Of a stretch of DNA of 64,000 bases, positions 1 to 64,000 are shown piece by piece. The stretch covers positions 27,838,001 to 27,902,000 of the forward strand of contig OZ296656.1 of the NCBI GenBank assembly GCA_965655095.1. The letters are read 5' to 3'. Within the stretch, counting starts at the first letter, position 1, and the number at the start of each line of letters is the position of its first letter. This DNA comes from Haplodiscus bocki. Taxonomy: Eukaryota. Made by a program: the position numbers and the translations under genes. The notes beneath the pieces were generated by a model. That model had not been told where the DNA came from. It ran no database searches and saw only the letters and a list, made by a program, of their open reading frames with translations.

Positions 1-1027
1 TCGGTGGTACAAAATCGAGGAATAGCTTCTAAAAAAATTACCGCTCCTCTGCTTTCCGCGTCAACTTTTCAGCTGAGATTGCATTGAAAGCCCATACGGA
101 GGGACATTTTCAACACTTATCCTCGAAATTTTGAATATTTTGTTATCAGATTGCTAATTTTGCCATTTTGCATAATTTTTTGCCAACCAAATCAACTGCA
201 CATCCATCTCAATTAAATGTAGAACTTATTTTTTTTGCGGATGGCTTCAGATTCCTCAAGATCTCGTTGTAAGTTCGTCAAAATATTACTTTGGAGTTCC
301 AGAGATAACCCAAAACTGCTAAAGTATGAAATTTTTGACAGTCTTTGTTCGTTTGTTCTCCAAATCAGTCCTTTGTTTACAATTTTATCAGCTAGGATCC
401 ACCTTTGGCAGTCAAGAAAATTTTGCAGCCTTCGGCAAAAGTCCCATAAGTGTCTTATCAGTTTTTTAACAGATAGAATCTCGTTTCGATAGTTTGCGAA
501 ATTTTCCAGTTATAAGCTTTCTCCGAGGCTTTTTGATTAGTGCTGTTCCGACTCTCCGGAAGTCTGGGGGACTATTTTTTGCCAGCTTTGCGAAGCTCGG
601 CTCCGCCTCTGTGTTAAACTTGCGCAAGCAAGTGATATTCACCGATTTCTGCGGACTTTTTTCCAATTGTTCTCAAATCGCAAAAGTTCCTAGATTTTGA
701 TCAAAATGAAGGGATTGTCCGAGGCTCGAGCCTATGACTTTTCGCGCCTCAGTCGCATGCTCTTTCGACTGTGCCATGGTCGCTTGAGAAAATGTATTTC
801 AATTTAGAATGTCAAGCGAATAAAATATAGCGTTTCTTACTTGTATTCCGTTTGCGGACGTGTTGCGAAGCACAGCCTAATGCCCAGCATCCTTGATGCC
901 TATGTTTTGTTTTCAGAGTCACGTTGAAGTGCATAGCGGTGCAGAAGATTTTAGACCTGGTGATTACGTATAACAAGGATGCGTATTGCGAATAATAGAT
1001 TTTTTCACTGTTGTGGTTGTTTTGCAG

Positions 1028-1173
1028 TGCTGAATTCATCAAAGACGAAAGACAATGAAATAGAACTTAGTTTGCAGATCATGGCCGAGAGTCTCTTTTC
1101 TGTGTGCGTCACTCTCGGCACTGTTCCAATCATTCGTGCTCCTAAACACTCAGCTGCTGAAATGTTGGCTCAA
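1028..1173 (+). CDS. SCFD1: Sly1/SCFD1 (Sec1/Munc18 family) internal exon; upstream exons not identified in the window
   Basis: tttgcag acceptor and gtaagc donor. Encodes ..IMAESLFSVCVTLGTVPIIRAPKHSAAEMLAQ, matching the Sly1 segment SLFCFFVTLGAVPIIRC..AAEMVA. Confidence 0.9.
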
Positions 1174-1881
1174 GTAAGCTACAAAAACTTCTTTTTCAAT
1201 TCCACCAAAACTTCCCTTTTCAATCACCTTGGCCAGCATTATCCCGATCGGATCTTTGCCATTGGTTTGCATTTCCGGGGCGTCCTTTATTCGAGGACGG
1301 CTTATATCTATTACTAATATATCTATATCTAATACTAAATCGAAAAGAGAAAGATGCTTCTAATACAGCCAACTAGAGGTCTCACAGAGAACTGCAGGGA
1401 AGCAAACATTTCGCCAACAATTAACTTTGTAGAAATCTACCAGTCTAGACATGAATCAGGGAATCACTCCGTGTTGGGTAGACGGCTGTTGGCTATATAA
1501 TTTTTTTACTATTAGTTGAAGTTTTAGGTTATGTATTTTTGCAGACTGAAAAAGAAGCTGCTGCGGCTAATAAAGTTCATTTCGACTCGAAAGTGAGGTT
1601 TGTATTCGAGGTGTGGCCTTTATTGGAGGACGGCTCCTATTTGATGGAATACGGTATATTACAGTTTCTTGTATGTGTTTTATTCAAAGATGTCAGGGAA
1701 ATATTTTCAAAATTTTTGGGGAGATTTGTTGGGAAAGAAACTCGGAAATGTTTTTATCGAGTCTCGTACAAGCGATTCTAACTGCTTTGCACCTTATCCA
1801 TCGTCCATCATGTCTCGATCAACTTTCAACATTAACTGTGGAACCAATTTTTGATAATTTATTCGGTCTTTTGTGTTTCAG

Positions 1882-2092
1882 ATGTTGGACAAAAAGTTCC
1901 GTGAGAGTTTGAAAGACACGCGTTCTAATCTGTTTGTGCAGGAGTCTTTCCAGGCAGGCCAGCTGTCTTTCCAAAGACCAGTTCTGATAATACTGGATAG
2001 GAATGTGGACTTGGCCACCCCTCTGCACCACACGTGGACCTACCAGGCTCTGGTGCACGACACACTGGACCTGCATCTGAATAAACTAAGAA
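1882..2092 (+). CDS. SCFD1: Sly1/SCFD1 exon
   Basis: tttcag acceptor and gtgagt donor. Encodes LDKKFRESLKD..FQRPVLIILDRNVDLATPLHHTWTYQALVHD, the hallmark Sec1-family motif. Confidence 0.95.
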
Positions 2093-2701
2093 GTGAGTTT
2101 TGACTATACCCTCTACAGTCTAACGAGAACTCAAAAATTTAACGAAAGCTGATTTTTCAGATGTTTTTTCCCACAAATAATAGCTCATCTGTTTTTGTTC
2201 CTGAAAGCCCACCAACTGAGCTTTCATATGCATACAAAAACAGGAGGAATGTATACGCCTTCGGCGGAGGACAGCGCGGCCCGGTGCCCGGTTGTACCAT
2301 GAATTTACAAGCCACTAGTGCTGCTAGCTGAAGCTTTCGTGAAAAAATCTTTGCTTACAACGCTACTGGAATGGGGCAGCGAGATTTCAGACAGTTGATA
2401 CCTTCTCAGCATTATATTGAACAATTTTGAACATCGTGAAAATAAATAAGTTCTTTCTCACCTTTAGAGCAATGGAAGGAGTTCTTGAAAAAGCAATTTT
2501 TACGTATTTATGAGGCATTGAATAATAATTGCTACCAAGTGAATGAAAAAAGTTTTAGGACTTCGGAAATTTTTAATTTTACGAAGTATTTATAGTGTTA
2601 CTACTCGGGTTTTGTTTTCTAAAACGCTTTTTCGTACGACATTTTGCGACCTCGTCCGAAACGGGGAATTTTGTGCGAAATTTAAGAAATTGAAAACTTT
2701 C

Positions 2702-2930
2702 AAAACGCAAAAGCTGCGTGGGAGTACAGAGGAGACCATACGGTCCATCATGGTAGCGGTGAAAGTGCGCAAATCAAAATTTTTTTTGTCCCCCAGTTAA
2801 AATGCTTGGATTTTCGTGCGACATTTGAAGAAAGTTTCTTCGAAAAACGTAGCAAAGCTGCGTGGGAGTACAGAAGCGGCCTTACGCATCATAGTAGAAG
2901 TGAGAGCGCAAATGAAAAAAGTCAAAATTT
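2702..2930. repeat. Diverged direct repeat, two copies about 140 bp apart, intronic
   Basis: aaagctgcgtgggagtacaga occurs at ~2710 and ~2854 with similar downstream sequence. Confidence 0.6.
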
Positions 2931-3139
2931 TCCGAAGTCCTATCCGCCTTGCTCGGATATGTGGCAACTGAGTGAAGCGTCTGACCTTAACAGTTCATTG
3001 CAATCGTCTCTGAAAGTCGCGATTGCGTAATTTGTGACTACTAATGCCAGAAAAGTGTCAGTGATAACTGTGGGATAACTGTATGAAAATTGTCAAGTTA
3101 GTGAGTTCATTGATTGATTTGGCCTTCTCTTTCATTTAG

Positions 3140-3501
3140 TCAGTGAAGGAACGGGAAAGCCAACAAGGAACCACGACTTGGGTCCTCACGACAAATTTTG
3201 GATGGAACAGAAGGGCAACCCTTTCCCGAATGTGGCAGAATCAATTCAACAATCACTGGAAGACTACAAAGCTTCAGAGGGAGAAGTGACGGCATTGAAA
3301 GCTCAAATGGGATTGGACGACGAGGCTGGAGACATCGCTGCCGAACTCGTCTCGGATAACACTGCACTGCTGGCCAATGCGGTGAATAGTCTTCCCGAGT
3401 TACTGGAGAGGAAAAAGAATATCAATCTGCATATGAATATTGCAACTGCCGTTTTGGAACAAGTCAAAACCAGAAAGCTCGATCAGTTTTTCGAAAGCGA
3501 A
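3140..3501 (+). CDS. SCFD1: Sly1/SCFD1 exon
   Basis: tttag acceptor (phase 1 fits the previous exon) and gttagt donor. Encodes DKFW..KGNPFPNVAESIQQSLEDY..AVNSLPELLERKKNINLHMNIATAVL. Confidence 0.95.
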
Positions 3502-4368
3502 GTTAGTAATCCTGGAGCTTGCCATTTTTTCTCGGGCTACAGTTGTCTTTCCGTTCGTTGGGTATAGTTGTTCATTACCCAATTTTTTTGAAAGCGAAAC
3601 TTTTTGCTATTGACGTTTCTGATATACCTCGTGCACCTAAAGACTTGTTAAAGTGAGTCAAAAGGCTTTTTAGAGGAGTGAATTTCATCTCAATAATAAT
3701 TTTCAAAGTGGTTCGGCGATGAGTTCGTCGTAAACGTGAATCACTATGACATTTTTGTTGTCCCGATACAATTCATTTAACTTGGGGTTGATGCTTCAAT
3801 TAATTCGGTTTTCTTTGGTTGATTCAGTAGTGGTGGAATTTTGATGACTAAAAAAACGCTTGTGTTCAAAATTTGTCCTGTAGTTCCCACCAGTTCAATA
3901 TGTTCTTCGATTAGCTCCACAGATTTGCGTTGCTCCAAAAACAATAAGATTCCTTCAATCTTGTGAAATAGCATTTTTACACATTCTGACTGAATGAAGA
4001 ATGTGTAAGGGAAACCGGCTTATTCTTAATTTTTGAAATTCTGTCGAAATCTTGCATTTTTTGACTTCATGAGAGAGTCTAGTCATTAAGTGTGAACGTT
4101 CAAAAACGGTCTTTTTCTGGCAGGTACTTTCCCATTTTTGCGTTGTTTACTGTGTAAACTTCTTGGGCAGCAAATTAGCGTAACGTGAAATGACATCTCT
4201 AACATATCAATTTTTTGACTAAGACAGTTTGGAATGAACTTCTTGTTCAGTTTTGCATGTTTTTTACTCTGCAAACTTCTGGAACATTGGGCGGCAAAAT
4301 GAGGTATTTAAAAAAACATGATTGACTTATCGATTTATCGGGTATGAAGCTTTGTGACAGGAACTTGT

Positions 4369-4472
4369 CTCAATTTCACTTTTTCGAACAAACTCTTGTT
4401 GGACAGCTGGTGTAATAATTCTCAATTTCACTTTTTCGAACAAACTCTTGTTGGACAGCTGGTGTAATAATT
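4369..4472. repeat. Exact 52-bp tandem duplication within a dispersed repeat (related single copy at ~11750-11900)
   Basis: ctcaatttcactttttcgaacaaactcttgttggacagctggtgtaataatt occurs twice. The flanks align with 11752-11900. Confidence 0.85.
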
Positions 4473-7400
4473 CCTAAAAGTGTCAGTCTCATAGATCATG
4501 GTTTCAAGTGTCTTTCGGGATCACTGATCTCACCTGAAAAGTCTGCTTGTGTTGCGCATTTCCGCATCGCCTCTGTGTTACTTTTTCCTTGAATAGGTGC
4601 AAGTTGTCATTATTTTTTTGACCTGGTCTTTGATCTTGGGTACCAATGAACTGTTGTGTTTGTTTCTATCGATGATGAAGCCTAAAACATATTGGAGAGA
4701 ACGAGATCCCAAAGAGATTGTGTCATGGTGTTGTGGGAATTGCCTCGCTGACCGGTTTCGGTTATTTTTCAAAATGAGCCGATCTGTTCCGATTTTTTTT
4801 TACTGGAAATTGGGTTGTTCTCACCTGGATTTTGAGTTTCTAGGTTAGTCGAAAATCTCAGGGGTTATTCGTTGTCACTGATTGGGCTGCCATTTTCGTT
4901 ACAACCATGTTTACTGAGATTTGGTGATAAACGTTGTAGGCTCAATGAAGTCAGTCGAAGTTGTCTCCGATAATTCGGTTATTCCCGATGAGACGTTATC
5001 GTAGACAATGTTTTTACCCGGTGCTTTTATGGAAAAAATTTCACCCTATTAATTACGTTGCTTTTAATTTTGTTTTTACTCGGACATCGAAATTTATCAT
5101 GTATAAGAATTTCTAGGGTACCCGTTAATTTCAGGACCATAATTACAGACCAAGAACGCGAAAACACTTTATTTGCAGGAAAAAAAGTTGGGACCTCCGA
5201 TCCTAATTCTTTTTCGTAGGACTGCCTTACTTAAACTACGGGTTTAAAAGGAATTTTTCTGAACTAAAGACTTTCTCAGGCAATGTAAATGTCGTACCTA
5301 AAAGTTCATCTTGCAAATTTTCAATTTTCCACAAAATTTTGGACAATTTCCAAAATATTGTGACTGTTTTGCAGAGAAAAATCTGATCTCACTACTTGTC
5401 GGTAAAGCTACGATCTTGCAGAAAACAAAGGACCCGAATAGGTATTTTGAGCCTTTCGGGTGGCGTCGATGCGGTCGTTCTGGGCTCGTCTTTCGTTCTG
5501 ATGACTCTGAATTTGCATATCACCAATTTGAGATCCAGCGTTGTGAAGTTTTTTTCTGTTCTCAGAGTAATTCACAAATGCAGTTGATAGTTCGCATCCA
5601 AAAAGCTGAAAATTTATTCGTTTATTACTTAATTACACTTGACCCTGTTTTACAATTGCGAGTCGAGCGAAGCAAGTGCATTACGGTCGACGTGTCCCTT
5701 TTTTCTACTTTCTGAGTTTCTGAAAACAATCCAAGATTTGAAAGCGTTCTGATGTTGGTGTTGTTCGAACCTGCAGCCTTTGGCTCGGGAACCGTTTGGA
5801 TTACAGATTGCGCCATCTACTCCGGAAAGATTACAGACATCATGCGTGTAAGTATGTTACAGCTACGCTTCTTACGTATTGTGGTTACGAATAATTTGAA
5901 CGTGTGTCTTTAGATACTACCGATCGAATTGTTACCGTTTTATGATTTTCTAAAGAGTTACGGGTCGGAAAGTGAAAGGGACTCCCTTTTTGATGATTTC
6001 CCCCTCGAAAGATCCTTAGTTGTAATTAGAAAATTGGTAGTGTTATCACTTGCGTTATTTGAAACTTTTTTCCCATCCAGCACCGATCCAACTTTTCAGC
6101 CACTAGTTTTTCTGCGAAGTAGGTAGGATAGTATTTTTTCAATTCTTTTTTTGAAAAGTTTCGACTTGAAATTGAACTCTCATAATTGTTTTTCGTTGTT
6201 CAAATCTTTTTTTCTCGTTGATTTTTGGTCGTATTTGGTCTATCTAGGGTTGATTCTGCTAAATATACTTTGAAGGGTCTCCAAGGAGGCTTGAATAGTG
6301 GGTCTTGTCATTTGCGGAAAATCTTGGCTTGAAGTTGGAAATCCAGGACGTGTTTTTTCCGTTGTTTGTTGTATTTTTTCATGTGATTTTTTGTCATGTT
6401 CGGTGCATAAACGGTTGATTCAACTACTTGCAGCCGAGACGTTCTTTGGAGTAGCCTGGATGGTTTATTTGGAAAGATTTTTCGGAAACGTCCTCACTTG
6501 TTATTGAAAAATCGAAGAGTGTGTTTCTTGTTGTTCGTTGAAACCGTTGTCCTGAACGACTAGGTTTCGGATGGGGAACATCACTCGCTGAATCAACTAA
6601 TCATGGTCCCGAGGTTTTGCGAAAGAGCTTGATCGACTTGTTTTTAATGTTATGTCGACAAAGGTGGATTGAAAACGGGTCAAGCTAGGTTTAAATAACT
6701 GAATAATTCTAGAAGTTTTTACTTTAGTTGTTTGTTAGTTTTTTTAGCTGATATTTGGTCGGATTGAGTCCTTCTAGGAATGATTCAACTCCTTGCGGCT
6801 TAAAAGTTTGCTGGAGCAGCTGGATATTGTGCTATGTATTTATATTGCAATAAATTTGAACTTAAAACTGATTGAAAAATTGAAGATGTTCTCTTTGCTT
6901 TGTTCGTAAAACTTGTCGTCTCACTGCTAAGCGGTTGTTTTGCGTACACTTTGGTCTCTTTGCAATCCTCCGTTTTGGATCTTTGATTGAAAAGAGTGAA
7001 AGGTGTATTTTATTTCTCTTACGAGTGTTCGTAATTTGTAATTGACTAACTTCACGGGTTTTCTTTCGCATGAAATTAATGTTCCTTACGGCCATTTGTT
7101 TGGGTGCGCTCATCCAGAGTTATTTCCCGCCATATTCATAAAATGTGGAAAGGAAAATCGTTGCTTCAAATGTAACTTTCTTCACCCGATGTTTGCCCAT
7201 TGAGTTCACGTTTCTGAACATGGAAGTTTTCTTCACGAAATTGTAGCACATTTTCCTTAGATTGCGACTGAAATAATAGAATTTCTCGAAACGAACCAAA
7301 TGTTTTTTTTGAAAGAATTGAGCGTCTTTTTCGGAAAAAATCCGTGAATTTTTACGAAATCGCAAATTGTGGCACTTTTTTTGTAGAATAGGTTTCAAAT

Positions 7401-8549
7401 GGTATGATTTCCTAGAAATGTCTTTTCCACTTCAATTGTGAGGTTATTTGGTTGAAGTTCAAAAGTTTTCCAAAACTTGGAAAAATTAGATGATCTGATG
7501 AAGACACAGTATTTCGAAAAGAACGCTTTACTGTTCTAAAAAGGCATCTTTACCTATATGGGAGGGCGAAAATTTAGCTGGTGGTAGCTGGCCGTCTTGT
7601 TTCTTTTTTCTGCGAAAATTTGCCGGATAGAAGACACCATTCTTTTTCTACTTGTCCCGCTGAATGTCCGAATATTCGAAAGGAGAAGCCAAGAGCTCTT
7701 GTTTTGCATCTTCACTCAAAAATATACATCTTGGAGACTATTGGTCAGATTGTGCGGACCCAGCACTCAATCGGCTAACTGCTGCCTCAAGGGTTGGTGG
7801 AATGTTGTCAGTGATTGTCGATTTTGATAGTTTTTCTGTTGATAAGTTTTTCAACTGTACAGAATCGCACACTTTCGCGCAGTTTCGACAGGTTTCGCAC
7901 TGAAGATTTTCTTTATGCTCTTCAAACTTTACTCAATTCACACCGGTGTTTTTGCGTGGGTTTCGACCCCATCGTGTTCATTCTGAATGTGGCGGCAGCA
8001 TCATTTAAAGTCATAGAAAATCTGTTGTTTTTTTGGAAGCGACAGTGCATTGTGATATATGTGTGCGTCATGTCTTTGGTTTCTAAAATATCTTTTCTGT
8101 TTTAAATCAGTTTTGCAAGTGTTTGCGAAGCCCAGCTTCCCACTTTTGTTAGACGTGAGCGGTCGACGCTTCCCATTTCCACTCTTCTATTGATAGAATT
8201 TTCTCCGACACCTTAGTGTTCCGAAATTTTGTCAATTCTCTTGGGATGCGAACGCGCGGCCTTTGACTGCGGACGCATTGGTTCTACGGAATGTGCCATC
8301 CACTCTTGCGGGCTAACACATATCAGTTGTGTAAATAAAGGTCGATTACAGCTGCGTTTCTGGGGAAATTAAAAAGTAATTCATGAGTAATTCAAACGTT
8401 ATTTTTTTGACTATCCATCGGATGGCGACCGTTTTCAAATCATGTCTGAAGGTTTTGTTAAGTGATATTAAGTTCTTTTTTCACATTTTTGCCCCGAAAT
8501 TTTTTAATGCTTCTATTGAGGAATTTAAAAATCTTTATTGCGTTATTTG

Positions 8550-8940
8550 TTGAAGCTGTTGTTCTCGATCACTGATGCTCAGATGGGTTCAGTACGGCGG
8601 TGGTTCACCTACTCGTGGTGTGGAGTTTTTGCGGAGTTGATTCGATTGTATATGTTATCATATTGTTGCAATTCTTGACTTATATTTGAAATGTCGAAAT
8701 TGTTTTCAACTTTGTACTGTTTTCCTCGACTACTAGTAGTAAGATAGGATCCATACAACGATGGTTCAACTAATCGTGGCGTGGATATCCTGCGGAGTTG
8801 TTTCGATGCTGTATGTTACGGTATTGTATCAATGTTTCTTGACTTCTGTTTGAAAAGTCGAAAATGCTTTTGTTAACTTTGTCGGTAAAAGCTGTTTTTC
8901 TTAGTGACTGGGGGTGGAAGTTGATTCATGTAGCACTGAT
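8550..8940. repeat. Diverged tandem repeat, unit about 160 bp
   Basis: tggttca..ctcgtgg..tgcggagttg..ttcttgactt..gtcgaaa..aactttgt occurs twice. Confidence 0.6.
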
Positions 8941-11900
8941 TTAAGTACTAGGCGCCAGTCGGTTATAGGGTAATAGCTAAAATGGTTTATTTTGAACGTT
9001 TCAATGTGAAATGATTGGACTTGCGTTCCAAAATTGAAAGATGTTGTCACCTTGCGTAATTCGTTTAAGCTGTTCAGAAATCGGTACTGGTGTGACTCGG
9101 TGTACCCAGTGCCAGTTCAACTATTCGTTGTTTATTGCTTTCGAGGAGTACTGGCCATGGGTTTTTAAAAATGTTATCGCGAACTATATTGACCTCGGTT
9201 GGAATTATCGAAGCTGTTTCCTAATGATAGTTTTTCACTTTTGCTTCCCCTTTTGGCTCGTTCGCCTTCGTTTTACCCAACCTACATAAATGCTGAATTA
9301 CTTGTTGTCTTAATTTTTTCGGAACACCTGAACTTGTTTTAGGAAAACACGATTTCCTTTGGCGTCTCGTTGGAAAGTAATTAGATTGTGTTCATCCCAC
9401 GTTGCGTAGACTTTCCGCTGCATAGAGGCTCTACGTAGTATAAAGGTTAATCTGCTCCATCCTCTGCGAAAACATTGGAATCGTATGTCCTGTTTCGTTT
9501 TTACCGAGATATGAATAAATTTACAATTTGAATTGAGATTTTTTTGTTGTGTGGCGTTCTCCTGGTGACTATGGATTGTTTTCATTTAGCCCTAACCTCA
9601 ATGTTTCGGAAATGATTTTAAGTAAGATTGTATTGAATAGCTACCTTGTGTAATTCGTTCCCAGTTTTCTGTGATTTTCGCTACAGATTAGGTTCAATAA
9701 TAAAGTGAACAGTTTTCGTCGATGGGCACTACAGTCGGAGCTGTTTGTCGCCTTGGCTGCAGTTTTTTTCGAAGCGCTGCTTCGCTGCTGTGCGATGGAC
9801 TTGCTACAGGCAAATGTTGGATAGGATCTTTAACCTCATCTCTGATTCGTTGAAAACTCGCTTCGGTTTTTCATCTGTTCGTAGGTACGCTGGTTTAAAT
9901 TTGGAGGGAAATTGATGGCTTCGTTTGATTCCTGAGCCTGCTTTGCTTTGCAAATGCCGCCATTGAGTTAAAAAATTTGTTGAACGAGTTCGGACTGAAC
10001 TGTCAATTGCGTTTAAATGAATAATTCTTCTAGTGGCTCCATATTTGATACTTGACTGAAAAGCCTGATCTTTTCCGTTCACATTTTGTACTTTGTTCTT
10101 TGGGTTTTAAACTTCCACTGTCAGTTGAAACAGCTCCATTATCGGAAATCTGTTAAGTAGCAGGGGTGTCATATTTACTACTGACGAAATAACTTGAACT
10201 GCTTTTTGGAAGTCGAAATCTTTTTTATTGCGTCTTTCAAACTTTTCTCAATGGCTACTAGCCCCTGGATGTCATCCACTGCTTTTTCGAAATACAGGAA
10301 CCTTGAAAATCTGCGGAGAATCAGGGATGACCGATTTACTAGCTTTTCACGCAAGGTATCCTGACTTGTACTTCGAATATGTGAAATGTTGTTCTTTCGT
10401 CTTCAAAATTGTTTTTCTCAGAGTGCTTGTTGGAATGCGGCCATCGAGTCATCTTTCGGGAGACCGTAATATATAGAATGTGGGAAGAAGCCAAGATGTG
10501 CGTTTTCATTTTTTTCCTACGAAACATGACCTGTTTTTTTTTTAATTTGGTGCACATAGGCGAAAACTGCTTCTTTGCGCTGTTTTCTGTGGAAATTTTC
10601 TGAACGTTGGGCCGGAAAAATGCGTAACCTGAGAAACACTTTATCTGTTTTTTGCACTAGTGTTAGCAAGTGGTTTAACACGGAGGCGGTGGTGATTTTC
10701 TCCGACCCTGGACAACAGTTTTGCTCGGAATTGGAATTGCATTAATTGTTTGTGGGCCCTTAGTTTCGCGTTTTCGAGAGATTTTCGCACATTCTGCCCT
10801 GTGAATGAAAATAGCAGCTACGATTACAGCCAAATCAATTGAAAGTGTACAGTTTTCAGGAGTGTTTTCATTTTTGTTGTTTGGAACCCGAAGTTTTGTG
10901 TGATATTTCAGAATTGTTTTCTGGAAAACCAATGGGTGGATTGCCGCTATCCAGTAGTCATTTGAAAGCCTGCATTATGAAGAATATGTGAAAAAGCTGG
11001 CATGTCTCGTTTCATACATTTCTTGTGTACATTTCTCATTGAAGTTAGAACTTGGAATTTGTTTTACTTGCGTCATTCTTCAAAATTGTTTTTAAGACTA
11101 CTTGTTGGACTTTGGCTATTCAGTACTGATTGAAAACTCACAATAAGAATTTGCGAAGCAGGTTGGTCACATTCCTTGGCTTGCGTACTCTACGCATGAA
11201 GTATTTTGACAGGTTATTTATAAGTCGGAGAATTATTGCTTTCGTATTTTTTCATCAAATTTTTTTTGTCGAAGACCATGGCTTGGATTCGAACACATTC
11301 GGAAGTTATCAAAATGGAAATTCTGCTGAGTGCCTTAGATGTCCTATATCAAGCCTCTTATGCGTTACTTCTTCACCTGTATTTTGGATTCGGATTTTTT
11401 ACTTGCTTTTTTTTCAAAATCTTTTCTCGAAGAATACTGGTTAGACGGCGGTCATCTAGTGCCTCATTTGATATCTATTCAGTGGGATTGCTTTTGAACG
11501 TCTATATTTTTATTTTCCGGCTGAGTTTTCCTGGAAAAGTTGCGAAAACGAAAGTTTCAGAAGAATCAAATGATCAGTTTTAGTCGTTTTGGAGATTAGT
11601 CGATGCCCTTCCTCACCTTTGTCGCAAGTGTATGCAAAACATAGCTTCGCCTCTGTGTTAATTTTGAGACAGTATGGCAGGTTTATGTTCTTTTCCACCT
11701 TTACTATGGAAGTTTCTTTGGCCTGCAAAATGGCGTAACCTGAAAAGAGATGATTGACATATCAACTTATCGAGTATGAAGCCCGGTGACAGCAACTTGT
11801 CTCAGTTTCACTTTTTCGAATAGACTCTTGTTGGACGCTGGTTTAGTATTTCTAAAAGTGTCAATTTCATCTCAAGTCATGGTTTCAAATGTCTTTCGGG

Positions 11901-12861
11901 ACAAGCCAGAAGTTCAGCTGCCCCTCTGTTTTCGAAGTTTTCCGCGGAGACTACCGGTTGGATTGCGAACATCCAAAGCTCATTGAAAAGCTCGCGTTAT
12001 GGAAATTTTGCGAAGAAACAGTCAAGTCCAGTTTTGTACTTTTCTAATGGACTATTTTTACTTTTTATTGTAATTCAACTATCTGTTAGCATGCGTCTTC
12101 AAACTTGTTTCTCCAAAAAAAGACTATTGGTTGGATTCCGGCTATCCACTGCTCAACTGGAATCCTGATTAATAGAATTTTTGCTGTTTAGCAGCTGTAA
12201 AGTTCTCTTTGTAACGTTTGGTCAATACGAAAACTTCACAGGGCAAGAGATCAAATAGTCGATGCCGTTTTTTTCGTCGCAAGTGTATGAGAAACGCATC
12301 TTTGTCTCTGTGTAGTTCAACTGAACTGATTAATAAAATGAACAACCGACTGCTTTCAATGACATTTAGTCCGTGTGTGTCAAGATTTGAAATGATGTGG
12401 TTTTTTACAGCTCGTGAAAACGTTTGAAGAAACTTTCCGAATTCATGATTTTCTACTTTTGCTTTTTACAAGGCAATAGTGAAAGTGGGAATTTTTTGCG
12501 AAAACTTCATCGAATTTTCAACAAGTTATTAGTTTATCTAGCCATTTTTAATTGGACAGGTTTCGTTTTTATGTTCGAGAAACTTTTTGTGGTCGATTCT
12601 CAACGGATAAAGATTTTCTCGGTTGTAGGCTAAATGGATCTTCGTATGCAAATTCGATAGCTACATTTTCGGATTTTTTCCCGGAAATGACTCAACTGTT
12701 TCAGTGTTTTCCTGTTTGAGCCTGATTTTGAGAATAAAATGGAAGTCTATTTTGGACGAAATGGTTTTTTTATTTTGGAAAGTTTTTTCCGAAAATCTGC
12801 ACTGATTTTCCTCGATAATTTTAGTCTTCAACAATACAAAAGTGATAGAGGCGAATTTCAG

Positions 12862-13254
12862 GAGAAGATTCTGAGCAAAGGAGCAGCCTCTCTGGAGAAA
12901 CCTCTGAGTCACTTCCTTCAAGACAGTGAACTGGATGCTGAAGACAAAGTGAGACTCTTCATCATCTACCTGTTGACTAGACAGAGCAATGACGAACAGC
13001 AGGGAGGTCTTTCAAGTGCCGAAATTGACTCCTACTGTGCCGAACTGGAAGCTGCCGGGTGTGACACGAGACCAGTGGCCTACATCCGCAAGTGGATATC
13101 CGTCAACAGTATGAGTGGGGGCATTGCATCGAAAAGTAAACAGCTGTACACAGGGGGAGGCAATATTGGATCTGCCAAAATGTTCTCAAATCTTCTGTCT
13201 CAGGGCTCTCAGTTTGTAATGGAAGGAGTAAAAAATTTTGTGCTTACTCACAGG
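12862..13254 (+). CDS. SCFD1: Sly1/SCFD1 exon, after a 9.36-kb intron
   Basis: tttcag acceptor and gttagt donor. Encodes EKILSK..EDKVRLFIIYLL..GSQFVMEGVKNFVL, continuing in phase 0 from ..FFESE. Confidence 0.93.
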
Positions 13255-14071
13255 GTTAGTGTTTCTACGAGAATGAATACGAATAGTAGGTACGAATATA
13301 TTGCATAACTCGGTAATTTCAAAATCGAAAGATCATTCTCAGGTATCTAGTTTTACGATGCTTAAGCTAAGTTTTATGACAACTTGGTCATGTAGGATCC
13401 AAAGTAATGCAAGTCATTAAAAGTGTGTTTCATTCTTACAGCAACATACTTGTAGTGACTGAGGATTCCATTCCATCTGACTGGATTCCATTTCTCGCTG
13501 AATTAAAAGTTTTCAATTGAAGTTTTTGAAATTGACAATAGAAAGTGAGAACACTGTGAAAAAGTGTTGTCGTGGAAACAGTTAATAGAAGTTTTGGTGA
13601 ATCTTCAGTGAAAGCGTTTTCCGCGATTAGTAAATTATTGCAGAGAAAAACTCAAAAATAATCAAGTTGAGTTTATATTCTCTGAGATGAAAACGTGTGT
13701 GAAAAGTTAACGTTTGTAGGGAATTATTTTTGCCCGCTTGTATCCGTTTCCTTACGGGCATTTCTAACATTTTGTTCTAACAAATTATTGACGCTGAATT
13801 GGCAAATTCACACAACACGTATTCGCTGGAATTACGCTGTTTGTTGTACTCCGTGTTTTCGAATGGCACTGTTTGCAGGTAAACATTGCGCTGTATCGTT
13901 GAGAAAATTCGGTTATTTTGCTTAATTCTACGCAATCTTCCAAGTTTTGGAAAAATTAATGACAGGAAAATGCAAATTGCATTGGTCGAAAATTGTTCGG
14001 ATGAAATTGTTTGTACCTTTATTTGTTCTGTGTGGATTGCATTCAAATGGTGATTTTCTTTGTATGTTTAG

Positions 14072-14320
14072 AAGTTGCCCGTGACGCGAATAGTTCAGAA
14101 TTTGATGGACAACAAGAGTGGACTGGGCAACGAAGTGGATGAGTACGAGTACTTTGACCCCAAGGTAGTCAAGAGTGGCCTCGGGGGAGGGGACATGGAC
14201 AGCGGTAGCAGTACGCAGCACATCCCCCGCACCAAAAATCCTTTCACCGAGTCCATCGTGTTTGTTGTTGGCGGAGGAAATTACGTGGAGTTCCAGAACC
14301 TCATCGACTTGTTCAACAAT
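14072..14320 (+). CDS. SCFD1: Sly1/SCFD1 exon
   Basis: tttag acceptor and gtaaaa donor. Encodes LPVTRIVQNLM..YFDPK..PFTESIVFVVGGGNYVEFQNL. Confidence 0.95.
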
Positions 14321-14405
14321 GTAAAAATTTTACGCCTGAACTCCGCCTTTTTTGTGTGATGATGACTAGAACGATAAATTAAATGTATGATTTATTTTTT
14401 TTCAG

Positions 14406-14474
14406 TCCAAAAATGGGAAGAAAATAGTTTATGGATGTACAGAATTGTCAAATGGGAAAGATTTTTTGAAACAG
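14406..14474 (+). CDS. SCFD1: Sly1/SCFD1 short exon (not in the ORF track)
   Basis: ttttcag acceptor and gttcgt donor. Encodes SKNGKKIVYGCTELSNGKDFLKQ (Sly1 consensus ILYGCSEL). Confidence 0.9.
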
Positions 14475-14587
14475 GTTCGTCTAGTAGTTTTGTTATTCTT
14501 CATTCATTGTTCTTCATGATGCGCTTGTGGCGTTTTATATATTTTTTTGCTATCTCTTATTGAGACTCATAACACTCAATGTTTCAG

Positions 14588-14608
14588 CTTGCAATGTTGG
14601 GCGAATAG
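14588..14608 (+). CDS. SCFD1: Sly1/SCFD1 terminal exon with stop codon
   Basis: tttcag acceptor. Encodes LAMLGE*, matching the Sly1 C-terminus (LSQLG..). Confidence 0.85.
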   Translation, partial: LAMLGE

Positions 14609-17600
14609 TTTGAAGAAACTAGTTTGAGAATTGTCTGGCTTTGAGCTGAGAAAAGAAAGCTGAATGTGTGTAGTACAACCGTCGGTGGTGGCATTTTCTT
14701 CACTCCAAAAGAAGCATCTCTTCCAACTGCGTGTTCATTTGTTTTGTACCTCAGTGTAAAAATGTTGCATAATCTTTGACTGAAATGTGGTGTATAACAT
14801 CGAAATTTATCAACAAAATTTAATTGCTATTTAATTATCATTACACCGGTTCTTTTTTGAGCAGGTCATTATGAAAAAAATAAAGCAAGTATGTACAGAT
14901 ACAACATGTTGTTCCATACTCAAGCATGTAAAATTTATCGCTATCAAGATCCCGAAAATGGCGTCGAATGCAAGCCTTGAAGATAAAAGGCATCAGCGCG
15001 CTGAACTGCACTCCACTATTTAAAAATTTATTGAGGAGTCCCAAAAATGCCTGAGATTAACGGAAATTGAATGCAAACTAACTAGGCAATAGATATTGCG
15101 CGAAAACACTAGTAATGGGAGAGTCAACGCAGACGCATAATCTAAAGTTGAGTTCAACTCTGAGCAGTATCTTTAGAAATCAATTATATCTTTCCAATCA
15201 TTTTACAATGGACAAAGCAAAACGGGGATGAAAAGGCGAGGTTGATGAATTTGAAAATTGCCTGGAAAAATGTGGAAATATGCGTTGAAAGTTGTCTGGG
15301 TCATGGATGGGGTTTGTGCGTTTATTCATTACACCTAGTTATAAGCGGTTGTATTTGGTCCCAACGAAGTTAATTGTGGTTCGTCTTTTTCCGTGCCTAC
15401 CCAACACAATGAAACACCGCGGTTTCCTAAGAGTGCGACTGGAATTTTTAGAAAACTTTGGAAGAATTCGATTGAGAAAATACGTTTTCGTAGTGGACAA
15501 AGATACCGTGAGAAAGTGCATTGAGTTATCAAATTAATCCTAGTTGCTATAATAGACACTTCAAACAAATTGGAATTTCCGCCAGAAAATGCTTACTTCC
15601 TCTTGACTGCAAGTATTGGTCATGGTCAGTAAATTTTGCAGTTTTCGTAGAAATTTTGAGAACGATCCGAGACAGGAAGAAATGCTGAAAGGCGCCTTTG
15701 ATCTTTAGGATTTTCGGATATCATCTTCAATTCACTTTTACAGTATGTTGAAAATATATTTTAAAAAATGAGCAATATGCGTTTTGAAAAAATGACATTA
15801 AACATTTGCCAATTTGTGTCGAAAATTCACGTTTCCACGCAAAACTACCATGATGAATGTAATGCAGCCTGTAATTGAGATGATTGCTGAGATTGAATGA
15901 CAACGAAATTCAATGAGAGGTACAGCAGCTTTGCGATAAGTTCCGTCAACGGTCGCTCAGAAATCGCTCAAAAACGAAATGGCTGAAAATTTCGAAAAAG
16001 CGGAAATATTCAGAATTCGAGTGAAGAAGCTTCGGCAGGGTTGTCAGCACTGCATTCTAGGTGTCCAGAGGAACGTTTAGGTGCTAATTTTATTCTGGCA
16101 AACGTGATTTTAAACATGCGGAATTGGCGAATTTCCCGAGAAAAAGTACTTATTGAGAGAATGATACGCTTTTCATAGTATACATTACGGTCGAAACTTT
16201 TTACCATTTTTTTGGAACTTTAGGTCTTTCAAAATTGCCAGACAAATACTGGTAAAAATTTAAATGGAAAAGCTCCAAAAGGGACTGCTGATTGGAACAT
16301 TGATGGATGTATTGAAGCTGGAATTTTAGGCGAAACTTGAGTTTAATAAATGCGGAAGATCAAAGCTAACAGCAAATTTGTGGAATTTTGGACCCAAAAA
16401 GTACTGATGGAACACGCAAACACAGCAACGAGTTGGATATGAAGTTGCTGGAAATCGTAGAAGACTAGTTTAGAACCTTGCTTGATAAAATACAACGGAT
16501 ACTTATGGCAGGGAAAGATCGATTTTCGCGGAAAATGAATACTAGTAACACTTTTTGCTTGGTGTGGCTTTTGTTTATTTTTTTACCAAAACACTGATGG
16601 AAGACGCAAAACGGTGACAGATTACGTGTAGTTGCTTCTACAAGTAGAGGACTCTGTAATAATACAGTCGGCTGTTTTGAAAAAAATTTTAGTTTGAATC
16701 TCGCGGAAAATCAATTTCCGGAACTAACTGTCAGACTGTGGGGATTCCAAAAGAAAACGGAGTACTAAAAATGGGTAAAACCAAAAGGATTTCAGAATTA
16801 GAAAACTTGATTGGGAACCTGATGGATGTAATCCACCTAGTAGTTATGGCGAAAGTAGAATTCGTATACAGCGTAAAATTATTATTGAAACAGTTTGTTG
16901 CCACTTTTAGTCCACCAGAACTCCAACGCAAGACAGAGTTTTATTAAGGGGTCATTAAAAAAGTTTTTGTAGGGAAAAACAATATTTGGGATCTTGATGT
17001 TCGTAATCCAGCCGGTGGTTGTGGCGGGAATCGAGTTAAATATTGCGGGAAAACAATACCAGAAAAGTTTTTTTTTCGCCTGTGAGAAATCTGATGAAGT
17101 AATCAAAATCCTAGATTTCGTTATTGATTTCCTGTATACATGTTGCAAGTTGTCCATTGATGTCTTGAAGGGATAACTTAAACCAGTAGTTTTGGGAAGT
17201 GAAGGTTTTAAAATCGATCATAGGCATTATCATTGGCACATTTTACCATGTGCGGTCTGTCCGGATTCCAAAACAAAAATCAAATCTGGCAGTTTTGTGG
17301 TGAAGGCTTCTGCACAAAAAACGACTGAGGACCTGCTGGATGATATCAAGCCAGAGTTTTGGAAATAAGACAAATTGAAAATCGAAAGAATAGCAATACT
17401 GATTGATTTTTGGCCTATGGGAAATGCAATGCAAAAAACAATATCCAACTTTTGAATGATGAATTCCATTCTAAAAGTTGAACGACGTCAATTGAGACTG
17501 ATAGAAAAAATGGAGGGGGAAGTTTTGTTGGAAAATAATTTTGGTCAGAAAGGAAAATCAATACCCCTTTTCCAACTATTTTGAACTAAAATGATTAGAC

Positions 17601-19520
17601 AAAAAAGATGTTCCCCCAGACAATGTTTTCGTTTTTTTTTCGAAACCTGGAAAATATCACATCTTTTTTGTCAGAGATTTGGCCTCAATTTTGTATGTTT
17701 TTCTGCAATAAATTTTTTCATTTTTTTAAATCATTATTGTTATCATGAAGTTCAAAAAATTTCGGCGTCTTCTGTTTTTTGGATTTTTAATTTCAAGTCA
17801 AATTATTCAAAATAGCTCAAAAGTTTCGAAATTTTACGCCAAAAGCCGAAAAATTCAAAAATAGAAATATAATATTTCCAATGTTTTCAGACTACTTGTT
17901 TAATATAGGAAGAATATTGATAAAATGTCAAAACTCGTTGAAATAAAATGTCAGTCGGAGTTGGGATCATTCTAAGCCTTCGTAGTGACGGAATGCTGGT
18001 AATTTATTGTCATTGTCAGTGACCACTAAGCTTTAGAGGTAAGCAATGAAAAATGTGAAAGTAATCGCGAAGTTACTTGAGAAAGTAACTTAGAATTGGC
18101 AAACGCTCAATGAAAAAAGTCTACACACTGGGGGAACGATTTTCCTTTCGTAATATGTCACGACGGAAAACAACAAGAACTAGACATTACGTCAGCAATG
18201 CTAACTTCAATGCACGCAATGTGAACCATTTTTACGTGAAAAGCCGTACGCGTAGTATGGCTCTAGCTTCCAGCTGTAAACCAGCCGGAAGGTTTCACGT
18301 TGATTGGATTTGACATGCCAATCATAGACGGACAGTTCAACACAACCACATTGACACATATAAATTTGACACTATTCAATCATAAGACTTTCTTCATGAA
18401 CCTAGTTGCAGTCAAGGTAACTCCATTTGCCAAGTAGGAATGCATATGGCCGCGGTATGGCATACCTGAGTTCATTACTAGTCTCACCCACAATGTTATC
18501 GAAATTGCTCATAGAATCTCAATTTTTTTAGACTACTATTCGTAGGGACGTTGAAAAATCGGTATGTGAGTGCAAGACGAAAAATGCTGATGTCGGTCCG
18601 ATTCAGGTGTGACATATTCGCTGAGAAAACACTGTAGTTTTCATTGATGTTGATTTTTTCTAAAGTATTCAAACAAGATATAAGCACAAATATTAATAAC
18701 TTGTTCTACATTTTCAATTTGACATCGGAAAAATGCCATGGGCCGCCGGAAACCACTGTTTTCGATGAATGACATTCCATGGCGTTTCAACTCCGAATTC
18801 CGATTGTCTATACTTCCTCCTCGAAGGTTCGATGCCAGCCGGGGAGCATTTGCTCTTTCAATTTTTTCAAAGTAGATTTTGCGGAAATATGGTCATGATT
18901 TATCAAATGCTTCAATGTTATTGACAAGTTTTTGGCTTGTCAGTTGCCATTTAATATTATTGTCAGTCCAAAAACTGTCATTTTTTGTAAAGTTCAGTTA
19001 AAATATTGAAAGAAAAACTCCAACTTTGATAATTTTCTGAACGAAAGTAGCAATAGTTTTCCCGAACTGGTAAAATACTGAGTGATCATCTATTCTAAGT
19101 AATAATAGCTTGAGTAAACAATCCATAATGGAAGACAAAAATTCAATTTTTATCATTTTCGAACCCTAATATTTGTGAACTTGTACTGAGAAAAAATAAA
19201 TATACCCATGAGCTTCATCAACGCAGGAAATTTCTTGCACCAGAAATAGAAAGCGTAGTACTTGAGATCGGGGTATTAGTTCCGAGGTTTGTTAAGTAGG
19301 ATATACGAACCCTTCGTCTTCAAAATTTAACATTTTTTTTCGCTTTTCAATAATTGATTCCATTTTTCACGCTGTACATGAGTGAATCGGTTTCATTGAA
19401 GAATGTGTGTTAGTACAACAGCTGAAACTCTTTTCATTCATACCGGCTACTTTTTAGTCTGTCTGTACATTTATTCGAATCGAGATATTTAGCTGAGCAC
19501 TCAACTCTTGAAAACCGGAA

Positions 19521-19812
19521 ATGTGTCAGCGAAAAATCTCCCTTCAGTTCATTCTCGTTATCAACATAATTTCCCTGGTGCTCACTGGGGTAGCTATGAT
19601 TGTCCTTATTTGGGCATACACTCGCTATGACGCAGGCTATTACGTAGCTTTGGCTGGAGGAGATGCCAAGATAGTGAAGCTAGTCTTCTTGGGTTGTATG
19701 CTGGCTCTCGGGGGCATTATGGTTTTGTGCATTGCTGGCATTGTAGCAAGTTGCTGTTTGGAAAAAAAGTGCATGAGTTGTTATGCCATTTGCGTCATCA
19801 TTCTTCTTATAA
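19521..19812 (+). CDS. Tetraspanin-like gene, exon 1 (TM1, TM2, start of TM3)
   Basis: MCQRK then hydrophobic TM1, small loop, TM2 ending GIVASCCLEKKC (tetraspanin G..G..E..C pattern), and TM3 start YAICVIILLI. Phase-1 donor a|gttagt. Confidence 0.8.
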
Positions 19813-22800
19813 GTTAGTTCTAGTTTTCAAAATCTATAACCAACGAAATTGCAGTAATTAATTTGAATGATTATTATATTATGATTATTATTATAACCAA
19901 TTAGTATTAAGAAGTTAATGCAACAAAAATTGCATTCTGACTCTTTGGCTGACCAAGATACTTTTGACTCATTCTTCAAAAATCCAATTGCAGTTTTCGA
20001 TATAGCAGATTTAATGGATGAATTCTTTCTGACAAAAAAATTCCAAAAGTTATTTCATCTATCTGTACTTTTTGGAATATCTTGAAATTCATGATTTTAA
20101 CGGTGAATTCGAAATGTGTCGAATAATTAACCCTCCCAATAATTTCTTAAGCTTTTCTAAATACAACCTATTGGTTGGGCATTCCAAACACGGTTTTCTT
20201 AGTTTTAATTTTATGGCTTCCCTGTAGAATATATTCAACATTTTTTTCGAAATATGAAAAGTTTTTTGCTTGAGTAATTAGTTAATCGACTACTGCAACC
20301 AATCATTTGTGCATCACATATACAATATTAAGGTTCTGTCAAATCAACTTTTATGCATTCATTTTCCTATGAATCAAACCAAAAAAAAGGGTCAATGTCA
20401 ATCTTATGTCAATTGAGTACTTTTGAGACCGTGGGAATAATTAAAATTTCTTTGAATTTCATTAATTTTCGCCCATATTTCATCTATGGAAGGAAATTCA
20501 TTTATCCAACATGCACGTTTTTTGATCGGTGATTTAGTTTACCAAGAAGCCCGACTATATCAGTAACTTATTTTTTTAAGATGGCTAATCTCGCTTTCTA
20601 TACAACGTTTTTTCTAACCAATAAATTTACAAACTGAAATCACCCACTCTTCACAGACCCAATACAGTTCTGTACAACATTCCAGAGAATTTCAAGCAAA
20701 CAATAGGAATATTTAAATTGTTTCGGAAGGTAGATTGAAGACTTTTGTGATGCCATTTTTGCAAAATCCTACTTTTCTCTTGAAAATGAATTTCCAAAAA
20801 CGTTGGTGATACCTCCTTGTGGGTCAGCCAAAAAGTTTCGACTGAGAAATAGCAGAAATTTTGTAATAACCCATCGATGATTTTTTGGAAACGTTTTGGA
20901 GCTTCGGCAACTCCTAAATTATCTTAGTTGGAGCTTTGACCTTGAATTTGTGTTGTTGACTCCATACGTTCAGAGTTTTATAGGAAAATTTCATTTTGTT
21001 GCCTATGATTTGTTCTTATAATCACAATATTTTAAATGCTTGATTCATAAATTGGAAGGAAGAGACAATCCCGAAGTTTCTCGGGAGAATTTTTCTATTT
21101 TGGAGTAGAGTTGCTATTATGTTTTATCGTCATGAAGACCCCCGTCGTCATAAGTTTCCTCATTTGCGAGCATGTTTGTTTCTCTGAGCTTATCAACTTG
21201 TAAAATTGGTTGAATCCTGCTGCTTTTCGTGACAAATTTTTTGCTAGTTTTCTTTGACAAAGCTTCTTGCTACATATGGCCACCATCATCAAGTGAACAC
21301 TCGAATCATGTATCTGTCTTGAAGTGTAGTTATTATAACCTTTGAAGTTCAGTTGAAGCGATACAGACCAACAACTTGGTAGCTAAATCAGTTGTGACTT
21401 CAATTTACAGTTCATTTATGAAAACCATTACATCGAGAAAACACCCCTTCTCGAGAACGTTTTTAATTCTGAAATGGATGAACATAAGCTATAACTTCTG
21501 ATAAGCCCAAGCTTTTAAGATTGCGCTGCGATGAACTTCTCATTCTGTTAATAATCCCGGTAAACTGGCACCTTCAGTGTTGACTGGCTTGAACATATCC
21601 GGGAGCGATGCACAAAAACACGAAATTTTCAGTTGGAGAACTGGATTGATCTCTTTGGCGTAGCAATAGAAGCAATTTTTCCAATTCCTTCGAATGAACC
21701 TACTACAACCACTAGAACAGTTAGGCAACAAGCTCTTCTGTGAGAGTTGACCGAAGAGGCAGCAGACTGAAACGTCGTCAGTACTATTTTCTATTCCCTA
21801 GGACATTCAGCCAAAATTTACCCATCAGATAATTTTGCTACTATGCGAATTGCAATAATCCCCAAAGATTACCTAAAGATATGCAGAGAAATATTCATAG
21901 TCAAGACAAATTAAGCGTTGGACACAGTTTAGGTTTTCTGACTAAAACAGAAATAAGGTGAAAACTTACAGCAATTCCCGGATGCCCTGAACGTACTAAC
22001 GGCGAAATGGAATTTTGAGGTACAGTTGCAAAGTTTGGTGTACGACTTGTTTATTTTGGATATGCACGAGACGGTGCAAGAGAGACTGGGCCCTGAACCG
22101 AAAAATGGTCCCGGTGGGAGTTTTGAAAATTGCAGTAGCTTTTGAAGAAGAGGTAACAGAACAACCATCTTCCGGGGAAGAAAAAAGGGTTTTTGAAAAT
22201 GAAACGATAATTGAACCAACTGCAAGCTCTGTAGCATAACAAACAAGGATGTTTTCTTTGACAACAGTTTAAATACGTATTTTGTCCAAAGGAGCGATGC
22301 TACAAGTAATAATGTCGAAGGTACATGGAATGAAGGCAAAGCAGAAAAGAATTTGGTGTATTTCAATTTGATACAAGAAATAACATTCTAAAAGTCTTCA
22401 AACAACTATAATATGATGAGTCAATCTAGCGAATCTGTAAGGAGCCCTGATTGGAGTGCTTAATCTAAAATTATATAGTTAATTTTTACCGGTCAGTTTT
22501 TCGGCTAGAGGTAATTTTTCTTAAGAGACCTTGAAGTGGTAATTTTTCAGATCGTTTATCTGAACCTCCAGGCTGTAGAATGAAAGAAGTTGGGTATGAT
22601 TTCCCTAAGGACATGAAAATTTAAATGTAGCTTGTGTATCTCATCAGTTTTTTTCTATTAATTTCTCAGGCGACTCTGGAAAAGTTTTCATGAGCAAAGC
22701 GATACGAAAAGTTCAGAAAATTAAATACAAAAGTCGGAAAATGGACAAGCTACTATCCTCATTTGCTGGTTCTTTTATAAACCAGATTGAATGAAAAGTT

Positions 22801-23864
22801 TCCATTTTGGTAAAAAATTGTGTGTTGTATTGCAAGTTTTCAATTAATTAATACTGTTGTAATTTTTTCCTTAAATCCCCAATTTTGTGACCTTTTACCC
22901 AATTTAGCCTTTTATGTGTTAAATGTAGAGGTAAAAAGATACGTGGATGGTGTGAAAAACTTTTGAATGTAGTTCAATGTGTTCCAAAAGATTAGTATAG
23001 AAATAGAAAAAAAATATGATATTATTCAATTTTAATAAAAAATAATTAACATATGTAAAGGTTATTTTAAGAGGAAAAGAAAATGATATTTTTGTTCCTC
23101 CAAGCTAAATACCACTTGGATGATAAACGCATACTTAGAATGCATAACGAACAATTAGGCTTGGATTAACAGCTCCTCGGCAAAAGCAGGGAATATAAAG
23201 AGAACATCAACGGAGTCACCCGAGCTTTCAACTCAGAAATCACTTCACTCAGATATTAAAACAGACAAGAACAAAACAAGTAGGTAATGGGAAATTAAAA
23301 GTTGGACCATGTTATAGCGGTGAAACGTATCTTATGATTTAAATATCTTAGTGAAAATAGAACTTATTTATCAGGTTTTCTGAACAGCACAGAAACAATG
23401 AAGTCAACGTAGAAGTCACCTCCTCGGATAGCCACAGATTGGAGATATATTAGGATGTTAGACATACCCGGGTCGAAATTTTGGCTGACCTTTTTCAACG
23501 GTGGCGACATCGGCCGAAAAACGCACGTATTTCGTGGAAAAACCGGTGGTGACCGGCGTTCCTTCGAAGTTTAGCTGCGGTTACCGGCGTTTCTTGGAAA
23601 AATGGGAGCGGTTACCAGCATTTCGGGGGAAAATTACGGCAGTAACCGTACTTTCGTAGCAAAATTCAGCCGTTAAAAGACTTTTTCAATGTTGATTTTA
23701 ATTTTGTTCAAAATGTGTTTTCCTGATGTGTATTACGTTTCTGGGCCACACCCAAAAATAAACCTTTTTCCAGAGGTTGAAAAAGGGAAAGTTGAAAATA
23801 AAAAATTCTCAGTTTCAATCTTCTTCAAAAATCCTCTGTTCAATTCACCAAAACATAGGATGTA

Positions 23865-24144
23865 AGTAGTGTATAAAAAAGCATTTGACACCAGGCGCGC
23901 ACGACGCATCCTCGTCCGACACCAACCACTCAACAAAATCACAAAAATACAAATCCTAGGGTGTATAATTATACAATAAATAATAATTAGAAGAATAAAA
24001 ATATATTAATCAAATAATTGAATGAATACAATAAAAAATATTTACACCCTAGGATTTATATTTTTGTGATTTTGTTGAGTGGTTGGTGTCGGACGAGGAT
24101 GAGATCCTTTGCGACTGATGTCAAATGCTTTTTTATACACTACT
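23865..24144. repeat. Left terminal hairpin (arms 23865-23965 and 24043-24144)
   Basis: 26-bp perfect stem, 16/17-nt bubble, 59-bp stem with one mismatch, 77-nt AT-rich loop. Confidence 0.97.
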
Positions 24145-24347
24145 TAAGTCGTGAAAGTATATGATTATGTTTACTTAGAAATAAAATTGAAATTATAAAA
24201 TTACTTATATATTCTAGATCTTTATAATTTTTACCAAAACGTCACCGGTGTGTTAGCTTTAATCTCCTCTACAAATGTTAGAAAGTATGTATATACATTT
24301 CCACATTTACGCAAACGTATATTTTTAAGTTGAAACGATACTGAGAA

Positions 24348-24430
24348 TTTCACAAAATTCTTCACAAAAAACTTCACAATTTGTGAAAAAATTTGTGAAA
24401 AATTCACAGGCTGTGACGTTTTTTGTGAAA
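24348..24430. repeat. Array of TTCACAA/TTGTGAA heptamers
   Basis: Three ttcacaa copies then ttgtgaa copies at 12-nt spacing around ttcacaa-t-ttgtgaa. Confidence 0.7.
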
Positions 24431-24589
24431 AAATTTACTGGCTAACGAATGATAAAAAAAATATACACTTAGAAAGCTCGTTAAAAGTTTAGTATACCCT
24501 GAAAATTTCATCATTGTATCTAATACCATCTTCGAGAAATATGATCGTTAACACTTTGCTTAAACATGTAGAGATTATAAAATTTTAAG

Positions 24590-24832
24590 CTAGAACAAAG
24601 TGTGATATATCATTGGATAGCTTGTTGAAATATAAGTGTACGCTGAAATTTGCAGCTCTATATCTATTATATTCTTAGAGAAAATTGATGGAATTATAAG
24701 ATTTCTTTTTATTAGATAATATTTTTTCATGATATCTTGCATTTCTTTGTCCTCTCGATACAAACTTTTTAGATTTGTTGTTATTTTTAACTTGTCTAGT
24801 TTTTCAAAGCATTCTTTTGATTTTACAACCAT
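24590..24832 (-). CDS. Polinton hypothetical protein
   Basis: 80-aa ORF starting at TATAAATG like its neighbours. Confidence 0.5.
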   Translation of the reverse strand: MVVKSKECFEKLDKLKITTNLKSLYREDKEMQDIMKKYYLIKRNLIIPSIFSKNIIDIELQISAYTYISTSYPMIYHTLF

Positions 24833-24840
24833 TTATATGA

Positions 24841-25450
24841 TCACAATCTGGCCAAGCAAAGATATACGTAATTATCATCGCGACTCACTGGTCTATATCT
24901 ATGCCACAGAAAACCATACTTAATATCTTTCTCAAGATCATTTAATTTTGTTATATGTTTAAGCAAATTCGATTTTAATACTTTTCTAGGTTGTTCAAGA
25001 CGATGTCTCGGAGTCATAATGTAATAATACGAGTAAAACGTAATTGATAAATTTTTTATAACTGTTTCAAGAGATAATTTTTCACCTTTCATCAAAACAT
25101 GCCCTCGTATACGATATAGTATTTCCTCACAAACGGGATATAAATAACGAAAAACCTCATCACCAAAACCATATTTTATCAGTCTTTTTTTTAGTCTTAT
25201 CATACCAAATCACTAAATCCTCACCAAATAAATTACACTTTACCAATGTTTTAAAGATTGGAAATTTTAATCTATTAGTATGAACATACTCACGAATAAC
25301 TCTGTAAAAGTCTTTCCAATAGACATCGCCAATATTGTGTTTTTGTCTTATATATGATTTCATGTGTAAATGACTTTTAGACTTAATGTGTCTTGTTTTT
25401 GATTTTCGTTTAATCGTTTTATCGCAAATATCGCAAAAGTAATCCATCAT
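24841..25450 (-). pseudogene. Polinton C2H2 zinc-finger protein, probably one frameshifted gene
   Basis: N-terminal CDICDKTIKRKSKTRHIKSKSH finger. ORFs 25160-25450 and 24841-25203 overlap around a homopolymer run. Confidence 0.55.
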
Positions 25451-25470
25451 TTAATATACTTCAAAGTCTT

Positions 25471-25785
25471 TTAATTATCATCTCCAATTATCAATTTACC
25501 ATTATTATCTTTAATTAATTTCTCAAATGAGAGCATGTATAATATATTTTCTCTTAAATCATGAATATTTGCAATAATATTTTCAATATCATTATCATGA
25601 ATTTTCAAAATTATATCGTCAATTATAGACAGTGATGCAATAATCGTTGTATGTGGAATTGTTTTATGAAAACTCTCAATTATATATTTTCGTACTTGAT
25701 TGAGTTCTTCTGCAACTCCTATATTTTCATGATCGTAAAATAATGCATGATTACAAAAATTTAATATATCTTTTATTGTCTCCAT
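25471..25785 (-). CDS. Polinton hypothetical protein
   Basis: 104-aa ORF, TATAAATG start, tightly packed. Confidence 0.6.
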   Translation of the reverse strand: METIKDILNFCNHALFYDHENIGVAEELNQVRKYIIESFHKTIPHTTIIASLSIIDDIILKIHDNDIENIIANIHDLRENILYMLSFEKLIKDNNGKLIIGDDN

Positions 25786-25804
25786 TTATAAAGTAAAAAT
25801 TATA

Positions 25805-26329
25805 TTAATCATAATTCGAATGAATTTTATTTATTTTTATATTCTCAAGTTTCATAATATTATCATAATCAATATCAAACAAATTATCAATATCATCTAT
25901 ATCAATACTTTTTCTCTGTACAAATCTAAAATATGGTGTTGAATAATAAATATTTTCCCAACCTATTGCTATACTATATGGTGATAAATTATTACTCATA
26001 TTTGAGATATATTTATAAATTTTATCATTAGTTAGAAAACTACATACTTTATCACTGCCGATAAAAACATAGATATGTTTATTATTTTCTTCATTTACTC
26101 TAAGCAGAATAGTATTTCCATTGAACACTTCTCTATTTCTAGCTCCCGAAAATTCTGTCATATTACAATCTTCACTCTTGCCAATAAATGTCTCCATAGG
26201 ATTAACTTCGTATATAATATTATCATCATCAGAAACATCCTCCAATCTCTGTACACGAACCCATCCTTTATTGCGAGTAGTAACAGCTAAGCGTTCACAA
26301 TTACCTTCGCAGACATATATAATCGTCAT
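25805..26329 (-). CDS. Polinton hypothetical protein
   Basis: 174-aa ORF in very AT-rich DNA, TATAAATG start. Confidence 0.7.
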   Translation of the reverse strand: MTIIYVCEGNCERLAVTTRNKGWVRVQRLEDVSDDDNIIYEVNPMETFIGKSEDCNMTEFSGARNREVFNGNTILLRVNEENNKHIYVFIGSDKVCSFLTNDKIYKYISNMSNNLSPYSIAIGWENIYYSTPYFRFVQRKSIDIDDIDNLFDIDYDNIMKLENIKINKIHSNYD

Positions 26330-26577
26330 TTATATAGAGAAAAATTACTTTCAAGATACTTTGTTCTACTAATTTTCATTTTTAATTCCATATCTAAATC
26401 TGATATCTTTATCGACATTTTATTTATTAATTCTTTAAGAATATTATTCTGAATTAAATTATCATATACTATCTCATTTTTACGATCACAAGTTAATCTA
26501 TTATATCTATCTAACATATTATTTATTTTCATACATATGAAATGATCTTTTTTAATCACATCTATAAACGCTTCCAT
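26326..26577 (-). CDS. Polinton hypothetical protein
   Basis: 83-aa ORF whose stop overlaps the next start (ATGA). Confidence 0.55.
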   Translation of the reverse strand: MEAFIDVIKKDHFICMKINNMLDRYNRLTCDRKNEIVYDNLIQNNILKELINKMSIKISDLDMELKMKISRTKYLESNFSLYK

Positions 26578-26638
26578 TTGTAATGTGTAGAAAATTGAGA
26601 TCTTATTTAAATCATTTCAAGTAATCTTATCTAAATAA

Positions 26639-26812
26639 ATGGAATGTGCAGATTATGAAGTTATTTATTGTGAAGATGATGGAGAATGTAGAGTATATTG
26701 TAATGTTTGTGATACTTTATGTATAGAACGATTTGATAAAAATCATTTGAAATCTCAAACCCATATGAATAATATTCGTAAAAAGAAATCTATTTCAAAT
26801 ATTTCTACTTAA
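26639..26812 (+). CDS. Small C2H2 zinc-finger protein (57 aa, below the ORF track cut-off)
   Basis: MECADYEVIYCEDDGECRVYCNVCDTLCIERFDKNHLKSQTHMNNIRKKK..; TAAATG start. Confidence 0.65.
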   Translation: MECADYEVIYCEDDGECRVYCNVCDTLCIERFDKNHLKSQTHMNNIRKKKSISNIST

Positions 26813-26820
26813 ATAAAAAT

Positions 26821-36562: not shown

Positions 36563-37930
36563 ATGGAATTAACAGAAGATGAAATTATACAAAAATATGC
36601 CAAAAAATGCCTACATTGTAATAGAAATATGTTGCTACCATATAAAAATGAATGGACTTGCTTCTCGTGCGGATTCAATATAAATTAACATAAACATGAA
36701 CTCTCAAAAATACAAAGAAAGAAAATCAATTTTATTATTCGATTAAAATATGAAGAAGTAAAAATATTTTCCATATGTGTAGATTTATATATCATATGAT
36801 TTATTTATATAATCATATGAAGGTGATGATTATGATGAAATATATAAAAATTTATCAACATTAAAAAATAAAAAATTAAAAATAAATAATACCTTAATCG
36901 AGATATATAAAGATATGTTAGAAAATCCTAATTTTGAACAAAATAAGTACTCAATAACTTCAAAAGGTATATAAAAAAATGGCCATGATGGTATACGGTT
37001 AATGAAATGGATTTGTTTTTATGATAGATCATACTATGAAAATATAAATTATTATGATTTGATGGGTTCTCTTTGTTATGATTTAAATGAATTATCTAAA
37101 CGGTGAATGTCACGTTGAAGTAAAGGATCATCGATATAAAATCCATCCAACTGAAAATATTATTTTACGCAAACGAGATGAACCAAAATCTCTTAGAACT
37201 CAATATAAAGTTCAGAATGAGGCTCAGATAAGAAAGAATCAGAAAGTCATCAAAAATGATAATAATGAACTAGTAGTAAAAAATTATCCCAAAAATAAAC
37301 AACCAATTATTCAACAACAAAAATTTAAACCACCCAATTGTCCATCCTGTAAACAAAATAATTGGTTAGAATTTGATAAAGGTTAATATTGCACAAATTG
37401 TGAATATATCATCAACAAACAAAAACATGAGATAGATAAAAAAGTTCTTAGACAAGATCATGATTTTTCTACTAGCTTGAATTATGCTAATAAAAAAATA
37501 AGAGAAATATATATAAATATGGCTATTACTACTTATAATTCATCAGAAGATATGATTAAAAAATTACAAAGTTTAAAAGGTAAGACAAAATTAAAATTTT
37601 ATGAAAATATAAGTAATTATCATATTGAAATGAAAAATAAAAATTTTCAAACCAATAATCAAGATCCTTTTGGCTAAAAATGCTCAAGGTATTAGTAAAA
37701 TTTATCATGAAGTATTATTGCTGATGAAATTTTTACAGACTAAGCCTGAAGTTAAGAATATGAATATTAATTATCTTGATTTATATTTTACCGTTATTAA
37801 AATTAGAGATGAAAACAAAAATATAGATAATCAATATGATAATGATGAAAATGATTATATTGATATAAACGATTTTATTGATCCTAATCATTATATTGGG
37901 ATTCAAAATCGTGAAACAATATTGAGATGA
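36563..37930 (+). pseudogene. Two disrupted hypothetical genes with CxxC pairs (starts at 36563 and 37087)
   Basis: TAAATG starts; CLHC/CFSC and CPSC/CTNC motifs; several stops and frameshifts. Confidence 0.45.
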
Positions 37931-38001
37931 GATAATGGAGAAAAATGAGATCTTGAATAAATCATTTCAAGTAATTCCTACTATATAAATAGAGACGCAA
38001 A

Positions 38002-41000
38002 ATGAGTAGCCGCAGATGTGAAGTTTGTAATGTTGATGTTCATAGATCATCTTATGCAAAACATTTAAAAAGTAAGAAACATATAGAAAATATGAAACAG
38101 AATGAAATGATTATACCGGAATGGTTGTATCAAGAACCTGTTGAAAACAAATATAATAAAATATATAATCCTAAATCATTAAAACAATTAGCACGAAATA
38201 ATATTAAATTAGATGATAAGCAATTAAATAAAGAATTAGCTAAAAAGATGCTTAATCCATATTATTTTACTGATAGAAATTTGAAAGTTGCATATAAAAT
38301 TTATTTAGATAGCCATCATATTAATCATTTAAATTCTAAAGTAACTATTACATCAATTTTCGAAAATACAGGAATAGAATTTAGATTTATTAATAAAATT
38401 ATGAGAGAGATGTCTATTATATATGCTAGATTAATAAATCAATAAATATTCAAATATCAAACTGTATTTTCAACTAGATTTGATAAGCAAGATGAAGACG
38501 GTCAATTATTAGATGAAATAGAATTATTCATTAATTTGAATATGAATTATAATATAACACAAAGCGATATTGATAATATTAATATTACATTTCCACTAGA
38601 ACGCCAGATTCAAAAACAAGAAATGAAAGATTCTGGTTGGAGATTTGATAAAATTAATTCTATGACAATATATTTTTAAGGAACTATTGAAATGAATGGT
38701 TTAAATTATACCAAAATTCCTTTGAGAACAAACGCTATCTTGAATATTGAAAATAACGATAAATATTGTTTCTTATGGTCTATATTAGCTTGGTTACATC
38801 CTTGTAATAGAAATCATCCCAACAGACTTTCAAATTACAGACAATATTTCAATGAATTGAATATTCAAGGTTTCGATTTTACTAAAGGATTTAAATGCAG
38901 CGACGTTCACAAATTTAATGAATTAAACAATTTATCTGTTAATATATTTGAATTAAATTTTTATCAAGATCAGAATTAATGGAAACATAAATTAATACCT
39001 ATTGAAGTTAGTAAAAATAATTCAGATAGAGTCATCGATTTAGCTATTTACAAAAATCATTTTGTTCTTATTAAAAAATTAGATGTATTTTTAGGTGATC
39101 ATAATAAAAAATATATTTGTAGGCAATGCTTATGTTCATATACAAGCGAAAATATGTTATTGAAACATAAAGAAAAATGTGGGGATGATAATATAACTGT
39201 TATCAAAACTTCAAATGAATCACATCTACAGTGGAAAAAACATTTTCATAAGAATCCTTTATATTTCAGAATATATGCAGATTTCGAAGCTGATAATGAA
39301 AAAGATAATTCTATTATAGGTAATAAAACAACTAATATGTATAAACAAAACCCAGTATTGAATGGTTATTATATAGTATCTGAATTGGAAGATATTTTAA
39401 AAAGTGATTATTACAAATCTCCTTTAGGATATAATAATGTTGATTGGTTTGTTGATGAGGTCATAAATTTAGAAAATAAAATGGCTTTCTATTTTAAAAA
39501 TACTAACAGAGATATCATTATGACGCAAGAAGATGAAGAAGATTATAAAAATAATAATATTTGTCGATTTTGTGAAAAATTTATTGAATCTGATAAAGTT
39601 AGAGATCATTGTCATCTAACTGGTAATTATAGAGGACCGGCTCATAGCAAATGTAATATTAATGCAACGCAAAAACAAAGTAACTTTATTCCATTCATAT
39701 TTCATAACTTTAGTAACTATGACTGTCATATGTTTTTTAAAAAGTTGGTTGATAAAAAGAAAGATAAAGTAGTTTTCGATATTATACCTAAAACAAACGA
39801 AGAGTATATATCAGTTACTTATGGTTGTATCAGATTTATTGATAGCTATCGAGTCCTATCAAGTGGCTTGGATTCATTAGTTAAGACATTAGTCGATAAT
39901 AGTCATAAAACATTAGAAAATTTGAAAAAAGAAATTGTTGATAAAGATGAAATATTAAATATTATTGATGAAATAGTAGAAGAAGATAAAACTATTAAAG
40001 ATTTAAAGAAAGATTATCCAGATAAAATTAAATTTTTAGAAGAAACGTTACTTGATTATATGGGAGAAAATGATCTCAAAATATTAAAAACAGGATTTCC
40101 TGACAAATGGAAATATTTAACAAAAAAACTAGCTTATCCATATGAATATTTTAATAGTATTGATGATTATCAAAAACCTGTTGACAATTTAAAGAAAGAA
40201 CATTTCTTCAGTAAATTGAAAAATAAATGTTCTGATGATGAAGAAATAGAAAGAACAATGGATATTATTAGGAGATTTAATATTAAAAATGGAGAAGAAT
40301 TAACACAAATATATTTAAAAAGTGATGTACTTCTGCTTGCATGTGTCTTTGAAAAATTTATAAAAGTGTCAGTTAATGAATTTGATATCAATCCACTATA
40401 TTGTGTGTCTCTGCCAGGCTATACTTGGCAGTGTGGTTTAAAGAGTACGGGAATAAATTTACAAACACTCCAAGATAAAGATATGATATTGTTATTAGAG
40501 AATAATATACGTGGTGGTATTTCATCTGTTATGGGAGATAGATATATAAAATCAAATGAAAATAAAAAGATATTATATATAGATGCGAATAATTTATATG
40601 GTCATAGTATGTCTCAACCATTACCATTCGATGAAATTAAATTTGATAATAATGTTACCTTAGAAGGTATATTAAATACTCCTGATGATAGTGATATTGG
40701 ATATTTTGTTGAAGTTGATTTGACTCATCCAAATAATATAAAAGAGAAAACAAAGAATTTTCCGTTTGCTCCTGTGAATAAAAAAATTAATCCTGATGAT
40801 TTTAATGATTATATGAAAGAAATTAGACCTAGTACGTATGTACAATCTAGTAAATTGATATGTGATTGGTCTGATAAGAAAAATTATTTGGTTCATTATA
40901 GGATGTTGAAATTCTATATTAGATATGGATTAATAGTAGATAAAGTTCATAGTGTTATCTCATTTAAACAAAGTAGATGGTTAGAAAAATATATTAGTTT

Positions 41001-41818
41001 TAATACACAAAAACGTAATAAAGCTAAAAACAATTTTGAGAAAGACTTCTATAAATTATTAAATAACGCTTTTTATGGTAAGACGATGGAAAATGTTAGA
41101 AATCGTTTGAAAATAAAATTTATTAAAAAAGATGATCATAAAGAAATAATAAAACAACAATCTAAATTGACTTTCAATGGTATTCATAAATCATAGGAAA
41201 ATTGTGATAGTTATACATTCAAGCAAAATGAATTTCATATGGATAAGCCCATATACTTGGGATTTTCCGTATTAGAATTAAGTAAATTATTGATGTATGA
41301 GACTTATTATGATATATTACAACCATATTTTGGACAAGAAAATATTCAATTACATTATATGGATACTGATAGCTTCGTATTAAGTGTAAATACAAAAGAC
41401 ATTATCAAAGATTTGAAAAATCTTGAAGATATATTTGATTTCAGTAACTTAGATAAAAATCATGAACTATTCAGTAATAAAAATAAAAATGTGATTGGTA
41501 AATTTAAAATAGAAACTCCTAAGAATATCTGGATAGATGAATTTGTGTGTCTAAGAAGTAAAATGTATGCTTTTAAATGTGGAAATGATAGTAAAAATAA
41601 ATTGAAAGGTATTTCTAAATCTCAATCAAAAAATATTAAATTTGGAGAATATATAAAATGCTTAAATGGAGAGGATTTTCAACAAGAATGTGATAATTAT
41701 ATTATAAGATCAATTAATCATGAAAAGATTCTTCAAAAAGTAAAAAAAATCTACACCTTCTATTTTCGATGATAAACGATATTATCTAAATAATATTGAA
41801 AGAAAACCATGGAATTAA
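38002..41818 (+). pseudogene. Protein-primed family B DNA polymerase (pPolB), with four in-frame stops and a C-terminal frameshift
   Basis: One frame with stops at 38443, 38677, 38977 and 41194. Motifs: ExoI IYADFE, ExoII FHNFSNYD, ExoIII YLKSDV, A YIDANNLYG, B KLLNNAFYGKT, C YMDTDS, and an embedded RDHCHLTG..AH..CN domain. Confidence 0.97.
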
Positions 41819-41887
41819 TATCAATTTCTCGAAGGTTATAATAGATATAAAGCTATAATTTTCAACGTACACTAATATTTTCACGAG

Positions 41888-42127
41888 CTATCCAAAAACA
41901 TATAACAATTTGATGTAGTTTAAGGTATGTCGACATATACTGATTTTATTAATTTTCTCAAAGAATATAATATCACCTGGTTTATATATTTTGTAAGTTA
42001 CGTATGCAGGAATATTTAATTCTATGTTATTTGGTAATGGTAAATTATTAAAATTGTTTATGTGTATATTTGTTATCATTCTACCATCTATTTCCCTATA
42101 TAAATATTTTTCTTTTAGTTTTGTCAT
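41888..42127 (-). CDS. Polinton hypothetical protein (possibly truncated)
   Basis: 79-aa ORF convergent with pPolB. Confidence 0.4.
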   Translation of the reverse strand: MTKLKEKYLYREIDGRMITNIHINNFNNLPLPNNIELNIPAYVTYKIYKPGDIIFFEKINKISICRHTLNYIKLLYVFG

Positions 42128-42263
42128 TATAATTTTTTTGATATTATGATATTCTGATAAATTTGATATTATTTTTATCTAATTCAGATGGAGATGAAAA
42201 TATTTGTAAATATCTTTCATATTTAGATAGTTTTTATATTTGAAATGATTTTTAGTTATATAA

Positions 42264-42569
42264 GTGATTGAACTAAAAGATGTTTTAGACTATATTGATA
42301 ATGGTATAACTGATAATAATAATAAAACTCACTATATATTATATATATCGATGATACATGATTTCTTTTTAATTTTAGAGGGTATCGATTTTGGTATAAG
42401 GTATGAATTATTGGAACAATCAAATCTAATAATAACAAAATTAATTGACTATGAAAATGGTTTGTTAAGAGATGATTGGTTTAAGATGAGGAATTTGATA
42501 GTTTCAAATCTTATAGAACAAAACGAAGAGCTAGATGACGATGATAGATATTTCAAATCATCATCATAA
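42264..42569 (+). CDS. Polinton hypothetical protein; start probably mutated (TATAAGTG from TATAAATG)
   Basis: 101-aa acidic ORF just inside the right hairpin. Confidence 0.5.
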   Translation: MIELKDVLDYIDNGITDNNNKTHYILYISMIHDFFLILEGIDFGIRYELLEQSNLIITKLIDYENGLLRDDWFKMRNLIVSNLIEQNEELDDDDRYFKSSS

Positions 42570-42623
42570 TCTTATAATATCAATTTTATTTCTAATTCAA
42601 CATAATCGTATCCTTAATCGTCG

Positions 42624-42913
42624 AGTAGTATACAAACAAGCATATGACATCAGTCGCAAAGGATCGCACTCGTCTAAGAAGAATTTATCCTATTCAAAAT
42701 CATAACAAACACCATACACCAGGTATGATTATAAATTATCCTATTTTTTATTGTATACATATTCTTTTATTATGTGATTATATTTTATCTTATTCGTTTA
42801 TATATACAATTATACCTGGTGTATGGTGTTTGTTATGATTTTGAATAGGATAAATTCTTCTTAGACGAGTACGTCTTGCGCGTCTGGAGTCATATGCTTG
42901 TTTGTATACTACT
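42624..42913. repeat. Right terminal hairpin (arms 42624-42726 and 42812-42913)
   Basis: 25-bp perfect stem, 19/18-nt bubble, 59-bp perfect stem, 85-nt AT-rich loop. Confidence 0.97.
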
Positions 42914-43680
42914 GATGTACATAACAAAGTAAATACAGTTTTTTAAGCAGAAATTGCTTTTTGCTTTTTTCGAGACAAAAATCATCCACAAAATTGTGGT
43001 ATCAGATATTTGAAAGTACATCAAGTCAATTGATGCTTCATCTCAAAAAACTTGGAAACATTTTTTGGCTTTCTCCGAGGTGAAATCTTCAAAACTAACA
43101 TTCGGAATACGTTATTATAATACAGCGGCGATCTTTTTCGAAGATATAGTCGACGAAAAACAGCCGATTTTCAATTTTCAAAAATATTTTACAATAAAAA
43201 CACATCGGCGCATCTCAGAATGATAACGGCGGTATCAGCGGAAATAACGGTGATCTTAGTAATATATCGGCGAATCTCAAAAAAAATTTCAACGCACGTA
43301 CTTAAGAGCTTCAGCGTCATGAAGTTACTGTTTTGCTTATTGCTGAAATTCTTGATTTCCATCAAAATTTAATGGATGCTTTTTATTTACAAGAGGTAGA
43401 CAGAAGGAATTCGAAGAATAACATTCAACACAATCACATTTCAGTCTCCAAAAGCAAATAATTAGGGGCTGACACAACGAAACAATTTTTTTCAAACGAA
43501 CTCTGAAGAGTATTGAATATAATCGAAAAGATGTTGAAAGTTGAATGTAAAAAACTCAAAAATTCATGTAGAGATGCATACATAGAGAGGAGTAGAACAA
43601 ACAAAAAGTAGAAAGATTAAGAAAGAAAGATAATGAAAGTAATGTTTTTTTATTCAAAATCCGGAAACGAGTTGTATGTC

Positions 43681-43887
43681 TGTTCTATCTTGAATCTCTC
43701 GGTTAAAGCAAAAGTATCAGATAACAACTATTCTTTTGTATGTTTTTTTTTCGTATGATAGTCTTTTAACGATTAGAGTTCAAATTAGTGTACTGTTTAC
43801 TAATATGTATCAACATTTGTCTAAATATAGTTTCTTTTTCTTTCGGTACGGTTGTGTAACCGAATGTACGGTTGTCACCGTATAACA
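43681..43887 (-). repeat. 3' LTR, preceded on the minus strand by the polypurine tract aaagaggggaa (43888-43898)
   Basis: tgttct...tataaca boundaries; aligns to 49242-49443. Confidence 0.9.
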
Positions 43888-46800
43888 TTCCCCTCTTTGT
43901 ATCCGCTACTGGTTCTCGTTGTATCCATCATTGTCCTTCGGGTCGTAATCAGATTCGATTTCTTCAGTTGTCTTTAGTCTCGGCTTGGGTGCTTCTTTTC
44001 TGGTGGGTCCTGTAAATAAGTTAAATGTTATTTTAGTGTTAGAAATATGGTACACTGCCTAAGCCGTCCGGTGGTTTGAAAATTTGATTTGATCTACGCA
44101 AGTTAGTTTTACCGTCCCTATCCTGCGTCTCACCGTTGTTGTTGATTTTATTTGTTCCGATCTATTCGGTAACAACGCTAAGGTCGGCCGTCTCCTTGTC
44201 ACCGTCTCCTTGTCAACGTCGACATGTACTGGTTTGCCTTCGCATCGGTCGTAACTTTTGAAATCATTGCCGTTGTCGTCGTCCGAGGCCACCTTCCATA
44301 CCTTCGGTCGGGATTTGGAGATTATTTTCTACCATTCGACGCGCTATCGTATTCGCCCACCACCAGTCCTCGCAGACTGTGTTTGTTTGGTGACAGGTCT
44401 TTCTTCGGTGATCTCTGAAATTCAATCTTTGTTGATATTGATCTTCGGTGAAAAATTTTTTTGTCTGCAGTACGGGCCGTATGTTCGTAACCGTCTACGG
44501 CAATTCTCGGTTGTTCTGTGCATTTCCCTTCCAGTGATTTTTTCTGTTTCCGTCTGTCAGAAAATGTGTATGGATATTAGAAATTCTCACTAACCGGCTC
44601 GATCGGTCTTTTTTTTACTGATCGGTATGATGCGCAGCTTGGGGTTCTCCCCTTCCCGGCCATAATCATAAGGTCGGTCACCTCGTCTGTTTCGTTTCGG
44701 GCCACATATATTGATATCTGTGTTGGCGGTACTGAAACCTTCAATGTTGTCCAGTCAGATAGGTAGCTCTTGTTTCCTTTGATTATATTTGTTAGTTCAG
44801 TTCTCGGTTTTCTTCCGTGATGTAGTTCGAAGGGCTCACTTTAAGTCCGGTATGTGTTGTGAATTGGATTACTCTAAATGCTCTGTTTATGCTTTCGGTT
44901 ACTCCGATCTTGTCTTCCAGATTGGAAAAAATTGGATTTTTTAGCGTTTGTATTGCGCGTTCAACCGCCCCCGTACCTGTATGTAGTCTAGGTGGGCTAT
45001 GTTCTATTACGATGTTCCGATTTTTACAAAGCAAATTGTTTTCTCTTCATGTGAACACGTTGCCCTTATCGGACTTTATTTTCTCAGTGACACGTAAAAG
45101 TTTATGAAGCTTTCTAGAAATTTCATGGTTTATTTTGCTTCGGTTGATTTACATATCCCAACTACGGGCCATTTGCTATATAGATCGGTTCCAATAAATA
45201 TGGAAGGTTCCCTGGTTACATATTTGTTGTAACTTACCGAAAAAAAAATCAATTTGTATCTCTTGGCCAGGATCGGTCAATGTCGGTAATCTGATTTTTC
45301 CGTAGATGGTAATTAGTACTTCAAAATGTTACCGGAACTGGTACATGCAGTGCATGTGCTGCACCAGTTTTTGATATCTTTCTTCATTCCGGTCCACCAG
45401 AATATGCTGCCTTCCGCAAGTATCTTTGTTGAGCCCGGATATTCGAAAGGTAGTGCGTCCACCATCAGTTTCTTCAGCTTGTCGGGAATCACAATCCTGT
45501 CCCCGGCGGATAACAAACCGAACCGTTCAGTGATTTAGCTAAAAACCAAAGAGAATTCTCCGGGAACTCTATCTTTTTAGTTGTTGCGGACCTATTTCTT
45601 CAGTTCTAATAATTTCGGAACAACCGAAGTTTTGTGTATCAGAGTTTTTATATCAATCATGAAATTAAACTCGGCTTTCTTCAAGTTTTCTTGTGCTTCT
45701 GCTCTTTTTGTTTTTGGTTTCTCGATCACATGATTGATTTGAATATATTGGATAGTCTTTTCGGTGATATCGTTGTATTTGAGGTCGACTATTGGGAAGT
45801 TCGACGAAGATTTCGCCACTTCATTTTCTTCTGTGCTGGATACTGGTTCCGTTGTGTTTTGTTCCCTTGAACTTGATTCTCCTTTATTAGAACTGGGTTT
45901 GGGTTCATTGAACTCCAATTAACTTCCGCCCTACCAGTTCGTTTCATTGATCTGGAAAAAAAGTTCGACATCAGTTTCAGCCACCTCCTCCCTTCCTCGC
46001 TTTTCTGGTCGTCGTGGGACCCACACTTTTCTGTTTAGGCTGCTATCAAATTGGAACCGAAGGTTTCCGGGTTTGGTTTACTTTGCGTTTTTCAATTAAT
46101 CAAAGGGTCTCCGTGCTTTTCTCGCGTTTGTATATATTTTTTATCACTTTCTTGTTTGCTCCCCAATGGTGATTGTCATAATTGAATTGCTTCTGCATCT
46201 TTGAATCATCAATGAGATTAACTTCCGTGTTAATTGGAGTAAGTGCTTGTGCTTGTTCACGTGTGAAATCTTTTGGATTGACATCCGAATTGAAACTCTT
46301 CGGTGAAGCAATTTCCTTGGTTGATTCTTGGATCGCTGTCAGAGTCATGTCTGTTGATTGGTCGGTTGGCCGATATTTCAGGCCCGTCTTTCAGAGTTGT
46401 CCGTATTTATGGTTTGATATAAAGAGTTCGCATAGAAAATTGATAACATTTTCTTCATCATGTGTTCCCTCGGTTGCTGTTTCTTCGGTGGGATGTCGGC
46501 TTAGGTAGTCCATTAATGATAGATTCTTTCCTGCCGTGTGTTTTATTGAATTATCAAAGTTTGCCAATTTATCAAACCATCTCGTTAATCGTGCGCTGTA
46601 TTGTCGGTATGCTCGGTGACGTTTAATCAATGATTCTGAAGCTTGGTGATCGGTATAGAGGTCAGAGATGTAATACCTTACCGTACAAATAAAAGGGAAA
46701 TTTCTCTAGTCCCCATACTATTGCGAGTGATTCCAGTTGTCCGATTGAACAGTTCTTCTCGGCGTGATTCAGATTTTGGCTGGTGAGTGCTATTGGTCGG

Positions 46801-49241
46801 ATTGTGTCGTCAATTCGTTTTTGCCATAAAGTTTTTCTGAATTCAGTTCGACTTGCGTCGGTTGACAGTACATTATCTCGGTCTCTAGCAAAACGTCCTA
46901 AGCAGGGAATTTCTGTTATTTTTTTCTTTATCTCGTTGAAATCCTTCTCTTCTTTTTCGGTCCAGTTCCTGTTCAACTTTTTGGGAGTAGTTGTCTCAGT
47001 CGGTTGGTTTTTTCCGATAGTTTATGTATAAATTCTGCAATGTAATGTATTGCTCGGAGAAATGGTTTTAATTCTTTTCAAGATGTCGTTGATTTCAATT
47101 GTAATGTAGCTTTTATCTTTTCTTTGTTCGGTTTTATTCTGTGCTCAGCTATCTCGAGTCCCAGCCAATTGGTTTCTTCGAGAAGAACTTCGGGTTTCTT
47201 TTTGCTTGCCCTGTATCCGGCTTCTTGGAGTTGTTTCAGTGTTCTGAACTCTTTTTCTCGGTGTTTATCTTTCTGCCGCCTTGCTACTATTAATATATCG
47301 TCTAGCCACGAGGTGTTTCATAATTCAATGTTCCGTCTTTTTTTTCTCGGTATACTATCGATATATCTGATGAACCGTAGAATCTTTTTTTTTTCAATCT
47401 ATAATATCCATTCATATTTCCTCCTGTTATTGCAAAGTTGCACTGTTTGCTTGTTTCTTTGGAGAGTTTTAAGTCACCATACGCATCTTCGAGATACATT
47501 TTCGATATCTATAGTGGGTCGTTCAGTGCCCGTGTTTTTTCGGTAGATATCTGGTTCAATGGTTCCTCCATGTTTGGCATATGTGGTCTCATTTTTGTGC
47601 AGTTATCAAATATTTTTCTTGCGTCTAACGCCTTTTCAACTGATTTGTCCTTTGTCACGGTGAAAATTTCCGGAGAGAGGAAACATATTTCGTCTACTTT
47701 TTGTACTTTCTCTAAATGTCCGGGTTTGATTACTTTGTTGATTTGTTTTTGGTAAATTGTATAGTATTGGTGTAGCTTTCTGTTTTTTTTTCAGTATATG
47801 TCCCGGCTTTAATTGTATTTTAATCTCGGGATCTTTGTTTGTTTCGTTTCTCTGGAATTGTTTTTCAAATTGGGCAATTATTTCGTCTATTTTTGATTGG
47901 TCGTTTGGTGTTGTCGACTTTTCGACATGTAGTATCGTCCAAATAAATTCCCGTAGCCAATCCATACCGAATAATGGTTTGATATATTCTCGGTCGGCAA
48001 TGATCATGGATAGATTCTTTCTAATTTCTTTACTCTCGGGTTCTACCGTAACTTTTCCGGTGAATTTAACTTCCCTTCTATTATTGTCCTGATATTTTCT
48101 TGTTACCGGTATAGTTTTTTTTGCCTTTGATGATTTCTTTGTCCGGTGGAATCATTGTGACCGTTAATCCTGTGTTAACAATGAATTCTTTCTTGGTGCT
48201 GCCAATTCTTGTTATCACAGTAATGCAATTTCTCCAATAAGATATATGTTTTATTTCGGTTTTTTGATTGGCCTGTCGGTATGCGTTTCTTCCATCTCTA
48301 CAGTTTCCATCAGTTCTTTAATTTCTTGTCGTTTTTTTGTTCAAATCTGCATGCTTTCGCAAAGTGGCTTTTCATTTTACATTTGTGGCGTTATGCATCG
48401 CAGGCAGGGCATTTGTGATTTGGATTCCAATTTGGGGCGTCACAATATCTGCAATTTTGGTCTTTGTGTCTCTTTTTTGACTTTGTCCCGTATTGGCCTG
48501 CGTATGTTATTTTATGTATAGGCTCTTCTTTGATGCTTTGATGTCTTTTTCCCGATTGGATATTAGAGCCTCGGGTATGGTATTCTTTTTTTCTTTCAGT
48601 CATATGTATTTTTTTGCATATGTTCGACTACGTTCGGTACATCTTAGTCTTTTTCATTCATCAGTTTGTCCCGTAATTTTTTGTCGATGATTGTTGTCAT
48701 AAATTTTGATACAAGCAGTTCAATGCTGAATTCTGGAAAATCGTATTCTTTTTCTAGTTCGAGTATTTTCTCCCAGTGGTCTTCCGGTATCTCCTTATCT
48801 GTTTGTTTTGTCCAAAATTATCTCCTTTTGAGTTCTGTTTGTTTCTTTTCGGTAAGTAGTATCTGTTATATAGTATTATTCATTTGTCTATTTTGATTTC
48901 GTGTGGGTTGTTTCATTCTTTGAATCTTGTTATTTGGTGCGTCGCTTCGCGTCCCGATGCTCACAAGAAATTCTGTTGTAGTTTTTCCTGTTTAATGTTC
49001 CATTCGTCGGTTCCGGTCATTTTTTCTTCTTTAATTAATGGTCCAATATCGATTTCATATTGGCGTTTTGTGTATTGTTCAAACCGGTCTATCCATTGTC
49101 AGTAGTTATAAGTTTTTTGTTCATCGAGTCCTTTCTCGTCCACGTATGATAAATTTCTTCGGTCGTCTGTCATGTGTTCTCGGTGTGGTAATCAATTTAT
49201 TACGGTAAAAGTTGTAGTGGTAAGTTATGCTGAATGCGCCA

Positions 49242-49443
49242 TGTTCCATCCTTAATCTCTCGGTTAAAACACAGGTATCAGTTAACAATCATTCTTTTTC
49301 ATGGTTATTTCGTATAATAGTTCTTTGACGATTAGAGTTTAAAGTAGTGTATTGTTTACTAATATGTATCAACATTTGTCTAAATATAGTTTCTTTTTTG
49401 GGGACGGTTGTGTAACCGAATGTACGGTTGTCACCGTATAACA
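49242..49443 (-). repeat. 5' (chimeric/shared) LTR, followed on the minus strand by PBS TGGCGCATTCAGC (49229-49241, tRNA-Ser-like)
   Basis: tgttcc...tataaca boundaries. It has a PBS on one side and also a PPT on the other side. Confidence 0.88.
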
Positions 49444-49704
49444 TTCCCCTCTTTGTATCCGCTACTGGTTCTCGTTGTATCCATCATTGTCCTTCGGGTC
49501 GTAATCAGATTCGATTTCTTCAGTTGTCTTTAGTCTCGGCTTGGGTGCTTCTTTTCTGGTGGGTCCTGTAAATGAGTTAAATGTTATTTTAGTGTTAGAA
49601 ATATGGTACACTGCCTAAGCCGTCCGGTGGTTTGAAAATTTGATTTGATCTACGCAAGTTAGTATTACCGTCCCTATCCTGCGTCTCACCGTTATTGTTG
49701 ATTT
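49444..49704 (-). repeat. Near-identical duplicate of the retroelement's PPT-proximal internal region (43888-44148)
   Basis: About 260 bp with about 3 substitutions by eye. Confidence 0.9.
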
Positions 49705-49788
49705 CGTCTTCTTCCGATAGTTATTCCTTCCTTCCCTCCTTCTTCCTTGAGTATTTCTGTTCTAAATTGTATTTATTTAACGTTAGTT

Positions 49789-50274
49789 CTATTGATACAG
49801 TTTTGTGCCTGAATGTTGAATTAAAATTGAAAACGTTTTTCGAGTCGCGTGAATCGGTTTATATAACTTTGTGTCACGACAGTCTTTTGGGCCTAAGTTT
49901 TGTGTAGTCTGGCCGCGGAAGACGCCTGCTTCAGGATGAGGATCACTGTGGGAGTCGTCCTCATTCGTTCCCTGCTTTTCCACGTTTGTGTTCCGGAATG
50001 TTCCCGGAACGGTTTCGAAATGCGTATGTATCTGTTGGTTCGAGAGAAATTCGTCTAATTTAGTCAGAGCACCCAAAATGCGGGACTCTGTCCTGCTGAA
50101 CTCCTGGGACAGTTTTTTACTGACTCTGCCTTCAATCTCCTCAGAATTTTGTGTAATATGTTCCTCATTAATTCTAGGAACGGACGTGTTTCGTGACTGG
50201 CCGTTCCTAGGATGTTCCTCTTGTGTTTCTCTTGTAACGGCTGCCAACTTTCGTTTGTTTCTCAATGTTGCCAT
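49789..50274 (-). other. Intronless ORF, probably belonging to another mobile element and interrupted near 49880
   Basis: 161-aa ORF with a helical segment (EEIEGRVSKKLSQEFSRTESRILGALTKLDEFL) next to retroelement debris. No domain recognised. Confidence 0.35.
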
Positions 50275-53200
50275 CCTTTTGAAGGGAAAAATGATACGTA
50301 GTTATGAAGACTGAATTAGATTGTATTTGTTAATCAACTTGAGATTATAACAAAAAATGTGAATCTTTAAAATAAACAACTAGTCCCAATCAGTACAGTC
50401 AACTGATAATCAATGTGATATTAAGGATCTCCCCTTAGTACTTTCGTTTCTCCTATTTATACCTTTTCCTTGGCGGGAAAAATAATTGTTTACACGCCAA
50501 GTAAAGGTAAAAGTAGGGAAAAGTACTTTGATCATAATAATTACGAAGGAAATATGCCGACTCTGGCGGGAATTAAACAACTTTCCCTCCATTTCTTCCT
50601 TTACAGACCGCGTCTTTTCCATCTTTCGACGGAAAATTTACGGGTCTGATCAGTCGGAAATGGATATCAAAGTGAATATTCCCGCGCCGACACAATAAAT
50701 AATAACATAAACGAATGATCAAAGAGATTTTCCATAAGAGGAAAGTATTGAAAAATGCACCAAAATTAGGTAAAATACACTAAAATATTCATATAAAATC
50801 ATAATTACATGCTTGGTAATACTATTGCATCAATTTAATCCACTTTTGGAACGAAACTAGGTTTTTTCCTAGCCCGTTCCACGTTTTTACTAGCTCACGC
50901 CTCAATTTGGCGGGAGCGTTCCGTGGCGACTACGTAGCCGCCTGTAGCACTGCCTTCCGCAGTACTACTGAGGAGAGTGATTCTGGTGGCTACGTAGACG
51001 TCCCGTGTCCGTCCAAAGTGAAACAGTGCAAAAGCACAGCGGATTGGTTGAAAGTTTTGTGACGTCACCACATCGGTAGCGACGTAACGCGCACGTAACG
51101 AAATATTCATTCCTAGCTTAGAGTAGCTTCTAGGTAGGTACGTGTTCGTTACGTAAAAGTTGCGTCCCGATCTGGTTCAGTACACGGGAGTGCTACGTAT
51201 AAAATACGTAGAATTTGTGTGAAAATATACTGGGGAGTGATACGTGTTTGATACGTATCAACTACATGTAAAAGCAATGATATATTACTGCAATATTTTT
51301 ATATGAATAGAAAAGGAAAGTCTAAAGTTTCGATACAGTTTCTTCTAATTTTCAGGCAATCCGGGGATGTCCTTTTCTTTCTTTATGCCCGTAGGCTTCG
51401 CGGGTATGCTGCGACACTTTGGATTGAAGCTTTCTAAGCAAGATTGAGTTTTATTTTCATCAATACATAGGCTGTCTATTCTTTTAAAATTTTCCCTGAA
51501 GTGAACAAGATCATAAATATTTTCTGTGTATTTTTTGGTACTGATGTAAATGTAGTATGCTTTCCTATAAATTTCCAAAAGTGTCTGTGTTAAGCATCTT
51601 ACTGTACTTTTTGAATCCTTCAGTTTGCCTTTCGATCGATTTCTTGACTTCGTAATAGCAACACCTTGATTTTCAGATATTTCAGTCGATTTCTGAGTGG
51701 TTTAGTGGGTAAAGGGGTCTGCAGCTCAGACACTTTCATTGCCCAATGAAAGTCTTCTTTCCACAGTTTTGCCATGTCTCGGCTTTGTTTTAATTCCTCC
51801 GATTTTTATTAGTTTTCACGCATTTCCAAGCTCAGCTCGATCTTAAATGTAAAAAATTTTCAAGTGGATTGCATTTTTTAAAATTTTTCGATTGTCTATT
51901 TTAATGAATTATGTCCAGGTACAAGGTTTTTCCTTCTAGCAAAAATTCCTAATATCAACTGCAGCAGCAGGAAATGATTCACGTTTTGAGATTGCTCCAA
52001 CTGTTTTAGTATTTGCTGCGAGCTCCATTGCTTTTACCGGATTATTACGCATCTTATTTTCTTTCGCCACGAAGTTTCCCAATGTTCAAAGAAGTCTCAA
52101 ATTTTTTCAGCTTCTATTGTTTTATTGAAAACATTTCTTGATTTGTTTCTCGTAGACTTCATAAAAGTTTCTTGGAGTAAGTTAATTTGAATTCCATTAT
52201 CGTACTAAACACATCACAAGTAAAATAACTGCTGCCAAAGTGGTGTTTTCCACCAACATTCTGACCAATACTTTCGAACTTTAGAAGACTTATATTACTC
52301 AAGTATAAACTTTAAATAGAGGTGCAGCCGCATTGCGGCATCTTCCCTCAACGGGGTGTAGCAATGATTGATCGAACGTATAACAAGTGGTTTTTAACTG
52401 AGACCATGTCGCCAGAATTCGAGCTTTTTTTTGTTTCAATCATCAGTTTGTATTTTGTGGAATTTTTGTGAACTTGTAAAATCTTTATAATAAAACTTTC
52501 AATACACTTGTGCAAGCACTGTTATATCGCAGAAGAGCTTTGGATACTATGAGTTTGAAAATCGGCGAGATGACAAAGACAGTTTCACATTTTGGCATTT
52601 TCGAACTGTTATGATAAATCTGTTAGTTGTATAAAAATCACCGAACATTTATTCGAAGACACTTCTACCGATAAAAAGCCACCAGTTAAAAACTTGATGA
52701 AAGCAATCATTTCAAAAATTATGGAGAAATGACAAATTGAATATGGGGATTTGTCAAAATTAGTATAACTTTTCAAGGCTTTTAGGACTATCAGGATTTT
52801 AATGCAGGATTTAAGATTTATCATTTTCCCTTAAAAATTCGACCTGAAGTAGCCAGCTGTTGCTTGAGCCCTTGATGGAAGAATTCACTCTGGAGGTTTT
52901 GGAGGAACATAAGTTCAATAATGTAGAATATCGGTTGCATTTTTAGCGGGTCACTTAAAGAAAGGGAAGAGAAGACATACATATCAAGTGCCCAGTTCTA
53001 AGTTTGCGGCAAAATTTTTCGAAAAACCAAAGAGTACAAGAAATACTGCGATCGCATTTTCAAGGCAAACTCGTTTTTCACGGGTTAGGCATATATCTAA
53101 GCATTGAAAAAGTATTCAAAACAAAGATTTTTTTCCCAGAAAAAACCAAACAAAAACTTTTTAACTTCCTTCGAAACAAGATGTCTGCTACATTGGAGTG

Positions 53201-56200
53201 TTTTCTTCAATGCAATTCAAAATAGTCCTTTTTTCAGTCTTTGCTTATAGGATATTTGATTGAAGGTTCATGAAACTTTCAAATGGCCAAAAAACCGTGA
53301 GCCGGAGTTCTGTTTCGTTGAAAATACTTCAATAAAACTTTTGGCTGAAAAAGTAGACATTTAGTTGGAACCTCCATGTTCCAATAATGAAAAACCTAAG
53401 TTGTTTTCAGACGTAACGGTTCCATGATATTGAAACTCCACGTTTTGTTCAAATTATCATTTTTAGATCTATTAACAAGCTCTGCCGCCAAAAAACCTCG
53501 CAAAAAAAATTTTCGACCTAACGCGCAGTTGAATAAAAAAAGACTAGAGTTTACATGTTATAGTGAAAGAGAATCAGGACCGTTTCCAGGTTTTTCGTTC
53601 GAGAAATGAAACGAAGTTTCACGCGCTGAGTACCGTATCGAAAAACTGCATTTGTTACCGCAGTCCAATCTTAAAGGGCACTTGACTACGGTCTTCTATT
53701 CATTTTGTGCGATCAGTGGATGTTTTCGAGAATAGTTTACAGTATATAAAATTGCCCATTAGCAAGCAATATTGAGGAGAAATCGATTTTCCAAAAATTT
53801 CGTTTGAAAAACTTATCAGGAAGCAATGACACAAATACAAAAATCCAAATATCTGAGTAATAGATTTTTCTGATAATGATATACCAGTTTCATGTAAACG
53901 GAAGTCGTAGGAGCAAAGACAGAGGACTTCATTTTTCTGATGATAGCCAACGTTTTCTGAAGACCAAATTATGTTCACTTCTCCTAATGCTTTTGCATAG
54001 AAGCGCAAAAAATGTGTTTTCTCAGCAACCAAAATGTAATAGAACAAATTTTGTAACTTTAATGTGCCAAGGCACACTATTGGTTCTTCCACGATTTGCT
54101 TTTTGGATGTGAAATGGACTAAAGTTGACGATGAAGTTGAAGAAAGCTTTACTTTCGGGATTTGTTTGCGAAGCAACTTATCGAAAGTTTGGCTACTGCA
54201 ACAAAAACTTAATCTCTCATAGATTTGAGTAATATTGTTTCGATTGTTCAGAAATAAAGAGATGTGAAGTGATAGGTAACAAAAAAGTCACTACTTCCAA
54301 AAGATTTCAAGTCGGCTTAAAGGGAAATTAATTTTTCATGTTTCTGTCGCAAAGAACAAAATTAATAACTTGTCGAACCACAACGCCAGTTTTGCATAAA
54401 ACTAAGAGGAGTGTAATTTTGAAGCCTGTTCAAATTGATTTAATTTGGAGCCTTATGTCCGGCATAAAACTACTTTTAATTTGACAATTTTAGTCCAAAA
54501 GTACAAAATCAGCTCGGTTTTCCTCCTTTTTTCGCAAAACAGACAATTGAGAAATTGTTCAACCGCAACCAATCACAATTATTCGACATAAGAACGTCTT
54601 TTCGTTAGACTGGTAGCAAACTCAGGCAGCTTGGAGTTCTCCTTGACGAAACAAATGACACAGATTGTGACAAAGATCGTTGAAGCTGACAAATTGAGTT
54701 CGACGTTCAAATCCTCCTCGCTACTAAGGCAATAAAAAAATGATCTGACTACTACCGAAATTCCATATGTGATAGAGTAGAGTTTCTCCAATAGATTTTT
54801 GCAGAAATCAAACAATTTCAAGCCCCAAATGTGGAAAAAATTACCTGACGTTTGACAACTTTTATTAAATTGGGTAAAGTTTGCTCAATTTGAATTTCAA
54901 GTTTTCATCACAAAAGGAGCTATTGAAAAAATGTCGAGCCGCAACCAAAATTTAGTAAGTGACGGATTCGAGTTGTTGTGACGTTTCTGCAGTTTTCACT
55001 GGAAATTTTCAATTATGTGGAGAAATATTGAGCTTTACACGAAAAATTTTGTCTTTTGAGCGAAGAAAAGGAAAAAACAAGTTCTTTTGAAAAATCTATT
55101 GTGGGTGCTGGGAGGAATTTCACTTCAATTTCTCGACGTTGGGCCATAATTTGTATTTTTTCAAAAAAAGTCTTTTCGGAGTAAAAAATCTTGATTAAAA
55201 CCATCGGTCTAGTAGTGCAGCGGGTAGTGTTGAAGAAATGTGAAATTGATTTTTGGGATTTGTCATTTTTATGAACCAATTGTGGCAGTTTCCGAGAACC
55301 AGGACTCTGACAGGATAAAAAAAATTGACTTGTCTGATTTTAAGTGCTCCACAAGGAAAAAGCTGCTGATTGAGACCTTGATTGAAAAAGTCAAAACAAT
55401 AGGTTTTGAGAAAAATCACTGGTCATAGTAATATATGTCAAACTTTAAAGCCATTTTTGCCGCTTTTTTACTGTCCGGATATCGATGGAAGGAAAAAAAA
55501 TGAACAATATATTTTTTTAATTCCACCTGAATCATTGAGAAATCGGATGACCCTTCGATGCAAAAAGTCAAGCTGGTAGTTTTGGACAGTTATGAGCTTG
55601 AAATCCGAGATCTTCAGGTATTTATAGAATTCTCGACATTATGGGTCTGTCATAATTCGGACGCAGAAGCAAAAGCTGATGATATTTTGAAAGGTCTTGC
55701 TCAAGTAAAAGGGCATCAACTGATATCCTGGTGAATGAAATGGACCATAAAGTCATGTTTGAAAGTGAGTTTTAACATTCAGCAAAATCAAAACTCAAGA
55801 ATATTCGTGTTCAGGACCTTTTTTGGGAAAATTTTCTCGAAAACTTTTTTTAAATCTTTTTATTCCTTCAGAAATTAAGCAGTTTTTTGGCATGATTGTC
55901 GAATTGCATTTTATGTGTCAAAGAGAAGAGTTTTGGGATAAAGAAAAATTTGAAAACTAATAATTTTTCTCGGACTCTGGCGAGGATTTTTGGACTTTGG
56001 GAGAAAACTTTTCGGCGATGTTATGAACATTGCAATAGTTTTGTCCAGAGGAACGTTTTGGTAGAAAAAACTGAAGAAAATTTTTGAAAAAAATTTGACC
56101 CGTGGAATTTTTTCTCGGACTTTGAGCGAAAACTTTTCGGAATTTGAGTGATAAAAATTCGGCAGGGTTTTTACAAAAGTGCGTTCTACGTGTCCAAAGG

Positions 56201-59200
56201 AGTGTTTTGGTGTTTTGAGTAGCAAAAAACATGTGAACATGTTCCCTCCGACATGGAAGAGAAGATTCTGGATAAAAAAGTACAAACTGAGAGGTTGATT
56301 TTCCTTCGTGTTATATTACTACGGAAAATAATGAAAACGGAGATTGGTTCCAGCACAACCGTATCCTGACCAAGTTAATGGTGGAAGCCAGAGTTTTTCC
56401 ATTCTGTGAGATCAAACGCTACCTTATCAATCCTACTTCAGATAGATTTCCTAAAAAAAATTGTTGCAGCTTTTTCCATAATCTTAGAACCAGTTGTAGT
56501 ACTAATACTGCAAGAATAAAAAGTACTATCATTAACTCCATTGACAATTGTTTTATGAAAAGAAGGACATCTTATATGCCTTCAAATAATAATTGTTACT
56601 TTAACACGGATTCCACTCTTTTGAGTTTTTGCATGAGATTCAGACTTTTTGCAATTTTCATTATGATAAATTGCAATTAAAAAAAGGAAAAAACAGACTG
56701 CCTTGATATTATAACTACCATTTTAAATTTTGTCACCAGTTTACCAACTTAATTTACCATCCTTTAAATCATCTCTGGCAAAAGTTGCTTTGAAGGTATT
56801 ATTTTTATCTTTTAATTCATTCATAGGCACCAGGTTTTAAAGTAACTAATAATTCATCATTTTTTTGATGTTTGTTCAAAACTTGATGTTGAAATTTTTG
56901 GTTTTCAAAATTAGAATCATTATTTTCATCACTTGTTTTTGCTTTAGAATTTTGGTCTGTTGAACATTCAATAATCACACGAACTCCAGAATCTAGGCTT
57001 TTGTATACTGTTTCAATTCTTGATTCGTTGTAACTTTTGGCTCTAAGTTTTGACCGTTTTGGACTGTTAGTTCCATTTGATTACAGTACGATGTTTTGCG
57101 CTGTTCTCTTTTTGTAGTTAACATAACTTTGGATGAATTATTCCTTTCAGTTAACTATACACAAAGTTACTTACTTCTAGTCAGGTTACTCCTATTGTTC
57201 ATCATGATGCGAAAAACTGCTTCTTATATAATTATTTCATAATCTTTAAAATGAAGGGCAGATGTTTCATCCAGAAACTCTTCGTTTTTGTCAATGAGCG
57301 TTTTTCTTGGGGTAATAGTTTTTTAGGAGTAATTGATTACAGAGTAGTTGATTCCACGAAGTCCCATTGAGGATTAGTTGATTTAGTTTTGACTCAACTC
57401 ATAATATAGGTTGATGCATAAATTTAAAATTCGCGTTTCATTTTGGATGATTCATTAGTCTAACTTATTTAAGAAAACTTAGATCAGCGCTTTTGAAGCC
57501 CAGCCCGCCTGGTGCGTGAGGTGTGAAATGTACATGCAATAACTTTCACCTAAAGTATCATCTGCTGGAATCTATTCTGAGAAAGTACAGATTTCAAAAT
57601 TAGTTGTTCTATAGATAAAAATCAAAATTATTGAGCACATTCATTTGAAAAAAAAATTACCCAATAAAATTAACTTCCCAATGTGTTTGTCTACCTAGCT
57701 GAAAATGTTGAAAATCTGACTTCTCATGTGAATACTATCAGAGATTTCCAAATCTCCGAGAGCTTGACATAATTTTATGTCAAATGTTGATTTTTTTTTC
57801 ATTTCACATCTGTTTGCATAAATATAACGTAAGCATAAATATTAAGTTGAAAAACTTCTCCATTAATTCTAAATTTTGTTTTCTTTTTCGCCGGAAAATT
57901 TCATTTTCTGACGTATTTGTATCAAAGTTGTTATATTTAAGATCTTCTACTCCTCCACAGTATCAATAGAAACTTTTGCCCTAACAATTGCAAAATACAC
58001 AATTCGACGCGCAGTTCCGCAAAGAAATTCCACTTGCGTGGTAGTGTAAAAAATGAAAGCACTTGTTATCAACTGACTCGTAATTTTAATCTATACAGTT
58101 ATTAACAGTCTGGCCAGTAAGATGGAGAGGTTGGAATTTCTAATGAGATAAAGTAAGAAATATATTTATATCGAAATTGAAGTTTCCTTAAGTTAAAACG
58201 ATTACATAGGTAAAATATCAAAGCAAAAAAGCATGAAGAATATTACGACAAAACATCTTGATAAATGTTATCACCAGAAAAGTAGATCATAAGTTTATCT
58301 AACGTTTTTAATTGTCTTGATCTCTTGCTCAGTCTGAGTTGTCAACTGTAGAACCATCAGATCGGCTAAAACTCAGACCACCTATAGCTATTTTCTAGAT
58401 CCACAAGATTGCTCAAGTTCTTTTGGTCCGTTCTTGGCTAGGACTACCTCCGAAAAAAGTTTTAATTCCCTCAACTGAGAGTTACCGCAAATTTCCAAAA
58501 TTAAAGTCTGATAAAAGTAAAAGTTTAAGGAAAAGTCTTAGTTAAGCTTAAATACTTGATTTTGTTTCACGAAGAAAGTTATAGACTTGGTTACTATAAC
58601 ATTTAGTTTACATTGATTAAAAAGTTAAAGTTATCTTATTAAAAAAATCGCTGAAGAGAAAAGTTAAAAGTGAAATGAAAAGTGGATACACATTAATAAA
58701 CTCACGGTTACTGCTCAAAAGTACTGCACAGGCATCTGGCATTTTTTTTCAAGAAATGACTGGTTTAAAATTACGTGTGATTTGACTTTTGTTCTCAGTT
58801 GGTTAGAGGAGAGTGATATCACAGCAAAAATTGCTGGATGTATATACTGAATTTTGTCCATTCGTAGGTCAATTAGAATAGGAGTAGCACAGGATTAGCC
58901 GCGAACATGGCGTCAGGTCACATGACTGATCACTTGACCGCGGAGTTGTCAGTATCCGAAATGTTATTATACACATGACGTTAAATGACGTCATTTGACC
59001 TTATTGTCTAGGGAGGTGTCGTTATTATCCAAAGGAGACAAGTGAAGAGAATAATGGCGAACGCATTTGTCGAGTGATTGTAAAGAAGCGTTGAACACAT
59101 TCGGGCCTTCGCAAAGGCAAGCAAAATGACTTCGTTGCCTCCGCACACATTAGGTTGAATTTAATTTTTGTGTTTGTCCTTAGGAGAACTATGATTTTGT

Positions 59201-59348
59201 TTTTAGTTGAAATTGTGGCAGTGAAGTTTTTCGGTTTGAAATTTTGGAACTCACCTTTTTTCACGTTACTTTTCATCACGAATCTACCTAACACTCACCA
59301 AATGTTTTTTTCCCTGCTGCTTGAAGAAGCCAAGAGGAGGCTAGGAAA

Positions 59349-59380
59349 GAGAGAGAGAGAGCGAGAGAGAGAGAGAGAGA
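59349..59380. repeat. (GA)n microsatellite
   Basis: gagagaga.. run with one GC interruption. Confidence 0.9.
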
Positions 59381-62104
59381 GCAATCCCGAAGGAAGTAGG
59401 GAGGCAGGGACGGAAGAAGGGAAGCAGAGAGGTAATCTTCGTGATCTCAACAGTTTTTCTGAGGAAATCGAAATGCAGCCAGACAAGAGCACTCAAAAAC
59501 AGCAAGAAAGGCCAGCAGAAACACAGATGGCTGGATTTTTTTCAGCCCTTTCGATCATTGAACTGAACGAACTCATCGATTTTCAGGCGCGATAAAGAAC
59601 TTTGACAATGAAGCGACGAAACCAAATTACAAAGATCCGAATAATCCAAGTTCAGTGAAAACAGGAGAGCTTTAATGGACCGGATGTTCGTGTACGAACT
59701 TTTCTGTTCCTATCTCCTAAACCATACGTAGCGGTCACACCAGTATGATGAAAACATAAAATTCATGTAGCGACAATCATGCAATTAGCCTATGTAATGT
59801 GTTGTGGAGCATTACACCATCTTTTATAACTTAGAATATAAACAAATTATGCAATTTTCCAGTTCTAAAATGATATGAAAATCATTATGTCAAATGTGTT
59901 CCTCCCAAACGCTATGAACGCGAATTATGTTTTATGATCAGAAATTTGTGCTACAAGGATGTTTGTAAAGTATTGAAATTGAATTTGATTAAAGGCTTAC
60001 TTACGACGATGTACGACATCGTCAAGTGAAACCAGTATCAACCTCTTACGACTAGTGCAGGGAGCGAAGGTTAGTTAGATTTATATCGTAGTGTAATCTC
60101 TGTGATGCCAGCATCACGCGTGGAAAGACAACAGCCAACAACATTTCAGCACGGTATGAAGTTCGTCTCCTGCGATGCACTGAAATGTCATCCGTAAATG
60201 TCCGTGAAACAATTGTGCTTTAACGCGGTACACTATTCATGATCTCAGCTATTTGAGTATGTTATATTATCGTCAGCCAATTTTGTCATAGTTGTCTCAA
60301 ATAACGATGCTACCAAGGGGTTTAAATTTCGTGATTGGAATCAGGCAATCACAGTGCAGTAAGATCAGCATAAACTGTCTGTGCAGAAATGAGGTGAAAT
60401 TATCGTTATAACCTGCTGTACGTAATTAAGTTTGAAGGCCAGCAACCAACCACAAGTCAAGAAAGCGATCACGTGACTAACTTGATTGATCGCGTGAATA
60501 ATTAGTGCGAGTATATGGGCACGCAAAAAAACAACACGCACCTCCATAGTGACAAGCAGTAAGCGAAATTGTGTCAATCACAATATCTTCACATGATCAT
60601 CCGCGTTAATTTTATAATTTTATTTCTCATTTTCTTCTTTGTAAATAAACCATATAACTACTGTCATTTTGAACAACGAATGTCTAACTAGTTTTAAGAA
60701 AAAAATACCAATTCTTACCTTTTTTTCTAACTTGTGAAAGATTCCATAGTTACTGAGACAGACGACATGGAAATTAGCACTGAAACCGAAAGTCTCATAG
60801 CAATTACCTTAAGTAGAATGTCAGATCACGAAAGTGAAAACTCCGCAAGCGTATCCGTCACGTCGGAAGCAGTTGCTTGACAAATTATGGCTGTAACTAA
60901 TTCTCACGCAACAGTTAACCCACTTTTCCGAGTTAATGCGTGAATTGAAGAACGAGCATGCCAACAGACGTCACGAAGAGACCGCATCATTCAGAGCTGC
61001 TAACTGAACGTCAGGTAGCGGCAACCGGTCTGACAGTGACTTCCATCCTGTGTCACATGACCCAAAAAAAATCAGGAGGTGCTCACTTAAAGAAACGTCA
61101 ACAATTATCTTGGAACCAGTGGTGTTTCCAATCAAAAAGAATGCGAAACTTCAAAAGCTATTAGATCCGATGGCTTAACATTGGCACCACTGGTTTATTC
61201 AAAAAATATGAATTCAAGGCAGCAGATACGTAACAATTATCTGCAATCCTTCTCTCTTAGCCTGCAACTTTCTCTCTATTTGGAAACAGTCAATCATAAT
61301 TCTCCTGCTGTAACCTGGTAAATCAGAGAACGATAGTAAATCAAACAGACTCATCGCAATTTCAAGCGCAGCGTTAAAAAAATCCTGGACAAGCGCTTAC
61401 TTTGGGAGCTAAAATTTCATCTAAAAAGTAAACAACACAATCATAGCTTCTGTTCTAGGCGGTCCACAGTGACCGCGTTTAACGACTTAACAACAGGGAT
61501 CACTGACTACTTCAAAATGTGGCAAATCTTCAAATGTTGATTCTGAAGCAAGTTATAAAAACGGAATTAATGTTCCCAGCTATCAGATCAAAATCTCGAA
61601 GCACCAAAGCATACGCTTGAAAATGACGGTATAATTTTTGCGCTGTTGAAACAACTAGCACTAATTAATGCCTTTCAATGCATATTTTTTTTGTCAAAAT
61701 TGACTGTGGGACTTTTGTTTTTAAGAAAACGTAGAACCCCCCATTTTCATCACTAAGCTTCTCATTGCCTTTTTTCCATCTTTCTGTTGTAATATATACT
61801 ACTGCGAAAAAGGCTTTCCCGGGTCGAACCTGCTTTCTAAAACGTCGCTTGCTTTCAAGGAATGCCAATAAGAACTTCGCTAACGCTCCTATCCTGTCAA
61901 GAAACTCCGGTATAGGCCGATACTTTTTCCTGGGATGACGGACTTTTCGGCAGACCATACACGACTTTGTGAAAACGTTTCCCACGGGTTCCATTTTTTA
62001 ATCGAACAGTCAAGCACTTAAAACATAAAAAAAACGTACCAATATTTGTGAAATTTGTCAGAGTATAAAATAAACAAACTGTATTATTTGTTTTTTTTTC
62101 TCAG

Positions 62105-62359
62105 TGCTGATCCTCTTCACCATAGCGTGGTGTGTAGCCTTGGGATTCCTTCTGAAAGGCCACATTGAAGATGATTTATACGAAAGATTGAAAAACTATG
62201 AAGCAGAATACGCCACCAATGTAGACTCGGTCATTCTCAATATAATCCAAATAGTTTTCGAGACCTGCGGAGTTGGCGGCCCTGGAGATTTCTCCAGTCC
62301 TAGCAAGGCCCCTAGATGGATCCAAACTTGGCAGTCTGCAGACAGACAGCAACTTGGAA
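62105..62359 (+). CDS. Tetraspanin-like gene, exon 2 (end of TM3 and large extracellular loop); later exons not identified in the window
   Basis: Long polypyrimidine tract plus ctcag acceptor, phase 1 (A|TG joins exon 1). Encodes ..ILNIIQIVFETCGVGGPGDF (CCG position). Donor a|gtaagt. Confidence 0.78.
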
Positions 62360-64000
62360 GTAAGTGACTGTGAAAAAATTATTACATTGTCAAGTAAACA
62401 TGGTCAGAGCCTTTATAAGTTCACGGATGGAATGACCAAAAATAGCGTTGGAGCAAAATTTAGAATTTGATGATATTGTTTTTATATAAAAACCCAAGAT
62501 GGCATGAATGTTGTGGGTTTGATGTGAAAATATATTTTGCTCTCAAACAAAGGCATTGCTCGTGGTCTGAAACAAAACGCAGACTCATGATGTCATGTTT
62601 GTTTAGTCATGATGTCAGTAGAACCAATTGCATCTTTCAGAATAATGAATCCTGATCAGCCATACTGGCCTGTTGGCATTCCTAAGAAAAAAATCTGTTT
62701 TTAGTATTTTCGCAAACAGTTTGAAAAACGATTGCTTCTTTATTTTCCCGCCCATAGTATGGAAGGAAAACCATTCATTCAACAGTCAGGTTTTCTTAAA
62801 CCTGAAATCTGCCCGCTGCATGGAAACCAAAATGGCACGCTGAAAATTGGGTTCACCGAAATTTTCAAAATTTACCGCAGATTGCGTCTATTATAGTAGT
62901 CTTTCTCGAAAAATAGTATTTTTACCCAAAATTTAGTTTCGATTTTCAACTCATGAAAATTGAAAATTTTGTGTTTCAATGCAATTTTGCACTTTATTCT
63001 AACATTTTTTCGTTCGAATTACGGCTTTTTAACGTTTCCCCTCCAATAATTTGGAAGATGAAAAAATTCAGGAGTTCCGTTAATTTCCGCCGTAATATAT
63101 TACAAAGGAAAAATCAATTACTCAGTAAGTAGATTTTTTTCTCCAGTGATCTGCCAATTCTGGCTGCGTCAATTCCGAAACTTTCAAAAAAGTTTTATTC
63201 GCTCAAAATATTTCACTGGGCACTTAGAGTTTCCTTTGAGAACACCAGCCGAAAATTTTTTACTCATTCTTTCTCTCCATTTTCTACATAGCAAAAACAA
63301 TTCGTTGATTTAGAGGAGTGTTCTTGGGTATTTTTGTTCAATTTCTTCGATTTTTCCAAAATCCAAAAAATATATGGATCATTCCCAAAAAAGTTAGTTA
63401 TAAGTATAATCCATTGAATTTTTTCTGCTTTTTGGTATCTTTTTTCTGTCGCTCTGGTTCCTCAAAACCGAAAAACACAAAATAAGTTTGAATTGTTTTT
63501 GCTGGAACAGCTCGGTTCATGATTCGAGCGTGCCAAAAACAGCAGCAAGTAATGATTTATTTGGATGTTCCAGCTCAAATTACTCCCAAACTACATGGTT
63601 CAGTTCTTTCATCAGGGTCTCAGTCGACAGCCTCTGACTTGAAGAGAACCCTTCAACAGAACAAACATCAATTTTCTTCCATTTATCGGAACATTACTTT
63701 GGGAAATGGCCATAAAGTGCCGATAACATTAACATATCTCAACATTCGAATTCATATTTCTTTGTTCAAGACAACTTGGCTCAATCCTCCTGCAAAGGTT
63801 GCAACCATTAGCTTTTTATTACGGGAGCACTTTCAGAAAAATATTCTCGCCTGTTCTCTTACGTAACAATCCTGACAAGCTGTAAATGCTAAAACAAGTG
63901 TCTATAAAAACCAATCTCCGGTTTTGAACACTTATTTGTACACAACTACCAGTTTAATTTTTTGCATCAAGGGTTCATGTGACAGTTGTCTACTTGAGGA

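Follow-up and report, generated by a model that had tools for sequence, protein, structure and literature searches.

Polintons, or Mavericks, are defined by (AGT)2//(ACT)2 or (AG)3//(CT)3 ends and by a 6-bp target site duplication (TSD), as given in the text of PMC8097293, and the standard model, as summarized in a recent preprint, holds that their two terminal inverted repeats (TIRs) must anneal (bioRxiv 10.64898/2026.07.28.741278). Their excision, priming and re-integration are modelled in the literature compared here, and are not demonstrated there.

As for structured ends, one direct precedent emerged from the Polinton/Maverick/adintovirus literature searched; the founding papers of 2006-2007 and Repbase lie outside it and may mention such ends. 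This precedent concerns the virophages of Halocafeteria seosinensis and one PLV subtype, in which a palindrome inside the TIR adjoins the TSD; in the preprint's account, it measures 52 nt in the figured subtype, it occurs mostly in elements without pPolB (a DNA polymerase B that is protein-primed), and it was proposed to serve hairpin priming, and the scan for it tolerated 4 mismatches and a gap of 10 nt (bioRxiv 10.64898/2026.07.28.741278). Palindromes in Polinton TIRs are not described in PMC10748475, PMC8097293, PMC8502044, PMC12220804, PMC11296320, PMC5182062 or bioRxiv 10.64898/2026.10.13.758929, as far as their text passages were compared, and the words "hairpin" and "palindrom" are absent from the main text of the first two.

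The window copy and its genes

The window, the whole stretch of 64,000 nucleotides from Haplodiscus bocki that was analysed, contains at 23865-42913 an AT-rich element of 19,049 bp (GC ~0.25, versus 0.38 in the flanks), with a GATGTA TSD on both sides. Its features are as follows:

23859..23864, unstranded: left TSD GATGTA, exact copy of the right TSD
23865..24144, plus strand: left terminal palindrome, 280-nt type A, an imperfect inverted repeat
23865-23890: stem 1 of the left outer arm, followed by the outer-type patch to 23906 and stem 2 at 23907-23965
23966-24042: left loop, followed by the stem 2 partner at 24043-24101, the inner-type patch and the stem 1 partner at 24119-24144
24155..24203, plus strand: left TIR inner tail, beyond the palindrome, common to different end types, 88% match to the right tail
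24590..27312, unstranded: variable accessory ORFs without a Pfam family
27552..28277, plus strand: candidate packaging ATPase in two pieces, with a Walker A-like motif read by eye and no Pfam match for the downstream piece; we take it to be a probable member of that family
29155..29940, plus strand: candidate minor capsid protein, without a Pfam match, presumably such a protein judging by position and size alone
30208..31500, plus strand: double jelly-roll capsid protein (PF21738, E 2.5e-13, above the cut-off)
31607..31903, plus strand: part of a candidate adenain-like protease, with His/Asp/Cys motifs read by eye; we take this label to be probable
35691..36562, plus strand: retroviral-type integrase (rve) in two ORFs (PF00665, E 9e-4, below the curated cut-off)
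38002..41772, plus strand: protein-primed DNA polymerase B in several ORFs (PF02945, E 1.7e-4, below the cut-off)
42567..42615, minus strand: right TIR inner tail, 88% complementary to the left tail
42624..42913, minus strand: right terminal palindrome, 290-nt type B, an imperfect inverted repeat
42624-42648: stem 1 of the right inner arm, followed by the inner-type patch, stem 2 at 42668-42726 and the loop at 42727-42811
42812-42870: stem 2 partner on the right outer side, followed by the outer-type patch and the outer stem 1 at 42889-42913
42914..42919, unstranded: right TSD GATGTA, exact copy of the left TSD

The gene set, with the PF21738 capsid protein, the integrase and the pPolB, together with the 6-bp TSD, the AGTAGT...ACTACT ends and the TIRs of ~340 bp, within the 100-1500 bp set for Polintons, identifies the element as a Polinton, which is what the sequence-only reading had called it. 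The Pfam scan covered 24 of the 26 listed ORFs, and no HUH Rep nickase family occurred in those 24; the candidate ATPase and protease pieces had no Pfam or PDB match beyond the motifs read by eye, Rfam gave 0 matches, and a promoter/terminator scan stayed at chance level. The subterminal regions differ widely among the copies of the family.

Regarding the polymerase, the stretch at 38002..41772 includes a terminal-protein-like region, a vOTU-like motif and an HNH/EndoVII-like insert, with motifs at 38629 and 38758. Its homologues in public assemblies are 68-93% identical and many carry PF03175; the window-copy piece had no PF03175 match at E 0.01 and is 42% identical to the PF03175-positive loci. 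All 21 natural polymerases of the family that were compared keep unchanged a Ser-Gly, located between a predicted helix and strand, as well as the vOTU-like Cys and His. Such features are given for terminal-protein domains in the text of PMC11161782. Around the Ser, strands and helices are predicted in a succession that agrees with the topology described there, in a poor model (mean pLDDT 38); a terminal-protein domain would have its linking Ser or Tyr before the last strand. A fold search with that model returned no terminal-protein fold and was uninformative beyond one adintovirus and one MELD-virus match; PDB sequence searches gave no match, and the best ESM Atlas score, 0.83, is a lead only. 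The polymerase sequences suggest that a terminal-protein-like region has been retained.

Terminal hairpins in the window copy and across the family

Re-measurement returned the coordinates, the stem and loop geometry and the GATGTA TSD originally proposed. The left hairpin has a 26-bp stem, a mismatch patch, a 59-bp stem (58/59 paired) and a 77-nt loop, the right one a 25-bp stem, a patch, a 59-bp stem and an 85-nt loop; folded as single-stranded DNA, they reach -102.9 kcal/mol (z -22.6) and -101.2 kcal/mol (z -22.3), respectively, and 0 of 200 shuffles were equally stable. The "bubble" of ~17-19 nt reported between the stems is a real site, but it is not an open loop: it consists of ~7-8 mismatches broken up by two 3-bp pairings. 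In the ends examined, the palindrome reaches right up to the terminal base, as is typical of the parvovirus type.

The two ends agree at 21 of their terminal 25 nt and have a loop motif in common, as first read, with a whole-hairpin identity of 0.69 and inner arms that are 89% complementary between left and right. In the four-arm alignment 51 columns are identical, 30 separate left from right and one is a singleton; differences between the ends are indeed mirrored in the partner arm. The view that hairpins stand here in place of identical TIRs did not hold: the homology runs ~60 bp further inward as the inner tail, matched over at least 40 nt of the left tail in 75 of 89 termini, and palindrome and tail together make up ~340 bp per end, so that the two ends are one diverged TIR.

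The family was counted in a eukaryotic assembly of 1.5 Gb, in which the exact patch patterns occur 881 times in outer-type and 839 times in inner-type form, with 0 control matches, and ~880 ends bear the terminal palindrome; the hairpin architecture is real and family-wide. Both ends were measured in 68 elements out of 71 pairs attempted; outside the 68 are the 3 unmeasurable pairs and the 7 of 29 followed ends whose partner was not located. The TSD of these 68 is exact in 51 and has one mismatch in 10, the flanks are inverted in 5, and 2 are of other kinds; copying from end to end can run into host DNA (5/68). In 61 of the 68, the two ends have the same stem type, with a median hairpin identity of 0.97 and the lowest values due to indels. 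The other 7 have two stem types, and comprise the window copy, 5 elements with an exact or one-mismatch TSD and a doubtful one whose TSD does not match; in the 6 with matching TSDs, each end pairs with its own arm. Mixed ends are over-represented in this sample, because ends with unranked partners were the ones followed; they make up 5 of 37 further elements of type A or B that were traced to the partner, and the sole mixed one among 28 pairs chosen from one contig irrespective of type is the doubtful element. A fair estimate of their share in the family is ~5-10%.

In 42 other elements, measured before the ends with unranked partners were followed, two-versus-two columns set outer against inner arms 102 times and left against right 5 times, versus the 30 left-versus-right columns of the window copy; since such splits are rare, each end is copied from the other, and the two stay alike instead of drifting. 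The proposal of a heterotelomeric Polinton family is rejected, as ends are normally homogenised. As for the window copy, the element closest to its left interior is of type A (89% over 1,169 bp), the one closest to its right interior is of type B (97% over 404 bp), and the copy is a recombinant of two end types. This is a Polinton family whose long terminal hairpin is polar and covaries between its arms, and in which mixed ends are tolerated.

Alignment of the copies, which had been put forward as a check, confirms that hairpins whose arms covary characterise the family (64 termini). Among the long stems (stem 2), 13 types are distinguished, 47-85% alike; the median pairing of such a stem with the inner arm of its own hairpin is 0.96, versus 0.625 with the arms of other elements. 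Its sequence being free and its pairing kept, it is pairing that is conserved there, whereas in stem 1 and the patch it is the sequence. Common variants of stem 1 recur mirrored in 31/32, 22/30 and 15/22 cases, versus 17.0, 8.8 and 5.4 expected, these counts being uncorrected for relatedness. Hairpin length spans 220 to ~480 nt and only rarely exceeds this.

The patch is polar: 122 of 145 distinct integrated hairpins have the outer type outside and the inner type inside, 10 are ambiguous through point changes, 13 have an overwritten inner arm, and none is reversed; a targeted search of the genome for flipped ends returned symmetric ones only. In the 13, the outer arm was copied onto the inner one, partially in 8 and fully in 5, and in 8/8 partial cases conversion has taken in the part next to the loop and left the base-side marker unconverted; arm copying goes solely from outer to inner, entering on the loop side. 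These 13 represent ~6 lineages and came partly from the targeted search, hence they give the direction of copying and not its frequency. The third base of the inner AGTAGT is changed in 6 of the 13, versus 3 of the 132 other hairpins (2 lineages only). A symmetric or nearly symmetric patch is present at both ends, between good TSDs, in the pairs L122/L123, L085/L086 and L089/L090, so the patch is not essential. The stand-alone hairpin with a TSD foreseen in the sequence-only reading exists once: L080, of 316 bp, has two outer-type arms and is flanked by CCCGTT duplications, as expected when left and right arms in direct repeat recombine and the body is lost.

A second Polinton family of the same genome has a polymerase 42% identical, with an HNH-like motif in 8 of 10 loci, and its ends are plain, folding at -26 to -34 kcal/mol (6 ends; the polymerase-side end of 5 elements only). 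That hairpin ends might go with the HNH insert was considered and rejected, since this family combines the motif with plain ends. In a third group, of uncertain end positions, no long hairpin occurred in 3 upstream and 4 downstream stretches of 10 kb. Relatives with such termini numbered 0 loci by protein and 0 by pattern in viral contigs and 0 in prokaryote genomes, and 80 metagenome loci, mostly short, had no such end.

Possible roles of the folded ends

We favour, with a probability of about 0.5, protein priming on a locally folded end, with ends partly homogenised end to end; its functional steps are ones that we infer. In this abundant family, the Polinton TIR contains a second, inverted copy of its terminal ~100 bp, and the terminal protein would still prime replication. 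On displacement or excision, a strand would fold back locally at its end, its last base pairing with the inner AGTAGT copy, and this fold would rebuild a duplex terminus for priming, protection or repair, without the partner end 19 kb away. End-to-end pairing would persist and keep most ends alike; as it would not be obligatory, mixed-end recombinants such as the window copy could finish replication and integrate. The patch may keep the inner copy from acting as an end, labelling it "not the end" and directing integrase and priming to the true terminus, and the arms would be kept matched by template switching or gene conversion beginning in the long stem.

The local refolding suggested at the outset for the window copy agrees with the energies, as its two local folds amount to -204 kcal/mol versus -132 kcal/mol for end-to-end pairing; in 3 matched copies, end-to-end pairing reaches -359 to -391 kcal/mol versus -201 to -225 kcal/mol for the local folds. 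In Streptomyces telomeres, according to the text of PMC5449611, fold-back repair coexists with protein priming. There are counterpoints: the matching ends of most elements are explained by an ordinary panhandle alone, mixed ends could postdate integration, through conversion from another copy, and a related family with a similar polymerase manages without hairpins.

A bolder version, which we hold only tentatively, is that each end is a self-sufficient folded origin, in which the patch would tell the true end from the inner copy and the panhandle would be dispensable. If this were true, mixed-end recombinants would be fully competent and ends would be swapped between lineages as modules, solo hairpins with two outer arms may be mobile mini-elements, and parvovirus-like end geometry would be combined with adenovirus-like priming in an integrating DNA virus.

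The sequence conservation of stem 1 and the patch, with stem 2 conserved in pairing only, would also suit a hairpin that acts as an excision, integration or packaging signal, read by a protein as a cruciform or through the patch, while replication uses the ordinary panhandle; the prevalence of matching ends and the EndoVII-like domain within the polymerase point the same way, and so does the fact that the text of PMC11161782 leaves open how the terminal protein is removed before integration. This is unlikely, however, as the second family has the HNH-like motif and yet plain ends, and a signal alone leaves unexplained how mixed-end copies with a weak panhandle are completed. Somewhat less credible still is a 3' end that folds back and primes itself, as in the parvovirus rolling hairpin and in the model drawn for the Halocafeteria elements. 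The geometry suits it, with a flush 3' end and a template that continues, and the conserved inner tail is placed like the D sequence held by the AAV terminal repeat. Self-priming was proposed for palindromic ends in the preprint, but the same account ties the palindromes to elements without pPolB (bioRxiv 10.64898/2026.07.28.741278); moreover, resolution by nicking and copying would invert the palindrome, yet 0 of 145 hairpins are flipped, and the terminal-protein-like residues are invariant in the 21 family polymerases. Given the lack of flipped ends, the rolling-hairpin mode is less likely than priming by protein. An integrase that chooses one orientation could conceal flipped forms.

That the palindrome has no function, having originated once by template switching and having its arms kept alike by error-prone copying, is improbable. 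Template switching at a quasi-palindrome yields polar tracts, so the outer-to-inner tracts are what it would be expected to leave, the sister family has no hairpin, and symmetric copies have integrated; nevertheless, 122 of 145 hairpins retain the patch with homogenised stems on either side of it, and the inner copy puts the whole element at risk of loss, as in L080, a cost that suggests a benefit. By far the least probable is that mixed ends reflect an assembly chimera or a composite transposon of two mobile hairpin units, the latter raised in the sequence-only reading. The window copy is spanned by no read or contig, but short-read contigs match both host junctions without differences and, at the right junction, include variants specific to the right hairpin; these contigs enter the element by 24-25 nt only, under the 31-nt bridging rule, and their reads are from one study, maybe the assembly's own source. 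The 5 further mixed-end copies with matching TSDs also go against a chimera. One solo hairpin with its own TSD would fit a composite, but its two outer-type arms are as from recombination between ends, and no TSD surrounds any of the 16 ordinary unpaired hairpins measurable among 20 fetched, none of which is a solo.

Comparison with known systems

The family provides structured ends in hundreds of natural versions, and these follow clear rules, with pairing kept, sequence free, the patch polar and copying one-way, so that the panhandle, fold-back and hairpin-priming models differ in their predictions for extrachromosomal DNA. Solo hairpins with a TSD represent an LTR-like decay route, and TIR identity may misdate such elements, because their ends are both homogenised and swapped.

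Like the Polintons/Mavericks (adintoviruses) described in the texts of PMC8097293 and PMC10748475, the element has a 6-bp TSD, AGTAGT...ACTACT ends, TIRs of a few hundred bp, a size of ~19 kb, capsid, integrase and pPolB, and its HNH insert in pPolB recalls the pPolB2 of nematodes and oomycetes, as treated in PMC10748475; it differs in that each TIR is a long imperfect palindrome with a polar patch, and in its solos and mixed-end copies. The Halocafeteria elements are likewise integrating relatives with a palindrome in the TIR beside the TSD and a proposed fold-back role; unlike them, this family has long-looped hairpins of 220-480 nt whose patch is conserved, in elements with pPolB, and covariation, polarity and solos, all found here, are not part of the account in the preprint (bioRxiv 10.64898/2026.07.28.741278). 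The sequence-only reading knew of no description of this architecture; terminal palindromes as such have a precedent in that 2026 preprint.

Parvovirus and AAV hairpins and the flip-flop telomeres of poxviruses have an end-flush palindrome, an inner tail in the repeat and conserved mismatches, as does this family; here, in contrast, the integrated copies are without flip/flop, the scanned ORFs hold no Rep-like gene, and there is a retroviral-type integrase. Streptomyces telomeres, as described in the text of PMC5449611, are similar in their protein-capped linear ends and in a single-stranded 3' end that folds back and is used in repair, and dissimilar in being bacterial, with many short palindromes, an internal origin and unrelated proteins, so the analogy is functional only.

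Inverted host flanks in place of target-site duplications

Among the 68 elements of the hairpin family with both ends measured, five carry an inverted copy of one host flank on the opposite side and lack a TSD:
L016/L014 (G000:C11:87349012-87368414)
L067/L068
L083/L084
L291/L021
L299/L300

The tracts measured were ~0.86, 1.0 and 1.8 kb long, with ~99% identity. The pattern suggests that end-to-end copying ran into host DNA after integration.

Arm patterns and hairpin size

In seven elements of the family, the pair of outer arms differs from the pair of inner arms at 6-24 columns; these are likely recombinants that were homogenised end to end, with arm-to-arm homogenisation still to come.

Elements with outer-versus-inner differences
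L013/L012, L081/L082, L073/L074, L093/L094
L097/L098, L105/L106, L107/L108

As for hairpin size, the element L132/L147 (G000:C1:45376100-45394633) has hairpins of unusual length, 655 to ~860 nt.

Adjoining repeats, polymerase and further families

Slightly inward of both TIRs, the window Polinton has short, repeated TGTGAAAAA-type motifs (24290-24530 and 42113-42320), and such subterminal motifs are common to many copies of the family. Beside it lies a pair of ~450-bp direct repeats, 81-98% alike and spaced by 5.56 kb, which are probably the LTRs of an adjoining retrotransposon:
window 43681-44134, first repeat
window 49242-49690, second repeat

Regarding the family polymerase, the public homologue P0022 diverges abruptly close to its C-terminus, past the catalytic motif, possibly owing to an intein-like insert or a frameshift.

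Beyond the hairpin family, the genome holds at least two more Polinton families (L151-L160 and L161-L180); the ends of the second family start with AGTATATG, versus AGTAGT in the hairpin family. One second-family Polinton occurs as a large inverted duplication (L151/L156/L173-L175, G000:C4 ~88.366-88.385 Mb), with identical ends and two polymerase genes, 99.5% identical, that face each other; its centre consists of tandem repeats and an assembly gap, and the repeat unit is similar to the inner tail that hairpin-family elements carry.

A solo hairpin

Finally, a 316-bp solo hairpin (L080, G000:C1:129131566-129131881) is flanked by a perfect 6-bp TSD, and both its arms are of the outer type; it is analogous to a solo LTR.

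Follow-up and report, generated by a model that had tools for sequence, protein, structure and literature searches.

Polintons/Mavericks, whose traits are reportedly also covered by Kapitonov and Jurka in 2006, provide the main frame of comparison for the locus described here. These elements share with it a length of about 19 kb, (AGT)2//(ACT)2 ends, a 6-bp target duplication and genes for a protein-primed family B polymerase (pPolB), an rve integrase, an A32 ATPase and a double jelly-roll capsid protein (PMC8097293). Both (AGT)2 and (AC)3A are known Maverick ends, and the terms hairpin and palindrome are absent from the available text of that paper (PMC8097293). The pPolB2 Polintons of nematodes and oomycetes likewise carry an HNH/endonuclease VII-like domain inserted in pPolB; they differ in being described with ordinary TIRs, and the available text makes no mention of hairpins or palindromes (10.1101/2023.08.22.554363).

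The nearest described case is that of the Halocafeteria virophages and PLVs, integrating Polinton relatives in which palindromes lie beside the target duplication and hairpin priming has been proposed (10.64898/2026.07.28.741278). Their palindromes, however, are 52 nt long, sit inside TIRs and occur preferentially with non-pPolB replicases, and the available text of the preprint mentions neither unequal arms nor a conserved bulge. Excision, replication restart and integration of Polintons have been inferred rather than observed, with a model of excision and TIR annealing at hand (10.64898/2026.07.28.741278). In the pPolB Polinton literature searched, which took in few subscription papers or Repbase reports, hairpin ends with unequal arms were not found; the hairpins of one paper retrieved (10.1101/2022.05.25.493380) are protein beta-hairpins and irrelevant here.

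Asymmetric hairpin ends are known from other replicons. The left end of MVM is an imperfect palindrome of fixed orientation with a one-base spacer difference that acts independently of the base, and a CRE-like site lies nearby; in its GA/GAA bubble the sequence of the doublet is unimportant, and the third base inactivates the origin (PMC1185569). MVM is a single-stranded parvovirus that relies on an HUH nickase (NS1) and host polymerases, whereas the present element is 19 kb long and has a DDE integrase. Vaccinia virus, of the double-jelly-roll lineage, has conserved extra-helical bases in its terminal hairpins, but its ends are closed and exist as two isomers, and it neither integrates nor uses protein priming (PMC8956199). 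In adenovirus and PRD1, protein-primed strand displacement is proposed to release a strand that refolds, so that the origin is rebuilt and the ends are repaired (PMC11886824). This ITR panhandle, which is the accepted account of how protein-primed replicons restart and repair themselves by homology although direct evidence for it is lacking, pairs the two ends with each other, whereas the present element pairs within each end.

Identity and gene content of the element

The window analyzed here (64,000 nucleotides from Haplodiscus bocki) contains an element with a GC content of 23-29%, compared with 31-44% in its flanks (Table 1). It runs from AGTAGT to ACTACT and is bounded by a 6-bp target duplication. 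Its pPolB has 20,559 relatives at E <= 1e-3 and conserved polymerase columns, and an A32-like ATPase (PF04665) and a double jelly-roll capsid protein (PF21738) are present; the first piece of the integrase matches PF00665 with E 9e-4, below the curated cut-off, and is counted here as rve. By these membership traits, the element is a Polinton/Maverick. The capsid protein has 1229 homologues, the best 120 of the 1229 being 83-100% identical. The minor capsid and maturation protease candidates (from 29155 and 31598) gave no informative Pfam or PHROG match; the latter displays a His/Asp/Gln/Cys pattern that we take to be that of an adenovirus-like maturation protease. Searches by tblastn with the capsid protein against phages, and with pPolB against phages and plasmids, returned no match, and a sigma-70 scan, whose consensus is unsuited to a eukaryotic element, stayed at chance level.

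Two endonuclease VII-like sequences are present, one as a domain within pPolB and the other as a stand-alone gene directly upstream of the integrase; no PDB sequence matched the nuclease domain. A vOTU-like Cys/His pattern in pPolB was spotted by eye. CxxC...H patterns occur in two small frames (25163-25450 and 26639-26812) and at the pPolB N-terminus (37993-38100), all without a Pfam match; we assume these to be zinc-finger-like and candidates for end binding. No HUH/SF3 initiator (NS1/Rep) was found among the 33 window frames scanned against Pfam, and the element is therefore not a parvovirus.

The copy is old, with decay of roughly 1%: in the capsid protein, 7 of 430 residues are absent from all other 110 homologues of equal length, and several genes carry stops.

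Table 1. Features of the element (positions in the window) and end hairpins of related loci (positions in each locus)
Feature	Position	Strand	Remarks
Polinton/Maverick-type endogenous virus	23865..42913	.	19,049 bp, decayed
Left target-site duplication GATGTA	23859..23864	+	same 6 bp at 42914-42919
Right target-site duplication GATGTA	42914..42919	+	6 bp
Left terminal hairpin	23865..24144	.	280 bp; outer end and inverted inner copy
Left outer terminal stem arm	23865..23890	+	AGTAGT start; 26/26 paired with inner copy
Left outer-type mismatch tract	23891..23908	+	without extra base
Left inner stem	23907..24101	.	59 bp, 98%; 77-nt A/T-rich loop at 23966-24042
Left inner-type 21-mer	24103..24123	-	extra (bulged) base at 24104, arm position 41
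Left-right homology inward of inner copy	24145..24203	.	49 bp, 88% versus 42567-42615
A32-like packaging ATPase	27552..28277	+	PF04665 above cut-off; one internal stop
Minor capsid protein, probable	29155..29940	+	assigned by size and position; no family match
Double jelly-roll major capsid protein	30208..31500	+	open frame, 430 aa; PF21738, E 2.5e-13
Adenovirus-like maturation protease piece, probable	31598..31903	+	no family match
Stand-alone endonuclease VII/HNH-like gene	35171..35713	+	phrog_1035, E 1.1e-6; weak HNH lead, score 0.89
rve integrase	35691..36562	+	two overlapping frames (broken)
Protein-primed family B polymerase (pPolB)	37993..41772	+	four internal stops
Endonuclease VII-like domain inserted in pPolB	about 39550-39665		within 37993..41772
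Right terminal hairpin	42624..42913	.	290 bp; inner copy from 42624, true end 42913
Right inner-type 21-mer	42645..42665	+	extra base at 42664, arm position 41
Right outer-type mismatch tract	42870..42888	-	
L001 hairpin	8198-8356		starts ACACACA
L053 hairpin	2544-2647		starts ACACACA
L015 hairpin	5614-5742		starts AGTAGT
L009 and L013 hairpins			outer arms cut by contig start

Terminal hairpins

Each end of the element folds into a hairpin (z-scores -22.6 on the left and -21.3 on the right) that opens with AGTAGT and closes with ACTACT, and thus comprises the true end and an inverted inner copy. GATGTA adjoins the two outer copies only, which counts in favor of the outer copies as the working ends; the inner flanks (TAAGTC... 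and ...CGTCG) are homologous to each other and lack a GATGTA repeat. Outside the mismatch tract described below, the arms of one end are 98-100% alike, whereas the inner stems of left and right agree at only 54-56% and the two ends as a whole at 69% over 361 columns. The near-perfect repeats therefore sit within each end, and the element departs from usual Polintons in lacking a near-identical end-to-end TIR and in having at each end its own hairpin, an inner copy and an oriented tract.

The two loops lack significant homology to each other (their score is reached in 94 of 1000 shuffles) and agree in A-rich polarity alone, so that they are given no weight as an argument against flipping. In the window, the 3'-terminal strand does not stand out by its folding energy (-102.1 versus -102.9; -98.8 versus -101.2), whereas in the related loci L015 and L053 it does. 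Further left-right remnants (24469-24730 versus 41769-41972, about 76% for the two longer pieces) extend the homology as far as 1.1 kb inward, and on the right the piece starts at the pPolB stop; they are possibly what is left of an older, longer TIR. Inside the left end, 24354-24436 holds a short imperfect inverted repeat and the 12-bp tandem AATTTGTGAAAA, with none at the right.

The mismatch tract

A preliminary description had placed in both hairpins a conserved, oriented mismatch bubble, and the motifs and positions it gave are correct. The outer arms carry CCAGGCGCGCACGACGCA from 23891 (+) and CCAGACGCGCAAGACGTA from 42887 (-), and both inner arms carry TGACATCAGTCGCAAAGGATC, identical over all 21 nt. 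The 20-nt core of this 21-mer occurs twice in the window even when 3 mismatches are allowed (chance mean 0.01); no further copies of the inner motif were found there, additional degenerate matches being at chance level, and the exact 25-base end pattern has 0 matches in GTDB. The segment is not an open bubble as first described, but an interrupted helix: columns 27-43 hold 7 differences in the left hairpin, columns 26-44 hold 8 in the right one, the remainder pairs, and the first 4-5 bases of the 21-mer belong to the paired stem. Six mismatch positions are common to both hairpins, one of them a single-base bulge on the inner arm.

The claim that the tract escapes the homogenization that keeps the stems alike is borne out. 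When the four arms are aligned from their AGTAGT, with columns 1-24 and 47-105 taken as stem and columns 25-44 as tract, all 30 informative stem sites group left against right and none outer against inner; in the tract, four clean and two partial sites group outer against inner and none left against right (Fisher p = 2.2e-5, the tract borders having been set after inspection of the data). The inner tract is better conserved than the inner stem (21/21 versus 32/59 identical, p 3.5e-5), whereas it does not differ significantly from the terminal stem (17/21) or from the outer motif (17/20), with p 0.11 in both cases. At arm position 41, a shift of +1 gives 19 of 20 matches at both ends in the window, compared with 3 unshifted. 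The bulge is the 20th base counted from TGAC, which may be chance.

A neutral relic, nested mini-elements or a fold-back artefact of assembly would be another account, given that host genomes can homogenize palindromes and assembly can create them. The four singleton differences among the arms may indeed reflect decay, as the private capsid residues and the stops in several genes suggest, and decay of roughly 1% is enough for them. Such an account sits poorly with two ends that differ in sequence and yet have six mismatch positions in common, and with the same oriented bulge in five loci of separate assemblies (see below); it is largely refuted, and we consider it extremely improbable. A nested mini-Polinton (MITE) at each end was considered and rejected, neither hairpin alone being flanked by a target duplication of its own.

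Hairpin ends in distant relatives

Alignment of pPolB yielded 78 GTDB loci with 25-53% best-segment identity. These Polinton-type genes (L001-L078) stand in bacterial and archaeal genomes, often with eukaryote-like flanks, and are probably mis-binned host or viral contigs. An anchored scan over 845 end-motif sites, combined with stem searches, detected end-type hairpins in five, each just upstream of a pPolB 30-40% identical to that of the window. In the other 73 no end-type hairpin was seen; as 42 loci are under 5 kb and most ends lie outside view, no frequency follows from these counts. L009 and L013 are 99% identical, so the five relatives represent three lineages in two clades. In a pPolB tree of 56 of the 78 loci and the window piece, in which deep support is weak, both clades lie apart from the window polymerase; all that the tree shows is that hairpin ends extend beyond a single tight clade. 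The pPolB of L001 has a weak DNA_pol_B_2 match. Intact proteins among the relatives include a 1248-aa pPolB in L015 and the integrase of L001.

These hairpins look like true ends, because their motifs are listed Maverick ends and no window viral protein matches upstream of them; what lies upstream of the L001 and L053 hairpins has nothing in common. One end of each relative is in view, without a second end or a target duplication. The terminal stems are paired at 19, 19, 19, 17 and 19 of 19 positions, and at stem positions 8-19 different elements share only 1-7 of 12 bases. Every one of the five carries a single additional base at position 20 of the inner arm (C, C, T, G and G); with a +1 shift after position 19, 9, 9, 8, 7 and 7 of the next nine bases match, compared with 2-4 unshifted. 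Among L015, L009 and L013, stem sites follow the element (3:0) and sites past position 19 follow the orientation (7:1; p 0.024).

Because the extra base lies on the inner arm at position 20 in 5/5 relatives, the asymmetry can be called conserved in position and orientation. Judged by these comparisons, it is real, under selection, shared with distant relatives and fixed in orientation. All seven hairpins, including the two of the window, are imperfect terminal palindromes with a one-base asymmetry of fixed orientation, as in parvoviruses, and the likeness to MVM noted in the preliminary description is closer than it supposed, since in MVM a one-base spacer difference picks the origin arm (PMC1185569). 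We infer that the element would work like a hairpin-ended replicon. Two distinct protein-binding sites had also been suggested; the oriented asymmetry stands, whereas base-specific recognition would be conjectural, as the relatives keep the position of the bulge and not its base, which points to spacing or structure. In the window (arm positions 22-41), the bulge lies 21 bases, or two helical turns, further in than that of the relatives, which may be chance. Since it stands at position 41 in the window but at 20 in the relatives, the two bulges may not be homologous.

A structural role has a precedent in vaccinia virus, whose extra-helical bases serve I1: the structure is needed there and not the sequence, and hairpins with few mismatches are replicated yet do not mature (PMC8956199). 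The mismatches could similarly mark the ends for a telomere-binding or packaging protein independently of replication, in an element that encodes capsid, ATPase and probably protease genes and whose bulge base differs between elements. We consider this improbable: vaccinia has covalently closed ends in both flip and flop forms, whereas the integrating form here is an open duplex without mismatches, and the fixed orientation would be left unexplained.

The preliminary description had allowed that the outer and inner assignment might be swapped among copies. The extra base is on the inner arm in 7/7 hairpins and the flipped orientation occurs in none, all of them being integrated or probably integrated forms. 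That sampling leaves room for AAV-like terminal resolution that produces flip and flop isomers, of which the integrase would take only ends with the outer type outward; such a filter would be invisible in integrated copies and would account for the conservation of both motifs. It would also require an added nicking step, and by inference only a quarter of the molecules would integrate, so that we regard it as decidedly improbable.

Action of the tract in RNA or transcription, whether as a hairpin in the transcript, as a terminator or as a site for a host transcription factor, would fit the outward transcription of genes near both ends in the window, by which both transcripts carry the same inner-first hairpin; TGACATCA resembles what we take to be a CRE/AP-1 variant. 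The window has 0 Rfam matches, however, and in 5/5 relatives the arrangement is reversed, with the hairpin upstream of pPolB, and the orientation of the bulge to the end is nevertheless kept. The bulge keeps its place with respect to the DNA end motif, and a role in RNA is very improbable. Like neutrality, the packaging mark and the isomer filter, it is less likely than the reading developed below.

In L002, a relative of L001, a candidate AGTAGT end is of the plain kind, without a hairpin, and crosses a G run. Its GTTCTG motif stands at offset 21, the inner-arm spacing of L001 and L053 and not their outer spacing (20). TTCTG(T/G) occurs once forward and twice reversed near the end in L001 (8218-8381), L053 (2564-2676) and L002 (1109-1395), and is a likely protein-binding site that is also present in the hairpin-less L002.

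A proposed role for the unequal arms

The reading we favor, with moderate confidence, is that of a hairpin-ended Polinton whose arms are held unequal so that the outer copy alone serves as the genome end. During strand-displacement replication, the displaced single strand would fold each end on itself, and the self-folded end, instead of an end-to-end panhandle, would offer the duplex from which synthesis restarts and the ends are repaired. Folding of this kind would let the left and right ends diverge while each hairpin remains perfect, and would explain both the divergence between ends and the likeness within them. The duplex genome would then hold two end-like motifs per side. A one-base shift, together with neighboring substitutions in the window family, would move an internal recognition site off register with AGTAGT/ACACAC in one arm, so that end-acting proteins, namely the integrase in excision and integration and the terminal protein-pPolB in initiation, would use the outer arm alone; conversion events that wipe out the arm difference would be selected against. 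Some observations fit this less readily. The candidate plain end of L002 has the inner type of spacing, which argues against the simplest equation of outer spacing with a working end, and the inner 21-mer is conserved no less than the outer motif, which suggests that it is not simply a disabled copy.

In the main rival reading, the arms would serve rolling-hairpin replication: the folded 3' end would prime the second strand directly, and the bulge would then direct cutting of the closed end or dimer junction to one arm only. Cutting would fall to the integrase or to an endonuclease VII-like nuclease, either the domain within pPolB or the product of the stand-alone gene, and the fixed orientation would follow from resolution like that of the MVM left end. 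A 3' end folded on the inner copy would be a ready primer, which favors self-priming over the model of unequal recognition, and the perfect stem of 19-26 bp puts it beside the template. Besides the two endonuclease VII-like sequences in the element, the DHxH...CN pattern of the domain is kept in 46 of the 52 loci that cover it, T4 endonuclease VII nicks bulges, mismatches and junctions (PMC10956419), and hairpin priming has been proposed for palindromic virophage and PLV ends (10.64898/2026.07.28.741278). The nuclease domain, however, is general to the pPolB group, nematode and oomycete pPolB2 included (10.1101/2023.08.22.554363), and has elsewhere been read as a homing-endonuclease or intein relic, while palindromes go preferentially with non-pPolB replicases (10.64898/2026.07.28.741278). 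Short repeated end motifs and the vOTU-type Cys/His pattern point, moreover, to retained protein priming. We consider replication of this kind unlikely.

Implications

A wider proposal, which we hold only tentatively and regard as somewhat unlikely, is that a widespread Polinton group moved from TIRs to parvovirus-like asymmetric hairpin telomeres, with the one-base spacer as an origin or attachment-site switch and endonuclease VII-like nucleases that resolve the hairpin or cruciform and also excise the provirus. If so, such Polintons would stand midway between linear genomes with protein priming and the larger double-jelly-roll viruses with their mismatched hairpin telomeres. The fixed one-base asymmetry, found in three parts of the pPolB tree, is a precise candidate cis-signal, and the bulge may be what the HNH/endonuclease VII domain of pPolB, so far unexplained, acts on. 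Hairpin-ended elements may be overlooked, or given wrong borders, by scans that rely on near-identical end-to-end TIRs.

Additional observations

L015 has an additional, separate HNH_3 gene (10640-11185). In L001, a polymerase-integrase block is repeated in tandem at about 10,000-19,750 with identical reading frames, either as a real duplication or as an assembly repeat. Inverted repeats in L027, L063 (1163-1419), L051, L003 and L001 (6861-7028) were rejected as ends, as they are without Maverick motifs; they look like inserted MITEs or low-complexity DNA. Those of L027 (4288-4654) and L063 are similar to each other and MITE-like, and that of L027 interrupts an integrase frame. To the right of the element in the window, the host DNA contains a direct repeat of about 450 bp (43681-44134 and 49242-49690), the copies being 81-98% identical and 5.56 kb apart.
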